Source: a virus. Taken from it: DNA of 64,000 nt. A program made the translations under genes and the position numbers. Location: the IMG/VR virus record IMGVR_UViG_3300027635_000001, positions 1 through 64,000 of that record; one strand, written 5' to 3'. Every line of letters begins with the position of its first letter. Position 1 is the first letter of the stretch. A model generated the notes under the pieces. It worked only from the letters and a program-made list of their open reading frames with translations, was not told the origin of the DNA and did no database searches. Positions 1-64,000 of the stretch are shown piece by piece.

Positions 1-1
1 C

Positions 2-235
2 GCCGCGCTAAAGTCCGCAAATAACAGCGGCGACAAGACGGAGAAGAGCCTTACGGAGGCGATCCGGGCCGTCGAGAAACAAGTGGCGGACCTGCGGGAA
101 CGGCTGTCCGACAAGCTCTCTCGCGACAAGGGCGGAGAGGATACGGTCGGGAGGCAGTTATCGCTGGGCGCACTGGCGGTGTCCGTGATCGTCGCTATCG
201 TCGCCGTGCTGGCGCTATTTCTACATAAAGGCTGA
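2..235 (+). CDS. C-terminal fragment of a coiled-coil, tail-anchored membrane protein (5' end outside window)
   Basis: Open frame from the window edge to TGA 233-235. It reads ...EKSLTEAIRAVEKQVADLRERLSDK... and ends in the hydrophobic LSLGALAVSVIVAIVAVLALFL. Same architecture as the next ORF. Confidence 0.4.
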   Translation, partial: AALKSANNSGDKTEKSLTEAIRAVEKQVADLRERLSDKLSRDKGGEDTVGRQLSLGALAVSVIVAIVAVLALFLHKG

Positions 236-293
236 ATACCTGACACAATGGAATGGTTCCAGTCAGCAAGTCCTAGGTCAAGGGATCAATGAC

Positions 294-671
294 GTGGACG
301 AGGAACGAGACAATGAAGATGATATGCGTGCGCCGCTCAGAGACGAGCTAAATCATGAGATGAAACGCCGGATCGACAAGCTAGAGAGATGGCAGATTGC
401 GGCAGACCTGATGATCAAGGATCAACAATATCGCCTCGGGCAGTTTGAAGCGCACATGACGAATGAATTCAAGGATCAGAACACAGACATAAAGAGGAAT
501 TTCGACACCTTGAATAACAAGCTTGACAACGTGATTTCCGATCAAATGACTTGGGCGATCGTTCGCAACGTGTTCAAGTGGCTGGCGGTCGCGCTTGGTT
601 CGATCACTGCCGGGGCATGGGCTATATTTCAGTTTGCCTACGACCATTATCACCACAACGGCGTCAAATGA
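294..671 (+). CDS. hypothetical coiled-coil protein with C-terminal transmembrane anchor
   Basis: 125-aa ORF with a GTG start in a visibly lower-GC stretch. Charged heptad-like N-terminus; C-terminal VFKWLAVALGSITAGAWAIFQFAY hydrophobic helix. Confidence 0.55.
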   Translation: MDEERDNEDDMRAPLRDELNHEMKRRIDKLERWQIAADLMIKDQQYRLGQFEAHMTNEFKDQNTDIKRNFDTLNNKLDNVISDQMTWAIVRNVFKWLAVALGSITAGAWAIFQFAYDHYHHNGVK

Positions 672-757
672 CCGCCCGCCTGCTCCTGCCGGCGCTGGCG
701 GTCGCGTTCGCGCTGGCGTGGTGCGCGGCGAACTGGTGGGCGTGGCGGGGAGGCTGA
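668..757 (+). CDS. 29-aa hydrophobic peptide (MTARLLLPALAVAFALAWCAANWWAWRGG)
   Basis: ATG 668 overlaps the upstream stop (ATGA). Single hydrophobic helix. Below the ORF-track size cutoff as an independent start. Confidence 0.3.
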   Translation: MTARLLLPALAVAFALAWCAANWWAWRGG

Positions 758-825
758 ACGGGTGATTTTTCGGCATTAAAAACGGATTAATATTCCCATT
801 ATTATTCCCGCCCGCCCCGCCGCGC

Positions 826-853
826 CCGCCCCGCCGACCGGGCGGTTTGCGTT
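826..853. terminator. possible bidirectional intrinsic terminator between convergent genes
   Basis: CCGCCC (826-831) / GGGCGG (840-845) stem with an 8-nt loop, followed by TTTGCGTTT. It sits between the plus ORFs ending at 757 and the minus ORF ending at 854. Confidence 0.35.
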
Positions 854-1105
854 TCATGGGCTGGCCAGCGCAGCGTCGATCATGGCCATCCATGCGCGTC
901 GAATGATATGCGAATAGGTCGGCCTATATTTTTCGTGTTCAGCGAATCCAGCATCCATCATATGTGCGGTCGGCTCGCGCATCGCCTCGATCGCGGCGCG
1001 GGCGGCATTATCCCAGCTAAAGGGCTTATTCACAGTTTCGGCTTGCATCGCCTTCGCGACGCGCCCGATCATTTCTCCGGTCATGCCGTTATCCATATTA
1101 TTCAT
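854..1105 (-). CDS. hypothetical protein (83 aa)
   Basis: Clean ORF with protein-like composition (MNNMDNGMTGEMIGRVAKAMQ...). No family recognised. Confidence 0.5.
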   Translation of the reverse strand: MNNMDNGMTGEMIGRVAKAMQAETVNKPFSWDNAARAAIEAMREPTAHMMDAGFAEHEKYRPTYSHIIRRAWMAMIDAALASP

Positions 1106-1245
1106 GTTGTGCCGAGAAAGGTGACGACGCGAAACCGCTTTTGTTGCCGCAAATGCGCGGCTTGCGTGTCTTGCGCTAAACTATAAGCCATTGAAATTGC
1201 GGCGGTCGCCATGTCTAGAGGGCGATTTCGGCCGGTACGGCAACG

Positions 1246-1287
1246 GGTTTTCAAGACCGCTGCCTTAAACCGCTCGGCCATCCTTCC
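1246..1287 (-). other. tRNA-Ser(UGA) 5'-half-like segment (no 3' half); candidate att core
   Basis: The minus strand reads GGAAGGA-TG-GCC-GAGCGGTTTAA-GGC-A-GCGGT-CTTGAAA-ACC. This gives an acceptor 5' strand, a class-II D-arm, the anticodon stem 5' strand and a loop with anticodon TGA. Downstream there is no complementary stem strand, T-arm or acceptor 3' strand. Confidence 0.6.
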
Positions 1288-1319
1288 CACGCTATATTCT
1301 TCTAGGCGTTCCGTCGATT

Positions 1320-1670
1320 TCATGTTGACGAAACCGCTTGGGCTGTGCCGTCTTTTGTGTCGTCAGCACGCCGCGCCATCCTTATCGCTTCCGCCGTCTC
1401 TGGCGTACCCATCGGATGCCCGGCCCTGCGATTGCCCACCATGAAGGCGAGAGTCCGCATAGGGATCGAGACTGCCCCAAAGGCAAGCGCCAACTCACGC
1501 TTCGATATGGCAATATCATAGTGATCGCCCTGAAACCACTTCCGAGCGATACCGATCCGAGCAGCCATAGCGTGGAGTTCATCGTCGGTGTCGGCGATCA
1601 TATGCGACATTTTCATGCGCCCGAATTGTCCCATCGGATATTTGTGCATATCGTCGACGTAAACGCTCAT
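1320..1670 (-). CDS. DUF4031-family protein
   Basis: The 116-aa sequence MSVYVDDMHKYP...MSHMIADTDDELHAMAARIGIARKWFQGDHYDIAISKRELALAFGA matches my memory of the DUF4031 signature. Its start overlaps the integrase stop (ATGA at 1667-1670). Confidence 0.7.
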   Translation of the reverse strand: MSVYVDDMHKYPMGQFGRMKMSHMIADTDDELHAMAARIGIARKWFQGDHYDIAISKRELALAFGAVSIPMRTLAFMVGNRRAGHPMGTPETAEAIRMARRADDTKDGTAQAVSST

Positions 1671-2683
1671 GCCGCCCTCCCTTTCTTCGCCGCGTCCGCC
1701 TCGGCTGGCGTCAGGAACGCGAGGTAATGATCTTCGGTCGTCTTGACGCTGGTATGGCCTAAGTGTTTGGAAAGCGTATAAATGTCCATCCCGTCGCGCA
1801 GCGCCTCGACGGCGAAAAGGTGGCGCAAGTCGTGGAAACGAAAGCGCCGAAAGCCCTTGTCGGCGTGCTCCACGATCCGCCGGACGTGGCAGAAATCGCT
1901 TGCCGCTGCGACATAGCCGACGCCGCCCGGGAGACAGAAAATCAGGTCGCCCCCGAGCGTGCGCGGCTGTGCCGATAAATGTGCCGTCGCCGCATCGGAT
2001 AGCTCGAGCGTCCGGCGCTTGTTTCCCTTGCCGATAACTTCGAGCGTCCGCGCGCGTGCGTTGAACTGGCGCCAAGTCGTGCGCACGAGTTCGTCCTGCC
2101 GGCAACCCGTTAGCCACGCCGCTCGGATGAAGCTCCCGAATCGAGGCGAGGCGGCGGCGATGACGCGCTCGATGTCGGCGTGGTCGGGCAGCGCGATCGG
2201 ATCTCGGCGCTCTTTCACGGTGCGGCGCTTCGATAGGGTCGGGTTGCCTTCGCGCCAGTCCATACCCTCGGCAAACGTCAGGACGCGGCTCACGGCGGTA
2301 AGGTCGCGTCGGATGGTGGCATTCGACGCGCCTGCCGCTCGGCGCCCTTGTATCAACGCCGCAATGACCTTCCCGTCGATCTTGGCGATATCTATCTCGA
2401 TAAGGAAGGGCTCGCATTGCTTGAAGCTTACGGCGTAGCGCTTGGCTGTCGTCTGGGCGATCTGTCCAGCCTCATGCTCATGCCACGCCGTTACGGCGTC
2501 GCGCCATGGCCGGCGGACCTCGTTGTGCCACGCCGCGTCTTTGAGTTCCTTGATCTTTTCGTCCCGGAGCTTCCGAGCATGCTTCGCATCGCTTGTTCGT
2601 AGGCTCTCGCGGCGCTCGTCTCCGTCGACGGTAATCCGAAGCCACCAGACTCCGCCTCGCTTGAACATGTTCTTTTCGGGCAT
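1667..2683 (-). CDS. int: tyrosine recombinase / phage integrase
   Basis: MPEKNMFKRGGVWWLRI... N-terminal SAM-like domain. C-terminal catalytic motifs ...AAWLTGCRQDEL..., HDLRH, LGHTSVKTTEDHY. GGAGGA lies about 7 nt upstream of ATG 2683. The upstream part of the 432-aa track ORF is Arg-rich and is rejected. Confidence 0.93.
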   Translation of the reverse strand: MPEKNMFKRGGVWWLRITVDGDERRESLRTSDAKHARKLRDEKIKELKDAAWHNEVRRPWRDAVTAWHEHEAGQIAQTTAKRYAVSFKQCEPFLIEIDIAKIDGKVIAALIQGRRAAGASNATIRRDLTAVSRVLTFAEGMDWREGNPTLSKRRTVKERRDPIALPDHADIERVIAAASPRFGSFIRAAWLTGCRQDELVRTTWRQFNARARTLEVIGKGNKRRTLELSDAATAHLSAQPRTLGGDLIFCLPGGVGYVAAASDFCHVRRIVEHADKGFRRFRFHDLRHLFAVEALRDGMDIYTLSKHLGHTSVKTTEDHYLAFLTPAEADAAKKGRAA

Positions 2684-2880
2684 GCCGCTTCCTCCCGTTC
2701 GATAACGTAGGCGGTGATTTTCGCTACGTCGAACGTCCACAACTTGCCGATTTGGGCCGCCCCTGGCAACTTGCCCTTGGCAGCCATCCACTGGACCGTC
2801 CTCGCCGCGACGCCGAGGATGCGCGCGGCGGCTGCGGTCTGGACGCGCTCGGCTTGCGTGACGGCGGCGGGGCGTCTCAC
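2491..2880 (-). CDS. excisionase/AlpA-like helix-turn-helix protein (3' end uncertain, frame runs about 190 nt into int)
   Basis: N-terminus TAAAARILGVAARTVQWMAAKGKLPGAAQIGKLWTFDVAKI resembles the excisionase-family HTH. It lies directly upstream of int. Confidence 0.6.
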   Translation of the reverse strand: MRRPAAVTQAERVQTAAAARILGVAARTVQWMAAKGKLPGAAQIGKLWTFDVAKITAYVIEREEAACPKRTCSSEAESGGFGLPSTETSAARAYEQAMRSMLGSSGTKRSRNSKTRRGTTRSAGHGATP

Positions 2881-3074
2881 GATACCGACCTCTGTTCCTG
2901 ATGGCAGACCACGAGATAATCCACGATAGCGTTAGCAGCCTTCGCCGCCTGCCTCGGGCTCGCATGAGCGGTTTTCATGATGATTCTAGCGATAACCGCC
3001 GCGTCTATTTCGATGATCTTTGGCGCAGATGGCGATGCGTTGATGGCGACTTCGATGTCTTCGGCCATGCTCAC
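2877..3074 (-). CDS. hypothetical protein (65 aa)
   Basis: ORF whose stop overlaps the Xis-like start. No family recognised. Confidence 0.45.
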   Translation of the reverse strand: MSMAEDIEVAINASPSAPKIIEIDAAVIARIIMKTAHASPRQAAKAANAIVDYLVVCHQEQRSVS

Positions 3075-3457
3075 TCCCCCTTCGCGGATAGCTTGGCGAG
3101 AACGGCGCGGGCCTTGTCCCGATATTCTATCGCGAGAGCCAAATATTCCCGCTCGTGCGGACGCTGGCCATCCTCCATGTCGGAGACGTGGTCGGTGATG
3201 AAATCCTCCGTTTCGGTCAGCGCCTCGCGCACCGCCGCCAGATCGGCGGATAGCCGGGCGATCGTGACGTCTCGCACCGCGATGGCAGCGCGTTGGATAT
3301 CTGCGTATTCTACCATTTCGTTGATCACCTCGACAGGAGTCTTGAACGAGTCTTCGATCTCCAGCGCGTGAACGATGGCGTCGAGTTGGCTAAGGGCGTC
3401 TGTTTCGGCCGGCGGCTCGACCTTCTCGATGGATTTGCCGTTGCGGAGGATTTTCAT
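3071..3457 (-). CDS. hypothetical protein (128 aa)
   Basis: Internal start MKILRNGKSIEK... at 3457 overlaps the upstream stop. The N-terminal Arg-rich extension in the track ORF is rejected. Confidence 0.55.
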   Translation of the reverse strand: MKILRNGKSIEKVEPPAETDALSQLDAIVHALEIEDSFKTPVEVINEMVEYADIQRAAIAVRDVTIARLSADLAAVREALTETEDFITDHVSDMEDGQRPHEREYLALAIEYRDKARAVLAKLSAKGE

Positions 3458-3660
3458 CAATGCCTCATCCTCTTGGTCAGCCAAATTTCTGTGCCCAGCC
3501 GAGCAAAGTTGCGCGTGTCGACGCTGACGGAATCGACATACAGGTGCGTTTCTTCCTCCAATTCGTAGAGCGCGCGCCTGATCTTTTCTTCGGCGGACTT
3601 GACTGCCCCGCGTTGGAACGGGGTAAGGTCGTGGTCGTAAATCAGGTCTGTGTCGCTCAC
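3457..3660 (-). CDS. hypothetical protein (67 aa)
   Basis: ORF with start/stop overlaps to both neighbours. Confidence 0.5.
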   Translation of the reverse strand: MSDTDLIYDHDLTPFQRGAVKSAEEKIRRALYELEEETHLYVDSVSVDTRNFARLGTEIWLTKRMRH

Positions 3661-4895
3661 CCCCGCCCTCCCGCCGCACGTCCCCGCTCCGCATCCGCCG
3701 CCTTCGCCGTCTCGTGCCAGGACGAAGCCAGCGTCGGGCTCACAAGGTCCGCCTCGCGCGTCCGGCGCAGGCCTTCGAGATAGTCCGCCAGCGCCGCAGT
3801 CCCGGCCGCTGCGCGCGCGGCGCCGTCCTTACGGATTTCGGCTTTGCGGATCCTGATGAGGTCTTCCATAGGATTTTCGTTCAGCGCTGCGCCAGCCGCG
3901 AGGTCGGAAGGCGCCGCAGCCCCGGGGGGAGAGACCGCGACGCCTTCCAGCGGCCCCACTGCCGCCTCCGCAGGACCGGGAGTCCCGCCCGCGGGTTCCG
4001 TGGCCGCGCCGGGGGCGGGGGTGTCTTGCGCCTCGCCCTCGTGCGGGGAGAGGGGATTGTCTTCGGCGTCACCGTTCTCTGGCTGCGGCTCGTCTGGCTC
4101 GCCGTTCGTCACGCCCGCCAACGCATCCAGCCTCGCGCCTAGCGTCTTCGGCGGCGCGGTCAGCCGCTTGTCGCTTTTGCCCTCGAGGTCATACAATTCA
4201 TCGTCACGACGCAACAAATCGTCCAAATCGGTTGACATCGGCAGCACTTTCGAGTGGCGCCTTGCGACGGTCTTCTTCGCCATCTCGTCATACGATTTGA
4301 CCCAGGCGCCGGAAAATTTCCCGTCTCGGTCGCGTTTCGAATAAGTGTCGCGGACATAGTCGACCTCGCTGCGGCTCATGACGTCGCGGGTCTTCTCGCC
4401 GGATTTCAGCACGGCCACCGAATAGACGGCGACCATGGCGCCGCGATCGCCGAGAAACGGCCGATGCTTGATGAAAGGATCGTCGCCTAGCTCAAACTCG
4501 AAATGATCCTTTTCGTGGACCGTGTGAACATCCCACGTCGCGATAGTGTCGGAATTGCGAACCTTCTTTCTGATGCCGGCGATCATCGGCATCCACGAGA
4601 CTTTCGCGATCCATTCGCTGGCTACCTTCGTCTTATAGATGACGAGCGCGCCTTCGCGATTGTCCGGCAGCAAGCCATCCGTCGCGGCCTTCATCGCCGA
4701 TGTGAACAGCGAAGCACGATCGGCTTTCAGCAATTCTGGATTTAGTTGGCATGCCGTCAGGATCACGCGGATGAAGCGCTCGACGGGGATATGCGCGGGG
4801 AGCCCCGCATGGAACTCGGCTTGCCGATCTATGAACTGCGTTTTGAGCTTGATCAGCGGATGGCTGGCGGGCTCGACGTTGGTTATGGCGTTCAT
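3657..4895 (-). CDS. recT: RecT-family single-strand annealing protein with low-complexity C-terminal extension
   Basis: The stretch ...SLFTSAMKAATDGLLPDNREGALVIY...WMPMIAGIRKK...HEKDHFEFE...SYDEMAKKTVARRHSKVLPMS is RecT-like. The last 130 aa or so are Pro/Ala/Gly-rich. Confidence 0.85.
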   Translation of the reverse strand: MNAITNVEPASHPLIKLKTQFIDRQAEFHAGLPAHIPVERFIRVILTACQLNPELLKADRASLFTSAMKAATDGLLPDNREGALVIYKTKVASEWIAKVSWMPMIAGIRKKVRNSDTIATWDVHTVHEKDHFEFELGDDPFIKHRPFLGDRGAMVAVYSVAVLKSGEKTRDVMSRSEVDYVRDTYSKRDRDGKFSGAWVKSYDEMAKKTVARRHSKVLPMSTDLDDLLRRDDELYDLEGKSDKRLTAPPKTLGARLDALAGVTNGEPDEPQPENGDAEDNPLSPHEGEAQDTPAPGAATEPAGGTPGPAEAAVGPLEGVAVSPPGAAAPSDLAAGAALNENPMEDLIRIRKAEIRKDGAARAAAGTAALADYLEGLRRTREADLVSPTLASSWHETAKAADAERGRAAGGRG

Positions 4896-5932
4896 GCTGC
4901 TTTCACCTTGATTGTTCGATAGGTTGACGGGTTGACCATGTATCCCTTGCGGTGCGTCGTCGGCGCTTCAATCAGACGGCCATCAGCTAGGCGCCCGCGC
5001 GCGGCGTTGCCTAGCATGTTGATGATTTCCGCATCGAGAGACTTCCGCGCCTTCTCGGCTTCGCTGCCGTTCTTTTCGGTCGCCTTGTATCCGTCTCGCT
5101 TGGCGAGCAGTTCGGATATGCGATTATTACCGCTGAGATCTACTTCGGCGCCGGCTTCGGCCTCGCTATAAATCTGCGCGATCATCCATCCATCACGGTC
5201 GAAATCTGGCGAGTAAGGATCATTCTCGGCAATCCTGCGCCAGAAATCGGCTACGAGCTCGCGCGCCTTGACCATCAACTGAGGATGCAGCGGAACCTCG
5301 ATCAGATAGAAATCGATGTTGAAGTTGGCCACGAATGCGCCGACGTAGGCGAAAGCACAGTCCGACAGCGTTGCGTCGTCTATTGCCTGGATCGCGGCCG
5401 AAAGCGGCGGCACGATCTCGCCGTCCTGTTTCCACTCCCTGTCGAAAACCATCTGCGCCATCGACTTGATTTGAAGCGTGCCCTTTTTACCGGGCCGCGC
5501 AGGGTCCCATAGAAACGTGTCGGGGGTCGACGACATCCTGGCTTGCTGATCGACATAGACGCATCCGCCGCCGGGGACCGGATTTGGCGACACTGTCCAT
5601 GTCGGGCGAAGTAGGCGCATGCACTCGATCGCATCGTCCTCAAAGAGGTTGCCGCGCCCGGTCGGCGGGATGCAAACGCTATTCTCGCGTATCTCGATCT
5701 CTGGAAACTCGCGCTTGGCTAGACCGGACTTCTCAGCAAACAGGGCGTAGGCGCTCTGATGCTTGCTGACGCCGAACAGCGACGGCAATTCGCTCCCGCC
5801 AACAGTCGTCATCTTCCCGGCAAGCCATTCCTCACGAGACGATGGCCTGACGATCTCGATCGCGCGCGTCGGCTTGAGCCCGGCGACGATTCCGGCGGAG
5901 ATGTCGCCCAACTTCTCGAAATTGTCGCGCAT
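4892..5932 (-). CDS. YqaJ-like (lambda Exo-type, PD-(D/E)XK) recombination exonuclease
   Basis: The N-terminal SSREEWLAGKMTTVGGSELPSLFGVSKHQSAYALF matches the YqaJ motif. It lies directly upstream of recT and overlaps it. Confidence 0.7.
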   Translation of the reverse strand: MRDNFEKLGDISAGIVAGLKPTRAIEIVRPSSREEWLAGKMTTVGGSELPSLFGVSKHQSAYALFAEKSGLAKREFPEIEIRENSVCIPPTGRGNLFEDDAIECMRLLRPTWTVSPNPVPGGGCVYVDQQARMSSTPDTFLWDPARPGKKGTLQIKSMAQMVFDREWKQDGEIVPPLSAAIQAIDDATLSDCAFAYVGAFVANFNIDFYLIEVPLHPQLMVKARELVADFWRRIAENDPYSPDFDRDGWMIAQIYSEAEAGAEVDLSGNNRISELLAKRDGYKATEKNGSEAEKARKSLDAEIINMLGNAARGRLADGRLIEAPTTHRKGYMVNPSTYRTIKVKAA

Positions 5933-5936
5933 CTGC

Positions 5937-6209
5937 CTACTCCCCGTCCAATTCGATGAACTGCCGTTCCGGGTCGCTGTCTTCGCCGACGTAGCTGATC
6001 CAGCCGGCGGCGTTGATCGCCTCGCGGATCACCGCATCGGTCGTGTTGAACGCGGTTGCGGCTTGGGCGACGCTGATGCGCACGGCGACTTGGAAGTTCA
6101 TGCCCGACCAAACAGCGAGCGCGGGGCCGAGGTCGCCGATGCTGATGCCGGTTTCGCCGTCTTGTTCTTCTTCCGATGAGAGGAACATTTCGCGTGTGAA
6201 AATAGACAT
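5937..6209 (-). CDS. hypothetical protein (90 aa)
   Basis: ORF in the early-left operon, acidic. No family recognised. Confidence 0.5.
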   Translation of the reverse strand: MSIFTREMFLSSEEEQDGETGISIGDLGPALAVWSGMNFQVAVRISVAQAATAFNTTDAVIREAINAAGWISYVGEDSDPERQFIELDGE

Positions 6210-6517
6210 TATGCCGCCTCACCAGTTTGCGCCTCTCCCCGCGCGCCCTCGACCTCGGAAAAGTCCGGCTCACCTAGGTCCGGTTCTCCAGTCACCATCT
6301 TCCCGCTCGCCAACCGCACCCGCTTGATCCGCGTGGCCACTTCCTCGAAGGCGTCAGCCAAATCCAGATCGGCGCGGGTCAGCGCGGCCTCGACATCCTC
6401 GACCTTCAAGCCGACCATGCGGATGTGCGCGACGCGACGTTCATAGGCGCGGCATTCGGCCTCGGTTGCGTGCAACACGCCGTCGAAGGCCGCGTATTTT
6501 GTGAGAATTTTCATCAT
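6209..6517 (-). CDS. hypothetical protein (102 aa)
   Basis: ORF whose stop overlaps the next start. No family recognised. Confidence 0.5.
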   Translation of the reverse strand: MMKILTKYAAFDGVLHATEAECRAYERRVAHIRMVGLKVEDVEAALTRADLDLADAFEEVATRIKRVRLASGKMVTGEPDLGEPDFSEVEGARGEAQTGEAA

Positions 6518-6521
6518 CGCC

Positions 6522-7673
6522 TCAGTATGTGATCGAAATCGCAGGAATCTTCCGGCTCGCGATCAGCGTAACGGCCAGCGTCGCCGCTTCCTCGACCATG
6601 CCGCCCGCGACCAGTGCATCGCGCGCCTTTCGGTTCACGGCGGCGGCGTGCCGCTTGTTCGCCTCGCGGCGCTCGGCTTCGGCCTTCGCACGGACGGCTT
6701 GTTCGGCTACTCGGCGCTCGGAAGCCGCAGCTGCTTCCGCAATCTCTCGCTTCGCCCGCGCATCGGCTTCGGCCGCGCGTCGCTCGGCCGCAGCTGCTTC
6801 GTCGCGCAACGCCTGCTCGCGGCGAGCGGCAACATCGCGCTCTTGCTGCGCTGCACGCTCGGCGGCCCGCGCGTCGTTCTCGCGCCGCTCACGCTCTTTC
6901 TGGGCGTCCGATTCCGCTTTCAGTCTGGCGCGCTCAGCGGCCTCGGCGGCGATCGTTGCCTCACGTTCCTTTCGCTGGCGCTCGCGCTCCACCGCCGCTG
7001 CGGCTTCCGCCTCTTTCTTGCGGATAGCCTCGCGCTCGGCTTCTGCGGCCCGTAGGCGGGCGTGTTCGGCTTGTTCGGCTTCCTGCTGCTGACGAACAAA
7101 GAGGGCTGCCCTGAGCGAGCGCAGTGCGCCGTCTTTAGCGCGCGCGTAATCGGACTCGAATTCCTCACAAGCGGCCGGGCTGATCCCGATCGCCTCGACG
7201 GCGGCAATCTGGGAGAGGAAGTCTACCGAACTAAAGCCCCCCGGAAGTCCGGCATTCGGAGCGATCGTCATCTCCGTCAAAAGCCTCAACTGGTCTTGGT
7301 GACGATCAGTCCTCGCCTTTTCTGCGACCTCCCACTCCGTCAGCGGCGCGCGGACCTCGGCCGCCCATGCGTCAAGCGTCGTGTTGATCCGGCGCCGGCT
7401 CGCGTCAATCTTGCCGGGGATCAGCTTCGCTTGGGCCGCCAACTCCTTCCCGACTTTCTCAAGCGCGGTCTTGCTACGCACCACCTTGAAAGCGAAGGAT
7501 GCGATTTCGTCGCGACCTTTTTTCGTCTTCACATCTGGGGCAACCCAAGCGTCGATTTTCTCGCGGACTTCGGCGAGGAGCGGGTCTAAGTCTTTGCCGC
7601 CATCTGACGTGAACAGCGCAAGGGCGGTCCCGGGATGCGACGGGATTGTTACGAGTTCGGTTTCCATTACCAT
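6522..7673 (-). CDS. coiled-coil protein with long Ala/Glu/Arg-rich central segment (possibly DUF1351-like)
   Basis: 383-aa ORF with a globular N-terminal part. About 150 aa of AEAEREAIRKKEAEAAAAVERERQRKERE...-type low complexity follow. Confidence 0.6.
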   Translation of the reverse strand: MVMETELVTIPSHPGTALALFTSDGGKDLDPLLAEVREKIDAWVAPDVKTKKGRDEIASFAFKVVRSKTALEKVGKELAAQAKLIPGKIDASRRRINTTLDAWAAEVRAPLTEWEVAEKARTDRHQDQLRLLTEMTIAPNAGLPGGFSSVDFLSQIAAVEAIGISPAACEEFESDYARAKDGALRSLRAALFVRQQQEAEQAEHARLRAAEAEREAIRKKEAEAAAAVERERQRKEREATIAAEAAERARLKAESDAQKERERRENDARAAERAAQQERDVAARREQALRDEAAAAERRAAEADARAKREIAEAAAASERRVAEQAVRAKAEAERREANKRHAAAVNRKARDALVAGGMVEEAATLAVTLIASRKIPAISITY

Positions 7674-7779
7674 AAATCTCCCTGGTCTTGATCTATGTCA
7701 GCGCAGCAAAGCCAAACCCCAAGCGCGATCAACGCGGCAACGACTGTGATTGCGGCGACGATACGAAGCGGATCGATGG

Positions 7780-7986
7780 TCATGGCTTAGCTCTGGCCTG
7801 CTTGATGGCGCGTCCGTTGGGACAGATGCAGTAAAACCTGCCGCCGCACTCGACCCCTGCCGGACTGTAGATTTTGCCACGAGTATCAATGAACCCATGA
7901 TTTCCGCATAGACCGCATAAGTCTTTAACCACGAACTCTTGTAGCCACATATCGGAGAACTGAGACTTGGTTATCGGTTTTGTCAT
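7780..7986 (-). CDS. small Cys-rich protein (68 aa)
   Basis: MTKPITKSQFSDMWLQEFVVKDLCGLCGNHGFIDTRGKIYSPAGVECGGRFYCICPNG. CxxC plus CxC suggest metal binding. The internal start overlaps the upstream stop. Confidence 0.5.
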   Translation of the reverse strand: MTKPITKSQFSDMWLQEFVVKDLCGLCGNHGFIDTRGKIYSPAGVECGGRFYCICPNGRAIKQARAKP

Positions 7987-8177
7987 CACGCCCTCCGCAC
8001 ACAAATCGCGCGCTTCCCATCGACCCACGCCTCGAAACTCCCCGGGCACAGCCCGAGCCGGGGCAGCGGAACGCGGTCGTCGCTCTTGCCGGGCCAGCGT
8101 GTCGGCGCCGGGCGGGGCTCGCGGTCCGTGTCGGCGGTCGGGAGCAGCATCGAGCAGGTGACGAGGAGCCATTTCAT
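7986..8177 (-). CDS. small protein with hydrophobic N-terminus (63 aa)
   Basis: MKWLLVTCSMLLPTADTD... is signal-like. The start overlaps the upstream ORF stop (ATGA). Confidence 0.35.
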   Translation of the reverse strand: MKWLLVTCSMLLPTADTDREPRPAPTRWPGKSDDRVPLPRLGLCPGSFEAWVDGKRAICVRRA

Positions 8178-8347
8178 GCCTGATCCTCGATGCATGCGGA
8201 CAAGATAAACCTGTCTTGTTTGTTTACGCGCCGTAACTCTTTCAGTTTCTTGATTGCGTCATCGAGAGAGCAGCGCGCGATCCATTCAACCTCATAGACG
8301 GATTTTCTCGCGACTGCGCTGAACACGTCTTTGACGATGATAAACAT
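8174..8347 (-). CDS. hypothetical protein (57 aa, below ORF-track cutoff)
   Basis: My own translation is MFIIVKDVFSAVARKSVYEVEWIARCSLDDAIKKLKELRRVNKQDRFILSACIEDQA. Lower-GC stretch; coupled to both neighbours. Confidence 0.4.
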   Translation of the reverse strand: MFIIVKDVFSAVARKSVYEVEWIARCSLDDAIKKLKELRRVNKQDRFILSACIEDQA

Positions 8348-8445
8348 CACAGCCGCCTCCCTTGGATCGCGACGCTGACGGCCACGATCGCGAATGCGAC
8401 GGCTAGGACGGCGAGGGTGAGGGCCATTAGGGCGGTCTCGGTCAT
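8347..8445 (-). CDS. 32-aa hydrophobic peptide
   Basis: MTETALMALTLAVLAVAFAIVAVSVAIQGRRL. The start overlaps the upstream stop (ATGA). Confidence 0.35.
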   Translation of the reverse strand: MTETALMALTLAVLAVAFAIVAVSVAIQGRRL

Positions 8446-8732
8446 TTTGAACCGTCCGAAAGAAAATCCTCGTCGCGCGTGGCGACAGGCTGAACGCGCT
8501 CGACCTTCAAGGCGCGTATGAGGCGACCAGCGATAATCGCGTTGTAAGGTCCGTCGCGATTGCACTGGTCGACAACGTCGGCGGCCCGTTCAAGGCCGAA
8601 CTCGTGTCCTAGGGAAAACGCCTCGTCCAAATCGCCTTTGATCGTCTGGAATGTGAGATCGTCGCGCTTCTCCCGAACCAGCGTCAACCACCACTTGCGG
8701 ACAATGTCGCTCAGTCGCATCGAGGGAGTCAT
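8442..8732 (-). CDS. hypothetical protein (96 aa)
   Basis: ORF in the operon. No family recognised. Confidence 0.5.
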   Translation of the reverse strand: MTPSMRLSDIVRKWWLTLVREKRDDLTFQTIKGDLDEAFSLGHEFGLERAADVVDQCNRDGPYNAIIAGRLIRALKVERVQPVATRDEDFLSDGSK

Positions 8733-8926
8733 GCCGTCACCCTCGCCTTCGCCCGCAACTCACGGCGCACCCAGTTCGCGCTTTCCGTCAGCATCGCAAT
8801 ATGCCCCGCGTCGGGAGCGCCGTACGGGATGACGTGCTTGAGCCAATGATCAACCGTTGCAAGGATGTCGTAGGCCGCGGCGTCGAGAGGCGGCGGGGTG
8901 TTCTGTACGAATATTTGTTGTCTCAT
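8729..8926 (-). CDS. hypothetical protein (65 aa)
   Basis: Internal start MRQQIFVQNTPPPLD... The upstream part of the track ORF is rejected on composition. Confidence 0.45.
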   Translation of the reverse strand: MRQQIFVQNTPPPLDAAAYDILATVDHWLKHVIPYGAPDAGHIAMLTESANWVRRELRAKARVTA

Positions 8927-8927
8927 G

Positions 8928-9206
8928 TCAGTATGCCTCGGGTCCGCGTTCGTCCAACTTCCGATCGTAATCTTCGTCCAACGCTCGGTCCGCGTCGGCC
9001 CATCCCTGCGCCCAGTCGATATTTTCCAAACATTCGAGGATGCCGTCGTAGGGGTTTTCGTCGAGAGGCCGGAGGTCGTTCCGCGCGTCATGGCCGAGCG
9101 CATAGGCTTCGCATTCTGGCGGCGCTGTGGGGGCAATCGGGTCGCGGGGGAAGATCAGAGGATTCCGCTTGAGGAGACCGCGGTTGATGGCGATTTCGTG
9201 TTTCAT
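8928..9206 (-). CDS. hypothetical protein (92 aa)
   Basis: Acidic ORF. No family recognised. Confidence 0.5.
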   Translation of the reverse strand: MKHEIAINRGLLKRNPLIFPRDPIAPTAPPECEAYALGHDARNDLRPLDENPYDGILECLENIDWAQGWADADRALDEDYDRKLDERGPEAY

Positions 9207-9209
9207 CGG

Positions 9210-9572
9210 TCAGGCTCCCGTTGCCTTGTCGAGCGCGGAAACCGCCGCGTCGCGTACATTCTTGAAGTAGCGGCCGAAGTCGCTATTCGGGCCGCATGCG
9301 TTCCACTGTTTAACAAAGAGTTGGAGTGCGGCCCTGATGGCGGGATCGCCTGCGGGGGCGGGAAACACTCGGTTGAGAAAGTCGCGCATAGCGACCAAAT
9401 CATCCTTCGCCACATTCTGAAACCTCGTCGTTCCAGAATCCTCCTCGTGCGGCTCATAGTCGAGGGCCTCATCGTTGAAGGCGATGTAACCGCTTCCGTC
9501 GGCTTCGCCGTATCCGGTCGTTTTCACCGTGAGCGAGCCGTCGTGGAAGCAAAAGGCCTCGCTGGTTTTCAT
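9210..9572 (-). CDS. hypothetical protein (120 aa)
   Basis: ORF with globular-looking composition. Confidence 0.55.
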   Translation of the reverse strand: MKTSEAFCFHDGSLTVKTTGYGEADGSGYIAFNDEALDYEPHEEDSGTTRFQNVAKDDLVAMRDFLNRVFPAPAGDPAIRAALQLFVKQWNACGPNSDFGRYFKNVRDAAVSALDKATGA

Positions 9573-9820
9573 AGCTGCGCATCCACTTTCTTGAGAACGA
9601 CTTGGGCGACCAGACTGCCTGTCGACGCCAGCAATTGCAGCGCAATCAACATGCCGGAGTATTTGCTCGCCTCGACGATGACGAGGCCATGCTTGGCGAG
9701 ATGGTGCTTGAGATAGAACGCGTTCGAATGCCCCTCACCGTCGCAAATCGCGTCGTACATCGCGGTTTTTATTTCGTCGTCGTTGGCTTCGGCTGCGTCG
9801 GACGTTGCGTGATCGTTCAT
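9569..9820 (-). CDS. hypothetical protein (83 aa)
   Basis: Internal start MNDHATSDAAEANDDE... at 9820. Confidence 0.5.
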   Translation of the reverse strand: MNDHATSDAAEANDDEIKTAMYDAICDGEGHSNAFYLKHHLAKHGLVIVEASKYSGMLIALQLLASTGSLVAQVVLKKVDAQL

Positions 9821-9824
9821 GGCG

Positions 9825-10019
9825 TCAGCCTCCCATTGTCGGGGCAATGTGGAACCGCTCAACCGGGTCGATATCGTCGTTGACCCACATGGCGATCAGG
9901 CGGACGGTTTGGGCTGCGAGTCCCTGCTCGGCTGCAATATGCTCCGCATACCCGTAGAGCAGCTTTCTGAGTTGCTTCAGGTCGCGTTGCGACAAGTTGG
10001 GAACCGGATTGCTCGGCAT
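9825..10019 (-). CDS. hypothetical protein (64 aa)
   Basis: ORF in the operon. Confidence 0.45.
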   Translation of the reverse strand: MPSNPVPNLSQRDLKQLRKLLYGYAEHIAAEQGLAAQTVRLIAMWVNDDIDPVERFHIAPTMGG

Positions 10020-10061
10020 CTTCGTTGCTCCCGGAAAGGGGAGGAGCTTTCGCCCCTCGGG

Positions 10062-10286
10062 TCAGGCCAGCGCGGCGCGGAGGGCGTCGAATTTGGCGTC
10101 GGTGGAGAGGTCGGCCTTTGCGGCGAGATGGCGAGCGGCGAAATCGAGAGCGCGATCGGAGGCGGCTTCGCCGGAGAAACCGGCGATGTGTTCGTCGTCG
10201 CTGTTGCGGACTTCGAAGCCGAGATAGTCGCCGACGACGCAGCATCCGAGATGGCCGTCGGCGTCGGGAATGATGAAAACTTCCAT
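10062..10286 (-). CDS. hypothetical protein (74 aa), first gene of the leftward early operon
   Basis: ORF immediately downstream of the left operator-like cluster. Confidence 0.5.
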   Translation of the reverse strand: MEVFIIPDADGHLGCCVVGDYLGFEVRNSDDEHIAGFSGEAASDRALDFAARHLAAKADLSTDAKFDALRAALA

Positions 10287-10334
10287 GGTCTCTGTCCCCG
10301 GTAGGCCAGCGCGTCGGCTGGCGTGGGGAGATGA

Positions 10335-10374
10335 TTATAGGAATGCCTATTGCGTGTCAATAGGCGTTATAGGC
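10335..10374. promoter_or_regulatory. operator-like cluster (left): 4 copies of the (T)TATAGG / CCTAT(TG) half-site
   Basis: TTATAGG 10335-41, CCTATTG 10346-52, CAATAGG 10358-64 (a perfect 7-bp dyad with the previous site), TTATAGGC 10367-74. Confidence 0.45.
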
Positions 10375-10569
10375 AAAACTATGCCGGTATCGAAAATAAT
10401 TGTCGCGCGCCCGCGATGCCCAACAATGGGCATGGGATGCGCAAAATTTATCCGTTCAATCGCGAACTCGTGATTGTGCGGTCCGCCGCGCCTACGTGTT
10501 ACCTTCGGGGGAAAGGTCGGGAGGATGTCACGACAACAATTTGTGGTTATGCCCGGACAGACCGTGAAG

Positions 10570-11028
10570 CTATCTATGAGATTTTGGCCGCGCTTGACGG
10601 ATCGCTTCGCCCAATTCCCACCGCACTAGCCTTCGGATCACGTCTTCGCGCGACATCCCACGGGGCACGGGAGGATGCGCGGTTATTATTAGCTGAATCG
10701 TTGAGGCGATCTTTGTACTGTCATCGTCTGAGAATTCGGCAAGCGTGAACGCCTCGTGCACCGCAATGAAGACAAGGCCATCTCCGACCGGAGGACGATC
10801 TTCTGGCGGCGCGGCTGCTGCGTTGGGAGGCAGAGCGTAAATGGCGTCGAAGTCTACGAGCGCGCGCCCGAGCGCGGCTGCAATCTCGGGAAGTTTGCGG
10901 GAGGTCTGCTGTTCTCCCGACTCCAGGTCCGAAATCACGGCTTGGCTGACACCGGCCGCCTTGGCGAGCTTGCCCTGGCTCATCCCAGCCGCCTTCCGGA
11001 ATTCCTTGATTTTGGCTCCGATTTCCAT
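10570..11028 (-). CDS. CI-like repressor (XRE-family HTH)
   Basis: MEIGAKIKEFRKAAGMSQGKLAKAAGVSQAVISDLESGEQ is a classic XRE HTH. It is divergent from a Cro-like gene. The start was chosen at M21 of the track ORF. Confidence 0.8.
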   Translation of the reverse strand: MEIGAKIKEFRKAAGMSQGKLAKAAGVSQAVISDLESGEQQTSRKLPEIAAALGRALVDFDAIYALPPNAAAAPPEDRPPVGDGLVFIAVHEAFTLAEFSDDDSTKIASTIQLIITAHPPVPRGMSREDVIRRLVRWELGEAIRQARPKSHR

Positions 11029-11035
11029 ACCGAAA

Positions 11036-11114
11036 TTATAGGCGAAGCTTTTCCTATAATCGCCTTCATTTGCCCTATTGACTTTCATAGGCGTTCCTAT
11101 ATCGTGCGCCTATG
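11036..11114. promoter_or_regulatory. operator-like cluster (right): 6 copies of the same half-site in the repressor/cro intergenic region
   Basis: TTATAGGCG 11036-44, CCTATAA 11053-59 (7-bp dyad), CCTATTG 11074-80, CATAGGCG 11086-93, CCTATAT 11096-102. CGCCTATG 11107-14 forms an 8-bp dyad with 11086-93 and overlaps the cro-like ATG. Confidence 0.5.
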
Positions 11115-11369
11115 GAAGCGATCAAAAAACTCATCGAAGACGCCATCGTGGACTTCGGCACCGAGGCCAAACTAGCCGCTGCTGCCGGGGTTTCACAGCC
11201 CGTAATCAACGATGCGAAGCGCACCGGCAAGGTCGGCCCGAAGCTGGCGATGGGGATCGAGGCCGCGACGGGTGGCAAGATTTCTCGATGGCAGCTGCGC
11301 CCGGACTTGTGGGAACCGCCCGAGGCTGGAACGTCGCAATCGTCGGAGACCGGGGTCGCTGCAGAATGA
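11112..11369 (+). CDS. Cro / YdaS-like HTH regulator
   Basis: ...EAKLAAAAGVSQPVINDAKRTGKVGPKLAMGIEAATGGKISRWQLRPDLW resembles the YdaS/Cro family. It is the first gene of the rightward operon. Confidence 0.72.
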   Translation: MEAIKKLIEDAIVDFGTEAKLAAAAGVSQPVINDAKRTGKVGPKLAMGIEAATGGKISRWQLRPDLWEPPEAGTSQSSETGVAAE

Positions 11370-11479
11370 GCGCGATCGCCCTTCACATCCTCGCGGACCT
11401 TGCCGTCTGGGCCGTTTTATCCGTGGCGCTCGGCCTGTTCGTCGGGGCGTTCATTCGGGTGGGAGGGTCCTCGCAATGA
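11366..11479 (+). CDS. 37-aa hydrophobic peptide
   Basis: MSAIALHILADLAVWAVLSVALGLFVGAFIRVGGSSQ. ATGA overlaps at both ends. Confidence 0.4.
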   Translation: MSAIALHILADLAVWAVLSVALGLFVGAFIRVGGSSQ

Positions 11480-11784
11480 GCGATTGTCGCAGGGTCGGAC
11501 AGGCCGTCGTATGTATCGACAACACGATTGGCGACGAGGTCAGGCATCTCGTCGATTTGACGAAGTTCATGATCCCGCAATGCGGGCCTGTTTATACGAT
11601 TAGAAGCATCGTAGAGCGGGACGGGTTTATCGGGCTTAGACTGCATGGAATCATCAACCCGGTCTGGGGGCCAGATGAAGCTTGGTTCGATTCAGAACAC
11701 TTCCGCCCGGTTGTCGAGTCCGACATCTCCGTTTTCACCGCGATCCTCGATCGTCTCCCCAAGCGCGAGGTCGTCGACGCATGA
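11476..11784 (+). CDS. hypothetical protein (102 aa)
   Basis: MSDCRRVGQAVVCIDNTIGDEV... GGGAGGG lies upstream of ATG 11476. Confidence 0.6.
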   Translation: MSDCRRVGQAVVCIDNTIGDEVRHLVDLTKFMIPQCGPVYTIRSIVERDGFIGLRLHGIINPVWGPDEAWFDSEHFRPVVESDISVFTAILDRLPKREVVDA

Positions 11785-11924
11785 GCGCGCGCCCCGCATG
11801 CTTTCCATCATCTGAGCTCGCCATCGCCTTCCCTCCCGGGTTCGATGGCGTGACTGGCGCGGCCGTCCGGGCGACGGTCGTGTCTTTTTCTTATCCAGCC
11901 TGAGTTTCGGTTCCTGCGCGGCCC

Positions 11925-12353
11925 TTGCAGGGGCTGGCGCGGGTGGGTTTGTTTGTGTGTGCAATGTTTCCTTCCTTCCATGCTCAATCAAAAGCATGGG
12001 AGCCATCCGTGAAGGTGGAAATTTCATCCAGGAACGTGGAAATGGGTGCGAGCGCCGAGGCGTCTGATTTGTTGAAGCGTCTAGCCGAACCTAGTCCGGC
12101 CGGCACGCATATCGAGACGCTCATTCGAGACGTTGCGTTGAAGATGCGCATGCCGTTCCGGCGCGCGAAGGCGCTCTGGTATCGCGAGGCGGCGCGGGTG
12201 GATTCGGAAGAAATGGACGCCTTGCGCGCTGCTGCGCGGGCGAGAGGCGAGGCCGAAGGTGTGGTCAGACGGGAATATCAGGACGTCATCGCAAGGATCG
12301 AACAACTCGAGCGGCGGCTGGACGCGACGGGTCCGCACATGGGCGGCGCGTAA
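11925..12353 (+). CDS. hypothetical protein (start uncertain; alternative ATG at 12042)
   Basis: The C-terminal 100 aa look protein-like (LLKRLAEPSPAGTHIETLIRDVALKMRMPFRRAKALWYRE...). Confidence 0.45.
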   Translation: MQGLARVGLFVCAMFPSFHAQSKAWEPSVKVEISSRNVEMGASAEASDLLKRLAEPSPAGTHIETLIRDVALKMRMPFRRAKALWYREAARVDSEEMDALRAAARARGEAEGVVRREYQDVIARIEQLERRLDATGPHMGGA

Positions 12354-12464
12354 GTGCCTCGAGGTAGCCGCAGCGATCGCCCAGCTGGCCTGCTGGATCG
12401 CGCCGTGGATCGCCGACGAGCCGCCGGAAAAGCCGCGCGTGCATACAAAGATTTGGGGGCTGTG

Positions 12465-13004
12465 ATGACGAAACCGCTTCCCCCGGAAATGCGCAAACGC
12501 AGTCCCGACCGCGTCGACTGGAGCGAGTGGCGGCTCGCAATGCTACGCCGCATGTGGCCGGACAGCGGCATCGGCTGCCCTGAAATTGCCCTTGCCATCG
12601 GATGCGGCGCGACCCGGAACGCCATCATTGGCAAAGCTCGTCGGCTAGGACTTGGGCCTAAGCCATTAATCTCAGGCCAGAGCCACCAAGCCAGGGGCGG
12701 CGCGACCAAACGGGCGAAGTCCGAACAGCAGCGCGTCGTGTCGATGCAGGCGCTGGCCGAGAGGCGCAAAGCGATCTCATCCCCGCAAGCTCTCGCCGAG
12801 CACCGCGAGAAGCAAGCCGCCGCAGGGCCAGCCGCCATCGCGGCGGTCGAGCTCGCGCTGATCAATAATCCGCGGTTCGTCGCGCGGGTCGAGAAGCCAG
12901 CGGACCTCTACGCGCACATGAGAAGCGACAAAGGTTATCAGGACGCCTTGGCCGCGCTGTCGCGCGACAGGAAAACGGGAGAAATATTTCATGGGCGAGC
13001 CTAG
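12465..13004 (+). CDS. GcrA-like cell-cycle regulator homologue
   Basis: WSEWRLAMLRRMWPDSGIGCPEIALAIGCGATRNAIIGKARRLGLGPK matches the GcrA N-terminal DNA-binding signature (W..LW..G.S..qIA..LG.vTRNAVIGK.hRLGL). Confidence 0.75.
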   Translation: MTKPLPPEMRKRSPDRVDWSEWRLAMLRRMWPDSGIGCPEIALAIGCGATRNAIIGKARRLGLGPKPLISGQSHQARGGATKRAKSEQQRVVSMQALAERRKAISSPQALAEHREKQAAAGPAAIAAVELALINNPRFVARVEKPADLYAHMRSDKGYQDALAALSRDRKTGEIFHGRA

Positions 13005-13524
13005 GAAAATCCAGCAACCGCGCGCGGGGACGAACGGCTTCGACCCGGACGTGCTGCATGCGCTCGTGGATCGTATCGAAGGCGTAGTCGAAGATCTGCT
13101 CAGCGAGCGCGGCTCTTATATGTCCAAGTGCCGATCCATGCGCGAGGATATCGCCAATATCTACGACGAGGCGAAGGCGCGCGGCATTCCGACGAAGCCG
13201 CTCAAGAAGGCCGTGAAGGCGCGGGAACTGACGCGCAAGATCGAGGCGCTGCGCGTAGATTTCGACCTCATCGAGCGCGAGACTTACGACCAAATCCGCC
13301 ACGCGCTCGGCGATCTAGCGGACACGCCGCTCGGCGAGGCGGCTGCGAAAGGCTCCCCTGGCGCGCCGGATGACGAGCCGGATGTTCGGCCGGGGTTCCT
13401 GAAGGACAAGGATGCCGAGGCTTCGGCGGCCAACGCCGAGGCCTTGAAGGGGATCAAGCCCTTGAAGTCGAAGGGCCCCAAGGTCGGCGGGGACGTCGAG
13501 GGTTCCTATAAGGCCGTCAACTGA
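12991..13524 (+). CDS. GapR/DUF2312-like protein with extended C-terminus
   Basis: LHALVDRIEGVVEDLL...REDIANIYDEAKARGIPTKPLKKAVKAREL resembles the DUF2312 core (IeRiErLeeEk..i..dikevYaEAKgnGfDvK.LrkvV). There is an insertion relative to that core. Confidence 0.5.
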   Translation: MGEPRKIQQPRAGTNGFDPDVLHALVDRIEGVVEDLLSERGSYMSKCRSMREDIANIYDEAKARGIPTKPLKKAVKARELTRKIEALRVDFDLIERETYDQIRHALGDLADTPLGEAAAKGSPGAPDDEPDVRPGFLKDKDAEASAANAEALKGIKPLKSKGPKVGGDVEGSYKAVN

Positions 13525-13525
13525 G

Positions 13526-14431
13526 ATGATTGCCTCTGGCGACAAGTTTGGTCGTTTGACGGCTGTCTCGCCAATAGGCGGGGGCCGATGGTCGTTTGTT
13601 TGCGATTGCGGAACCGCGAAAGGCATCCGCCACAACAAGGTCCGGACCGGACATACGCAAAGCTGCGGATGTCTGAGGCTTGACTCCTTGAAGCGTACAA
13701 ACGCTCTCAGGGCAGTCCCTGATCTTACAGGGCAAAGGTTCGGTCGGCTCGTGGTCACGAAGATGGTCGCGAAGGTAGACAACCACACATATTGGGATTG
13801 CCGCTGCGATTGTGGCGTCGTGACGTGCCCCTCGGCGAACAAGCTGCGAAACGGATCAACCGTTAGCTGTGGATGCTACAAGCGTCACATGCTGGGGCAC
13901 CGAACGCGCGGGATGGCGCATCCTGGCGGTCGGCCGAACTCGGAAGTGCTGACACTTGAGAGATTGAAGCATCTGCTGATCTTAGATGAATCGTTAAATC
14001 TATTTCGGGGGCGGTTTACGCGCGGCGGCCGCCCAGCCGGCGAGATTGCTGGGCATCAGCGAGGGGATGGCTACTGGATCGTCTGCCTAGACCGAAAGAA
14101 ATATGCTGTTCATCGGCTGATTTGGTTCTGGCATCACGGAACGTGGCCAGTTGAATTGGACCATGACGATTTGGATCGCGGCGCCAATGCGATGAACAAT
14201 CTCCGTGAGGCCACGCGTACGTTGAACAACGCCAATCATCCGTGCCGGAGAGACAGCAGGCTCGGCGTGAAGGGAGTTTTCCAAAACAAGGGATGTGATC
14301 GGTTCTATGCAAGGATATCTTGCAGTGGACAAAGGTATTCTCTGGGCGGCTTTGCGACGCGCGAAGAGGCTAACGAAGCGTATTTTCGAAAGGCCAAAGA
14401 ACTATTTGGCGACTTTGCGAGGGCCGCGTGA
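13526..14431 (+). CDS. HNH endonuclease with AP2-type DNA-binding C-terminus and duplicated N-terminal Zn-knuckle modules
   Basis: FGRLTAV...CDCG...SCGC appears twice. Then HRLIWFWHHGTWPVELDHDDLDRGANAMNNLREAT (HNH_3-like), and finally GVKGVFQNKGCDRFYARISCSGQRYSLGGFATREEANEAY (AP2-like). Confidence 0.75.
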   Translation: MIASGDKFGRLTAVSPIGGGRWSFVCDCGTAKGIRHNKVRTGHTQSCGCLRLDSLKRTNALRAVPDLTGQRFGRLVVTKMVAKVDNHTYWDCRCDCGVVTCPSANKLRNGSTVSCGCYKRHMLGHRTRGMAHPGGRPNSEVLTLERLKHLLILDESLNLFRGRFTRGGRPAGEIAGHQRGDGYWIVCLDRKKYAVHRLIWFWHHGTWPVELDHDDLDRGANAMNNLREATRTLNNANHPCRRDSRLGVKGVFQNKGCDRFYARISCSGQRYSLGGFATREEANEAYFRKAKELFGDFARAA

Positions 14432-14967
14432 TCATCATGGCTATCGACCCCGCAACTATTTTAGGATGGGCGCTAGGCGAGCCGGGGACTATCCCTCGCT
14501 CCGGAGCCGTGCGTTTGAAGGCGCCCGACGACGATCGCGACGTCGCGGCGTTCAACGCGATGTGTTTTCTCATCGACACATGGACGCTCGACAAGCCTGA
14601 CTTCGTCTGCGTCGAGCATTTCATGAACCCGGCGGCGCAGAAATCGGCGGACGCGATCATCCTTCAAATCGAGGTTTACGGCGTCATCGTCGCGATGTGC
14701 CGGCGCTATGGCATCCGATACGCGGCGCCGCAGCGGTCGACGGTAGTCACGCATTTCTGTGGGCCCGGCGCGCCGCGTGACCGTGATTCGCTCAAACGCG
14801 CCGTGGTCCAGCGGGCGATCCTGCTCGGCTACATGCCCAAAGGCGTGAGAGACGACAACCGCGCCGACGCGTGCGCGCTGTTCGATTGGGCCTCTGCGCA
14901 CCACGGGCGCACGCCGCCTCGCGAGCTGCGGCTGTTCGGCGAGCGGGCGGGGACGAGATCGGCATGA
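14428..14967 (+). CDS. RuvC-like Holliday junction resolvase
   Basis: IMAIDPATILGWAL..., VCVEHF..., ...NRADACALFDWA fit the RuvC Asp/Glu motif pattern. GTGA overlap with the HNH gene. Confidence 0.72.
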   Translation: MIIMAIDPATILGWALGEPGTIPRSGAVRLKAPDDDRDVAAFNAMCFLIDTWTLDKPDFVCVEHFMNPAAQKSADAIILQIEVYGVIVAMCRRYGIRYAAPQRSTVVTHFCGPGAPRDRDSLKRAVVQRAILLGYMPKGVRDDNRADACALFDWASAHHGRTPPRELRLFGERAGTRSA

Positions 14968-15887
14968 ATGCGCTCGCCAGATACGATGCAGCCCGCACAG
15001 CCCTCGCTGAGGCTCATAGGATTGATGAGGTCAAGGATATTCGCGACAAGGCCATCGCTTTGGAGGCCTACGCTCGGCAGGCAAAAGACACCTCTTTGAT
15101 TCGGCACGCCACCGAAATCAGATTGCGCGCGGAGCGAAGGGCGGGAGAATTGCTGGCCAAGATTCCGAAGGCGAAGGGCGGCCAGCCCTATCAGAATCCT
15201 ACCCCCTCTCGACCGCAAGCAGTAGGCGCTGAGGTCGCAAAGCCAATGACGCTGGCCGAGATGGGCGTGACAGACACGCAATCGGTCAAATGGCAACGCC
15301 TTGCCGCTCTCTCCGAGGACAAGTTCGAGACCCGTGTGGAGCACGCGAAGGCGCGTGTAACGGATATGACGACGAGTTCGCCGAGCTATTCCAAGGCGAT
15401 CTTCACTGGCGAAAACGAGTGGTATACGCCCGCCGAATATGTCGAGAGAGCGCGTGAAGTCCTTGGAACCATTGATCTCGATCCAGCTTCAAACGAAATC
15501 GCTCAGGAATGGATCAAGGCCGTTACGTTTTTCACCATCGCCGATGATGGATTGACGCGAGAATGGTTCGGAAGGGTTTGGCTCAATCCCCCCTATGCTC
15601 GCGCCACGATGGAGCCGTTCGTTGAAAAGCTTCAGTCTGAGTACCTCGCGGGGCGAGTTACAGAGGCTGTATTATTGACCCATAATTACACCGACACGGG
15701 ATGGTTTCACACAGCTGCCATTTCGGCTTCGGCTATTTGTTTGCTTCGCGGTCGCGTCAGGTTCGTGGCTCCGTCTGGCGAGGAGTGCTCCCCAACACAG
15801 GGGCAAGTGTTCTTCTATTTCGGCGCAGATTCGCGACGGTTTCAGGAGTCGTTCTCACAGATCGGCTTGATTGTGAGGCCCGCATGA
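14964..15887 (+). CDS. DNA N6-adenine methyltransferase (phage Dam / PF05869-type)
   Basis: EWYTPAEYVERAREVLGTIDLDPASNEIAQEWIKA...DDGLTREWFGRVWLNPPYARATMEPFVEKL. ATGA overlap with the RuvC-like stop. Confidence 0.88.
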   Translation: MNALARYDAARTALAEAHRIDEVKDIRDKAIALEAYARQAKDTSLIRHATEIRLRAERRAGELLAKIPKAKGGQPYQNPTPSRPQAVGAEVAKPMTLAEMGVTDTQSVKWQRLAALSEDKFETRVEHAKARVTDMTTSSPSYSKAIFTGENEWYTPAEYVERAREVLGTIDLDPASNEIAQEWIKAVTFFTIADDGLTREWFGRVWLNPPYARATMEPFVEKLQSEYLAGRVTEAVLLTHNYTDTGWFHTAAISASAICLLRGRVRFVAPSGEECSPTQGQVFFYFGADSRRFQESFSQIGLIVRPA

Positions 15888-16519
15888 GTTCGCTGCATGA
15901 CCGCGAGGAATTCAAACGCGGCCGGATTGGCGAGAGGATCGTTGCGCTGATCATGCGCAGCTGCGGATATTTCGTAATTCCGTCCTATGACTACGGCGGC
16001 TCTGACGGCAACAAGGCTCCGAAGATGCAGGGGCCTAAGCTGGCGCTTGTCATCCCTGATTTGGACATCGTCAGGGGCGGGAAACGGCACTGGGTCGAGG
16101 TCAAGACGAAGGATCATGCCGACTTCACGCGAATCACGGATCAGTTAGAGCATGGCATCGACCTTCGCCATTTCGAGCACTATCAGCGCGTCGAATCCGA
16201 AAGCGGTTGCGATGTTGTTGTTTCCGTATTCGAGGAATCCACGGGAGACGTGCTGGCGTCAACGCTTCGACGGATAGCGAAGGTTGGGCGCCTGTCTCCC
16301 CGCTTCAACTGCGGACGTGGTGGTTATTTCTGGCCTCGATCCGTGATGACGCAAATTGCTTCGGTGAGCAGGAACGGAGCCGTTTACGATATCTGCATCC
16401 TGGCGAGACTTGCCGCAAATCCTGGCTTCAGGTGGATTCCAATAAGGGAAGATTTTGAGGGCCTGAAATTTCGAGTTACTGATCGCCCACGCGGACAAGC
16501 TTCGCTGGTGGCCTCATGA
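15884..16519 (+). CDS. PD-(D/E)XK-like nuclease-fold protein, function unknown
   Basis: RIGERIVALIMRSCGYFVIP...LVIPDLDIVRGGKRHWVEVKTK fits a D-x(n)-E-x-K core. ATGA overlaps on both sides (Dam-type MTase upstream, C5-MTase downstream). Confidence 0.5.
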   Translation: MSSLHDREEFKRGRIGERIVALIMRSCGYFVIPSYDYGGSDGNKAPKMQGPKLALVIPDLDIVRGGKRHWVEVKTKDHADFTRITDQLEHGIDLRHFEHYQRVESESGCDVVVSVFEESTGDVLASTLRRIAKVGRLSPRFNCGRGGYFWPRSVMTQIASVSRNGAVYDICILARLAANPGFRWIPIREDFEGLKFRVTDRPRGQASLVAS

Positions 16520-17388
16520 CCGCCCTCCCCCGCATCGCCGCGAACCAGCGCCTGGCCGAGGATCGCAGGCCGCTCGCTGTGGACCTTTTCTGCGGCCTCG
16601 GCGGCTGGTCTGAGGGCTTGCTCGCAGAAGGCTGGGACGTCATCGGCTTCGACATCGAGCAGCACGTCTACGGCGAACATCGCTACCCCGCGCAGTTGGT
16701 CATTCAGGACGTACTGACGCTGCACGGATCGCAGTTCGGGGGCGCCAATCTGATTGTTTGCTCGCCGCCGTGTCAGGAATATTCGTACATGGCGATGCCT
16801 TGGTCGCGCGCGAAGGCGAAGGCCGCGGCGATCCGCGCCGACGCGACGGGCAAGGAACTAGAGCGGCTAAATCGTCTGTTCAACGCCTGCTTTCGGCTTC
16901 AACGCGAGGCTTGCGAGGCGGCTGGGCGGCATATTCCCATGGTGGTCGAGAATGTGCGTGGCGCGCAGGAATGGGTCGGCGCTGCGCGCTGGTCGTTCGG
17001 CTCGTTCATGCTTTGGGGCGATGTTCCCGCGCTCATGCCGGCTACGGTCAGGGCGAGCAAGGTTCCGGGATTCCGCTTCGACGGTAGCGGGCGTTCGTTT
17101 CAATCGGCGAGTGTTGCGGAAACCGGGATCAAGGGCGCGGGGCCGTCATGGGACGCCGCCAAGGGCTGCGGCGCCCACGGGATGGCGCGTTGGACCAACC
17201 CCGCCGAAGGCCGCAAAGGCGCAGGCGCAGGCGCAGGCGCAGAATGGTTCGATAAGAACCTATGTCAACTACCGAGCGCATCGCCGCGGCGCAAAGCCGC
17301 CAGCGCCATGATCGCGAAGATACCGGAGCCGCTCGCACGTTGGATCGCCCGTTGTTTCCTGCCGCGCGCATCGGAGGCCGCAGCGTGA
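16516..17388 (+). CDS. DNA (cytosine-5)-methyltransferase
   Basis: Motif I DLFCGLGGWS, motif IV CSPPCQEYS, motif VI MVVENV, in the standard order. Confidence 0.88.
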   Translation: MTALPRIAANQRLAEDRRPLAVDLFCGLGGWSEGLLAEGWDVIGFDIEQHVYGEHRYPAQLVIQDVLTLHGSQFGGANLIVCSPPCQEYSYMAMPWSRAKAKAAAIRADATGKELERLNRLFNACFRLQREACEAAGRHIPMVVENVRGAQEWVGAARWSFGSFMLWGDVPALMPATVRASKVPGFRFDGSGRSFQSASVAETGIKGAGPSWDAAKGCGAHGMARWTNPAEGRKGAGAGAGAEWFDKNLCQLPSASPRRKAASAMIAKIPEPLARWIARCFLPRASEAAA

Positions 17389-17663
17389 CCTACGACACAG
17401 CGGCCAGATCGGAAGCCAAGAAGGCGCAGTGGCGCGACCCCGCCATCAGGGCACGGTGGATCGCAGGCATGCTCGCGTCATGGGACGATCCCATGCGTTT
17501 GGCGCTAGCTCGCAAGGGGTTTCGGTGTGGTCACGCCGATATCGAGGATGACGCTCGGACAGCCCGCGGCGATGGATGCCGCCTTTGCACCCGCGAGCGT
17601 CAGAAGCGATGGCTGCGTCGCATGAAAGCTGCGGGCGTTGCGGGCGGGCGTGGGGAGGGCTGA
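17385..17663 (+). CDS. hypothetical small protein (92 aa, GTG start)
   Basis: GTGA overlap with the C5-MTase stop. Contains ...FRCGH...DGCRLCTRERQKRW (possible Zn site). The upstream part of the track ORF lies inside the MTase and is rejected. Confidence 0.4.
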   Translation: MTYDTAARSEAKKAQWRDPAIRARWIAGMLASWDDPMRLALARKGFRCGHADIEDDARTARGDGCRLCTRERQKRWLRRMKAAGVAGGRGEG

Positions 17664-18752
17664 ATGGGCGCTGTTTCTTCGATAGAATGGACCGAGGCGA
17701 GTTGGACTCCGATCCGCGCGCGCAACAAGGCGACAGGCAAGGTAGGCTGGCATTGCGAACATGTGACTTCTGGATGCGAGCATTGCTATAGCGAGTCGAT
17801 CAACAAGCGCCTCGGAACCGGACTGCCGTTCAAGCCAGGGCATCGCGGCGATATAGAAATTTTCCTCGACGAGACGATGCTGCTCGCGCCGCTGCGCTGG
17901 AAGCGGCCACGACGGATTTTCGTCTGCTCTATGACCGATCTATTCGCTGATTTCGTCTCAGACGAGTGGATCGATCGCGTCTTCGCGGTGATGGCGCTCG
18001 CGCCGCAGCACACTTTTCAGGTGCTCACGAAGCGCTCGGCGAGGATGCGCATCTATATCGATGACGACTGGACCGTCAATCGCGTCGGCGAGCAAATGTT
18101 CGATATCTCTCCACTCGATCGCTCTGCCCTCAATTGGCCGCTCCCGAACGTATGGCTCGGCGTCTCTGCCGAAGACCAGCGCCGCGCCGACGAGCGCGTG
18201 CCCGATCTGCTCGCGACCCCGGCCGCGGTGAGGTTCGTCAGCGCTGAGCCGCTGCTCGGGCCGATAGATTTCCGCGCCTTGGATTTAAAGCACGAAAAGT
18301 GGGTCAATCTGAAACTGGACGCGCTGACGGGCGCGCATTCTGGAATCGTGGCCGCGCCTCCGTACAAACCCGGATTTGAACTTGGCCCGTCGCTTCCCCA
18401 AAAACTTCCAGGTCTTGACTGGATCATAGTTGGTGGGGAGAGCGGACCGGGAGCAAGGCCCATGCATCCGGATTGGGCTGCTTCGATAAGAGATCAGTGC
18501 AGCAACGCATTTTGCCCGTTTTTCTTCAAGCAATGGGGCGCTTGGAAAAACGGCAGCGACTTTGCGCCAGACGCCAAGGCGGTCCTGCGCGACGGGCGCG
18601 TAATGGAGCCGACGCAGGAAGCCATGCGTAGGGCCGATCGCGATTCGCCAGTTCCGCCGCACCGACCGACGATGATGCGACTGGTCGGCAAGAAGGCTGC
18701 TGGTCGGGAGCTAGACGGCCGCACGCATGACGCCATGCCGGTGACGCCATGA
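17664..18752 (+). CDS. DUF5131 / phage Gp37-Gp68 family protein
   Basis: SSIEWTEASWTPIRARN...WHCEHVTSGCEHCYSE...IFVCSMTDLFAD...VLTKR matches the family N-terminus, including its three-Cys cluster. Confidence 0.8.
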   Translation: MGAVSSIEWTEASWTPIRARNKATGKVGWHCEHVTSGCEHCYSESINKRLGTGLPFKPGHRGDIEIFLDETMLLAPLRWKRPRRIFVCSMTDLFADFVSDEWIDRVFAVMALAPQHTFQVLTKRSARMRIYIDDDWTVNRVGEQMFDISPLDRSALNWPLPNVWLGVSAEDQRRADERVPDLLATPAAVRFVSAEPLLGPIDFRALDLKHEKWVNLKLDALTGAHSGIVAAPPYKPGFELGPSLPQKLPGLDWIIVGGESGPGARPMHPDWAASIRDQCSNAFCPFFFKQWGAWKNGSDFAPDAKAVLRDGRVMEPTQEAMRRADRDSPVPPHRPTMMRLVGKKAAGRELDGRTHDAMPVTP

Positions 18753-20200
18753 CCGTCTTCTCGATCGCCGCCGGGCGCGCGCCGGCCGATCCGCGGCCGA
18801 TGCCGGGAAGCGCGGATGCGGAGCAAGCCTTCCTCGGCGCCATGCTGGTGCAGAACGACGTCTACGCCCACGTCGCCGGCTTCCTCGCCGCCGAGCATTT
18901 CAGCGCCGAGATCAACCGCCGCGTCTTCACCATCGCCGCCGAGATGATCGGCTCCGGTCGGCTCGCGAGCCCGATCACGGTCCGCCCATACCTCGGCGAC
19001 CACGACCTCGGCTCCGGCACGACTTGGCCCGCCTATCTCGCGCGCCTCACGGCCGAGGCCGGGCCCCCGATCGCGGCGCGCGACTACGCCATGACGATCC
19101 GCGACCTCGCCGTCCGGCGGTCGATGATTGCTGCGGCGCGCGACCTCGAAGCGCAGGCCTACGACGCGCCGGTGGATATGCGGCCGGCGGAGATCGCGAG
19201 CGGGGCGCTGGATCGGCTCTCCGTGCTCTCCGAAGACCCATCCCAGACCAAGCGCGTCGCGGCTGGCGCCAGCGCGGCGAGGCTGGTCGCCCGGGCGCAA
19301 GAGATCATGTCCGGGGCGGAAGTCGCCAGCGGCGTCTCGACGGGCTTCACTGACCTCGACGATGCGACCGGAGGCTATCGGCCCGGGGCGTTATGGATCG
19401 TCGCCGGACGCCCGGGGATGGGAAAGTCGATCATAAGCGGGACCAGCGCGACGAAGGTTGCGAACAAGGGCAATGGCGTGCTCGTGTTCTCGCTCGAGCT
19501 CGCCGAGGAGGAGTTCGCCGCGCGGCTGCTCGCCGACCTCGCCTATAGCGCGCGGCGCCCGATCGCGTTCTCCCAGATCATGCGCGGCTCCCTCGACGAG
19601 GAGGAGTTGTGGACCGTCAGCGACGCCCAGCGCCGGCTCGAGCGAATGCCGCTGACGGTCGATTATTCTTCGAGGCTGTCTGCCGCGGAAATCAAGGCGC
19701 GGATCCACGTCGAGGGCAAAAGACTTCGAGCGCATGGCAAGCGGCTCGGCGTCGTGTTCGTCGACTATCTCAAGTTCGTCGCGGCGTCTGACAGATACAA
19801 GGGCAATCGGGTTTATGAAGTCGGCGAAATCAGCGCGGCGCTCAAAGCGGCGGCGAAAGACGAGGGCGTGTGCATCGTGCTGCTGGCGCAACTCAATCGG
19901 GCGCTCGAATCGCGAGAGGACAAGCGGCCTGGGCTTTCAGATTTGCGCGAGTCCGGCGACTTGGAGGCTGACGCGGATGTCGTCGCGTTCATCCATCGGG
20001 ATCACTACTATCTCGAAAAGGGCGTCAAGAGCCGATCGCCAGATGACGAGATGACGGTCAAGCTTGAGGAGTCGCGGAATCAGGCGGACCTAATCCTCGG
20101 TAAGAATCGAAGTGGGCCGTGCAAGACGATTCCGTTGTTCTGCAACGTCGGGTGTTCGACGATGGCGACGCGGAGTCAGTATGGGGAGGCGCCCTTCTAA
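18749..20200 (+). CDS. dnaB: replicative DNA helicase DnaB
   Basis: N-terminal DAEQAFLGAMLVQND..., Walker A GRPGMGKS, ...FVDYL..., LAQLNRALESREDKRPGLSDLRESGDLEADADVV. Confidence 0.92.
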   Translation: MTVFSIAAGRAPADPRPMPGSADAEQAFLGAMLVQNDVYAHVAGFLAAEHFSAEINRRVFTIAAEMIGSGRLASPITVRPYLGDHDLGSGTTWPAYLARLTAEAGPPIAARDYAMTIRDLAVRRSMIAAARDLEAQAYDAPVDMRPAEIASGALDRLSVLSEDPSQTKRVAAGASAARLVARAQEIMSGAEVASGVSTGFTDLDDATGGYRPGALWIVAGRPGMGKSIISGTSATKVANKGNGVLVFSLELAEEEFAARLLADLAYSARRPIAFSQIMRGSLDEEELWTVSDAQRRLERMPLTVDYSSRLSAAEIKARIHVEGKRLRAHGKRLGVVFVDYLKFVAASDRYKGNRVYEVGEISAALKAAAKDEGVCIVLLAQLNRALESREDKRPGLSDLRESGDLEADADVVAFIHRDHYYLEKGVKSRSPDDEMTVKLEESRNQADLILGKNRSGPCKTIPLFCNVGCSTMATRSQYGEAPF

Positions 20201-21480
20201 TGGCTCGCATTCGGAGCATCAAGCCGGAATTCTGGACTGACGAGAAGGTCGTTCATCTGCCGTTCGCGGCGCGCCTATTGTTCATAGGGATGTGGAATTT
20301 TGCCGACGACGAGGGGTTTCTCGAAAGCCAACCCGACCGGTTGAGATTGCAGATATTACCGAACGACGACGTCGACGTCGAGCTTTACGTCGACCTCCTA
20401 TGCGCAGCTGGACTGATCGATCGCATAGAACTTTCCGATGATCGCGAAATAATTTCAATCCCGAACTTCGCACGCCACCAAAAAATCTCTCACGTCACCA
20501 AAACCCGCTTTCCGGTAAACGCCGGAAAGAAGCGCATCATCCCTCTCGAAACGAGACGCTCGGTCGCCGTCAAGTACGGATGCAAGCCCGGAGGCGAGAA
20601 GGATGTGGAATGTTATTTCTGCGGAGCGAAGGGAAGCATCTGGTGGCCGACGACGAGAAAGGGGCGCCCATCGTCGTGGGTAGCGTTCTCCGGTGTGGAA
20701 TTGGATCATTTCATTCCGGAAAATACCGGAGGGACAGAAACCAATGAAAATATGGTCTTATCTTGCCGTTATTGCAACCGATCAAGGGGTAGCGGCGACG
20801 CTATCGGCTTTGCGCTCCGGAAAATACCGGAGGCTACAAAGAGCATTCCGGAAAATACCTGCTCAGTGAGCATTCCGGAAAATACCGGAGCGCTCCGGCC
20901 TGAAGGGAAGGGAAGGGAAGGGAAGGGAGAAGAGGATGAAAAGAAAGAATCCACTCTTGCTCATTCCGAATCCTCAGCCGCGCGAGAAGCCTCGACGAAA
21001 GAACGTGAAAAAGACGAAAGCTTGATTTCGAAATGCCGAAACTTGGTCGGCATGGAGCCGTGCAGCCAAGCTGAAGATTTTCACGAACTCGAGAGAATTG
21101 CTAGGGAAAACGGATGGACCGAAGTTGATATCCTCGCGGGGATAGCAACCGCCCTGCGCCGCGGAACCCAGCGCTTCAGCGCTTGGCAGAGTTTTGAGAA
21201 CTGGATCAGGAACGAGGTCAAGACCAGATTGGCGCGCATTCCCCGATCGGCTCAGCCCATCACCAGCGCACCCTCCGACGACCCGGTAATCGACCTTGGC
21301 GCCGTCCGAGACATCCAGTCGAAAATCGTCAACGCCATCCAGAAAATCGGGTGGGCGGGCTATGCCGGATGGGCGGAAACCGAGTTTGGCAGCGTCGAAA
21401 AATTCCGCGCCGCCATTGCCTCCCACGCCCCGCACCTGATGAAATTCTGGCCCGACGAACCGACGAGGGCGGTACGATGA
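20200..21480 (+). CDS. replication-initiator-like protein with central HNH motif and internal iterons
   Basis: The N-terminus MARIRSIKPEFWTDEKVVHLPFAARLLFIGMWNFADDEGF is a type I recall next to phage helicase genes. CYFCG...ELDHFIPENTGG...NMVLSCRYCNRSRG is an HNH. TAATG overlap with dnaB. Confidence 0.6.
   Translation: MARIRSIKPEFWTDEKVVHLPFAARLLFIGMWNFADDEGFLESQPDRLRLQILPNDDVDVELYVDLLCAAGLIDRIELSDDREIISIPNFARHQKISHVTKTRFPVNAGKKRIIPLETRRSVAVKYGCKPGGEKDVECYFCGAKGSIWWPTTRKGRPSSWVAFSGVELDHFIPENTGGTETNENMVLSCRYCNRSRGSGDAIGFALRKIPEATKSIPENTCSVSIPENTGALRPEGKGREGKGEEDEKKESTLAHSESSAAREASTKEREKDESLISKCRNLVGMEPCSQAEDFHELERIARENGWTEVDILAGIATALRRGTQRFSAWQSFENWIRNEVKTRLARIPRSAQPITSAPSDDPVIDLGAVRDIQSKIVNAIQKIGWAGYAGWAETEFGSVEKFRAAIASHAPHLMKFWPDEPTRAVR
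20714..20898 (+). repeat. four 17-bp iterons TTCCGGAAAATACCGGA (plus one partial copy)
   Basis: Copies at 20714-30, 20815-31, 20846-62 (variant ...CCTGC) and 20873-89, with a partial GCGCTCCGG at 20890-98. Each contains a TCCGG-N6-CCGGA dyad. Confidence 0.75.
20902..20950 (+). repeat. polypurine tract with (GAAGG)x5 pentanucleotide repeat
   Basis: GAAGGGAAGGGAAGGGAAGGGAAGGGAGAAGAGGATGAAAAGAAAGAA lies directly 3' of the iterons. Confidence 0.8.
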
Positions 21481-21656
21481 CCACGAAACGCCTACGCCGG
21501 GAATACCGCCGCCGCGCCGTCCAGTCGGTCGGTGATGCCCGCAAGAGGACGGGGCGCAAGGGTTGCGGATTTTCAAAAGCTTACGAGATCGGCATGCGGA
21601 AATACGGTTTCGCCAGACGACCAGAATCCTACGTGATCGACGAGTTGCTGCGATGA
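21477..21656 (+). CDS. hypothetical basic protein (59 aa)
   Basis: MTTKRLRREYRRRAVQ... ATGA overlap with the upstream stop. Confidence 0.4.
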   Translation: MTTKRLRREYRRRAVQSVGDARKRTGRKGCGFSKAYEIGMRKYGFARRPESYVIDELLR

Positions 21657-21880
21657 CCATTCCCCCCGATCAATCCGAACATCTCCGCAAATACGGCGCA
21701 ATCGACCACGCGCCGGTCCGCAAGCCCAAGCCGCGCGACCGGCTGTTCACCGACGCCGAGGTCGAGGAGATGCGCCAGTTCGAAGCGCTCAAGCTGACGG
21801 GGTATCTCGTCGGGCGCGAGTCTGAACCATGCGCGCCGATCGAGATCACGGCCGCATGCGATTTGGAGAAACTCGCCTGA
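21653..21880 (+). CDS. hypothetical protein (75 aa)
   Basis: MTIPPDQSEHLRKYGAIDHAP... ATGA overlap with the upstream stop. Confidence 0.45.
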   Translation: MTIPPDQSEHLRKYGAIDHAPVRKPKPRDRLFTDAEVEEMRQFEALKLTGYLVGRESEPCAPIEITAACDLEKLA

Positions 21881-22518
21881 TGCTCGCCACCCTCGACGCC
21901 GGCGGCCCCCGCGTCTCAGTCGACCGCACCGCGGCGCGGCTGTGGTACACGCTCAGCGTGATCCCGCAATCGCAAGCCCGCGTCTGCCAGCGCGCCCGCG
22001 AGCTCGGGATCGAAACCTACGCGCCGATGAGCCGCACGCCGCCAATGGTGCGCAAGTTCGGGCGCAAGCGCGTCGCCGAGGCTCAAGTGCGGCCGTTGAT
22101 GCCGGGGTATGTGTTCGTGTCGCTGCCGACCGTCGGCGCGAGGTTCGATGTGTTCGATCCCGCCAGTAGCGGCCCGGAGGCCATACGGGGCTCGCTGGGC
22201 TTCATCTGCGCGCGGCAGGGCGAATGGGACGAGCGGAGCCCGATGGCCGTCAGTGAGGCTGTAATCGCCAGCATGAGGCTACGTGAAGCGTCGGGAGAAT
22301 TCGACTTAACCGGCAAAACCGACCACGGCCGCCAATTCGTCGCCAAATGGGTAAAACGCGGCGTGCGGGTCCAAGTCGTGGAAAACTGCCCGTTCGCATA
22401 TTTTTTCGGCAGGATCGAGAGAGTCAGGAGCGCCAAGCTGATCACGGTCGCACTCACGCTTTTCGGCCGCGAAACGATGATGGACATGCCGTTGGATTTC
22501 ATCCGATGGGCTGGATAG
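21880..22518 (+). CDS. NusG-like (NGN + KOW) transcription antitermination factor
   Basis: LWYTLSVIPQSQARVCQRARELGIETYAPM...RPLMPGYVFVSL is NGN-like. The C-terminal GVRVQVVENCPFAYFFGRIERV...LFGRETMMDMPLDFI is KOW-like. It is the last gene before the late operon. Confidence 0.72.
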   Translation: MLATLDAGGPRVSVDRTAARLWYTLSVIPQSQARVCQRARELGIETYAPMSRTPPMVRKFGRKRVAEAQVRPLMPGYVFVSLPTVGARFDVFDPASSGPEAIRGSLGFICARQGEWDERSPMAVSEAVIASMRLREASGEFDLTGKTDHGRQFVAKWVKRGVRVQVVENCPFAYFFGRIERVRSAKLITVALTLFGRETMMDMPLDFIRWAG

Positions 22519-22740
22519 CCACTTGCGCCCGTGCAAAAAACATGCAAAAGGCGTCCGTCCATTCTGGGAAATAAACCGCTCGGCAATGACGACGGCCCAG
22601 ATTGAGCTCGGCTTGCGGGCCGGCAACGCATTGTCAAATTCGAATTCGGCGCGCGGGCTTAACGAGGTCCGATCTGGCGCAAGCGGGTCGGATCGAGCCG
22701 AACGGCAACGCCGGCTTGGACGCGCGCCGAGCCTTGGTGC

Positions 22741-22791
22741 GGGGGCGTGTTGGTCGGCAGCATCGTGGCAGTTCGAGTCTGCCCGCCCCAT
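22741..22791 (+). other. tRNA-like acceptor-stem + T-arm minihelix (no D or anticodon arm)
   Basis: GGGGGCG-(19 nt)-GGCAG-TTCGAGT-CTGCC-CGCCCCA-T. The T-arm is perfect, with a GTTCGAGTC-type loop. 6 of 7 acceptor pairs form. Only 19 nt occupy the place of roughly 40 nt of D and anticodon arms. Confidence 0.45.
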
Positions 22792-22941
22792 CCTAGCTGC
22801 TGATCGTCATAATCCCGCATCACACCCGCGATAAAGCCGCACATAATCGCCCATCGCGCAGGTGGCGGATAACAGCGCGAAGATGGCGGCGCGTGCAAAC
22901 CTCGTCGCGCGGGCGCCATCGTCAACCTCGAGGCGATTACC

Positions 22942-23481
22942 ATGTTCGGCCTCGTCACGAACTCCCAACTTCTCGCCAAGCTCAACGCGATCGCCGCGGG
23001 GCAGGCGACTCTGCTCGCCGACGTGCTGGAGATCATCAAGCTAGTCACTCCACCTGCAAGCGAGGCTGTGAAAATAAGGTTGGCTCTACCGACGATAACC
23101 AGAAAGGGTGTCATCATGGCAAACTATCCACTCCCGAATGACGAGGTCGTAACGATCGCGATTTTGACCGACGATCTCGCCGGCAATCCGGTCGCGCCGC
23201 CTCCAGGAGACACTTTCACGGTCGTATCGAGCATCCCGGCGAGCCTCGCTGCGACGGTGAATGGGACGAACGTCGTCATCAACGCCCTCGTCGCCGGGCA
23301 TCTCAACCCGCCTGCGCCGGCGGCTCCCGATCTGTTCATTACGGTCAGCGACAGCGCCGGGCTGCAAACCTTCGTCCAGGTCGTCGATATCGTCGCGGAT
23401 ACGGCGCCGAAGCAGATCACTCTCGACCTCGCCCACGCGACCGTGACCTCGCAGCCGGTTCCGACCGCGCCGGGGCCGTAA
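22942..23481 (+). CDS. hypothetical protein, C-terminal Ig-like-looking domain
   Basis: 179-aa ORF. ...VVTIAILTDDLAGNPVAPPPGDTFTVVSSIPASLAATVNGTNVVINALVAG...ITVSDSAGL resembles bacterial Ig-like repeats. Confidence 0.5.
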   Translation: MFGLVTNSQLLAKLNAIAAGQATLLADVLEIIKLVTPPASEAVKIRLALPTITRKGVIMANYPLPNDEVVTIAILTDDLAGNPVAPPPGDTFTVVSSIPASLAATVNGTNVVINALVAGHLNPPAPAAPDLFITVSDSAGLQTFVQVVDIVADTAPKQITLDLAHATVTSQPVPTAPGP

Positions 23482-23511
23482 GGCCAATTTCTACAGTAGA
23501 TTTAATTAGAA

Positions 23512-23874
23512 ATGGCCACCCGCGGAAAGAAGCCTGGAGCAAAAAAGACGGGTGGCCGCGTAGCTGGAACTCCGAACAAGGGTACTCGCGAAATCAAGGA
23601 GATAGCTCAACTCTACAGCCGCGAAGGCATAGAGCAGGCCGTCAAGATCATGCGGTCGCGCGCTCCAGCATCGGTTCGGCTTGTGGCTATCGAGAAAATC
23701 CTTGAGCGCGCCCACGGAAAGCCATCGCAGGCGCATCATCACTCTGGCGCCGTCGCTGTGGGCTCCTACGACTTGAGCAAGCTGCCGGATGACGAACTCG
23801 AGCGTGCATACGAGATTCTCAGCCGCGCCGCCACCGCCCCTCTCGGACTTCCTGGCGGAGATAGCGAGGCGTAA
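23512..23874 (+). CDS. putative terminase small subunit
   Basis: Basic N-terminus MATRGKKPGAKKTGGRVAGTPNKGTREIKE... then a helical region. It sits immediately upstream of TerL and overlaps it. Confidence 0.55.
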   Translation: MATRGKKPGAKKTGGRVAGTPNKGTREIKEIAQLYSREGIEQAVKIMRSRAPASVRLVAIEKILERAHGKPSQAHHHSGAVAVGSYDLSKLPDDELERAYEILSRAATAPLGLPGGDSEA

Positions 23875-25168
23875 GGCTGAGCGCCAGCGCGGCACAGAGG
23901 AGTGGCTCTGGTCATGGCGGCGCATCGGCCGGCCAGAGCAGCAGCCGCCGCCGGGCGATTGGCTCGTATGGCTGATCCTCGCCGGCCGTGGCTGGGGCAA
24001 GACTCGGACTGGCGTCGAGCATATCCGCGCCGAGGTCGAAGCCGGGCGCGCAAGCCGCATCGCCATCGTCGCCGAGACGGCGGCCGACGCGCGCGATGTC
24101 ATCGCCGAAGGTCCGTCCGGGTTTCTGTCAGTCGGGCCGCCGGAAAAACGGCCGCTCTACGAAAGTTCGAAACGCCGGCTGACTTGGCCGAACGGGGCAA
24201 CTGCGACGCTCTACAACGCGACCGAGCCGGACCAGCTTCGTGGACCTCAGTTCGATGCGGCCTGGTGTGACGAATTGGCGAAGTGGGGCTATTCCAAGCC
24301 CGGCAGTTCAGCCCGCTCGCTAGGCCAAGAGACATGGGACATGCTGCAGTTCGGCTTGCGGACCGGCTCGGCTCGATGCGTGGTGACGACGACGCCGCGG
24401 CCCGTGCCGCTGGTCAAGGCTCTGCTGGCGGCGCCGCGCACGCATGTCACGCGCGGTACGACGATGGACAACGCGGCGAATCTCTCGCCGGAGTTCATCA
24501 AGAAAATCCGCGATCGTTACGCGGGCACGCGGCTCGGCCGGCAGGAACTGAACGCCGAGGTTCTCGACGACGTTCCCGGCGCGCTGTGGACCGGCGCGAT
24601 GTTCGACGAGCGCGGCTTTCGCGTCGGCCCGGCTCCGGATATGGCGCGCGTCGTGGTCGCGATCGACCCGAGCGGCGCGCGCGGCGCGGATGACGATGGC
24701 GCGGACAGCATCGGGATTGTCGTGGCCGGCCGCGGCGTCGACGGCCGCGGCTACGTGCTCTCGGACCTGACTTGCCGCTTGTCGCCGATGGGATGGGGGC
24801 GGGTCGCGGTGCAAGCCTATCGCGACTTCGGGGCAGACCGGATCATCGCGGAGCGCAACTTCGGCGGCGCGATGGTCGAGCATGTCATCCGCTCGATCGA
24901 CAAGAACGTCAGCTATTCCGAGGTCACGGCCTCGCGCGGCAAGATCGTCCGCGCCGAACCGATCGCGGCGCTCTACGAGCAGAAGCGCGTTTCACATGTC
25001 GGCCCGTTCGATGGCTTTGAACTCCTCGAGGCGCAAATGTGCGCGATGACCTCGAACGGCTACATCGGCGAGGGCTCGCCGGACCGGGTTGACGCGCTGG
25101 TGTGGTGCCTGACTGAGTTGCTATCGACGGGATCGACGTATGACCACAGCCTCAGCTGGGTTGAATGA
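23789..25168 (+). CDS. terL: terminase large subunit
   Basis: Walker A LILAGRGWGKTRTG, ...RIAIVAETAADARDV..., PQFDAAWCDELAKW, and a C-terminal nuclease region VVAIDPSG...GIVVAG. The true start may lie downstream of 23789, which overlaps TerS by 86 nt. Confidence 0.9.
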   Translation: MTNSSVHTRFSAAPPPPLSDFLAEIARRKAERQRGTEEWLWSWRRIGRPEQQPPPGDWLVWLILAGRGWGKTRTGVEHIRAEVEAGRASRIAIVAETAADARDVIAEGPSGFLSVGPPEKRPLYESSKRRLTWPNGATATLYNATEPDQLRGPQFDAAWCDELAKWGYSKPGSSARSLGQETWDMLQFGLRTGSARCVVTTTPRPVPLVKALLAAPRTHVTRGTTMDNAANLSPEFIKKIRDRYAGTRLGRQELNAEVLDDVPGALWTGAMFDERGFRVGPAPDMARVVVAIDPSGARGADDDGADSIGIVVAGRGVDGRGYVLSDLTCRLSPMGWGRVAVQAYRDFGADRIIAERNFGGAMVEHVIRSIDKNVSYSEVTASRGKIVRAEPIAALYEQKRVSHVGPFDGFELLEAQMCAMTSNGYIGEGSPDRVDALVWCLTELLSTGSTYDHSLSWVE

Positions 25169-25305
25169 GCGACTACTGGCGTTTCGTAGCGTGGTTAGCC
25201 ATCGGTTGCCTTGCTGTCGGATTCGTTTCCGGATTGCTGGGATTTGGCCCCCAGGCTGTCCTATGGCTGCCAGCATGGCAGATACGGTTTGGGGCTACTG
25301 AATGA
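25165..25305 (+). CDS. 46-aa hydrophobic peptide (below ORF-track cutoff)
   Basis: My own translation is MSDYWRFVAWLAIGCLAVGFVSGLLGFGPQAVLWLPAWQIRFGATE. ATGA overlaps with the TerL stop and the next start. Confidence 0.4.
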   Translation: MSDYWRFVAWLAIGCLAVGFVSGLLGFGPQAVLWLPAWQIRFGATE

Positions 25306-25535
25306 ACATCACAATCATTCCAGGCGAGGCCGAAGAGTACGCGCCCGCCAAGGACATCCGCACCGAGGCCGAAAGCGATGCTGATTATCGTAGGCGGCTG
25401 CTGCTCGATCCGGATGTTTTGCGGCACGACACGGACCAGGAAGCCTCCCTCAAGGCCATGCAGGGAGAGGTGCTGGACGCCCTCGGCGCGAGGCATCATC
25501 TGATCCGCATCCACACGTATATCTCGCCGCGATGA
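25302..25535 (+). CDS. hypothetical protein (77 aa)
   Basis: ORF coupled (ATGA) to both the upstream peptide and the portal. Confidence 0.45.
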   Translation: MNITIIPGEAEEYAPAKDIRTEAESDADYRRRLLLDPDVLRHDTDQEASLKAMQGEVLDALGARHHLIRIHTYISPR

Positions 25536-27085
25536 GCCTCGTCACCGGCGTAACCGACGCCTATCACCGCATCGGCGACACCCTCATCAATCTGATCACC
25601 GGGCTCGGGACGGCGAAGGACCCGCGCACGTCCTCGCATTTCGTATTCCGCGAGCTCGACCGCCATATCCTGGAGAAGATGTATCGCTCCGACTGGCTCG
25701 CGCGGCGCATCGTCGATCTTCCCGCACAGGACGCGACCCGCGAATGGCGGCAGTGGTCGGCGTCTCGCCCACAGCTGGAAAAGATCGACCTGCTCGAAAA
25801 GCACCTGCAGGTGCAGAACAAGATGCGGATGGGTCTGATCCGCGCGCGGCTCTACGGCGGCGGCGCGCTGGTGCTCGGCGTGGACCAGGGCCAGCCGGAA
25901 GAGGAACTCGACCTCGATGGCGTCGGGCTGAATGATTTGAAATTCGTGGTGGTGGTCAACAGGTACGAGCTCGCCGCCGGCCCGCGCATCTATAACGTCG
26001 ACTCGCCCTATTACACCCGGCCGGAATACTATACCGTCGCCACCCCCATGTTCGGTTTCTTCGGTGAAGGCGGGGGCGCCTTCCCTGCCACGCCCAGCCA
26101 GGGCGGCGCGCCCCCGATCCTCAGCGACCCCGGCAGGCAGGTGCAGCCTGGCTACGGCATGGTGCGCGTGCACCCGTCTCGGGTGATCGAGTTCAGCGGC
26201 AACGAGCTTCCCGACTGGCGTCTGGCCCCGCTCGGCGGCGGCTGGGGCGATAGCGTGCTGCAGACGGTCGACGACGCGCTGCGCGATTTCTCGATGATCA
26301 CGGCGGGCTTGGCCAGCATGGTCAACGACATGAAAATGGATGTCGTCAAAATCCCGGAATTGACGAGCAAGCTGTCGACCGCCGATCGCACCCAATTGCT
26401 GCTGAAGCGGTTCACTGCCGCGAACATGGCCAAGTCCTCGATCAACACCCTCCTGCTCGACACGGAAGAGGAGTGGAACCGCATAACGACCAGCTTTGGG
26501 AGCACTCCCGAGTTGATCAAGGTCGCGATGACTGTGGCCTGCGGCGCCGGCGGAATACCCGAATCCCGCGTCATGGGCTCCTCGCCGGGCAAGGGGCTAG
26601 CGGGAGCCGGCGGCAGCGGCGGCGAGGTCGATATTCTCAACTACAACAACGACATCGCCTCGAAGCAGAAGACCGAATACAAGCCTATCATGTACGCGCT
26701 GGATCGCTGCATCACGCAATCGGCGATCGGACGCTACGACCCGCACATCGATTACGAGTGGAACCCGCTTTCCCGGCCAACCGCGGCGGAATTGGCGGAT
26801 GTCGCGCTCAAGAAGGCGCAGGCGACACAGATTTACGTCGCCAGCGGGCTCTTCAATGAGGACATGCTGCGCGACTCCATCATATCGCAGCTGACCGAGG
26901 ACAACGTGTATCCCGGCATGGAGAACGCGCTTGACGAACATGGCGCTGAGCCCGAGGAGCCAGACGTGCCGCCGCAGGGGACTATGCCGCAGGGGCAACT
27001 CGGCTCCAACCCGTTCGAGGCGCTAAAGGGGCAGGCTGCGGCCAAGGCTGGCTTGCCCCCGCCGGGGGGCAAGCAGACGCCATGA
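25532..27085 (+). CDS. portal protein (DUF1073-type)
   Basis: 517 aa, directly after TerL. ...NLITGLGTAKDPRTS..., WLARRIVDLPAQDATREW, ...SINTLLLDTEEEW... resemble the DUF1073 portal family as I recall it. Confidence 0.8.
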   Translation: MSLVTGVTDAYHRIGDTLINLITGLGTAKDPRTSSHFVFRELDRHILEKMYRSDWLARRIVDLPAQDATREWRQWSASRPQLEKIDLLEKHLQVQNKMRMGLIRARLYGGGALVLGVDQGQPEEELDLDGVGLNDLKFVVVVNRYELAAGPRIYNVDSPYYTRPEYYTVATPMFGFFGEGGGAFPATPSQGGAPPILSDPGRQVQPGYGMVRVHPSRVIEFSGNELPDWRLAPLGGGWGDSVLQTVDDALRDFSMITAGLASMVNDMKMDVVKIPELTSKLSTADRTQLLLKRFTAANMAKSSINTLLLDTEEEWNRITTSFGSTPELIKVAMTVACGAGGIPESRVMGSSPGKGLAGAGGSGGEVDILNYNNDIASKQKTEYKPIMYALDRCITQSAIGRYDPHIDYEWNPLSRPTAAELADVALKKAQATQIYVASGLFNEDMLRDSIISQLTEDNVYPGMENALDEHGAEPEEPDVPPQGTMPQGQLGSNPFEALKGQAAAKAGLPPPGGKQTP

Positions 27086-27423
27086 GCGATTTTACGATCG
27101 GCCACGGAACCCCGGTGCAAAATCGGATTCCGCAGACGTTTATTCAGCAAGCTCACGAAGTCGCCAAGCGGGGACTCGCGATATCGTCGATGAATGGCTG
27201 GCGCTCTATTGAAACGGCACCGAAGGACGGAACGCGCATCCTCGGGTTTGGGCTATGGGCCGGGGAAATCAACGGCATCGAAACGGTCCCCGAGATGCTC
27301 GCCATCGAGTACGGCGCGGGCGGGGATTATCCGGGATTTGACTGGATCGTCTGCGGAACCGATGCGTATGCCGCATGGATGAAGCCGACGCTCTGGCATC
27401 CGTTGCCGAATCGCCCGGACTGA
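27082..27423 (+). CDS. DUF551-like protein
   Basis: NGWRSIETAPKDGTRILGFG... and the C-terminal KPTLWHPLPNRP match the DUF551 pattern (W.sIe.aPkDG..vL ... THWmPLP). Confidence 0.55.
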   Translation: MSDFTIGHGTPVQNRIPQTFIQQAHEVAKRGLAISSMNGWRSIETAPKDGTRILGFGLWAGEINGIETVPEMLAIEYGAGGDYPGFDWIVCGTDAYAAWMKPTLWHPLPNRPD

Positions 27424-28577
27424 TGGACACGTTCGACCCCGCCGGCCTCGGCGACATCCGCGCCCGCTTCGATCGCGAGACGACACGCCGCTGGACAAAG
27501 ACCGCGCGCGCCGTCAAGCGCGCCATCGTCGCGGACGACGCGCTCGGCATTGGCCCGAAGGCGCCGCGGATGGCGCAACCGGTCGCCGACAAGGCGTCGA
27601 TGTTCAAGCGCTGGCTCGACGAGCAGCTGATGATCGGCGTCGTCGGCCATGACGCCGGGTGGCTCGGGCCGCATGTGCAGGCGGCGGCGGCGCGGGCGTT
27701 GGCTCTGGCGATCAAGGATTACGACCCGGACGAGCCGCGCGACGAAAGCGGCAAGTGGAGCAGTGGTTCCGGAGGCCTGGTTTCTGGCGTCGAGCGCGCG
27801 GCCTTTCCGCCGCATATCCAAGCGCTGAAACTGCCGCCGGCCTGGACTGATGTCCGGATCAATCCGAACCCCGACGCCGATCTGCTGGCGATTGGCAAAG
27901 ACAAAAAGGGTCGCTCGCAATACGTATATTCGGCAAAGTTCCAAGGCGACCAGTCCGCGCAGAAGTTCAACCGGATCGCCGAACTCGAAAGCAGCGCGCC
28001 GGGGATCGCCGCCAAGAACGATGCTAACCGGGCATCGTCGGACCCAACTCTGGCCGAACATGCCGACGCGCTGCATCTCATCATGCAGACGGGCGTGCGA
28101 CCTGGCAGCGAGGACGACACTGGCGCCGACAAGAAAGCCTACGGCGCCACGACGTTGGAGGGTCGCCACGTAACCGGCTCTGGCGCTGATACGGCGCTGC
28201 AATTCGTCGGCAAGAAGGGCGTCTCGCTAAATCTGCCAATCACCAACGAGAGCGTGGCTTCGATGCTGGCATCCCGCGCCGCGAACGCAGGGCCGAACGG
28301 GCAACTGTTCCCGAACGTCAGCGACGCCAGCCTCCGCGATTATGTTCACGGCGTCGCCGGCGCTGGGGTCAAGGTCAAGGACTTCCGCACCCTGGTCGGC
28401 ACATCGACCGCTCGCGCGGAAGTCGCCAAGATAGCCGCGCCAAAAACGGCGGCGGATCGCAAAAAGGCTATAATGTCCGTCGCAAAAGTGGTATCCTCCA
28501 AGCTCGGCAACACGCCGACGATCGCATTGCAGAGCTACATTCATCCGAACGTGTTCGGAGGTTGGGGAAATGGCTGA
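27423..28577 (+). CDS. type IB DNA topoisomerase domain fused to a ~125-aa N-terminal domain of unknown function
   Basis: LPPAWTDVRINPNPDADLLAIGKDKKGRSQYVYS, TGVRPGSE, YGATTLEGRHV, LQFVGKKGVSLNLPI, KVKDFRTLVGTSTA, LGNTPTIALQSYIHPNVF. These supply the Arg/Lys/Arg/Asn/Tyr catalytic set of bacterial/poxvirus-type TopIB. Confidence 0.8.
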   Translation: MDTFDPAGLGDIRARFDRETTRRWTKTARAVKRAIVADDALGIGPKAPRMAQPVADKASMFKRWLDEQLMIGVVGHDAGWLGPHVQAAAARALALAIKDYDPDEPRDESGKWSSGSGGLVSGVERAAFPPHIQALKLPPAWTDVRINPNPDADLLAIGKDKKGRSQYVYSAKFQGDQSAQKFNRIAELESSAPGIAAKNDANRASSDPTLAEHADALHLIMQTGVRPGSEDDTGADKKAYGATTLEGRHVTGSGADTALQFVGKKGVSLNLPITNESVASMLASRAANAGPNGQLFPNVSDASLRDYVHGVAGAGVKVKDFRTLVGTSTARAEVAKIAAPKTAADRKKAIMSVAKVVSSKLGNTPTIALQSYIHPNVFGGWGNG

Positions 28578-28746
28578 CGAGTTGCCGAAAATCCACATCG
28601 GGAGTGTCGACGAGAAGTCGGTCGACTTGGACGATCCTGCGACGGCGAGGGATGGCGAGCCGGACAACGACGCGCAGGATGACGACAAGCAAACGCCGCC
28701 TTGGGTGAAGGCGGCGCTGGGGTTTGATCCGGCAGACGCGGCTTAG
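28570..28746 (+). CDS. 58-aa acidic protein (below ORF-track cutoff)
   Basis: My own translation is MADELPKIHIGSVDEKSVDLDDPATARDGEPDNDAQDDDKQTPPWVKAALGFDPADAA. It overlaps the TopIB 3' end by 8 nt. Confidence 0.35.
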   Translation: MADELPKIHIGSVDEKSVDLDDPATARDGEPDNDAQDDDKQTPPWVKAALGFDPADAA

Positions 28747-28749
28747 TCG

Positions 28750-29058
28750 TCACTCCGTAAGTCGTATAATTCGGCAGCCTGAACTGCAGGCTGCGCGCAC
28801 CGCGTCCGGAGTATTGCCCCAAGCCTCTATGCCGTCTCCCGGCATATAACGCGGCCCTATCGCGATAAAGCACAGGTGGGAGTCGAACGGCCCCATGCGA
28901 GAGATCGGCAGGGCAGCGCGCCTGGTGATCACGGGTTGAGGCACGGTCATCAATGGCGCATCGAGCCAGTCTAGGCGCTTTACCGGCTCGTCCCATTCAG
29001 AGACAATCCGCATGAGCGCTTCTGTCTGAATTGAAGGAGCGTGAAAAATATCGGTCAT
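28750..29058 (-). CDS. hypothetical protein (102 aa), antisense insert in head module
   Basis: Internal start MTDIFHAPSIQTEALMRIVSEWDEPVKRLDW... It is the only minus-strand gene between the portal and the MuF-like gene. Confidence 0.5.
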   Translation of the reverse strand: MTDIFHAPSIQTEALMRIVSEWDEPVKRLDWLDAPLMTVPQPVITRRAALPISRMGPFDSHLCFIAIGPRYMPGDGIEAWGNTPDAVRAACSSGCRIIRLTE

Positions 29059-29194
29059 AGTCAGGCGTCCTCTATCTCGTCTATCGGAACCAGCGGCCAC
29101 TGCCACTGGCCTACGTTGATCCATTCGTCGGCTGAGCGCCATCCGGCAAGCCAAGCTCGTGCCTCGGAAGTGGGGTGCATAAGTCAAGAACTAA

Positions 29195-29911
29195 ATGCAC
29201 TCGCGGGGTGCTTTTGAGATGTCCTCCAGCCAAGCCAATCCATCGGCTGCGGCATGTCACGCGGCGTCGGTTTCTCACCTCGCTGACATCTGCGATTACG
29301 TGAGCCAGCGCGCGCACGAGATTGTGTCTGCGGCCCTCCTTTCGCGGCAGCGTCCGGCACAGATCGGCCGCCTCCTCGACCGCGCCTTCGGGGAAGGGCT
29401 GCGGCGGTCGCGGATGCTCGCCGAGCACGCGGTCACCCAGGCTTACAGCCAAGCGGCGCTGGACGCGCTCGAAGCGCGCGGCGTGACCCATGTCGGGACG
29501 GTGAGCGAGCGCGCGGCGCGGAAAGCGACAACGATCGCCGATCTCGCCGACGAAATGCGCTTCACCCCGCAACCGCAGCATCCGCGCACCGGCCGCTTCG
29601 CCGAGGAGCACGTCGTTGCACGTGAAACGCGCCGCAGTCCGCGCACCGGCCGGTTCCGCCCGCAGGGCATCTCGCTGGCGCAGCGGCGCAAAGAGGAGCG
29701 GGCCGAAGCGGCGTTCGCGAAGGTCAAGGGGAAAGTGGATATTCTCACTGCGGAAGACGATAAGGTCTGCGCGCGTTGTGAAGAAGTGTCGGAAAACGGG
29801 CCGTATACGATAAATAAAGCTAGATCGCTGATTCCGTTGCATTTTCACTGCCGATGTCAATTTGTCGCTGCTGGGTCTATGGCGATGGATACTGTGGCCA
29901 CGGCAGGATGA
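29195..29911 (+). CDS. head morphogenesis protein (SPP1 gp7 / Mu F-like)
   Basis: The C-terminal DDKVCARCEEVSENGPYTINKARSLIPLHFHCRCQFV is the MuF signature. Two PRTGRF motifs are present. Alternative start at 29219. Confidence 0.7.
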   Translation: MHSRGAFEMSSSQANPSAAACHAASVSHLADICDYVSQRAHEIVSAALLSRQRPAQIGRLLDRAFGEGLRRSRMLAEHAVTQAYSQAALDALEARGVTHVGTVSERAARKATTIADLADEMRFTPQPQHPRTGRFAEEHVVARETRRSPRTGRFRPQGISLAQRRKEERAEAAFAKVKGKVDILTAEDDKVCARCEEVSENGPYTINKARSLIPLHFHCRCQFVAAGSMAMDTVATAG

Positions 29912-29946
29912 CCGACGCCCCCGACCTCCGCACCTGGGATGCCTGA

Positions 29947-30789
29947 ATGCCCACCCTCGAGATCACCACCAACATCGGCTGTCCGCTGATGTGCGCATAC
30001 TGCCCGCAAGCCAAGCTGAAGACCTCTTACGGCAAGAACATGAAGTGGTTGTCCTTCACGGACTTCGTGGCTATTCTGGCGAAGGTTCCGCGATACGTGC
30101 GCATCGACTTTTCCGGTATGTCGGAGCCTTGGATCAACAGCGAGTGCACGGCGATGCTGCGCCATGCGCTGCGCCGCGGATACAACGTCGCGCTTTACAC
30201 GACGCTGGTCGGATTGACCGACCCCGACGACGTGATCGGATTGCTGAGGGGGCACCGCGAGCAAGTCGAATGCGTCGTAATCCACTTGCCGGACGATCAA
30301 GGCAATATGCTCGGCTTCATCCCCACCGGGCAATATGACAGGGCTCTAAAGGCATTCATAGCCTTCGATGCAGAAGGCGGGACGAAGTGGTTCCGGTGGA
30401 TGGCGATGGGCGCCGCTGTTTCTCGCAATGATGTCGCTACCACCATGGAATGGATCGCCAACGATCGCGCTGGCTCGCTATCAGGCGAGCGCGTCGAGCC
30501 GGTGCAGCATGAGACGCCGGTGAGCTGTTCGTTCACGCCGTTCTACGATCAGAATGTGCTGCTGCCGAATGGCGATGTGGTGCTGTGCTGCATGGACTAT
30601 GAACTGAAGCACAAGATCGGGAACTTGCTGACGGACGACTATTTCGCGCTGTTCGCATCGCCCGAGATGGGACGGCTCCGCGCCGAGAACACCAAGTGCG
30701 GCGGCGACGGCTCGATCTGCAAGCGCTGCGTGCGGGCGACGCGGTACGAGGTTTCGCCCGGGTTCAAGCAGTTTTGGGCAGCGGCATAG
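29947..30789 (+). CDS. radical SAM enzyme with C-terminal SPASM/twitch-like Cys cluster
   Basis: CPLMCAYC (CxxxCxxC) at aa 12-19. C-terminal ...LPNGDVVLCCMDYELKHKIGNLL...NTKCGGDGSICKRCVRAT. Confidence 0.82.
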   Translation: MPTLEITTNIGCPLMCAYCPQAKLKTSYGKNMKWLSFTDFVAILAKVPRYVRIDFSGMSEPWINSECTAMLRHALRRGYNVALYTTLVGLTDPDDVIGLLRGHREQVECVVIHLPDDQGNMLGFIPTGQYDRALKAFIAFDAEGGTKWFRWMAMGAAVSRNDVATTMEWIANDRAGSLSGERVEPVQHETPVSCSFTPFYDQNVLLPNGDVVLCCMDYELKHKIGNLLTDDYFALFASPEMGRLRAENTKCGGDGSICKRCVRATRYEVSPGFKQFWAAA

Positions 30790-31018
30790 CCGCATCCTGC
30801 CAATCAGCAAGACGTTTGCCGACCCATTGGCTCGCCAACTGTTTGAACATTCGCTCAGCGTGTTCGCGCGACCCTTGGATGTCGACGACGGTAAGCAAGT
30901 CTATCAGACTGTCGGGCGTCGCACGCTCGAAAGGGTTCGGACCCGTGTAGACATGAGCCAGAACCTTGATCCTTGTGCCTGCGTCTTCGAATGAGTGGTC
31001 CGGTCCCCATTGTGACAT
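30764..31018 (-). CDS. hypothetical protein (84 aa)
   Basis: ORF downstream of the ParB-like gene on the minus strand. It converges on the radical SAM 3' end and overlaps it by 26 nt. Confidence 0.5.
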   Translation of the reverse strand: MSQWGPDHSFEDAGTRIKVLAHVYTGPNPFERATPDSLIDLLTVVDIQGSREHAERMFKQLASQWVGKRLADWQDAAMPLPKTA

Positions 31019-31073
31019 TTGCGCGTCCTTTCATCGTTTTGGTCGCCGGGTTCAAGCAGTTCTGGCAGGCGGC

Positions 31074-31955
31074 TTAGAATGTCAAATCTATGGGAAGCTT
31101 GTTCCCCTCTCGCAGGCCCTTGTTGATCGCATTCACGAACCCGCTAGCATACACCTTTGCGCCTCCCCTTGCGAACACGGCGGCTACTTTGCTTGCTTCG
31201 CGCAAAAGCATATCCACCCCCACGGCAAAAATCCTGGCTGCCCATCGCTGATCTGACAGCGACGAGCCTTCCGGCATTTTCGATTCAAGATAAAGAAGAC
31301 CGTGGATGATCCGCTCATGCATAGGCTCGCCATCACATAGTTTTACGATGACCGGCCATATGCGAACTAGATCGGCCCTTCGCTCGGTCGCCGCAGCCAT
31401 TAAACTGCCCACACACGCGACGGTTGTCGAAGATTGTTGTTTCTTAGGTTCCCGACCAGCTTGAGCTATAAGACTATTTACGAACATCGCCGTTTCGTCA
31501 TGTGAGCACAACAAAGCGCGAAATGACTGAACCGAAGTAAGAGGCTTTCGGTTTGCGTTGACCCGATAGAAACCACGAGCTTCAGCTTCCTGGTCTTTAA
31601 CTTTAAAAACCATTGATGGAATCGTGACAATATCGGGGCGTATCTTAGCCGCCTCGACTCGATGCATACCGTCGACTACGTAGTAATCACCGTTACGGTC
31701 GGCAACGACTATGCTACCGCATGCTACCCAAGACCAAGTCTTCGCCATGAGAATGATCTTGCGCTTGCTATCCTGGTCTCGCTGATAGGCCGGATCGCCA
31801 CGCAATTCGAACTTGTCGATTTCCTCGAACACACCCCGTTGATCGGGCGTGATGTCCAGTACGAGTTGCCCCACACGTAGTTGTTTCTCGCTACCGTTGT
31901 TTCGAGAGTCAACGGACGTCAAGATGTTGTGTTCAAGAGAGAGTGAAGCGGCCAT
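31074..31955 (-). CDS. ParB/Srx-fold N-terminal domain protein (ParB-like nuclease/NTPase domain)
   Basis: ...IVVADRNGDYYVVDGMHRVEAAKIRPD... is the DGxHR ParB-N motif. GGAGGAG lies 9 nt upstream of ATG 31955. Visibly lower GC than its flanks. Confidence 0.62.
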   Translation of the reverse strand: MAASLSLEHNILTSVDSRNNGSEKQLRVGQLVLDITPDQRGVFEEIDKFELRGDPAYQRDQDSKRKIILMAKTWSWVACGSIVVADRNGDYYVVDGMHRVEAAKIRPDIVTIPSMVFKVKDQEAEARGFYRVNANRKPLTSVQSFRALLCSHDETAMFVNSLIAQAGREPKKQQSSTTVACVGSLMAAATERRADLVRIWPVIVKLCDGEPMHERIIHGLLYLESKMPEGSSLSDQRWAARIFAVGVDMLLREASKVAAVFARGGAKVYASGFVNAINKGLREGNKLPIDLTF

Positions 31956-32128
31956 TTGTAAGTCTCCTCCGCGGTCCGGCCCGATCAAGCCTGGAGCGCG
32001 AGCACAAGGGTCACATAAAAGCGACGACCGGCCGCAGAGAAGTTCGGAAATGGCGCCGCACTGCAAATCGCGTTGATCGCCGCGAAGCCCGAATGTGAAC
32101 ACGTCAATCAATAGGATGTCAACCACAA

Positions 32129-32371
32129 ATGTTCGCTTATGAAGAGCCAAGCGCCTCCCCTCCTTCCGACATGCTCGCCGCACTGCAGAAGGGCGTGAGG
32201 CAACCGGCAGACATGACGGCGATTGACAATTCCGGGTTCACCTTCCTGTGCCGAGTGCTCTGGTTCATCGACTTAAGCCTTTATCCCCAAGAGGCCGAAC
32301 GAATCGCCACGCGCTGCAAAACCGACGCTCGCTTACGCGCCGTCATAGACGCCCATAGACGACGGGGCTAA
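32129..32371 (+). CDS. hypothetical protein (80 aa)
   Basis: ORF divergent from the ParB-like gene. Confidence 0.4.
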   Translation: MFAYEEPSASPPSDMLAALQKGVRQPADMTAIDNSGFTFLCRVLWFIDLSLYPQEAERIATRCKTDARLRAVIDAHRRRG

Positions 32372-32374
32372 CCC

Positions 32375-32602
32375 ATGCGCAAACCGCTCGCCGTGACCGA
32401 CGCCGACGCGATTGAGGTTAGCGAATTCAGCCCAGAATCCGCTGGATGGATTCGCGTCCCTGGAAGGCCTCGTACATGGGAGAAGCCAGACGGCACTCTG
32501 TATGAATTTTCCCCTCGAGCACGCGAAGTCCTCGTGGCCCCAAAAGAAAACCTGCCCGCGATGACGCGCAGGATCGCCAAAGAGAGGGGGCTGAGCGAAT
32601 GA
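32375..32602 (+). CDS. hypothetical protein (75 aa)
   Basis: ORF whose stop overlaps the next start. Confidence 0.45.
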   Translation: MRKPLAVTDADAIEVSEFSPESAGWIRVPGRPRTWEKPDGTLYEFSPRAREVLVAPKENLPAMTRRIAKERGLSE

Positions 32603-34350
32603 GGCGCGCATCACCTATCGCGGTCACAGATGCCGACGGCCGCTCATGGACCCGCGCGCTCGCTCTGTCTGACCGCGAGACCATACTCGACGGCGTCACC
32701 CGTCATCGCGACGGCTATCTGATCGCCGACGCCCGCGTGGCCCGCGTGGGCACGCAGACCTACAAGGGCTTCGAGGTAGGGCTTCCCGATCGCGAGCGCG
32801 TGACGCTCTACCGGCCGCCGGAGGAGGTCTTCGCCACCGACTCGATGCGCAGCCACGCCAACAAGCCTGTCACGCTGACGCACCCGAAGCGGATGGTCGA
32901 CTCGACGACGTGGGGCAAGGTCGCCAAGGGATTCAGCGGCTCCGACGTCGTCAGGGACGGCGATTATGTCCGCGTGCCGCTGATGCTGACCGACGCGGCG
33001 GCGATCGATGCTTATGAGACTGGGAAGGCCCGCGAACTCTCCGTTGGCTATACGACCGACATCGACTGGACTGCAGGCGCGACGCCGGACGGGAAGGCCT
33101 ATGACGGCGTCCAGCGCGATATCCGCGTCAACCATCATGCGTTCGTTCCGGTCGCGCGCGGCGGCGAGAACCTGCGCTTCGGAGACGCCATGAGCACCAC
33201 GAAGTTCTGCAAGGACTGCGGCGGCGCGATGGCGATGAAAGACGGGCAGTACAGCTGCAAGGGTTGCGGCGGCGGCCAGATGCGCGATGGCCTGAATTTC
33301 TGTTCGAACTGTGGCAGCGGCTTGACTGGCGATGACCAGATGGCCTGCCCGACCTGCGGCTTCGATCTCAAGCCCACGCCGCGCAGCAACGACGACGATC
33401 CGATGGAAGACGACGACGACATGATGGACCGGTTCACCGTGGATCGCGACGGCCGTCTGATCGCCGATACCTCGTTCACCGCCGAGGAGCGGCGCGATCT
33501 CGCCAAGCGCGGGCTAGCGAAGCCGGACGGGAGCTACCCGATCAGGAACAAGGAAGACCTGAAACACGCCAAGGAAGCCTACGCGCGGGGCGGCGCGACC
33601 GCATCCGACAAAGCGTGGATCAACAAGCGGGCCAAGGCGCTTGGAGAACCCCTACTTGGCGAAACTGACGCCGCAGACAACGGCATTTCAAGGAGCAGTG
33701 TCATGCCTATCACCAAGACGTTCGACGGCGTCCCGATCCAGTTCGTCGACGAGATTTCCGCGGCCGCGATGACCCGCGAGGTCGCGCGCTTGCAGGGGGT
33801 CATCGACGCTGCGGCAAAGGCGAAGAAGAAGGACGATGACGACGACGCCGACGAGGAGATGGAGCGCGAGAAGAAGGAGCGCGGCTATCAGGACGCGATC
33901 AAGGCCAAGGACGGCGAAATCGCGGTGCTGAAGAAGCAGGTCGCCGATGCGACGCTGACCGACGCCCAGATCGACGCACGTATCGAAGAGCGCGTGCGCG
34001 TGTTCGACGCCGCCAAGCCGCATCTTGCGAAAGATTTCAATCCGGCCGGCAAGAGTTTGTCCGACATCCGCCGCGCGACGGTGGCCGTCTCGCTCGGCGA
34101 CGCCGCGATCAAGGACTGGGACGACGCGCAGGTCTCCGGCGCGTTCGCCGCCGTGACCGCGGCTGGCGTCAAGAAGGGCGGCGCGACCCTGCTGGCGGAC
34201 GGTATGTCTGATGCCATGCGCATGAATGCCGGCCGCATTGGCGGGGCTTCCTTGGCCGACGCCGAGGCCGACGCAGCCAAGGCGCACGCCGAATACGTCA
34301 AGCGGCTGCAGGACGGCTACAAGACGCCGATCGGCTCGGCGAGGAATTGA
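32599..34350 (+). CDS. DUF2213-type prohead protease/scaffold protein with Zn-ribbon insert and coiled-coil C-terminus
   Basis: The N-terminus GYLIADARVARVGTQTYKGFEVG...VTLYRPPEEVF...ANKPVTLTHP...ELSVGYT resembles DUF2213. Three CxxC pairs lie in the middle. The C-terminal half is charged and helical. Confidence 0.68.
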   Translation: MRRASPIAVTDADGRSWTRALALSDRETILDGVTRHRDGYLIADARVARVGTQTYKGFEVGLPDRERVTLYRPPEEVFATDSMRSHANKPVTLTHPKRMVDSTTWGKVAKGFSGSDVVRDGDYVRVPLMLTDAAAIDAYETGKARELSVGYTTDIDWTAGATPDGKAYDGVQRDIRVNHHAFVPVARGGENLRFGDAMSTTKFCKDCGGAMAMKDGQYSCKGCGGGQMRDGLNFCSNCGSGLTGDDQMACPTCGFDLKPTPRSNDDDPMEDDDDMMDRFTVDRDGRLIADTSFTAEERRDLAKRGLAKPDGSYPIRNKEDLKHAKEAYARGGATASDKAWINKRAKALGEPLLGETDAADNGISRSSVMPITKTFDGVPIQFVDEISAAAMTREVARLQGVIDAAAKAKKKDDDDDADEEMEREKKERGYQDAIKAKDGEIAVLKKQVADATLTDAQIDARIEERVRVFDAAKPHLAKDFNPAGKSLSDIRRATVAVSLGDAAIKDWDDAQVSGAFAAVTAAGVKKGGATLLADGMSDAMRMNAGRIGGASLADAEADAAKAHAEYVKRLQDGYKTPIGSARN

Positions 34351-34394
34351 AACAAACGGCAAGAGAGGCGCAGCTCTAGCCAAAGGAAACCGAA

Positions 34395-34907
34395 ATGCTC
34401 ACCCCTCTCCCGTTGCAGACCACCTATCAGCAGTATGAGACCGTCGCCCAGAACGGGATGCCCGCGAGCATGACCGGCTGGGACGCCGACAATCGCATCG
34501 CCGAGGACCTCGGCAGCGGCATTCCCTTCGGCCGCGCTGTTTGCCAAGGCACCGCATCCGACAAGGCGGCAACGCTCGGCCAGCTTTCGGGCGGCGAGTT
34601 CATCGGAATCACGATGCAGGATGTCACGCTGCCGCTTTCGACCACGCGGCCGGTCGATACCTATGAGGATACCGACAACATGGCGGTGATGGTGCGCGGC
34701 GACATCTGGGTGATTCCGCTCGGTAACGTCGTTGCCGGCGCCCAGGTCTATTATGACAGCGTGACCGGCCAGCTCGGGCCGTCGACCGTCGCCAACGCCG
34801 TGCTGATCACGCACGCGCGGTGGCAGACCAACCTTCCTGACACGGCCCAGCCGCTCGTCAATTTCAATGGCCTGGCGGTCGTACGACTAGGCGCTTCCGC
34901 GCAGTAA
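34395..34907 (+). CDS. putative head decoration/cement protein (DUF2190-like)
   Basis: 170-aa beta-rich ORF between the scaffold and the major capsid. GEFIGITMQDVT...MAVMVRGDIWVIPLGNVVAGAQVYYD resembles the family as I recall it. Confidence 0.5.
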   Translation: MLTPLPLQTTYQQYETVAQNGMPASMTGWDADNRIAEDLGSGIPFGRAVCQGTASDKAATLGQLSGGEFIGITMQDVTLPLSTTRPVDTYEDTDNMAVMVRGDIWVIPLGNVVAGAQVYYDSVTGQLGPSTVANAVLITHARWQTNLPDTAQPLVNFNGLAVVRLGASAQ

Positions 34908-34944
34908 CCAATCAAGGCGTTCAATCAAGTCTGAAACCCCTGGC

Positions 34945-34970
34945 GTCGCCGTGTGAGGCGCGACGGCGAC
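34945..34970 (+). promoter_or_regulatory. 8-bp perfect hairpin immediately 5' of the capsid gene ribosome-binding site
   Basis: GTCGCCGT-(10 nt)-ACGGCGAC, followed directly by AGGAGA (34971-76) and ATG 34983. Confidence 0.35.
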
Positions 34971-34982
34971 AGGAGAACCTTC

Positions 34983-35927
34983 ATGCGGCATTCACTCTAC
35001 GACAACCAGCAGCAGCTCGGCTTCCTGCTGGCTCAGACGACCTATATCGAGTCCCAAGTCTATCGGATTCAGTACCCGGAGATCATGTATCCAAAGCTGA
35101 TGCCGATCGACACATCGGCATCGGAATGGGCCAAGTCGATCACCTATTACTCGATCGACCGCGTCGGCAATGCCGATTGGTACGACGGCCAGGCGACCAA
35201 TATCCCGATGGCCGACATCAACCGCGACAAGCGCGAGCAGGGCGTAGAGATGGCCGCGATCGGCTATCGCTACAACCTCGAAGAGATCGGCGTCGCGATG
35301 ATGATCCCGGGCATGAACCTGAGTTCGGAGCGGGCCGAGGCTGCGCGGCGGGCCTACGAGGAATTTATCGACCGCCTCGTGCGCGTCGGCGATACTCGCA
35401 AGAAGATCACGGGCCTGTTCAACAATCCATTTGTGACTCGGACCACGGCGATTGCCGACGGCTCGGGCTCCTCATCCTTGTGGATCAACAAGACTGGCGA
35501 CCAGATGATCGCCGACGTCACCGGCGCGCTGACAGCAGTCTATCAGGGATCGAACACGGTCGAGATGGCCGACACGGTCCTCTTGCCGATCGCCAATCTG
35601 CAACTCCTGGCCAACACGCGCATCGCCAACACCTACGGCAACGTGCTCGACTATCTGATGAAATACAACCTCTGGAAGCAAACCACCGGGCAAGACCTGA
35701 CGATCCTCGGCGTGCTCAGTCTCGACACGGCCGGGATCAATGGGAGCGCGCGGATGGTGGCTTATAGGCGCGATCCGCAGGTAATTAAGTTGCATTTGCC
35801 GATGCCTCATCGTTTTCTGCCCGTGTTTCAGACAGGGCCGATGACTTATGACATTCCTGGCATCTTCCGCGTCGGCTCGGTCGAGGTCAGGCGACCCGGC
35901 GCGGTACAGTATGTTGATGGGATTTAG
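34983..35927 (+). CDS. major capsid protein (DUF2184 / encapsulin-like type)
   Basis: 314 aa. YIESQVYRIQYPEIMYPKLMPIDTSASEWAKSITYYSIDRVGNADWY... matches my memory of the DUF2184 N-terminus. Strong SD. Position fits, after scaffold and decoration genes. Confidence 0.78.
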   Translation: MRHSLYDNQQQLGFLLAQTTYIESQVYRIQYPEIMYPKLMPIDTSASEWAKSITYYSIDRVGNADWYDGQATNIPMADINRDKREQGVEMAAIGYRYNLEEIGVAMMIPGMNLSSERAEAARRAYEEFIDRLVRVGDTRKKITGLFNNPFVTRTTAIADGSGSSSLWINKTGDQMIADVTGALTAVYQGSNTVEMADTVLLPIANLQLLANTRIANTYGNVLDYLMKYNLWKQTTGQDLTILGVLSLDTAGINGSARMVAYRRDPQVIKLHLPMPHRFLPVFQTGPMTYDIPGIFRVGSVEVRRPGAVQYVDGI

Positions 35928-36092
35928 CTGCGAGCGGGCTGGCTAGGGTCATTTACTTACCGTCACGCTGTCCGGCTTTCGCCGTCGTGGAGTTGAACCA
36001 CAAATCACCAGACTTAAGCGCTCGCCCCAGTTACGGCATGCGCGGCCCGCTCGCGAGGGCATAGTTACTCGCGGCATAGGAGAAACGCAAGC

Positions 36093-36422
36093 ATGCCGAC
36101 CCCAAACGACGAAGCCCCGGCCCGCGTCGGCCGCGCCATATTCCCCGAGCCCGAGGGATTCCTATGCCGCATCGCCAATCCGAGCCAGCGCGCGCGCGTG
36201 ATCTACGACGGGATCAAGAACGCGAAGCCGATCCACATTCCGCCTGGCAACACCATCGAGCCCATAGTCCTATCGAGGGCGCGCATCGAGCAGCTTCGCG
36301 CCGAGGAGTTCGCAAATCCTGAAGACCCAGACCTGAAGGTGGTCGAACTCGGGCCCGCACGCGAGGACGCTGATCATCGCGCCCAGGCCGCGCCAGGCAA
36401 AGCTCCCACCACTCGCCCATGA
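36093..36422 (+). CDS. hypothetical protein sharing an ARVIYDG...PI.I.PG.T segment with the N-terminus of the 59720 giant protein
   Basis: RARVIYDGIKNAKPIHIPPGNTIEPIVLSRARIEQLRAE here, compared with GARVIYDGLANLRPIPIAPGATLRGVDLSDSAANRIRRE there. Confidence 0.5.
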   Translation: MPTPNDEAPARVGRAIFPEPEGFLCRIANPSQRARVIYDGIKNAKPIHIPPGNTIEPIVLSRARIEQLRAEEFANPEDPDLKVVELGPAREDADHRAQAAPGKAPTTRP

Positions 36423-36631
36423 AGAGGTTGGCCGCAAGGTCAATGGCGCGAACGGGCGCCGGCCCGTCATTCGCTGACGCGCCTCCTAGCAGAAGCCGGA
36501 ACCGGCGTCCGTTCGTCTCTCCCGCAGCGTACCATCGAGGAGCGCATCATGAAGAAGCAGCGGCCTGCCGGCGAAGGCGCGATTCGATAATGGAACCCCG
36601 TTCGCGCAGCCTTGAATGAGGAGGCAATAAG

Positions 36632-36736
36632 ATGACTGTGGTTGGCATCGCAATCATCATAGGGCGAGGCATTCAGCTAGCCTGTTTGGTCGTGATAGCC
36701 GTCGCGATCGTAATGCGCATTGTCACAGCACCGTAA
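36632..36736 (+). CDS. 34-aa hydrophobic peptide (below ORF-track cutoff)
   Basis: GAGGAGG lies 7 nt upstream of the ATG. MTVVGIAIIIGRGIQLACLVVIAVAIVMRIVTAP. TAATG overlap with the next gene. Confidence 0.45.
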   Translation: MTVVGIAIIIGRGIQLACLVVIAVAIVMRIVTAP

Positions 36737-37065
36737 TGTTTTCGAAGCGAGAGCGCGAGGGCTACGTGCTGATCGACCACCGCGAGAGCCCTGGATTTAC
36801 CTGCGACGAGGCGCCGGCGGCGTATCGCGCTGGCATCCCGGTCGGGCCCGGCGCGTTCTTCGAGGGCGCGACCAATACCTGTTCGCATTGCAATCGAGTG
36901 GTCGTCATGAACCCTGACCGCACTCGCCAGCGCGCATGGTGTGGGGCCTGCGATCACTACATCTGTGACGTGTGCGGCGCGAGGATGAAACTTACGGGCG
37001 TCTGCGATTCGTTCACCAGGCGCGCTGAGGCGGAAATTGAACGAGCAATCAAAGCAGGAGCATGA
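36736..37065 (+). CDS. small Cys-rich protein (109 aa)
   Basis: ...NTCSHCNRVVVMNPDRTRQRAWCGACDHYICDVCGARMKLTGVCD suggests Zn binding. Confidence 0.55.
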   Translation: MFSKREREGYVLIDHRESPGFTCDEAPAAYRAGIPVGPGAFFEGATNTCSHCNRVVVMNPDRTRQRAWCGACDHYICDVCGARMKLTGVCDSFTRRAEAEIERAIKAGA

Positions 37066-37071
37066 AACCAA

Positions 37072-37590
37072 ATGGCACGCAGAATCGTATCCGTCACCAC
37101 CCTCCCCCCAACCGCCACGGCGGACGCGACCAACCTCGTCGACGCGACCTATCCCTTCCTTTTGCAGGGCGGCTCGACGACGCAATTGAACCGCATTCAC
37201 GAGATTTCGATCTCTGGCCAAGCGGCCTCCTCCTCGTCCCCCACATTCATGCTGCTGGCCCGAGATTCGACACTCGCGAGCGGCACGAACACCAACGGCG
37301 CGGGCCAGACAGATGCGCCGATGGACGTCGCATCTGCTGCGCTCGGCGCGCCCGTCATCACCGGCAATTCCAACGCGACGACCAAGCCGCAGCGCTCTGC
37401 CACGCTCCACTTGATGAATTGTTCGCTGAACGCCTTTGGCGGCGTGTATTTTTGGAGGGCAAACAAAGTTGATGAATGCCCAAGCCTTTACGGCAGCGCT
37501 ATCGCCTCCGTCAGCGAAGTGTCGCTGTCGGCGTTCACAGGAGGTACGCCCGGGGCCTGTGGGTTCCATATGGTTTATGAAAGTTTGTGA
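37072..37590 (+). CDS. hypothetical virion-module protein (172 aa)
   Basis: Ser/Thr/Ala-rich, beta-looking ORF. Confidence 0.5.
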   Translation: MARRIVSVTTLPPTATADATNLVDATYPFLLQGGSTTQLNRIHEISISGQAASSSSPTFMLLARDSTLASGTNTNGAGQTDAPMDVASAALGAPVITGNSNATTKPQRSATLHLMNCSLNAFGGVYFWRANKVDECPSLYGSAIASVSEVSLSAFTGGTPGACGFHMVYESL

Positions 37591-37621
37591 GTGACAGCAA
37601 GGACTTAGTCTGATATTTCTC

Positions 37622-37650
37622 TTGTCATAATCTGGTTGATGCCCTAGATT
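37622..37650 (+). promoter_or_regulatory. sigma70-like promoter candidate TTGTCA-N17-TAGATT
   Basis: TTGTCA at 37622-27, an exact 17-nt spacer, TAGATT at 37645-50. It lies in an AT-rich gap 24 nt upstream of ATG 37674. Confidence 0.4.
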
Positions 37651-37673
37651 CCGTTGATGAGCAGATCAGAAAA

Positions 37674-38054
37674 ATGCGGTGTCTACCAGATTATATGCGT
37701 CCCGACGGGCAAGCGGTATATTGGGTCGAGCGTCGGAATATACACGCGCTGGACATTTGCAAGGCTTGCCGCGCCGTCAAGTACGCATCTCAAACTATTG
37801 ACCAAAGAAAGGCTCGCCTAGTGGCGATCGGAGTTAGATATTCGCGCCGCGCACAAGAAACTCCAGAATGTCATAGAGCATGGTTGGACGCCAGGAATGC
37901 TTATTATGATCAGACCAGACCGCCTTCCGTGAAGAAGCGTCAACTGGTAGGCACGCCATGGCTTGATGCTGGCGTCAGTAAAACGACTTGGTATCGTTGG
38001 AAGAGAGAACGGTATGAGCGACCCGATCACCAACTCAGGACAGATGTTTTTTAG
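37674..38054 (+). CDS. hypothetical protein (126 aa), low-GC moron candidate
   Basis: Visibly lower GC. The C-terminal ...GVSKTTWYRWKRERYE looks HTH-like. Confidence 0.5.
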   Translation: MRCLPDYMRPDGQAVYWVERRNIHALDICKACRAVKYASQTIDQRKARLVAIGVRYSRRAQETPECHRAWLDARNAYYDQTRPPSVKKRQLVGTPWLDAGVSKTTWYRWKRERYERPDHQLRTDVF

Positions 38055-38373
38055 AAATGACACTCAGGAGCGGGGGCCCGAACAGCCCACCCACGAGAGG
38101 ATCGAACAAATTGCGGCCGCCATAGCTGAGAATGACAGGGTAACCTGTCGATGGTGTTTCGAGCGGTTTGATGTTGAATTGCAAGTGCGTTCGATTCGCG
38201 AACGAGGATATCTGCGCAGCAATTTGTTTATGCTTGACCAAGGCCGCGAGGTAGTGTGTTGCTCAGAGTGCTGGCAGGGCGCAATCGGCGCGCGCGTCCT
38301 GATCCAAGGCCGCGTCGTGCCCGGCGATCCGAACGTGATCGACAACCCGCTGCTGCTGACGATAGGCAAATGA
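38014..38373 (+). CDS. hypothetical Cys-containing protein (119 aa)
   Basis: Internal start MSDPITNSGQMFF... Contains CRWC...CCSEC. It overlaps the previous ORF by 41 nt. Confidence 0.45.
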   Translation: MSDPITNSGQMFFRNDTQERGPEQPTHERIEQIAAAIAENDRVTCRWCFERFDVELQVRSIRERGYLRSNLFMLDQGREVVCCSECWQGAIGARVLIQGRVVPGDPNVIDNPLLLTIGK

Positions 38374-38411
38374 TCGGCAGATCGGCCCGGACGACTGGCG
38401 AGGCCGCATAG

Positions 38412-39782
38412 ATGGCGCTCGCGCTCGACGGGCACGCCGGCAACGCCAGCAACAGCACGACGCAGTCCGCCAGCCTTACGACGACAAGCGCCGATGACAT
38501 CATCATCGCCGTCTGCACCAATTTTTCCAACCAAACGTCTACCCAAAATGGCATTCAGGGCGTCAGTGGCGGCGGCCTGACTTGGGCATGCCGTAGCCGC
38601 CAACAGATTACCACGACCGTCAGCTCTTTCATCATGTATGTCGAGACGTGGGTCGCTCATGCGCCCACCGCGCTCGTCTCACAGACGATCACAGCAACCG
38701 CCGGCGCGCAGGGATCGGTCAATTATTTCAGCCTAGAGCTTTTCGCCGTCTCCGGCGCTGACCTGGATAACATTTTCGATACGAACGCGGCGCTCCCGGC
38801 CAGCTCTGCTATTGCCGGTAGCGGCGGCACATCATCGCACCCGGTCAGCGGCATATCGACCACAAACGCCAATACCTTCGAGTTTGCTGCGCTGGCGACG
38901 GAACTCGGCGGGAGCGGCTCCGCCGCAGCGGACAGTGGATTTAGTCTACTCGACAATCTGTGGGCTAATGCCTCATTCGGGAGCCTTCAAACCGAATACA
39001 AAATAAACTCATCTGGGGTGTCGAGCGTCAGCCAGAACGTGTTCTCAAGCGTATCTACCGTAAGCACTAATTACATTGCCCTCGTAGACGCTATAATGGC
39101 GGCTGGCGCGACACGGTCAGGTCCGGTGTTCGTAAACTCGGGCGGCGGCATCACGAATATTGCCACTTCCCTTACGCCATCGTTGCCGGGGTCGCGGGTG
39201 AACAACAATATGCTGCTTGCGCATTGTTCGATTACGTCGTCGACGGCCAGCCCGACATGGTCATCCGGTTGGAATGTCATAGAAACGTGGACCATAGGCA
39301 CACAGATCGGCACGAAGGCGTGGCGCTATGTAACTGGGTCGGAGACAGCTCCGACAATAGATTGGACACCGGACGGAACTCGCGCTTGTATGGCGCAAGT
39401 GGTGCAGATCAGCGGAGTCGATCAAACTAGCCCAATCGGAAGTTCTTCGCACAATTCAGCCAGTAGTTCATCGGTGACCTGCTCTGTGGTCACGACGACG
39501 CGCAATAACAGTCTTGTCGTCAATTATCTCGATGTTGGAACTACCTATCGCCCAGAGATAGCTCCGAGACCGTGGCGGCCACGGTCATCGGGGGCTTCCA
39601 TCACTGGTAGCGCTAACGGGTCATGGCAAGTTTCCGACGAGTTTTTGGCGACGTCCGGCGCCGCCAGCGACAGCGTTGGCATAACACTGCAAGCGTCTAA
39701 TCCATGGCTGAACTTCACGACGGAAATTCTTGCGCCGCTGTCCGCGCCTTCGTTGCCGCCCTCGGCGCTGGTTTTTGTCTGA
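38412..39782 (+). CDS. Ser/Thr-rich protein built of two similar ~200-aa halves
   Basis: Both halves show ...A.C(T/S)...S...W......W....T.......SG(A/V)D-type patterns. No family recognised. Confidence 0.55.
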   Translation: MALALDGHAGNASNSTTQSASLTTTSADDIIIAVCTNFSNQTSTQNGIQGVSGGGLTWACRSRQQITTTVSSFIMYVETWVAHAPTALVSQTITATAGAQGSVNYFSLELFAVSGADLDNIFDTNAALPASSAIAGSGGTSSHPVSGISTTNANTFEFAALATELGGSGSAAADSGFSLLDNLWANASFGSLQTEYKINSSGVSSVSQNVFSSVSTVSTNYIALVDAIMAAGATRSGPVFVNSGGGITNIATSLTPSLPGSRVNNNMLLAHCSITSSTASPTWSSGWNVIETWTIGTQIGTKAWRYVTGSETAPTIDWTPDGTRACMAQVVQISGVDQTSPIGSSSHNSASSSSVTCSVVTTTRNNSLVVNYLDVGTTYRPEIAPRPWRPRSSGASITGSANGSWQVSDEFLATSGAASDSVGITLQASNPWLNFTTEILAPLSAPSLPPSALVFV

Positions 39783-39809
39783 GGCCGAGAGACCGCGAGG
39801 CGATGGTGA

Positions 39810-40079
39810 ATGGCATCCTGGATGCCTCCGTTCTACGCCGGCGCCCCGTTGGCGCTCACTACTCATCCCGCCAATAACAAGCCGTTCGAGGTCGGATGGT
39901 TTGCAATGGCAGCGCCAGAGCCGGCGTCGTCGAACGTTCCCCGCCCGTCTCCTCTATTCGCCACGGCCGCGGGAGATTTCAGGCTCGCGCTCATAGGGAA
40001 CGATGTGAATTGGGCACTGAACCATGCGCCGGAGCCTCTCTGGCGACCGGCGCTGAGGCGGCCGAATGGCGTTCTTTGA
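39810..40079 (+). CDS. short paralogue/fragment of the Trp-repeat protein
   Basis: VPRPSPLFATAAGDFRLALIGNDVNWALN here matches VPAPSPLFATGAGDFVFALVGTDINWALN inside the next gene. Both genes start M..(W/F)..P.FY. Confidence 0.4.
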   Translation: MASWMPPFYAGAPLALTTHPANNKPFEVGWFAMAAPEPASSNVPRPSPLFATAAGDFRLALIGNDVNWALNHAPEPLWRPALRRPNGVL

Positions 40080-42486
40080 GCCATGGGCGCCTTCGTTCTA
40101 TGTGCCGCCACCCGCAACGGACGGCCTATGGAGCGGATCGTCGGTAAGCCAGCCGGCGATAATCGCCTATCTGACCGAAACGAGGTTCTTCAATGCCGGT
40201 GGCCAGGTTCCAGCGAAACAATGGCGCTGGGACCAGGTTCCCGCGCCCGATTGGATCGGCGTTCCGATCAGTTCCGCCGTCCTATCCGCCTTCACGGCGA
40301 AGAAATTCTTTGCCGCAGGCGGGCAAGTCCCGGTTAAGCAATGGCGCTACGATTACGCCCAGGGCGCAGACTTCTGGGCCGGCGCGCCGATCGAACAAAG
40401 CCCGATCATCTCTTTTCTCACGGTGCAGAAGGAATTTGGCGGCGGCGGACAAGTCCCGGCCAAATTCTGGCGCTGGGATCACGTGCCGGAGCCTGTCTGG
40501 GCTGGCGCGCCCGCCGCGCAGCCGGTCATCGTCGCCAACCTCACGGCGCTGACCAATTTCGCATTGACCGGGACGCCGTGGCGCGTCGAGTTCCTGCAGG
40601 ACGTCGTCTACACCTTCGCCTGGGTTTCGGCGCCTGTGCTGGCTGCGGATGCGCTGAACGCACTGGCCCTGGGGACTCCTCCGACGTGGAGTTCTGGCGT
40701 CGCTGCTGAGCAGGCCGTTTGGGCTTGGACGCCCCCGACGAGCAATGCCGTCATCCAGCCGGCGGCCTCCTACTATCCCTCCGCGCGCCAATTCTGCGCG
40801 CCGCGCGCCGCGCCGGTGGATATATGGGCATGGGCGCCCCCGTCGCTGCTTCTAGCCGAACTGAGCACCTATCCGTTCTCGAAGACGTGGCACTACGATT
40901 ACAGCGCGGAGGCCATCTGGCAGGGTGCCCCAGAACCATCTCTGGCGCTGACCGATTTCAGCGGTAGCCCATTTGCAGCAGTGTGGCGATGGAATCACGT
41001 GCCCGAGCCGGTCTGGCAAGGTGCTCCGACAACATCGCCGATTATCGCGGACCTGAGCGCCACGCCGTTCACAAGCCCGTGGCGGCCGAGTCTCAGTGAG
41101 CCGACGGCGTGGATCTGGAAGCCTTCGGCGCCTCAGAGCGCCGCAAATCCATTTGTCAATGCGTGGCTCTTTAGTGCTGTCCCTGATCCAGTGTGGTCGA
41201 ATGTTCCGGCGCCGTCTCCTCTATTCGCCACAGGCGCCGGTGATTTTGTCTTTGCCCTTGTCGGGACCGATATCAATTGGGCGTTGAACCTCGCCGAGTT
41301 GACGTCGTGGGCTTGGTCGCCGCCGAACCGGCTCGTTTATGAACCAACCACGGGAGAACCGTTCTCAAAGCTGTGGCGCTATGATCTGGCTGTCGAGGCT
41401 ACTTGGCAGGGGAGCCCCGGCGCGTCGCCTGCGCTGGCAGATTTCGCCGCCAAGCCCTTCAACGCTGCATGGCGCTATGACCTAGCCGAGGTCTCGTCTT
41501 GGGCGTGGGCGCCCCCTCCGCTACGCGGCGCGACCCCATTCGCCAGGGCGTGGCGGGCCGACCTCGTCATCGACGCCGTCTGGCAGGGCGCGCCTGCCAT
41601 CGCGCCTGCCCTGGCCGATTTCGCGGCCAAGCCGATCGCGATATCGTGGCAGCCGAATCTCGCCGAGCTGACGGGGTGGGCATGGGAACCGCCTAGCCGC
41701 CTCGGTTACGAGCCGACGACCGGAGAGCCCTTCGCGCACCTATGGCGTTACGACTTCTCAGTTGAAGCCATCTGGCAAGGCGCTCCGGATGCTTCGCCCG
41801 TCATCGCGGATTTCTCTGGCCGGCCTTTCACGGCGTCCTGGCAGCCCAACCTCGCAGAGCCTGTGGCGTGGGCATGGATGGCGCCGAAGCCGCAGGCTAG
41901 CAGCGCACCATTCACGAGGCTCTGGCATTACGATCTCGGCGTCGAGGCTGTTTGGCAAGGAAGCCAGGGGGCCTCTCATGCCCTGGTGGATTTCAACGCC
42001 GCGCCGTTCGCGACGAGGTGGCAATCAGCCCTCACCGAGGTCTCAGCTTGGGCGTGGACGGTCCAGCCAAGGGTGGCCATCGCCGAACTTGCGATCGTCG
42101 AACCATTCGCAAGGTTGTGGCGATATGACCTTGCAGTAGAACCCGTCTGGCAGGGAGCCCCGTCGCCATTTTTTGCCATTGGCGATTTTGCATTGACCCT
42201 CGTCGGGACTGACACAAATTGGGCGCTCAACTATACGCCGGAAGCCGTCTGGCAGGGGATCCCGGAGACGACGTCCGCGGCGCTCGCCTACCTCACGGCG
42301 GGTCAAGCTCCGACTAAAACGTGGCGATCTGACCACATCCCGGAACCGGCCTGGCAAGGATCTCCGATGAGCATCGCGACATCGCTGGCCACATTTGTCG
42401 CCAACATGATTCGCCGGATTGTCCGCCTGCGCGGCCGTCAGGACAAGACCGACCTCAAAGGCCGCAAGGGCGGCGAGAGCCTCTGA
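40066..42486 (+). CDS. 806-aa tryptophan-rich tandem-repeat protein
   Basis: By my count there are 9 WQG, 2 WAG, 7 WAW and 1 WIW motifs in about 30-35-aa units such as PF..LWRYDL.VE.VWQG(A/S)P.ASP..ADF and PF...W.P.L.E...WAW.PP. Basic C-terminal tail. Confidence 0.7.
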   Translation: MAFFEPWAPSFYVPPPATDGLWSGSSVSQPAIIAYLTETRFFNAGGQVPAKQWRWDQVPAPDWIGVPISSAVLSAFTAKKFFAAGGQVPVKQWRYDYAQGADFWAGAPIEQSPIISFLTVQKEFGGGGQVPAKFWRWDHVPEPVWAGAPAAQPVIVANLTALTNFALTGTPWRVEFLQDVVYTFAWVSAPVLAADALNALALGTPPTWSSGVAAEQAVWAWTPPTSNAVIQPAASYYPSARQFCAPRAAPVDIWAWAPPSLLLAELSTYPFSKTWHYDYSAEAIWQGAPEPSLALTDFSGSPFAAVWRWNHVPEPVWQGAPTTSPIIADLSATPFTSPWRPSLSEPTAWIWKPSAPQSAANPFVNAWLFSAVPDPVWSNVPAPSPLFATGAGDFVFALVGTDINWALNLAELTSWAWSPPNRLVYEPTTGEPFSKLWRYDLAVEATWQGSPGASPALADFAAKPFNAAWRYDLAEVSSWAWAPPPLRGATPFARAWRADLVIDAVWQGAPAIAPALADFAAKPIAISWQPNLAELTGWAWEPPSRLGYEPTTGEPFAHLWRYDFSVEAIWQGAPDASPVIADFSGRPFTASWQPNLAEPVAWAWMAPKPQASSAPFTRLWHYDLGVEAVWQGSQGASHALVDFNAAPFATRWQSALTEVSAWAWTVQPRVAIAELAIVEPFARLWRYDLAVEPVWQGAPSPFFAIGDFALTLVGTDTNWALNYTPEAVWQGIPETTSAALAYLTAGQAPTKTWRSDHIPEPAWQGSPMSIATSLATFVANMIRRIVRLRGRQDKTDLKGRKGGESL

Positions 42487-42848
42487 TGGGCGCTTTGCTG
42501 CAGAACTTCTCGGTCAGCAGGAACAACGACGAGGCGCTCGGCGTCACCGTGGAGTCGGACATCGTCGGCGACTCGCTGGCGGGCGCGACGATCGAGTGGG
42601 AAGTGTTCGAATCGGTCTATGGCGTGCCGCTGCCGAGTCCGATCCTGATCTCCAAGACGACGGTCGACGGCAGCATTGTAATCCCTGGATCGCCGGAGCT
42701 GTTCTTTGTCATCAACCTCGCCAAGGCCGACACGTCGGCGCTGGCGCTCGGCTATTTCTACCATGAAGCGACCGTTGTCGATAATGTCGGAAACAGAACG
42801 ACTATCATGTACGGGTCGATGGCGATCACGCTGAGTTTGGGGACATGA
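42486..42848 (+). CDS. hypothetical beta-rich protein (120 aa)
   Basis: ORF whose start overlaps the upstream stop. Confidence 0.5.
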   Translation: MGALLQNFSVSRNNDEALGVTVESDIVGDSLAGATIEWEVFESVYGVPLPSPILISKTTVDGSIVIPGSPELFFVINLAKADTSALALGYFYHEATVVDNVGNRTTIMYGSMAITLSLGT

Positions 42849-42852
42849 AGCT

Positions 42853-43212
42853 ATGGCGCAGATCTCCGCGCATTCAATTAAAATGAAATTTCCGGAGTTC
42901 ACGGATGTGCCGTCGACACAAATCGAGTTCGCAATCGAAGAGGCCGCGTTGAACGTGGACTCGACCTGGGGAACTCGGCAAGTTCTCGGCCTGCTGTACT
43001 GGACGGCGCACATCCTGATGTTCGCCATCTCGCGCGCCGCCAGCGGCACAGGGCAGCAGATCGCCTCGGAAAGCTTCGCGGGCGTGATGTCGATCACCTA
43101 TCAGAACGCCCCGCCGCTCGACGCGGACCAGGACGACCTCTCCGCCACGCCATACGGCCTGCGCGTGCGGGCGCTGATGGAAGCCCAATTCCCGGCCGTT
43201 GCGATCATCTGA
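42853..43212 (+). CDS. DUF4054-like head-tail connector/adaptor
   Basis: IKMKFPEFTDVPSTQIEFAIEEAALNV...LLYWTAHILMF fits the DUF4054 pattern as I recall it. Confidence 0.6.
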   Translation: MAQISAHSIKMKFPEFTDVPSTQIEFAIEEAALNVDSTWGTRQVLGLLYWTAHILMFAISRAASGTGQQIASESFAGVMSITYQNAPPLDADQDDLSATPYGLRVRALMEAQFPAVAII

Positions 43213-43595
43213 TGCCGATCTCTCTGCGCGGCGGCATCCCCGCCTTCCAAGCCACGCGGATGCAGGGCGTCGTCGACCGGCAGATCAAGCGCGTCGGGAT
43301 GCAGGCGACCTTGCGGCGCGCGTCGGGCGACAGGACGTGCTTCATGTTCTTCTCGCAATGGACCGCCAAAGACCTGATGGGAGGCCTGATCGATCCGCTC
43401 GATCGGCTCGTTATCATCTCGGCCGCCGATCTCGCGGTGGCGCCAGATCACACCCAGGATCGGCTCATCACGTGGGTGCAGCCGTATGACCGCGACAATC
43501 CGGTGCAGAGCGAACTTCTGCACATCCAGAGGCAGCCAGAGCGCATCGCCCCGGCTGGCGTCGTCCTCTGTTGGAAGGTTTCGGTGCGCGGATGA
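43212..43595 (+). CDS. hypothetical head-tail joining protein (127 aa)
   Basis: Call based on position only. Confidence 0.45.
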   Translation: MPISLRGGIPAFQATRMQGVVDRQIKRVGMQATLRRASGDRTCFMFFSQWTAKDLMGGLIDPLDRLVIISAADLAVAPDHTQDRLITWVQPYDRDNPVQSELLHIQRQPERIAPAGVVLCWKVSVRG

Positions 43596-44071
43596 CGCTC
43601 GCGACGCGAGAGCAAATCCTGACCCAGATCGAGGCCGTGCTGGCGTCGATATCCGGCGTCGCGACCTGCGCGCGCAACCGCGGTTTGCTGACTGCGGACG
43701 AGAGACCCGCGATCATCCTGCTCGACGGGCGCGAGGATATCGTCTCGACCGTCGTGCCGCAGAAGACCGTGCGCATGCCGCCAGCGATCTTTCGAATGCA
43801 GCCCCAGATCTTCGCGATACTGCAGCAACGCGACGACGCCACCAACGCCACGATCAACGGGATCTCTAAGCCTGTCGGGGCTGAGATCAACTTCTGGCGC
43901 GATGCGATCCTGAGCGCGCTGATCAATGACGATGCTCTGATAGAGATGCTGACTACGACGGGTCAGATAGTGTTTAAAGGGATGGAAACTGACCTCCAGA
44001 CGGGAGGGACAATTCAGGGGCAGCTACGGCTTTTTATCGACTTCCATTATGTTTGGTCGCCGCCAGCCTAA
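43592..44071 (+). CDS. hypothetical tail-completion-position protein (159 aa)
   Basis: Internal start MTLATREQILTQIEAVL... with an ATGA overlap. Call based on position only. Confidence 0.45.
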   Translation: MTLATREQILTQIEAVLASISGVATCARNRGLLTADERPAIILLDGREDIVSTVVPQKTVRMPPAIFRMQPQIFAILQQRDDATNATINGISKPVGAEINFWRDAILSALINDDALIEMLTTTGQIVFKGMETDLQTGGTIQGQLRLFIDFHYVWSPPA

Positions 44072-44082
44072 ACGATAGCGAC

Positions 44083-44298
44083 TCAATGGAGGCTATGTCT
44101 GCCAAGCGAACGGTAGAATGCGAGGTTGCTTGTCCGCTCGGACGCGCTCGCAGCCCAGCGGATATTTCCTGGCGCAAATTCAAGGCCGTCGCGGTTGATC
44201 ATCGTTAGCTGACTGAGGGCTTCCCATTCCCGCTCTGTCAGCGACTTGTCGCCGGCAAATTTCATCATGGCTTGCCATGCTTTGCGTTCATTGGTCAT
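44083..44298 (-). CDS. hypothetical protein (71 aa)
   Basis: MTNERKAWQAMMKFAGDKSLTEREWEALSQL... ATGA overlap with the upstream minus-strand gene. Confidence 0.5.
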   Translation of the reverse strand: MTNERKAWQAMMKFAGDKSLTEREWEALSQLTMINRDGLEFAPGNIRWAASASERTSNLAFYRSLGRHSLH

Positions 44299-44819
44299 TT
44301 GGCCGCCCCTCGACGGTTGTGTCGCCGTTGCAGCGGGGTAGCCCACCGGCAATTGCCGGGTTCATAGTTTCCTTCCGGGTTCGGCCAGCGATCGAGGCTT
44401 GCCCCAGGGGGCCTCGGTCCCATTTCGGCGAGGAAAGTTTCAAAGATATGCCAGCGTTCGGCGACGGTGATGCCTGCGCCGCCATAGGCGGCATATTTCG
44501 TGTGGTTCGACAGATAGCAGCGCGCCATCATCGCGTTCCATGAGTTGTACTCAGGCGAAGCTTTGCGCCCAACGCGTAGATTGCCTGCTTGCCCGTGCTT
44601 CGTTAGCCTCGCTTTGCCTCTTCGTCCGGAAGCTTCGGCTCTGAGGCAGCCACAGCTTGTTGAAACGCCTCTGACGAGACTTGGCGAATAGACGGTCGTC
44701 GTAGCACCGCAATCGCAGATACACACAACGTAACGCTTGCGATCAGGCGATGGGTTCAGTGCGGTGAGCCTGCCGAAGCGCCTGCCGATCAAACTCGAAA
44801 TACGAGCATAAGCCATCAT
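44295..44819 (-). CDS. free-standing endonuclease-like / DNA-binding protein with Zn-knuckle module
   Basis: FGRLTALNP...CICDCG...STSCGCLR is the same module as in 13526..14431. Then ...EYNSWNAMMARC...YGGAGITVAERW..F..FLAEMGPRPPGASLDRWPNPEGNYEPGNCRWAT. AAGGAG SD. Confidence 0.6.
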   Translation of the reverse strand: MMAYARISSLIGRRFGRLTALNPSPDRKRYVVCICDCGATTTVYSPSLVRGVSTSCGCLRAEASGRRGKARLTKHGQAGNLRVGRKASPEYNSWNAMMARCYLSNHTKYAAYGGAGITVAERWHIFETFLAEMGPRPPGASLDRWPNPEGNYEPGNCRWATPLQRRHNRRGAAK

Positions 44820-44962
44820 CCGATCTCCTTCGGTTGGCGGTTGAGGGAGCGGCCAGCGTTCCAAGCGCTCGCCGCTCCCGCACACTAAAGCAGTCCGCGG
44901 ATTGCTTCAACAGCTACGCCATTTGAGCGTGGCATCACACCAAACAAATTGGAGCATCCCAC

Positions 44963-45520
44963 ATGCCTACAGTCGCACCAGGCCTAGCCTCGCCGAACAT
45001 CGGAAACTATTTCGTCGGAAGAGGTTATTTGCAAATGCAACTTCAAGGTGAGACGAGCTTCACCGATATGGGGAACGTAACTAAATTCACGTTCCAAGCA
45101 AATCCAACCAAGCTCGACCACTATTCGTCGCGCATCGGCGTCCGCAAGAAGGACCTCACCGTCGTCACCCAGCTCGACGCCAAGTTGGAGATGACGCTGG
45201 AAGAAGTGACTGTACGCAATATATCGGCGTATTGCTTGGCCAATCCGCTTGAAAGCGGCTCGGACTCCCTCAACATCATGAGCGAGCCACTCTACTATTG
45301 CGCGCTGAATTTCATAGCGACGAACGTCGTCGGCCCGCAGTGGAACGCGCATTTCCCGCTCGTGCTGCTGACGCCGACGAATGCGTTCTCGCTCATTTCA
45401 GAGGGTTCCGGCTCGTGGGGAACCATGGAAATGACTGGCGACGTTCAATTCGACTCGGTAAGCGGACAGTTCGGCTGGCTGTATTCATCGAGCTTCAACC
45501 CGGCGAGCGGCGTTCTCTAA
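44963..45520 (+). CDS. major tail tube protein
   Basis: 185-aa beta-rich ORF directly upstream of the frameshifted chaperone pair and the TMP. The call is positional plus size/composition. Confidence 0.62.
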   Translation: MPTVAPGLASPNIGNYFVGRGYLQMQLQGETSFTDMGNVTKFTFQANPTKLDHYSSRIGVRKKDLTVVTQLDAKLEMTLEEVTVRNISAYCLANPLESGSDSLNIMSEPLYYCALNFIATNVVGPQWNAHFPLVLLTPTNAFSLISEGSGSWGTMEMTGDVQFDSVSGQFGWLYSSSFNPASGVL

Positions 45521-45560
45521 GCGCAATCCGCCAATCAACAAAGAGGCGCGACCTTCGGCA

Positions 45561-46097
45561 ATGACAGAACCCATCAGCCTGCTCGACCTACGCAGGAAGA
45601 CGAAGATCATCGAACTCGGCAGCGGCCAGTCCATCAAGATAGAAGGCCTGACGGCGCGCCAGATATGCGACCATCTCGACAAATATCCGGTCCTGCGAGT
45701 CATGTCGATCGAAGGCACCATGTCGATGACCGAGGCCATTGCCGGGGTTCCTGGCGCCTTGGCGGCGTGGGTGGCATCGGCGTGTGGCATGCACGGCAAC
45801 CCGGAAGCCGAAGAGGCCGCGACCAACGAGATGACCATCGAAGATGCCTCCGAGATCGTAGGGCAGTCGATGGCGTTGACCTTCTCACGAGGATTCGGCC
45901 CTTTCTCGGCGCGGCTGGCGGTGCTTCTCGGATACATCACCGTCGGTCGCACAACGGTCCCGGCGCCGAGATCGCCGAGATCCTCGTCGCATGCGGCGTC
46001 CCCGCCGACGACCGACCATGGGACCTCACCCCCCGACAACTCGCAGCTAAGCTCTACTTCGACGAGCGAAGACGCCTCCGCGCCAATGCCGACATGA
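45561..46097 (+). CDS. tail assembly chaperone (G-like, 0-frame product)
   Basis: Sits between tube and TMP. After about aa 115 the frame turns P/S/T-rich, while the -1 frame becomes protein-like. Confidence 0.55.
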   Translation: MTEPISLLDLRRKTKIIELGSGQSIKIEGLTARQICDHLDKYPVLRVMSIEGTMSMTEAIAGVPGALAAWVASACGMHGNPEAEEAATNEMTIEDASEIVGQSMALTFSRGFGPFSARLAVLLGYITVGRTTVPAPRSPRSSSHAASPPTTDHGTSPPDNSQLSSTSTSEDASAPMPT

Positions 46098-46177
46098 TCC
46101 ACGCCTCGTTTCTCGGGGCGCGGGCAAAAATAGACAGCGTAAATGATCGCCTCGAGGATATCCGGAGGCAATTGTGA
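45561..46177 (+). CDS. tail assembly chaperone frameshift product (GT-like; join 45561..45905,45905..46177)
   Basis: The -1 frame C-terminus ...AEIAEILVACGVPADDRPWDLTPRQLAAKLYFDERRRLRANADMIHASFLGARAKIDSVNDRLEDIRRQL looks like real protein. Confidence 0.5.
45899..45905 (+). promoter_or_regulatory. candidate -1 programmed frameshift heptamer C CCT TTC
   Basis: XXXYYYZ pattern in the correct phase (codons GGC CCT TTC). The -1 frame is open from here to 46177 and has no ATG/GTG/TTG start of its own near the protein-like part. Confidence 0.5.
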
Positions 46178-46656
46178 GCCTGCTCGTTCGCGCCGAGGTC
46201 GCCCCCAGCGACATCCCATACGTCCCCAATCTCATCAACCGGGCGCAACGGGCGCTCAAGGAGGCAGTTGAAGAGGTCGGCAAGGAAATCGAGACCAAGG
46301 GCCGCGCCGACATCGCGGCAGCCGGCAGTTTTGGCGCTCGATGGACTGAGGGCTTCACGGTGCAAGTCCTGGCCGGCGGGGATTATGCCGATCTCGACGT
46401 GACCGAGGATGTTCCCTACTGGACCGTCTTCCAGTTCGGCGCGACCATCCAGGGCCGGCCGCTGCTGTTCTTCAAGCCGACCAAGGCCGTCGGCGGCCTC
46501 ACGGGCATGGGAAACAACATGCCGATGCTGATTTCAAAGCATTCGGTTACGATCCCGAAGAAGTTCCATTTAATAGAAATCGCGACCGAGGAGGCCGAGA
46601 AAGTGCCGCTGTTATTCCAGCAAAAGATCAAAGAGGCCGGGCCTGCGGCGGATTAG
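46174..46656 (+). CDS. hypothetical tail-module protein (160 aa; weak HK97 gp10-like motif)
   Basis: GTGA overlap with the GT-like stop. ...VPYWTVFQFGATIQGRPLLFFKP... Confidence 0.45.
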   Translation: MSLLVRAEVAPSDIPYVPNLINRAQRALKEAVEEVGKEIETKGRADIAAAGSFGARWTEGFTVQVLAGGDYADLDVTEDVPYWTVFQFGATIQGRPLLFFKPTKAVGGLTGMGNNMPMLISKHSVTIPKKFHLIEIATEEAEKVPLLFQQKIKEAGPAAD

Positions 46657-46936
46657 ATGAGATTTTGGCCGATCTCGCAGCCAAAATACAGCCCCATATG
46701 ACGCCGATCCAGCCGCCGACGATCACGCTGAAAACCCACATATCAATCCACCAGTACAGGTTCTTGATCTGATCCTCCGTCCACCTGTCGGGACCTGCGC
46801 GCAAGCCCCGCTCGAAGGGGACCCAGAAGTCAGCGAATGCCCAGGCGGCCGAGAAGCCAAAGAGGGAAGCGATCCAGTCCATCGTCACCAAAGCCAGCAA
46901 AAAGACGAACGCGATCGATAAAATTGGCGGTTTCAC
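46628..46936 (-). CDS. integral membrane protein (3 predicted TM helices), antisense insert before TMP
   Basis: GTG start with AGGAG 9 nt upstream. MKPPILSIAFVFLLALVTMDWIASLFGFSAAWAF...WVFSVIVGGWIGVIWGCILAA. Confidence 0.6.
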   Translation of the reverse strand: MKPPILSIAFVFLLALVTMDWIASLFGFSAAWAFADFWVPFERGLRAGPDRWTEDQIKNLYWWIDMWVFSVIVGGWIGVIWGCILAARSAKISSNPPQARPL

Positions 46937-46993
46937 GGTTTTCGGCTCCTACAAAAGGCACATGTAATCGCATGATAGCAGAATTTTCACCCT

Positions 46994-49900
46994 ATGGCTG
47001 ACGTCCTTAACGTTTCATTCAAGGTCGACACTTCTGGCCTCGAAGCCGATGCGGCGGCCGCCGGCAAGTTGGCGGCGGCTGGATTCCAACAGGGCTTCGG
47101 CAGCGTCGATCTCAAGACGCCGATGGCGAAGGCCGCCGAGGCTGCGCAGAAGCAGGCTGCCGCAATTGGAGCGGCGCTTCAGGGCGCGGCCGTAGGGCAG
47201 CATGCCGCGCCGGCCGCGCCAGCAGCGGAACCCATTGCGCATCGCGCGCCGGCAATGCCCACTCATGGCGAGGAGTCGGAAGCAGGCGGCACGCACCACG
47301 AAGGGCATGAGCCCAAGCTTTCCGGGTTCGAGAACGCGGTGCGCGGCATCGGCGCGATGCGCCTCGCTTTCGAGGGTCTGAGTCAATTCCTCGAAAAAGG
47401 CTCACTCGCCGGGGCGGCAAAGACCATCGGAGAGATCGGCGAACGCGCGGCTGAATCGGCGGAAAAGGTCGGCCTCATAGGTGAGATGGGCCTGAAAATC
47501 GGGGGCGTCGCCACGGCCGTCGCCGGAATGGCGCACTTTCTCGGCAAGGAAGCGGGCGAGTATTCAGAGGACGCCCAAGAGGAGGTTTTGGGGCTCGACG
47601 CCACCACGAAGATGAGCGGCATGCCGACGGAGCGCCTGCTCGGCCTGAAGGAACTGTTCGCGAGCAAAGGCGCCGAAGCACGGCCTCTCATGCGCGGCCT
47701 CTCGATCATGAACCTTCGGCAGCAGCAGCAGCGGGCCGGCCTCGAGCGCGAATTGAGCGAAGAGCCGCTCGACCGCGCCGACCAATCGGAGAAGGTCGCT
47801 GGGGCCTATCGCAAACGCGAGGACGCGGCGGATTCGCTGGCGACGGCCGAAGAGAAGATCATCGGAACCCGCGCGCGGGAAGCCGTGACCCTCTCCGGCG
47901 CCGCGATCCGGGATCAGATCGCCAAAGAACGCGGCCCGATGGACGTCGTCGCTGCTGCGCTCGGCCTGGGCGAGGCGCAGGAAGGCCAGCGGTCCGACGC
48001 GGCACTATCGCCGCTCAACATCGCCTCGGCGCAGAAGCGTCTTGAAATGGCGCATCTGGGGCCCGAGCGTGAAGACCTTCAGTTCGCGGAGGCGAAAGAG
48101 GGCGTTCGCGGTGCGCAGGTCAATTATGGTACCGCAATAATTCAGGCCCGAGCTGCCGATATTGCCGACCGAGAAACCCATGGCGAGCGCGTCGGCAACG
48201 CTGAGAAGCAGCAGCTGAGAATGGATGCCGCCGATCAAGCCTCGACGGCCGCATGGGAGCATGTGCGTGAAGCCGGGCTCGCCATCACAGCAGCCAAATT
48301 CCATCAAGAGGAAGTCGGGACCAGCGCTGGCGCCGCGCAAATAGACATTGGCAAGGCGCTGCAAGAGCTGATCCACATACAGAGGGAGGCGGTTCTTCAG
48401 CAGCGGGCCGACCGATTGAGGGTTCAAGGCGCGGGCATCGGCGTAAGGACAGCTGACGTCACCGAGAAAGAGCGGGAGGCCGCGGCCGGAGCCGGAGCAG
48501 GCGAGCAGGGGCCGGAATCGCTCACGCCCGAGATGCAGCGGCAGCGCGCCGCGCGCGAGACCGCAGCGGCCCTGCGGCAGCGCGCTGCGGCAGGCGGGGC
48601 CATCGGGACCGCCGAAAGAGACGCCATTCGCGAAGAGCACATCCAGGATTTGCAGCCCCAGACGCAACCCGGACAGGTCGCCGAGGCGCTGGCGGGGACG
48701 TACAAGGGCAAGTTCCCGATCGATCTGAAAAGCACCGAGGGCCCCGTCATCGGCAAGGCCCTCACGGCGATGGGCCAGGGCGAGAAATACAGCGGCCCGG
48801 AAGGCGCTGGCACTCTCGGCGCGCTCCAGGACGTTATCAAGCGTTTCGCCGAGGACCGGAGCATGGATTCCGTGATCGTCACGGCGGCGAAAAGCCTCTT
48901 CGGCGGACGCAACGCCAATCCGAACGATGAGAGCGGACGAAGCACCACCGCCTTTATCCGTGCGCTGACGCTCGCGACGAAAGAGGAACTGGCCGACGCG
49001 TGGCAGCACAAGATGACGCCAGAGGAGACGGAAAAGTTCGGCCCGGAAAACACCGCCGCGATGCAGAAAGCGGCTGCGGCGGATGTCATCAAGCGCCAGT
49101 CGGACGAGGAAAACAAGGTTCTCGTAGGATCGGAGGCCACGCCGGGCGCCACGAAGGCGACTGAGGCCGAGGGCGAATTTGGCAAGCTGGTTGCACCGTT
49201 CATAAAGGACGTCCTCGGGCCAGTATCGGATCTCATCGGCTTGGGTGCTCAAGCCGGAATCTGGGGCGCCAAGCATGTCGCCGGCGCCATAACCGCGGGC
49301 AATGAGGCATTGAGTGGCGGCGTTTCGCAAGGCGAGCCCGTCTCCGCTTGGGACCGCGCTGTGCCGGCCGACAGCGACAAAGAAAGGGAAGAAAGGGCGC
49401 ACACCCTCGGCAAGATCGAGGCGCTTGGAACTACCGCGCTGGTAGGCGCTGGCGGCATCTTCGCGGGAGTGAAAGGCGCCCAATATCTCTACGGCGCGAG
49501 CGGGCGCGCCTTCCGAAAATGGGCCGGAACCGACAAGGGCGCCGCAGAGGCTCCCGCGCCGGAAGCCGCCCCCGAAGCAGCGCCGCCGGTCGAGGCCACC
49601 CCTGTACCCGTCGAGGCAGCGCCAATCCCAGTCAAGGTAGTGGGGCCGACACCGGCGCCAATTGAAGCCGCGCCCGCCACAGCCGTAGCGCCCGCGCCGA
49701 CAGCGGCCGTCGCCCCGGAGGCAGCTACGGCCCCTGCCGCAACTCCCACAGGCCCATCGGCCTACGAAAGCGTCGGAGGCCCATTCGCGGCGGTCCTTCC
49801 CGCCCTCTCGCTGTTGCAGGCCGCGCAATCGGGCTTGGGCGCGGCGAAGAGCGCGTCCCTCGGCGCCGCAGAGGCGGAGGGCCCGATCACGCCCGCACAA

Positions 49901-51628
49901 ATCGAGCAGATGAAGGCGTTTGCGGGGCCCACTGAGAGGCCCGCTGAGCGAGTGCCCGCGACTGAGAGCGGGGAGCGCGCGCCACCATCTGCGCCTCCCG
50001 CGCCAGCAGTGCAACCGGCTGGAGGCTCAGCCTTCGCCAGCGCAGCGTCGGCGATCGGCGCGGCCGCAGGAACGCTGAGCGGGGCCGGCGGCTCATTGCA
50101 AGGCGCGGCCTCTGCGCTACAATCGGCAGCCTCCGCCCTCAGCGCCGCCGCAAACTCGAAACAGGCTCAGGCGCCAGCAACTTCAGGCGGCCCGGCCACT
50201 GCAACCGAAGAGCATGCCGATGGCGGCCTGATCAGCGGCGCCGGGTCCGGCGCCAGCGACAGCAATCTAGCCTGGGTCTCTCATGGCGAGTACATCGTCA
50301 AGGCCGACAGCGTGCAGAAGCTCGGCGTGCCGTTCCTCGACCAGCTCAACGCCGGCAAGTTCGCGCTCGGCGGCATCGTGCGCGGCTTCGCCGAGGGCGG
50401 CACGGTCGATGACGATCAGGCGAAAACAAAGGCGGCCCTGGAGGCGCTCCGTCTGAAAATGCCGCTTTTCGGGCGCGGCGTATTCGACGACCCGGACTGG
50501 GCGACGCCGCTCGGCGACAAGATACGGCTCGAGCATGCCGACAAGATCAGGCCCCCAGCCGAAGCCGGGGGAGGCGCGGACGATGCGGCGTCCCCGCCAA
50601 GCCTCCCGATGCAAAGAGCCGAGATGTGGCGAAGCCGATCTATTCGTTCTCATCCCGCCGTCGAGCCCCAATCCCCTGACCAGCCGAAAGGCGGGAACTT
50701 CGGCGAACTGTCTGACATCAAAGAGATGGCCGATGTTTCCGTCGACTATGGCTGGGGCAATAAGAAGACGTTCAAGGTTCAAAAGAGCCACGGGCCGGAG
50801 CGGGAGAGGGGGCCCGAACTTGCTGGGCAGGATGGACAGCAGGACCCAGAAGCCTTTGCATTGATGTTCGGTGACCAGCGCAAAGCCCCGCCCGCGCGGG
50901 CGCGACCTCACCAGCAGCCCCACGGCTTGGAAACCCCATTCGAGTCCGTGCCGGCGGTTCATGCGGATGAAGAAAGCCACAACCGACCGATCAGAATTCC
51001 CGGCGCGATCCCAGTCGGCTCGGGCAGTCGGTCAGCCACTCCGGACTATTCCAACTACCGATGGGACGGCGGGCGCCTGCTCAACAAGTCTGGGAACGAG
51101 TTGGACCCATCGGGAGGCGAGGAAGTCCACGCCCCGCATAGGAGCCGCTCGTCGAAATTCGGCCTTTCAGATGAAGAGGAAATCAAGAGGGATAACCTAT
51201 CCGAGTGGCGAAGGGTTCACGGCGATCCGGAATCCGAGCACAAGAAGCCTGACGAACGCTATTGGCAAGGCTTCAAATTCGGCGGCCTCATCCCGGGCTT
51301 CGCGTCCGGCGGTCTCGCGCGCGTCTCCAACGGCGAATATCGGATCGGCCCTGCTGCGGTGACGAAATACGGCGCGCGCCTGATGGAGCATCTCAACCCC
51401 GGCCGCTTCGACGACTGGGGCAACGGCATCTCGCGCGGGCTCTCCGCGAGCCTGCCGCCGGGGATCAGCACGCAGGACCATGGCGGCAGTTCGCAGCACA
51501 CGCTCGATCTCGTCACCAGCGCCGGGCAGTTCCGAATGCACGCGTCCGCCGATACGATCGAGGCGATTCGCGCGTCGGCGATCGGGCAGAAGCTGACGAG
51601 CGCGGGGCAGAAGCCGAGTTGGTATTGA
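46994..51628 (+). CDS. tail tape measure protein
   Basis: 1544 aa, in position after the chaperones. Long helical/Ala-rich regions. Two C-terminal GGLI.G..SG......NGEY.......K.G...L..LN.G(K/R)F motifs. Confidence 0.88.
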   Translation: MADVLNVSFKVDTSGLEADAAAAGKLAAAGFQQGFGSVDLKTPMAKAAEAAQKQAAAIGAALQGAAVGQHAAPAAPAAEPIAHRAPAMPTHGEESEAGGTHHEGHEPKLSGFENAVRGIGAMRLAFEGLSQFLEKGSLAGAAKTIGEIGERAAESAEKVGLIGEMGLKIGGVATAVAGMAHFLGKEAGEYSEDAQEEVLGLDATTKMSGMPTERLLGLKELFASKGAEARPLMRGLSIMNLRQQQQRAGLERELSEEPLDRADQSEKVAGAYRKREDAADSLATAEEKIIGTRAREAVTLSGAAIRDQIAKERGPMDVVAAALGLGEAQEGQRSDAALSPLNIASAQKRLEMAHLGPEREDLQFAEAKEGVRGAQVNYGTAIIQARAADIADRETHGERVGNAEKQQLRMDAADQASTAAWEHVREAGLAITAAKFHQEEVGTSAGAAQIDIGKALQELIHIQREAVLQQRADRLRVQGAGIGVRTADVTEKEREAAAGAGAGEQGPESLTPEMQRQRAARETAAALRQRAAAGGAIGTAERDAIREEHIQDLQPQTQPGQVAEALAGTYKGKFPIDLKSTEGPVIGKALTAMGQGEKYSGPEGAGTLGALQDVIKRFAEDRSMDSVIVTAAKSLFGGRNANPNDESGRSTTAFIRALTLATKEELADAWQHKMTPEETEKFGPENTAAMQKAAAADVIKRQSDEENKVLVGSEATPGATKATEAEGEFGKLVAPFIKDVLGPVSDLIGLGAQAGIWGAKHVAGAITAGNEALSGGVSQGEPVSAWDRAVPADSDKEREERAHTLGKIEALGTTALVGAGGIFAGVKGAQYLYGASGRAFRKWAGTDKGAAEAPAPEAAPEAAPPVEATPVPVEAAPIPVKVVGPTPAPIEAAPATAVAPAPTAAVAPEAATAPAATPTGPSAYESVGGPFAAVLPALSLLQAAQSGLGAAKSASLGAAEAEGPITPAQIEQMKAFAGPTERPAERVPATESGERAPPSAPPAPAVQPAGGSAFASAASAIGAAAGTLSGAGGSLQGAASALQSAASALSAAANSKQAQAPATSGGPATATEEHADGGLISGAGSGASDSNLAWVSHGEYIVKADSVQKLGVPFLDQLNAGKFALGGIVRGFAEGGTVDDDQAKTKAALEALRLKMPLFGRGVFDDPDWATPLGDKIRLEHADKIRPPAEAGGGADDAASPPSLPMQRAEMWRSRSIRSHPAVEPQSPDQPKGGNFGELSDIKEMADVSVDYGWGNKKTFKVQKSHGPERERGPELAGQDGQQDPEAFALMFGDQRKAPPARARPHQQPHGLETPFESVPAVHADEESHNRPIRIPGAIPVGSGSRSATPDYSNYRWDGGRLLNKSGNELDPSGGEEVHAPHRSRSSKFGLSDEEEIKRDNLSEWRRVHGDPESEHKKPDERYWQGFKFGGLIPGFASGGLARVSNGEYRIGPAAVTKYGARLMEHLNPGRFDDWGNGISRGLSASLPPGISTQDHGGSSQHTLDLVTSAGQFRMHASADTIEAIRASAIGQKLTSAGQKPSWY

Positions 51629-51636
51629 GGTAGGCA

Positions 51637-52125
51637 ATGCCCGCGCCCCTAACCCTCGTAAACGGCACCCTGCTAAGCCTCACGCCGCTGTCCGGCGCGA
51701 TGACGCCCGTGCTCACGCCGTACTCGGCGAGGGGCCTCACGGAAGTGCGCGAACTGATCTCTGGCCCCGGGGGAGGGAGTCAAGGGCAAACGGCATGGCT
51801 GCGCCGCGATGTGAACGGCTATCTGAGAGATACGTCTGACATCAGGTTCAGAAAATATCGCCTGACCGTGAGTTGCCGCGACGGTGAATCGCCCTGCTTG
51901 GATGACAGTTGGATCGGCACAGAAGTGTCCGTCAGCTGCGCCAGCGAACTCAGTTATCCCGTAGGCGGATCGCCCGCTCGGGCCGTGGTGTCTGGATCCG
52001 AGCGCACACAAGGAAACGTGATCTACTATCGGCCAGCACTGACCATGCTCATTGCCGCGATCCGCGATTCATCGCAGGAATACGCGGCTCTATACAGCTG
52101 GGACATGACGCTGGACGAGTTCTGA
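51637..52125 (+). CDS. distal-tail-position protein (162 aa)
   Basis: Call based on position directly after the TMP. Confidence 0.45.
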   Translation: MPAPLTLVNGTLLSLTPLSGAMTPVLTPYSARGLTEVRELISGPGGGSQGQTAWLRRDVNGYLRDTSDIRFRKYRLTVSCRDGESPCLDDSWIGTEVSVSCASELSYPVGGSPARAVVSGSERTQGNVIYYRPALTMLIAAIRDSSQEYAALYSWDMTLDEF

Positions 52126-54809
52126 TGGCTTCTTCGCTGACGTTCTATTTCGCCTGGGTCAATCAAACAGACATCGTCTTCTCGCCTGCTTTCGCACGCT
52201 TCGACGAAAACGTCTTCAGCATCGAGGTCGCCGCCGACGAAGGCCAAATCCCAAAGCTGATGATCGAAGTCATCAACCCACGCATCGGCCCGCTCGCCCC
52301 TGGGCGCCTCTACTGGGCATGGCTGAGCATGAGCGAGGACGGCGGCGCGACGCTGGTCCCGCTGTTCTTCGGCCGCATCGTGGGCATCCCACAATCGATC
52401 CTCTACAACACCGTCAAATACGTGCTGATCGCCCGCTCGCCGACGTTCATCCAACAAAAGCAGTTGGTAGCAGAAACGCTGAAGACGCTACCGAATTACG
52501 ATCCGATATTCTTCGACGTGCAGAAGCGCGACGATCCCGACGCCATCCTGGAAGGCTGGTCGTCTCTTTACGCCATCGACCGAGTCACCCTAGAGGTCAG
52601 CGCCAGCGACATCCTGGTCGGCGAAGACGGCACGCTCGTAATTGCCGCCGAAGACACTTTCTATGACCCCGACGATATGAAGCTCCTGCAAAGCCCGCTG
52701 GTCGCGGTGAGCGTACAGGCCGAAGTAACCTGGGAGCAGCAATACACCGGATACTTCTTTGTCGGGCAATGGGCCTATCCGACGATGGGCAACGAGCCAT
52801 TCGTAGGGGATTGGCCGAAGAGCGGGCAGAACATCGGCGGCGGCTACAGCGGCGCGATCTGCTGGTCCGGCATCCGCGACCCGTACATCCAGATTTTGAC
52901 CGCCAGCAACATCAACATCACGTATAACTGGAAGAACACGGCGAGGCACCACCAGCAAGGCGACGTGATGTCGATCGACGCGTCGTCTTCGTTCCCGGCG
53001 CAGCCGATGAGCCTGATCCTCACCCACAATTTCAACCAGATCGGCATAGTCGACCCGAGCACCGTCGACCCGGATGGCTATCCCGACCCGACCAATATCC
53101 CGGCGATCTCGCAGCAGACCTATTTCGGCATCCGCACCTTCGCCCTCGACTATGCGGGGCTGGAGGCGATCGGCGTGATGGGGCTGCGCTACGACGCCAA
53201 CAGAAAGCGGTCGGAGCGGCTCCAGGTCACTGTCCAGGCCGACGTGCAGCCGATTCTGGTCGACCCGCTGGTCACCGAGGACACCGAGACCATCACGCTG
53301 AAGAGCGGCGACTTGGCGCTGCCAGTGATCGATCTCTTGAACTGGTCCTCGATCTCCGGACAAGCGGTCTCCCAAGGCCAGATAATTTTCCCCGACAACC
53401 CGCTGGTCGCCGGTCAGACCTCGTCGCAAATCTGCGTCACGGCCGGCACGGCCGGAATCATCGAGCCGACCTTCAGCAATATCGCCGGGGTTACTACCGC
53501 CGACAACACCGTGGTCTGGTCCTCGCTCGGATCGACGCAGCCGACCGAGACCGCGCAGGATTGGGTCCAATTCAGCCCGGTTTCGCTCGGAACGTTGATC
53601 ATCCCAAAGCCGCTGATGGGCTGCGCCGACCGCACCGCCTATCTCGCTCCCGGCAACCTGAACAACCCGCCGATGGGAGTGCCCACGGCGAAATACGTCG
53701 TGATCGCCGAGAACATGGGCTTCCCCGGCGATACGATGCTGCAATGCACCGCGGCCGGCATTTTCGGCGGCCTGACCGCCGCGCAGGCGACTTTCCAGAC
53801 ATTCATCAACCCTAGCGGGCAATCGCTCTATATCTGCGTCCAGGCCGGGATGACCGGCGAATTTCACACCACATTCAACGAGACGCCGGGGGCGCTGACC
53901 CACGACGGTCTGTCTGGCAATCAAGTGATATGGCAGTGCATCGGCAAGGTCACGCTGCCGATCGGCGGCTGGCCCGGCTCGACGCCTGCCTCGTGTTATT
54001 TCCCGACCGATCGCGGCCAGCAATCGCTGCAGCACATGATCGCCAGGGCGCGGGCCAAGCTGCGGCGGCGCGCGCGGGCGGTGCAAGTCAGCTTCCAGTG
54101 TCGCCTCGAGGCGGTCGCCGCCAATATCTCGCTGCGAATGAACGCCTCGATCACCGACCCGCGCCTGCCAGGCGGGACCGCGTCCGGCAAGGTGATCTCG
54201 TACAAGCTGAAGCGCGACGGCGACTCAGGCATGACTTTCGCCGAAGTGACGATCGGTTGCACTATCGGCAACGCCAATCCGGTCAATCCGTCGGTCGGCG
54301 GCACACCGACTTATGTCGCTGCAGGCTATGTCACCTCGGGCTACCAAGTCGAAGCCGGGTCGACGGTCCCTGTCGGGTCGGCGTCGGGCGGCGACATCGG
54401 CTACACCCCGCCGGTCCAGCGAGTGGTCGACGACGGGCTGGTCTTTCCGCTCTACGGCACCGGCGACGTGATCCTGACCAGCCAATGGCATGGCGTGGCC
54501 TCGACCATCAATCCGGAGAACATCAGCGACTACCAGGCCCAGGTCAACGCAGCGATAGCCGAAGGCGTCGCTTCCAGCGCAAATGCATCGAGTGGCTTGG
54601 AAATCACCGGTGGAATAACCAACGAGGCGCAGTTGCAGGCTCAGATCATCCAGCGCCTCAACGCCTCCGTCTTTCAGGGGACCTTCCTCTGGTACGAACT
54701 GTGCCTGAAGAATTTACAGGGTGGCCCTTACGCGGATAGCTATGTGGTGAACACCACTCCACTGTTCATGCCGAAGACGATCGACTTGTCCGCAGCATCA
54801 TCGGGGTAG
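52125..54809 (+). CDS. large tail tip / host-specificity-position protein (894 aa)
   Basis: Internal start MASSLTFYFAWVNQTDIVFSP... with a TGATG overlap. Call based on size and position. Confidence 0.6.
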   Translation: MASSLTFYFAWVNQTDIVFSPAFARFDENVFSIEVAADEGQIPKLMIEVINPRIGPLAPGRLYWAWLSMSEDGGATLVPLFFGRIVGIPQSILYNTVKYVLIARSPTFIQQKQLVAETLKTLPNYDPIFFDVQKRDDPDAILEGWSSLYAIDRVTLEVSASDILVGEDGTLVIAAEDTFYDPDDMKLLQSPLVAVSVQAEVTWEQQYTGYFFVGQWAYPTMGNEPFVGDWPKSGQNIGGGYSGAICWSGIRDPYIQILTASNINITYNWKNTARHHQQGDVMSIDASSSFPAQPMSLILTHNFNQIGIVDPSTVDPDGYPDPTNIPAISQQTYFGIRTFALDYAGLEAIGVMGLRYDANRKRSERLQVTVQADVQPILVDPLVTEDTETITLKSGDLALPVIDLLNWSSISGQAVSQGQIIFPDNPLVAGQTSSQICVTAGTAGIIEPTFSNIAGVTTADNTVVWSSLGSTQPTETAQDWVQFSPVSLGTLIIPKPLMGCADRTAYLAPGNLNNPPMGVPTAKYVVIAENMGFPGDTMLQCTAAGIFGGLTAAQATFQTFINPSGQSLYICVQAGMTGEFHTTFNETPGALTHDGLSGNQVIWQCIGKVTLPIGGWPGSTPASCYFPTDRGQQSLQHMIARARAKLRRRARAVQVSFQCRLEAVAANISLRMNASITDPRLPGGTASGKVISYKLKRDGDSGMTFAEVTIGCTIGNANPVNPSVGGTPTYVAAGYVTSGYQVEAGSTVPVGSASGGDIGYTPPVQRVVDDGLVFPLYGTGDVILTSQWHGVASTINPENISDYQAQVNAAIAEGVASSANASSGLEITGGITNEAQLQAQIIQRLNASVFQGTFLWYELCLKNLQGGPYADSYVVNTTPLFMPKTIDLSAASSG

Positions 54810-54812
54810 CTA

Positions 54813-55049
54813 ATGTCGACTTTCGAGGACGCCGTGCGGCCCTACCAGCTGCCGCAGACCGCGAACGCGCAACTCTATCTCTCGCAATACGCGATCGTGA
54901 CCCAGCAGCCCGTCTTGCTCACGCCCGGGTTCGGCGGTTCCGGCGCCGGCGGCTTGCCGCCGATCATCACCGGCAGCGCCAGCGCTTCGCAGGTCGTCAC
55001 CAGTTATCTGCCCCAGGCATCGGTCGAGCAAACAGCCAATGAGGACTAA
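54813..55049 (+). CDS. hypothetical protein (78 aa)
   Basis: ORF in the tail module. Confidence 0.45.
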   Translation: MSTFEDAVRPYQLPQTANAQLYLSQYAIVTQQPVLLTPGFGGSGAGGLPPIITGSASASQVVTSYLPQASVEQTANED

Positions 55050-55054
55050 TTGAA

Positions 55055-56596
55055 TTGTCCCTGACCTTCCGCACATCAGGCGCCTGGGGCCCAGGCACGG
55101 GAGCCAATCTCGCCCCGGCCGACGTCGACAACAATTTCTGGCAGCTGGTGCAGATGGTCGCGGCCAAGGCGACGCAGGGCGTCGGGCTGGTCGCGTTCAA
55201 CATCGTCGGTAACGAGTTGTGGGCGACGCTGAGCGACCACACCATTCTCGGGCCGTACATCCTGCCGGTCGTCCAAATCCAGTTTGTCCCCGGCGGCTGG
55301 CAGCCCAACACGCAATATTACGTCAACCAGATTTTCAGCATCAACGGCTCGACCTACATCGTGCTGGTCAACCACGTCAGCGCCGCCAGCTTCGATCCCG
55401 GGGCCAATGACGGCCATGGCAACGACTATTACGGCCTCCTGCTCTCCAACCCGGGGAACGCGCTGCCCACCGGCGGCGCGGTCGGGATGGTGCTGGAGAA
55501 GGCGACCACAGTCGATTTCGCTGCGGCGTGGGTATGGCCGACGCTCGCCGGACTTCACGACGTGCTCCAGTCGCCGGGGCCGACAACCGGCCAACTGGTG
55601 GAATGGCAGGGCTCGTCGTTCGGCTACGTCTCGCCCAGCGCTCTCGTGGCGGCGCCGCAGAGTCTCTTGGAGCTGACCGACGTTCTGCCGTCGCCAGGGC
55701 CGACCACGGGGCAAGTCGTGACCTGGAACGGATCGGCGTTCGACTTCGAGACGCCAGCCCCCGGCGGCTCCACGACCTTCCAAGGACTGACCGACGTTCT
55801 GCCGTCGCCAGGGCCGACCACGGGGCAAGTCGTCTACTGGGACGGCAGTAACTTCACCTACGAGAGTCTCACCACCAGCCTGCTGACCGACTACGACCAG
55901 CTCACTACTCCTGTCCATCAGTGGGACGTCTTCACCTACGACCTGTCGAACACGCGATGGGAAAATCGTCAGCCGCTGGTCTATAACAGCGGCCACGCCG
56001 GCACCTTCACGCTCGGAATCTCCGACGCTCAGAACCTGATCGACATCGCCACGGGCGGCGCGATCACGATCCCGACCAATGCCACGCTCGCTTTCGCTGT
56101 CGGCAATTTCATGCTGATCAGGCAGAGCGGCTCGATATCATCGCCGTTCTCATTTGCCCCTGCTGGCGGGGTCACCCTCAACGTCGTTTCGGGCAGGATA
56201 GCGCAGCCGCGCGCCATCGGTTCGATCGTGATGCTGCAGAAGATCGGGACTGATGCCTGGGAGGTCTCTGGCGATCTCGCATTTGACAGCTCAGCGTCGG
56301 CGCTTGCCGGCACCGGCACGATCAGTCTCAACCCGCTGGCGGCAGACGTCGAAGTCTTCACCAGCACGCCCGGAGCGAGCCAGACGATCAACGCCAGCGC
56401 CTCACCCACCTATGGGCAACGGATGGTCTTGGTCGTCACCACTTCAGGGACTTCCTCCTGGACGCTGACTTTCGGCACCCATTTCAAGTCCACTGGGACG
56501 CTGGCGACCGGAACCGTATCGGGCAAGGTATTCACCATCATGTTCATCGGCGACGGGACCAACTTCAACGAGATTTCGCGCACCACGGCAATGTAA
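55055..56596 (+). CDS. tail fibre protein with 38-aa repeats
   Basis: TTG start. Repeated L(T/H)DVL(P/Q)SPGPTTGQ(V/L)V.W.GS.F units, typical of fibre shafts in alphaproteobacterial phages and GTAs as I recall. Confidence 0.68.
   Translation: MSLTFRTSGAWGPGTGANLAPADVDNNFWQLVQMVAAKATQGVGLVAFNIVGNELWATLSDHTILGPYILPVVQIQFVPGGWQPNTQYYVNQIFSINGSTYIVLVNHVSAASFDPGANDGHGNDYYGLLLSNPGNALPTGGAVGMVLEKATTVDFAAAWVWPTLAGLHDVLQSPGPTTGQLVEWQGSSFGYVSPSALVAAPQSLLELTDVLPSPGPTTGQVVTWNGSAFDFETPAPGGSTTFQGLTDVLPSPGPTTGQVVYWDGSNFTYESLTTSLLTDYDQLTTPVHQWDVFTYDLSNTRWENRQPLVYNSGHAGTFTLGISDAQNLIDIATGGAITIPTNATLAFAVGNFMLIRQSGSISSPFSFAPAGGVTLNVVSGRIAQPRAIGSIVMLQKIGTDAWEVSGDLAFDSSASALAGTGTISLNPLAADVEVFTSTPGASQTINASASPTYGQRMVLVVTTSGTSSWTLTFGTHFKSTGTLATGTVSGKVFTIMFIGDGTNFNEISRTTAM
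55673..55833 (+). repeat. two identical 47-bp direct repeats 114 bp apart inside the fibre gene
   Basis: CTGACCGACGTTCTGCCGTCGCCAGGGCCGACCACGGGGCAAGTCGT occurs at 55673-55719 and 55787-55833. A diverged third copy lies near 55556. Confidence 0.85.
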
Positions 56597-57519
56597 TGGC
56601 GGCGGCGCGCAAGGCCCACGTCTATCGGATATATCCGACCGACGACAACGACAACATCACCGATACGAACGTCTGGCTCGACGTCATGCGTATCGACCAA
56701 TGCACCTTCAACGACCAGCGCGGCGTTCCGACCGGCGCGACGCATCAGGATCGCATCTATGTCGTCCTCTGGGGCGACAACACCGTCGCGATGGGGCCTT
56801 CGCCTCCAGGGCCGTCAAGGCGCACATACGAGCCGCTGACAGTCACGGAGCCGTCACCCGGCGGCGATCCTACCGACCCGTCGCTGCAGACCATCAACAT
56901 CCCCCTCATCAAAAAGACATGGTTCACTTTCCGTGGCTCACCGCAGGGCGTGAAAAACCAGGAAGTCCAGTGGGTTTTCCGCAACAACGCCACGGGCGAC
57001 GACACCCAGCAGACCGGGCGTGAGGCAACGACCCTCCGGATCACGAATAACGATCTTAATAACGAGATCACAATGCCGGCCGTAAATGTCGGCGACCCCT
57101 CCCCCCAAGTGCCAAAATCCCAACAGATCGACTGGGCCGACTACGCCCAGGCGCTGCAGGACGGCGCGATCGACGACAGCCAATACGTCGACATATCGGT
57201 AACAGATCGTTTCCCGATCCGCTTCCCGCCGGCGCCGTTCGATATCTCGGTCGGCCAGCAGGGAATCGTCATCACCTATGTGATGGTCAACAAGCAGCGG
57301 TCACCATCTGATCCGCTTGGGATCGAGGACTTGTTTCAGTCGCCGCCGGACGACTCCGCGTCAAACGTTGGGACAAACAAGCCTGGGGGGCTCTTTCGCA
57401 CCGATCCGTTCCAGGCCATCGTGAACGTCAGCTGGGGCGGGCTGGCGGTGGAGTTCGGCGACAAGGCGCAGGACTCGCCGAACGACGGCAGCAACGCCCC
57501 GACCGGAGGGGGATCGTAA
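56596..57519 (+). CDS. hypothetical tail-associated protein (307 aa)
   Basis: ORF whose start overlaps the fibre gene stop. Confidence 0.5.
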   Translation: MAAARKAHVYRIYPTDDNDNITDTNVWLDVMRIDQCTFNDQRGVPTGATHQDRIYVVLWGDNTVAMGPSPPGPSRRTYEPLTVTEPSPGGDPTDPSLQTINIPLIKKTWFTFRGSPQGVKNQEVQWVFRNNATGDDTQQTGREATTLRITNNDLNNEITMPAVNVGDPSPQVPKSQQIDWADYAQALQDGAIDDSQYVDISVTDRFPIRFPPAPFDISVGQQGIVITYVMVNKQRSPSDPLGIEDLFQSPPDDSASNVGTNKPGGLFRTDPFQAIVNVSWGGLAVEFGDKAQDSPNDGSNAPTGGGS

Positions 57520-59171
57520 TGAGCTACCTAAACCTGCCAAACGGTCTTCCCGATTTCACCAAAGCGATCATCTCTTTTTGGTTCAGGGTGCCCTTGAAAA
57601 CCTTGCAGAAAGCTCGGGACGCCTATGCAACCTTTAATTTTCCAAATATACCATTCAGTGTAGATGGCAACCTTACTAACGGTGGTGTTCGATACACCAC
57701 GATGGCGGGGATAGTACCGCTGGTGACTTTCGGGCGGCCTCAAACCACCAATTTTTATAGCACGCCACCCGTCGCGGCAGGTTCCTACACCAACACCACA
57801 TATCGTTGGAATGGGTCGGGGCCAGGGGGTGAATTTAATCCAGGCCCGTGGGTGGTCCTCTCTTCGGTTACCTCATCGTATAGTACGCAGCCCGCTGCTT
57901 TGGCTTTGAGCGATTGGCAGCTGCCGCCGTGTTACATAGGGGTGGAGTGCATTCCAGCCGCTGATGCTAGCGGCGAAGATTTATATACCCTCAAGATTCA
58001 CCTGCAGATGGATAAATCGGACAGTTCGAACAGAGTCGGATTGGCTTACTCAGAGGCCTCCGCCACCGTTCCTGACCCGTTTACACAATACTCTGCGGAA
58101 GGCTTCTCGTCGGGCGGATTTCATGGTCCAGGCTTTGAAAAAGATGGGGCGTGGGGACATTATCTTTGGACTAACGATGAACATCTAATTATAGATGGAT
58201 ACACACCCCCCTTGACTGACCAATACTTCCCAACCTTTTGGCCCCCGCTTGCGACTAATACTTTTACCTCGAACTATGAGGACGTTTCAAACACGGACCT
58301 CGCGCCAGAGTTTTTTGAGCTCGGAGGGCAGGAATCTTCAAGGTCCACGGATACCTGGGCGCTGGCGATCACGCCGGATCATTGGCACCACGTGCTGTTC
58401 TCAATTGACCTGAGCAACGAAATCAACACACACGGGCGAACCTGGAGAGAGGCCAACGACGGAGCGCCCCCAGACCCAGCGTCGAACACAACCAGCGCGA
58501 CGCAGGCTTGGATCGCGTTGGACGGGGTGAATATCGACAAGGATGGGATGTCGGAGTTCTGGCCGAACGGTCTGACTACCGAGTCTCCTGGGTACTCGGA
58601 CCCGAACGCACTGCTTTCTGCGTATGCGTACTGGACTACTCAAACGGTGGCGAGATTCCACAGCCAAAGTGTTCTCTCCGGGAACAACAGCTATGTGATA
58701 GAGAACAACACCGGCATCGTGAAGCCGACGTTCTCCTACACTTCGGCCGGCCTTCCTTCGGCCATGGCCGCGATGGGCTTCCCGGCCACGCCAGACCAAG
58801 TGGACAACATCTACAATATCGAACTGGCTGAATTTCAGATGTTCACCGGCATCGCCCTCGACACCAGCGACCCTACGAAGCTGCGCCTTTTCATCGACGC
58901 AAACGGCAAACCGGTTCCACCCAACCAGAAGACGAACCCAGATACGGGCCAGACTTCCGGCTCTATAGAGGGATTGGGCCAGCAGCCGGACATCATGTTG
59001 CACGGCAGCAGCAATTGGAAGCAGGGGACGAACACCGGCAGGACCGGGGTTATGATAGATCCAGACACAGGCAAGACTGTAGCCAACCCCAAAGGCCAGT
59101 TCACCCCAACAGCGCTGATCACTCCGTACAAGCCAGACCCTAGCTTGCATGGCCCCCAGGGACCGACATGA
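57519..59171 (+). CDS. hypothetical distal tail protein (550 aa), possibly LamG/ConA-like
   Basis: Lower GC in the 5' half. N-terminal ...FTKAIISFWFRVP... resembles LamG-type lectin-fold starts (weak). Confidence 0.5.
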   Translation: MSYLNLPNGLPDFTKAIISFWFRVPLKTLQKARDAYATFNFPNIPFSVDGNLTNGGVRYTTMAGIVPLVTFGRPQTTNFYSTPPVAAGSYTNTTYRWNGSGPGGEFNPGPWVVLSSVTSSYSTQPAALALSDWQLPPCYIGVECIPAADASGEDLYTLKIHLQMDKSDSSNRVGLAYSEASATVPDPFTQYSAEGFSSGGFHGPGFEKDGAWGHYLWTNDEHLIIDGYTPPLTDQYFPTFWPPLATNTFTSNYEDVSNTDLAPEFFELGGQESSRSTDTWALAITPDHWHHVLFSIDLSNEINTHGRTWREANDGAPPDPASNTTSATQAWIALDGVNIDKDGMSEFWPNGLTTESPGYSDPNALLSAYAYWTTQTVARFHSQSVLSGNNSYVIENNTGIVKPTFSYTSAGLPSAMAAMGFPATPDQVDNIYNIELAEFQMFTGIALDTSDPTKLRLFIDANGKPVPPNQKTNPDTGQTSGSIEGLGQQPDIMLHGSSNWKQGTNTGRTGVMIDPDTGKTVANPKGQFTPTALITPYKPDPSLHGPQGPT

Positions 59172-59494
59172 AAGTGAGGTTCCGAACAATGCCGAGCAAC
59201 GACCTGCGCGAGTCTCTTGCCAAGCGCGACGCCTTGTTCCGCAACCCGACGCTGGATGCGGCGATGGCGCACTATGGGCCGCTGGCACCGCTGGCGATGG
59301 CTCACAAGGCCCGGCTGCAATGGCTCGATGCGACCGACCCGATGCTTGCCGAGAGCCGAGCCTGGCTGAAGGAAAACGGCTACGAGGCGACGCTGCGCGG
59401 TGGCGCGCCGTTGACGCCAGCGAGCCGCGACGTTCAGCGCATCCAGCGCGGCATGCCGCCGCTCAGCCCCGCGAGAAAGGAAGCCGACGCATGA
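59168..59494 (+). CDS. hypothetical protein (108 aa)
   Basis: ORF with an ATGA overlap upstream. Confidence 0.45.
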   Translation: MKVRFRTMPSNDLRESLAKRDALFRNPTLDAAMAHYGPLAPLAMAHKARLQWLDATDPMLAESRAWLKENGYEATLRGGAPLTPASRDVQRIQRGMPPLSPARKEADA

Positions 59495-59775
59495 CCGTCA
59501 AGGAACCCATCTTGCACTTGGCCAAGCGTGGCGTGAAGCAGCCGGAATCGCTGAAAGCAGGCGAGATCAAGCGGCTATCCGAATGGGTTGTGTTGGCCTT
59601 TCGCCAGCATCAGCGGGAGGCGGCCCGACTAGTTGGCGAGGACTTTGTCAGAGCGAATCGCGTAGTCGAGAACACCGATAGCGTCTTCGAAGAGCCATTC
59701 CCGTTCCACCGAAAGAGCGATGCTGAAATCTCGGAGAATGTACGAGACGGTATCGCGCGCCGCAGTGAGATATGA
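59491..59775 (+). CDS. hypothetical protein (94 aa)
   Basis: Internal start MTVKEPILHLAKRGVKQPE... with an ATGA overlap. Confidence 0.45.
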   Translation: MTVKEPILHLAKRGVKQPESLKAGEIKRLSEWVVLAFRQHQREAARLVGEDFVRANRVVENTDSVFEEPFPFHRKSDAEISENVRDGIARRSEI

Positions 59776-62700
59776 CCTGACCAACCGGATGCGCGGCGCC
59801 CGCGTGATCTACGACGGGCTGGCGAACTTACGTCCGATCCCGATTGCTCCCGGCGCCACATTGCGCGGCGTCGACCTCAGCGACAGCGCGGCCAACCGCA
59901 TCCGTCGGGAGGGCGAGCTGCAGATCAGCGAGGTCGATCCGCCCGTCTCGGTTGCGGCGGTCGATGGGCAGAAGCCTCCCTTGGTCGTGGTCGGCATGTG
60001 GGGCATCGGCGATAACCTGCACCAGCGCGCCGTCGTCCGGGAGCTGATGAAAACCCGCGATGTATGGTTGGAAACATGCCACTATCTGCTCTACCATGAT
60101 CTCGTCAAACAGGGCCTGAAGCTGCTCTTCCGGCCGACGAGCCTCCGAGCGCAGGCCAAGACGATAGCGCGCGAGCGCGGCATGTTTCCGCGTTCCCCAG
60201 AGCCGCCCCGTAGCGCCCGGCGCATCAAGCTTTGGTATCACCGAAAGGAAATCGAACGAGACGGAAGTATCGTCGAGACCATGATGGCCGAGGGCGGCGT
60301 TGGCGGCGTCAAGCCCGATTTCAGCCTTCCCATTCCTCCCGAGTGGCGCACTGCGGCGCTGCAACTCATCAGCCGATGGGAGATGAAGGGGAAGCCCTTG
60401 ATGGTCTATCGGCCGATCGTCTTGCGCAATGAGTGGAACGGCGCGATGCGCAATCCGGATGAGAGCGCCTACGCCGCTTTGTTCCAACGCATCCGGGATC
60501 TGTTCTTTGTGGTCAGCATCGCCGATCTGGAACCCGGGAAGGAATCCATCGTCGGGCCGGAGCAGGACGCCGACGTCAAGTTGCACCGCGGCGAACTGGA
60601 TTTCCAGACCATGGCTGCGCTCTTCGCCGAATCTGCTCTTTTCTTCGGCAATGCCGGATTTGGCCCCGTGCTCGCCCAGGCCGTCGGAACGCCGCTCGTC
60701 GTCGTCTATGGCGGCCGGGAGAGCTATCTCACCACCGAGCGAGGCGGCGCGCATCTCGCTCCGACGCTCGGAATTAACCCGGACAGGCCCTGCGACCAGC
60801 ACAACGATTGCAAGCGCGACGTGACAGTGAAAACGCCAAACGCCGGGATATGCCCCTGCGACAAGACCATCACGCTAGAGCCGGCATTTGCGCGCTTGGA
60901 CGATTTCCTCGCCAAGCACATTCGAGGCAAGGCCAACACTTTGATCTTCGGCACCGCTTACGTCGATTCGGACCATCGCGTTGCTTTGATGGGCTACTGG
61001 ATCACGCTCACGGAAGCGCTCAATCCGGATTGCGACCTGCTGATCGTCGACAGCGCCTCTCCGCGAATGAAGGAGGTTGCTGGCATCTCCAGTTTTTTGC
61101 CCTACGTCGGCACTGCCAGGGCAAAGCGTCGCATCTTCGACTTTGGCGACAACGTCGGGCATCTGTCGCGTCGGGGGCGGGATGGCTGGGGCCGCGCTTT
61201 CTGCTATGGCCTGCAGGCGGCGATCGACGGCGGGTACGAATATGTCGCCCACATAGAGGGTGATAGCCTGTTCCGGCTGCCAGTGCGCGACGTCATAATA
61301 GAGATGGCGCGCGACAAAACCAAGGTCGTGTCTACGCCCGTCATCGGCACGGATCGCAGTTGGCCCGCATGGCTGGAAACTGGGCTGATGTTCTTCAGCG
61401 TCGATTATCTTCGCACTTGCAATTTCGCGCAAAAATATGATTGGCCAAGCCGCCCCGTTGCGCCGACGCCGGAGGTCGTCGTGCGGCAGATCGTGAGCGC
61501 CAATCTGAAAATGATGGGCTGGCGCGCATGGCGCGGCGACAAGAACCAGATCAGCCGCGATAATGTCGAGGCGCTGGACCTGGATTGGGTGACGCACTGC
61601 CACAGCGATATAGAGGTCTATTCCAGGTTTCTACGCAAGGCCCTCAGTGGAAGGGAGGTAATGCGAAATGACGTGGGACCCGACCAAGCCGTTGATAGGA
61701 CCCGATCCGACCTTGTAGCGTCGCCAGCCGTCAAGCTGAACTTCGGTTGTGGGAGCAACAAGCTCGACGGCTGGCGCAACATGGACGCTGAGATCGACAT
61801 CGAGAAGCCGCTGCCGTTCGAGAGCAACTCGGCGGATGCGATCTTCTCCGAGCACTGCATCGAGCACGTCGACTATTATGCCGCGATCCGTTTTTTCGAG
61901 GAGGCCTTCCGGGTGCTGAAGTCGGGCGGCCTGATCCGGATCACAGTGCCGTCGCTCGAACAGATAATGGACAATGGCGACGAGGAGTATTGGAGGTTTA
62001 CGACCAAGTGGCAGACGATCGGCGCGACCCGGCGCGGGGCGATGCACGCGATCCTCTACGCCCACGGTCATAAGACCGCATGGACGGCCTCGCTGCTGTG
62101 CGCAACGCTGTGCTACGCTGGCTTTGAGAAGCTGGCGAGGCAAGCGCCGGGGCAATCCGACTTTGCCGTCCTGCGCGGCCTGGAGGGCCACGGCAAGGTC
62201 ATCGGCGAGAAGTTCAATGCGATCGAGTCGCTGTGTTTCGAAGGGATCAAGCCGGATGGGATACGACATGAAAATCTCGGAGGAGAAGTTTCCAAGGCGA
62301 TTCTTCCCGCCCAGGCCGCCGCTGTTATCGAACCAATATCCGAACGGGCCGGGGGGATTCGATCCGTACAGACTTTGGGCGAGCAACGAGCGGCACCCCT
62401 CATCTTCGCCACCACCTACGTCGACAGCGACGCCAGCCAAGCCGCGATAGATCAGCCGCTAGTTTTCGTGGACTCGGCGAAGGTCGCGGTCGTTATCGGC
62501 GGCGCGGCTTCGGTCATCGAAGAGATGGCGGCCACTGACGCGCTGCTCGCAGGAACCGGCGTCACGCCGACCTATTTCGTCATCAACGACATGATCCCGC
62601 GCTTCGAGCGGCCATGCCTCGCCATCAGCCTGCATCCGCAAAAGTTGGCGGTATGGCTAGAAGAGCGCAAAGCGGCCGGCTTCCCCGATCCGGGGCAGGT

Positions 62701-63016
62701 CTGGGCGCACGTCAAGCACAAGTCTTACCCCGCCGTGACGCATTCGACCGAGGACTGGCGCGGCTCCTCCGGCCTGTTCGCCATCGCCGTCGCCCGACAA
62801 CTCGGTTTTGAGCGCATAATTTTGTGCGGCGTGCCGATGACGGCACTGGCCGGGCATGTCGTGCGCGGCCCGGCTTTGTGGCGCCCGGCTGAGCAATTCC
62901 TCGGGGGATGGCGCATCCGCAAGGTTTCCATCGCCCCGTATGTGCGGTCGTGGTCGGGCTGGACCGAACAGGCATTCGGACGGCCGGCGCTGGATTTCCT
63001 AGAGGTTGGCGCATGA
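59720..63016 (+). CDS. 1098-aa multidomain protein: RVIYDG-like N-domain + GT-B/GT9 (heptosyltransferase)-like + possible GT-A-like + class I SAM methyltransferase + MptE/DUF115 (Maf)-like domain
   Basis: aa 86-345: VVVGMWGIGDNLHQRAVVREL ... FFGNAGFGPVLAQAVGTPLVVVYGG (GT9-like). aa 668-750: VKLNFGCGSNKLDGWRNMD...FSEHCIEHV...RVLKSGGLIRITVP (MTase). aa 893-1045: ...VVIGGAASV...GSSGLFAIAVARQLGFERIILCGVPM (DUF115-like). Start uncertain (59720, 59738 or 59789). Confidence 0.68.
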   Translation: MLKSRRMYETVSRAAVRYDLTNRMRGARVIYDGLANLRPIPIAPGATLRGVDLSDSAANRIRREGELQISEVDPPVSVAAVDGQKPPLVVVGMWGIGDNLHQRAVVRELMKTRDVWLETCHYLLYHDLVKQGLKLLFRPTSLRAQAKTIARERGMFPRSPEPPRSARRIKLWYHRKEIERDGSIVETMMAEGGVGGVKPDFSLPIPPEWRTAALQLISRWEMKGKPLMVYRPIVLRNEWNGAMRNPDESAYAALFQRIRDLFFVVSIADLEPGKESIVGPEQDADVKLHRGELDFQTMAALFAESALFFGNAGFGPVLAQAVGTPLVVVYGGRESYLTTERGGAHLAPTLGINPDRPCDQHNDCKRDVTVKTPNAGICPCDKTITLEPAFARLDDFLAKHIRGKANTLIFGTAYVDSDHRVALMGYWITLTEALNPDCDLLIVDSASPRMKEVAGISSFLPYVGTARAKRRIFDFGDNVGHLSRRGRDGWGRAFCYGLQAAIDGGYEYVAHIEGDSLFRLPVRDVIIEMARDKTKVVSTPVIGTDRSWPAWLETGLMFFSVDYLRTCNFAQKYDWPSRPVAPTPEVVVRQIVSANLKMMGWRAWRGDKNQISRDNVEALDLDWVTHCHSDIEVYSRFLRKALSGREVMRNDVGPDQAVDRTRSDLVASPAVKLNFGCGSNKLDGWRNMDAEIDIEKPLPFESNSADAIFSEHCIEHVDYYAAIRFFEEAFRVLKSGGLIRITVPSLEQIMDNGDEEYWRFTTKWQTIGATRRGAMHAILYAHGHKTAWTASLLCATLCYAGFEKLARQAPGQSDFAVLRGLEGHGKVIGEKFNAIESLCFEGIKPDGIRHENLGGEVSKAILPAQAAAVIEPISERAGGIRSVQTLGEQRAAPLIFATTYVDSDASQAAIDQPLVFVDSAKVAVVIGGAASVIEEMAATDALLAGTGVTPTYFVINDMIPRFERPCLAISLHPQKLAVWLEERKAAGFPDPGQVWAHVKHKSYPAVTHSTEDWRGSSGLFAIAVARQLGFERIILCGVPMTALAGHVVRGPALWRPAEQFLGGWRIRKVSIAPYVRSWSGWTEQAFGRPALDFLEVGA

Positions 63017-63198
63017 CCGTAGCTGAGTTGATCGAGAAACTGCAGGCCATGCCGCAAGATATGCCGGTCTACCGCTGGGATAGCGAGCGCAGCGCGGATG
63101 GAACCGAGACCGTCCTGGTGACAACCGCTGAGTTGGAAGAGGTTGGCGGGCAAGGCCCGCTCGAATGCGCGCGCGAAACGCGCGTGGTGATAATCTGA
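63013..63198 (+). CDS. hypothetical protein (61 aa)
   Basis: [23 protein letters not shown]... ATGA overlap upstream. Confidence 0.45.
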
Positions 63199-63386
63199 TG
63201 AGCCGCCCGCAGATATTGGTCTACGGCGACGTCATGCTCGACGTGCTGGTGACGGGAAGCTGCAAGCGGGAGAGCCCCGAGGCCCCCGGTGTGCCCGTGC
63301 TGCTGTCCGACAAGATGGTGATGCGACCGGGCGGAGCGGCCAACGTCGCAGTCAATCTGGCGGCTCTCGGCGCGGCCCAGACATGA
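63198..63386 (+). pseudogene. N-terminal 62-codon remnant of an HldE/RfaE-type (PfkB) heptose-7-phosphate kinase
   Basis: [54 protein letters not shown] matches the HldE domain-I N-terminus. The frame stops after 62 codons, whereas the normal domain is about 300 aa. Confidence 0.62.
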
Positions 63387-63400
63387 AAGGAACAGTCACC

Positions 63401-63769
63401 ATGAAAAAGTGGCTTGGCGCCCCGTTCGCGCTGCTGTGGATGTCGTCACCGGCCTTAGCCGGCGGCAGTTCATTCGATGTGGAGCAGCAGGGCTCTGCAG
63501 CCTTCGCCGCGACCCAGGTCAGTTGCGCTTCGACCGCGACGTCGTTTCTCTCGGCGCGAACCGGCGCATCTGGCACGGCCAGGATTTCGGCGACGATCGA
63601 AAACACCGGGACCACTGCGGTTTACGTCGGCGCATCTGGCGTCACCACATCGACCGGCATGCTGCTTCCTGGCATTGTCGGCGCAAGCCTGACGATCAAC
63701 ACGACCGCGGCGCTCTACTGCATCGTGGCGACCGGCACGGAAACCGTGACCGTGCTGGAGACCTATTGA
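63401..63769 (+). CDS. secreted protein with signal peptide (122 aa)
   Basis: MKKWLGAPFALLWMSSPALAGG signal-like N-terminus; AAGGA upstream of ATG 63401 (the track start 63383 is less likely). Thr/Ser/Ala-rich mature part. Confidence 0.55.
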   Translation: MKKWLGAPFALLWMSSPALAGGSSFDVEQQGSAAFAATQVSCASTATSFLSARTGASGTARISATIENTGTTAVYVGASGVTTSTGMLLPGIVGASLTINTTAALYCIVATGTETVTVLETY

Positions 63770-64000
63770 TGGCGCGCTCCTGGTTGCTGGCATCCTGCGC
63801 CGCGCTCGCTCTGCTGGCGCCGGCATGGGCGGATGGACTCTCCGCGCCGATCGCCGTCGGTCCGATCGGGCAGTCTAGTGCGGCGGTGCGCTTCCCGCCG
63901 CAGTCTAGCGGCGGCGCCGGATGCCCCACTTCCGCGACATTCCTCGCCCGCACCAGCGGCCTCTCAGGCACGCAAATCAGCGCTTATCAGATCATGATCT
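63769..64000 (+). CDS. secreted protein, 5' fragment (runs off window)
   Basis: TGATG overlap. MARSWLLASCAALALLAPAWADG signal-like N-terminus. No stop before the window end. Confidence 0.45.
   Translation, partial: MARSWLLASCAALALLAPAWADGLSAPIAVGPIGQSSAAVRFPPQSSGGAGCPTSATFLARTSGLSGTQISAYQIMI

Follow-up and report, generated by a model that had tools for sequence, protein, structure and literature searches.

A single intact gene in the late operon

The 64,000-nucleotide window, the whole stretch of viral DNA that was analysed, carries on its + strand a gene for a multi-module enzyme of 1098 aa (59720..63016). Within the late morphogenesis operon, where synteny is conserved, the gene comes downstream of those for the tape measure and the distal tail, and it overlaps the ORF upstream; no promoter/terminator pair flanking 59720..63016 was found. 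Its earlier description as the end of the tail operon holds approximately as to this position, but here a kinase relic, three more late ORFs (122, 307, and 730 aa), and then lysis genes still follow, while in relatives the homolog is the last late gene. The phage encodes an integrase, ~12 kb away from the enzyme gene, and is temperate. Its host is probably a Gram-negative, Rhizobiales/rhizobial-type bacterium. The modules, relics, and N-module gene described below all lie on the + strand.

The ORF list shows an uninterrupted frame with in-frame, stop-free linkers. The start is ambiguous, being ATG 59720 (1098 aa), ATG 59738 (1092 aa), or GTG 59765 (1083 aa); in most homologs a conserved Y-D-L is preceded by 1–3 residues, which corresponds to GTG 59765. 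The protein called from ATG 59738 is identical on 8 assembled contigs from several sources, one of them 73,072 bp long. More than 50 full-length homologs (1000–1070 aa, 44–55% identity) are colinear over 98% of the protein, and alignment with 53 of these shows invariant residues in every module. Given the identical copies, colinear homologs, and invariant residues, neither a frameshift nor a merger of separate genes accounts for the enzyme, and the single 1098-aa frame proposed in the earlier note is a real, intact gene. Fusion of several genes by sequencing or assembly errors might be suspected from the separate-gene versions of the same modules in other phages (D3 orf7/orf12/orf13), but this is refuted to a high degree, and we regard it as almost certainly wrong. 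No membrane-spanning segment was found in the enzyme.

Modules of the enzyme

Pfam, profile, and structure comparisons upheld all five modules of the earlier note, at differing strengths. The N module (59765..59935, ~55 aa; consensus xYDIxNP..R(I/V)IYDG...I.I.PG...V.L...L..DL) had been proposed to be common to the enzyme and gene 36093 on the basis of an RVIYDG motif, and this was confirmed by BLASTP (19/45 identical, E 2e-9). A profile of the family N-terminus run against all 1204 phage ORFs found exactly two copies, in the enzyme (E 1e-18) and in gene 36093 (E 1e-10). The latter (36093..36422) encodes a stand-alone protein of 109 aa, consisting of an N module and a Pro/charge-rich tail, and directly follows the gene for the major head protein (34953..35927; phrog_264, E 8e-86). 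Three further viral contigs (L061, L063, and L065) likewise have a protease, then the major head protein, then the N protein. The N-module family comprises 229 representative clusters, mainly stand-alone proteins of 80–140 aa; fused N modules are positioned directly before a GT-B-like module.

The GT-B-like module (59981..60919) matches phrog_6804 (E 3e-28) and genes of D3-like phages (tblastn, ~30% identity, E 1e-14), and is a homolog of Pseudomonas phage D3 orf12. Its suggested likeness to GT9 heptosyltransferases found moderate support. In an hmmsearch, WaaQ, WaaF, and WaaC ranked over all controls, and hhalign against a GT9 profile built from the E. coli paralogs gave 87.5% probability (E 3.6e-6), compared with 2.7% for GT4, 0% for GT8, and 0.2% for GT30. 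PF01075 was matched below threshold, in 13/53 relatives (E. coli WaaC, for comparison, scores 277 bits). Over the C-terminal Rossmann half the alignment with WaaC/WaaF/WaaQ is in register, covering the signature …E/D-L..l.ali..a.l.i.nDsG..HlAaA.g.P.v.lyG; at the N-terminal G-D-x-x-H motif it has low confidence. The module thus appears GT9-like, and shares with GT9 the adjacency of ADP-heptose genes in relatives, but unlike WaaC/WaaF/WaaQ it falls below the Pfam threshold, is fused, carries an extra Cys/His cluster, and lies in a phage late operon. Kdo2-lipid A is an unlikely acceptor.

The Cys/His cluster (60788..60871), at the end of this module, has the family consensus PCDCHSxxHxCDK (C358, H361, C364, C378, and C380 in the enzyme). 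Among 54 sequences, C358 and C380 are invariant, and C360, H361, and H365 nearly so; the cluster is probably a metal-binding knuckle. A comparable layout is found in the bacterial autotransporter heptosyltransferases TibC and AAH, which O-heptosylate protein from ADP-heptose. In their ~400-aa unit an N-terminal beta domain of ~97 aa precedes a WaaC-like GT-B core, with a metal finger of four Cys near residues 339–370 (PMC4358343). The enzyme resembles them in order and spacing (N module of ~87 aa, GT9-like core, Cys/His cluster at 357–384); a search of PDB sequences with the enzyme-family profile at E<=10 did not recover TibC, and the likeness is one of layout.

The third module (M3, 60932..61654), earlier described as possibly GT-A-like, is strongly supported as a GT-A fold by structure prediction (AF2 pLDDT 90.9, pTM 0.90). 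Foldseek against the PDB returned 393 matches at E<0.001, the best 50 of which were all GT-A (TM 0.47–0.58) and included UGGT, LARGE1, TarP, RmlT, hyaluronan synthase, glycogenin, and LgtC. Strand beta-1 (TLIFGTAYVDSD) is followed by LIVDSASP; DGWGRAF is invariant, and E513-G514-D515, within an H-I-E-G-D-S sequence, stand where the DxD motif is expected.

The repeated motif LIF(G/A)T(A/T)YVDSD (LIFATTYVDSD) is present, as claimed, at aa 408–418 and aa 894–904. The first copy is strand beta-1 of M3. The second lies in the linker before the fifth module and belongs to the degenerate remnant of the beginning of another, lost GT-A module (62390..62479; APLIFATTYVDSD...PLVFVDSA). Aligned to the M3 profile by hhalign, this relic lacks 12 internal columns (87%, E 3.9e-6). 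In the AF2 model the relic has pLDDT <50. It is missing from P0002 and other homologs, while the relatives P0070, L019, and L037 carry a second complete GT-A module. A reading of the repeat as a linker signal was rejected.

The fourth module (MT, 61724..62254) matches PF08241 (E 6e-9, 36.8 bits; cutoff 21.2), strongly supporting the predicted class I SAM-dependent methyltransferase. It contains motif I (LNFGCGSN), EHCIEHV, and RVLKSGG, has the SAM methyltransferase 8k76 as its best PDB sequence match, and is matched in 45/53 relatives.

The fifth module (M5, 62480..63013) is a minimal nucleotide-binding domain of ~178 aa (motifs VAVVIGG..., INDM, and GSSGLFA..LGF.RIILCGVPM) with a core pLDDT >95. 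The earlier assignment to a DUF115/MptE (Maf)-like domain gained moderate to weak support. Its best PDB matches by Foldseek are MptE (8sd5, prob 1.0, TM 0.47) and Cst-I (2p56, prob 0.97, TM 0.49), and BFVD matches are phage proteins annotated as MptE-like (prob 1.0). The motif GS.G..A...A..LG...I.L.G.(D/P)(L/M) corresponds to the C-terminal part of PF01973, which in relatives scores 28 bits, under the 34.6 cutoff. M5 may be likened to archaeal HPPK MptE, Maf flagellin glycosyltransferases, and GT42 sialyltransferases Cst-I/II, but differs from them in its minimal size, TM of just 0.47–0.49, and sub-cutoff Pfam score. M5 homologs number 1113, mainly stand-alone proteins of ~175 aa; sugar-nucleotide genes adjoin stand-alone M5 genes, and no CMP-nonulosonate synthesis genes were seen beside fused enzymes.

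A family of shuffled modules with adjoining heptose genes

The architecture had been thought to lack a described phage counterpart. It is not unique: the enzyme is a member of a large metagenomic family with shuffled modules. Module order is permuted in P0004, the methyltransferase is lost in P0065 and M5 in P0088, P0086 has the architecture GTB-GTB-M3 and P0070 GTB-M3-M3-MT, and P0055 contains an additional Methyltransf_24. Split versions in other phages include GTB-M3-MT with a separate M5, MT+M5, stand-alone M5, and D3 orf7/orf12/orf13. Sequence comparison thus presents the modules as independent units that shuffle, duplicate, and split among relatives.

Relatives include the cultured phages D3 and Pkon1 and prophages of Mesorhizobium and Bradyrhizobium, and the family occurs in the chromosomes of both genera. 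The gene is always within virion-assembly operons. Head and tail genes flank it in Mesorhizobium prophages and phage D3, and in Paracoccus phage Pkon1 a full M5 homolog, p38, directly follows the capsid gene (E 6e-35). D3-like phages carry a homolog in an accessory-gene spot beside an anti-CRISPR gene and a regulator, and the L007 homolog is near an extracellular contractile injection system cluster. D3 and Pkon1 carry modules of the enzyme as separate genes inside the head-tail cluster, unlike the enzyme in being unfused and without a GT-A module. D3 orf12 is the GT-B-like homolog, orf7 has the M5 motif in common, and orf13 is a methyltransferase (PF13489) with no detectable relationship to MT.

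Homologs in some relatives are followed by ADP-heptose genes, namely heptose kinase, adenylyltransferase, and epimerase. In L008 the homolog is directly followed by rfaE_dom_I (E 1e-80), rfaE_dom_II (E 1e-32), and heptose_epim (285 bits; curated 274.6); L011, P0016's contig, has the same three-gene set, and L078 has kinase and epimerase after a stand-alone M5 gene. The complete cassette is found in only 2 of about 20 close relatives (L008 and L011). In the present phage, a heptose kinase relic of 73 codons lies just downstream of the enzyme gene (63165..63386; NCBIfam TIGR02198 rfaE_dom_I, E 3e-17, model positions 6–63 of 315). Only the first ~60 codons of the kinase are left, sharing 58% identity with the N-terminal end of the intact kinase downstream of the L008 homolog, and no other parts of the cassette are present across the ~73-kb phage. 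These adjoining synthesis genes point to a link between the enzyme family and heptose, and give independent support to the earlier idea of a heptose-containing glycan. Since relatives carry heptose-supply genes beside the homolog, the enzyme probably builds a methylated glycan of this kind.

Proposed function and acceptor

We propose that the enzyme is soluble, is made late in infection, and works as a single-polypeptide assembly line for a glycan, with virion protein(s) as the most likely acceptor. The late-operon position, the M5 homolog after the Pkon1 capsid gene, and the N paralog after the head gene support this reading; the GT9 and MptE assignments below Pfam thresholds and the full cassette in few relatives weaken it, and we give it roughly an even chance. 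The GT9-like module would transfer L-glycero-D-manno-heptose from ADP-heptose to the acceptor, the GT-A module, binding a metal through E-G-D, would add a second sugar, the methyltransferase would O-methylate the glycan, and the MptE-like module would add or activate a further residue. The N module may dock the enzyme onto a capsid-associated partner, the acceptor most likely being one or more virion proteins. Having apparently lost its own heptose cassette, the phage would draw ADP-heptose from its Gram-negative host.

A similar layout is known from the chlorovirus PBCV-1, in which A064R (638 aa) combines two rhamnosyltransferase domains with a methyltransferase for the capsid glycan, and A111/114R contains three glycosyltransferase domains (PMC7826918). 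Like our enzyme, A064R is a virus-encoded polypeptide with several glycosyltransferase domains and a sugar O-methyltransferase, its target being the virus's own major capsid protein. PBCV-1 is, however, a giant eukaryotic virus rather than a tailed phage; sequence homology is not expected, and the module set differs (GT9-like, GT-A, methyltransferase, MptE-like, and N module here). Among tailed phages, the only established case of virion glycosylation that we can cite is that of mycobacteriophages, whose glycosyltransferases (Che8 gp110, Corndog gp38, Myrna) modify proteins of the capsid and tail tube (Freeman et al. 2023 via PMC12363180). They are separate, single-domain enzymes of Actinobacteria phages, for which that source mentions neither a heptose pathway nor a fusion. 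Searching the phage collection with the enzyme gave no sequence match to them.

The likeness of the GT-B-like module to GT9 also fits a different target, the host envelope. GT9 enzymes classically act on LPS as core heptosyltransferases, and LPS-core transferases are soluble, peripheral cytoplasmic enzymes, in agreement with the missing membrane segment. A methylated heptose-containing side chain on the LPS core of the host, or on some other surface glycoconjugate, could serve lysogenic conversion (possible in a temperate phage with an integrase), superinfection exclusion, or blocking of progeny re-adsorption to lysing cells. The family's presence in Bradyrhizobium and Mesorhizobium chromosomes is in line with this, and the D3-like accessory spot beside an anti-CRISPR gene and regulator would also fit a role in anti-defence or one directed at the host. 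The gene is, however, embedded in the late operon, overlapping its upstream ORF and without its own promoter/terminator pair, ~12 kb from the integrase; the N module is common to the enzyme and a head-module protein, M5 homologs adjoin capsid genes, and nothing links the enzyme to lipid A-core or Wzx/Wzy/WaaL-type genes. Envelope modification is a live rival to virion-protein glycosylation, with perhaps a one-in-five prospect of being correct.

Glycosylation of hydroxymethylated bases of phage DNA is a weaker rival, and we consider it very unlikely. Phage GT-A and GT-B enzymes, some encoded in clusters near structural genes, modify 5hmC with hexose, HexNAc, Kdo, or heptose; the mono- and di-heptose product requires a kinase-like enzyme, a cytidylyltransferase, and a GT-B enzyme, and TarP is the top PDB homolog of the DNA-glycosylating GT-A enzymes (bioRxiv 10.1101/2023.12.21.572611). 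These systems, whose products include heptose, resemble ours in pairing GT-A/GT-B enzymes with genes for sugar activation; TarP is among the top structural matches of M3 too, and a weak C5-cytosine methylase match lies at 16516..17388. The described clusters, however, adjoin C5-methyltransferase and 5mC dioxygenase or thymidylate-synthase-like genes, and the enzyme gene has no such neighbours, with >40 kb separating it from the genes for replication and the DNA methylase. Scanning of the ORFs, including the methylase neighbour, detected no 5mC dioxygenase (TET/JBP-like) or hydroxymethylase, and the relatives' cassette is the canonical LPS-type HldE/HldD rather than the HAD/APH-like set of the DNA system. 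DNA modification would also leave the N-module and capsid-gene links unexplained.

Another acceptor or role altogether seems improbable, though less so than DNA modification. Candidates are self-glycosylation or priming on the N module, glycosylation of the small N protein alone, modification of a protein of the host, and the using up of its nucleotide sugars for anti-defence or metabolic takeover. The free-standing N-module paralog with its Pro-rich tail could itself be the substrate, the L007 homolog is near an injection system cluster, and a D3-like homolog adjoins an anti-CRISPR gene. Against the last candidate, the four catalytic-type modules are conserved and, with dedicated donor-synthesis genes, favour a defined glycan over mere donor hydrolysis.

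The enzyme gene and its phage setting

The enzyme is encoded by a single uninterrupted ORF of 1098 aa (59720..63016, + strand). An identical protein, annotated as 1092 aa with the second ATG as its start, occurs on eight assembled contigs, the longest of 73,072 bp, and a homolog search returned 187 relatives, of which more than 50 are 1000–1070 aa long and 44–55% identical at 98% query coverage. An alignment of 54 sequences (the query and 53 full-length relatives) shows invariant residues in every part of the enzyme. The eight identical copies, the full-length relatives and the invariant residues throughout indicate a real single gene, in agreement with the earlier note, and the case against it that the note itself had named, an artificial frameshift or fusion of several genes through sequencing or assembly errors, is essentially excluded by the identical contigs and the full-length relatives. 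The start is ambiguous among ATG 59720, ATG 59738 and GTG 59765, the last of which matches the start of most homologs, 1–3 residues before a conserved Y-D-L.

Most of the genome of a temperate tailed phage of ~73 kb lies within the window. Its early and replication genes encode an integrase, RecT, a RecE-like exonuclease, a Dam-like N6-adenine methylase (14871..15887, +), a weak match to C5-cytosine DNA methylases (16516..17388, +), DnaB, and a GcrA-like cell-cycle regulator (12354..13004, +) that hints at an alphaproteobacterial host. The packaging and head region contains the large terminase, the portal and a type IB topoisomerase (27375..28577, +; Topoisom_I, E 5e-20), together with a radical SAM/SPASM gene; the head protease and then the major head protein come next. 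The topoisomerase, lying between portal and head genes, is both an unusual gene and unusually positioned for a tailed phage. The tail genes encode a tape measure of 1544 aa and distal tail proteins; of the latter, one (55055..56596, +) carries a CBM_5_12 carbohydrate-binding module (E 1.5e-8); its conservation in relatives suggests a glycan receptor. From the GcrA-like gene, the resemblance of the major head protein to those of Rhizobium phages, and the presence of family members in Bradyrhizobium and Mesorhizobium chromosomes, we infer an alphaproteobacterial host.

The enzyme gene, which overlaps the ORF before it, comes after the distal tail genes, with no promoter/terminator pair separating it from its neighbours. 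It had been placed at the end of the tail operon; the gene does follow the distal tail genes, but here it is itself followed by a short relic ORF, three more late ORFs and lysozyme/amidase genes. In close relatives the rightward late operon ends with the enzyme gene, accompanied by a sugar cassette where one is present.

Five modules in one polypeptide

Whole-protein scans of Pfam, NCBIfam and PDB sequences, as well as a search of PDB sequences with the 54-sequence profile, recovered the methyltransferase module (MT, aa 669–845) alone. The query scores 36.8 bits on PF08241 (Methyltransf_11; cutoff 21.2), 45 of the 53 relatives also match, and residues G676, C677 and G678 of motif I (LNFGCGSN) are invariant in the 54-sequence alignment, which upholds the predicted assignment to the class I SAM-dependent methyltransferases. 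The orf13 methyltransferase of phage D3 shows no similarity to this module.

The GT-B-like module (aa 88–400; phrog_6804, E 3e-28) had been described as resembling GT9 heptosyltransferases. It does not reach the family threshold: the query has no match to PF01075 even at E ≤ 1 and 13 of the 53 relatives match below threshold (best E 0.0028), while E. coli WaaC, the positive control, scores 277 bits. The module shares ~30% identity with Pseudomonas phage D3 orf12 and its counterparts in relatives, and some GenBank records label such proteins GT9; this route to a GT9 identity was rejected, since D3 orf12 and the gene of phage P7869 themselves have no PF01075 match. The resemblance was nevertheless specific in controlled profile tests. 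When the module HMM was searched against 16 E. coli proteins, WaaQ, WaaF and WaaC took the top ranks and the GT4, GT8 and GT30 controls fell below 0 bits, and hhalign against a four-member GT9 profile aligned the C-terminal Rossmann half with 87.5% probability (E 3.6e-6), compared with 2.7%, 0% and 0.2% for GT4, GT8 and GT30. An earlier hhalign comparison of the full-length profile with single WaaC or WaaF sequences gave sensible alignments at 3–5% probability. In a relaxed, low-confidence alignment, the invariant G-I-G-D98-x-x-H pairs with the N-terminal G-D motif of GT9. These profile comparisons point to remote homology with GT9 members rather than with other GT families; of the putative GT-B fold, the C-terminal lobe is the part that aligns with confidence. 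The module is closed by a conserved Cys/His cluster (60788..60871, +; aa 357–384; family consensus PCDCHSxxHxCDK in the 54-sequence alignment).

The third module (M3, aa 405–645) gave a confident AF2 model (pLDDT 90.9, pTM 0.90). With this model Foldseek found 393 matches in the PDB at E < 0.001, and each of the best 50 is a GT-A glycosyltransferase (probability 1.0, TM 0.47–0.58), among them UGGT, LARGE1, TarP, RmlT, hyaluronan synthase, glycogenin and LgtC. The suggestion that this region is GT-A-like is thus borne out at the level of the model, which predicts a single alpha/beta/alpha sandwich with a continuous sheet. Its first beta strand is the motif TLIFGTAYVDSD, and the invariant residues H511, E513, G514 and D515 (HIEGDS) come after strand E111–115 of the model, making this motif a candidate metal- or nucleotide-binding site, an ExD variant at the position expected for DxD. 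PF00535 is above threshold in none of the 53 relatives and weak in two of them (sub-threshold, best E 0.026), so M3 cannot be placed in an existing sequence family.

Both copies of the LIF(G/A)T(A/T)YVDSD motif pointed out in the earlier note are present, and they can now be read differently. The second copy (LIFATTYVDSD, aa 894–904), together with PLVFVDSA (aa 913–920), aligns with the start of the M3 profile (hhalign 87%, E 3.9e-6) with an internal deletion; disorder is predicted for this stretch, and other homologs lack it. Because relatives with two complete GT-A modules exist (the protein P0070 and loci L019 and L037), the second motif is the degenerate relic of a lost second GT-A module. 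A recent duplication is ruled out at the DNA level, and a linker or signal function for LIFATTYVDSD was rejected, the first copy being a GT-A strand and the second a GT-A relic.

For the C-terminal module (M5, aa 921–1098), a DUF115/MptE (Maf)-like identity had been proposed. The core of its AF2 model has pLDDT > 95, and the top PDB match is archaeal MptE (8sd5; probability 1.0, E 1.7e-3, TM 0.47), followed by the Campylobacter GT42 sialyltransferase Cst-I (2p56; probability 0.97, TM 0.49); viral models in BFVD annotated as MptE-like phage proteins also match (probability 1.0, TM 0.49). The fold ranking is consistent, with all TM values below 0.5. Archaeal MptE is the founding member of PF01973. 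The query has no match to that family, and four of the 53 relatives match at E of at least 0.11. Nearest to its threshold within the family are two metagenomic tandem M5-M5 proteins of ~355 aa, P0122 and P0195 (28 bits; cutoff 34.6). The proposed MptE-like identity is tentative, with a consistent fold ranking and scores short of the PF01973 cutoff, and a Maf identity does not hold. Maf flagellin glycosyltransferases are ~600 aa long with a central DUF115 domain and are linked to flagellin and CMP-pseudaminic/legionaminic acid genes, whereas M5 is a minimal domain of 178 aa, and no flagellar or CMP-nonulosonate genes were found in the window or the related loci examined.

Most of the 1113 M5 homologs are stand-alone proteins of ~175 aa, others being MT+M5 or tandem M5-M5 proteins. 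The similarity of D3 orf7 is confined to a 38-column motif match (43%). In two loci (L074 and L075) M5 is preceded by genes for a DegT aminotransferase, an acetyltransferase, two dehydratase/epimerases and a DUF5672 protein; in another (L078) a stand-alone M5 lies upstream of a heptose kinase and epimerase; and in Paracoccus phage Pkon1 M5 directly follows the capsid gene. These neighbourhoods argue for a glycan-related role, and the recurrence of sugar genes makes it unlikely that M5 is a pterin pyrophosphokinase.

The N module (aa ~16–72) is, as had been noticed from its RVIYDG motif, shared with gene 36093 (36093..36422, +). BLASTP aligns the two with 19/45 identities (E 2e-9), and a profile of 75 family N-termini found exactly two copies among 1204 phage ORFs, in the enzyme (E 1e-18) and gene 36093 (E 1e-10). 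A word-indexed homolog search with the N-module profile gave no match, and the family was found by an exhaustive HMMER search of 1.84 billion representative proteins, where it forms 229 clusters. Among the 150 matches listed, 143 proteins were examined, and 109 of these are at most 140 aa long, consisting of the module and a Pro/charge-rich tail; in larger proteins the module directly precedes a GT-B-like module (N+GTB, N+GTB+M5). Further loci, sought by a degenerate DNA pattern, have the stand-alone gene immediately 3′ of the major head protein gene, as in the window (L061, L063 and L065). The small N proteins belong to no Pfam or PHROG family, and several of their tails end in a K-P-T-L-G-L-P-G-like peptide.

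Heptose genes and module shuffling

Homologs of the ADP-heptose synthesis genes HldE-I, HldE-II and HldD follow the enzyme gene in two related loci (L008 and L011), the second of which, the contig of protein P0016, carries an extra methyltransferase in addition to the same cassette. Downstream of the enzyme gene, a 73-aa ORF (63165..63386, +) is the N-terminal remnant of a heptose-7-phosphate kinase (HldE domain I) gene: it matches the first ~58 residues of that kinase (E 3e-17), with 58% identity to the kinase of L008. A search of this phage found nothing more of the cassette. The kinase relic implies that an ancestor carried the cassette at this position. The relic marks a recombination junction, where the ADP-heptose cassette has given way to an ORF with a signal peptide (63383..63769), a pair of large late ORFs and the lysis cassette. 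With the cassette lost, any heptose that the phage still uses must come from host ADP-heptose. The linkage in L008 and L011 and the kinase relic make ADP-heptose the putative donor.

A GTB-M3 core runs through 120 homologs, some of them with MT and some without it. Nine proteins have lost the methyltransferase, other variants include M5 loss, GTB-GTB-M3, GTB-M3-M3-MT and inserted Methyltransf_24 domains, and some carry N-terminal extensions of ~215–245 aa; the order is permuted to N-GTB-MT-M3-M5 in one relative (P0004). Among the related loci, fused N and M5 are found together in a group of 72–78 kb phages, and shorter enzyme forms without N also lack M5. Modular evolution is unusually clear in this family: modules are permuted, duplicated and split, and a lost module as well as a lost sugar-supply gene have left relics.

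The fusion occurs in none of 50,697 deposited phage genomes, which contain separate modules only, and our search of the searchable literature found no description of this five-module architecture. Split versions occur in the cultured phages D3 and Pkon1, and a three-module version in prophages of the sequenced strains Bradyrhizobium sp. McL0616 and Mesorhizobium sp. WSM4083. In D3 (L003, 7184-9143) and Pseudomonas phage P7869 (L004, 5001-7630), the GT-B-like and methyltransferase genes occupy an accessory spot inside the head-tail cluster, adjoining an annotated anti-CRISPR gene and a transcriptional regulator. On another contig (L007; ENA ERZ25039522 contig_33727, 1-12229), a few kb separate a 742-aa GTB-M3-MT member from an extracellular contractile injection system cluster (sheath, Pvc16_N, eCIS_core AAA ATPase), with transposase genes between the two and a DUF5131 gene and an integrase following.

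Candidate acceptors and proposed function

We propose that the GT9-like module would heptosylate an acceptor, the GT-A module would extend the glycan, the methyltransferase would cap it, and M5 would add or activate another residue. Virion proteins are the favoured acceptor, a reading we hold at about even confidence. It is favoured by the location of the gene, always within morphogenesis operons and at different places according to phage group, by the adjacency of M5 and the N-module paralog to capsid genes, by the solubility of the enzyme, and by precedents among viruses. PBCV-1 A064R and A111/114R are multi-domain glycan-building enzymes of giant algal viruses (PMC7826918), and PMC12363180 describes phage-encoded virion glycosylation in mycobacteriophages. 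The concept has precedents in both multi-domain viral glycan synthases and phage virion glycosylation; three elements are new: the N-module family of 55-aa domains, the association with an ADP-heptose cassette, and a minimal module of MptE-like type. Virion glycosylation in mycobacteriophages shields the particles from antibodies. To our knowledge, it is only in these phages that virion glycosylation by phage enzymes has been established experimentally.

The layout of an N-terminal domain, a WaaC-like core and a Cys cluster also recalls the protein heptosyltransferase TibC. TibC/AAH enzymes (BAHT) are characterized by a beta-barrel N-terminus, a WaaC-like core, a four-Cys iron finger and a dodecameric assembly, which are the features of TibC. 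In TibC the N-terminal domain spans residues 1–97 and the cysteines are at 339, 342, 358 and 370 (PMC4358343); the phage enzyme appears similar in order and spacing, with its N module at 1–87, a GT9-like core and the Cys/His cluster at 357–384. The family profile did not retrieve TibC from all PDB sequences at E ≤ 10.

Remodelling of host LPS or another surface structure is a less probable use of the enzyme but one to be taken seriously, given the GT9 resemblance, the temperate lifestyle, and the accessory locus beside an anti-CRISPR gene in which the D3-like homologs lie; the placement within morphogenesis operons and the capsid-gene neighbours are what favour virion proteins instead. DNA glycosylation is very unlikely: heptosylated 5hmC is known in phages (bioRxiv 10.1101/2023.12.21.572611), but a 5mC dioxygenase or hydroxymethylase was sought in this phage and none was found in the ORFs scanned. 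Other acceptors are improbable.

Taking virion proteins as the acceptor, we tentatively suggest, as a possibility short of the probable, that tailed phages of Gram-negative (rhizobial) hosts coat their own virions with a methylated, heptose-containing glycan specified by the phage, using one five-module enzyme, a 55-aa capsid address domain and, in some relatives, a phage-borne ADP-heptose pathway that supplies the donor. If true, phages of Gram-negative bacteria would have their first virion glycosylation system, protein heptosylation would be seen for the first time outside autotransporters, and the N module would be a new “address” domain family common to the enzyme and a small head-module protein. 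Virion glycosylation and multi-domain glycan enzymes would both be extended to temperate phages that infect Gram-negative soil bacteria, and the chemistry would be distinct, involving heptose, methylation and a third transferase-like unit. Were the target LPS or DNA, the protein would nonetheless represent a conversion or DNA-modification enzyme of a new type. The existence of split versions in cultured phages and of the three-module version in sequenced prophages makes the model directly testable.

Several other genes of these phages were noted. The radical SAM/SPASM gene inside the head module (29947..30789, +) has a 53% identical homolog on a viral contig (L044:14474-15325), ~2 kb downstream of the glycosyltransferase gene there, and its product may be a second virion- or peptide-modifying enzyme. 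Past the lysis genes and beyond the window end, the same contig (locus L001) contains a small gene (L001:19140-19355) with a weak Acb2/Tad1-hairpin match, of the anti-CBASS/Thoeris sponge type, and a PNP_UDP_1 nucleoside phosphorylase gene (L001:22233-22925).
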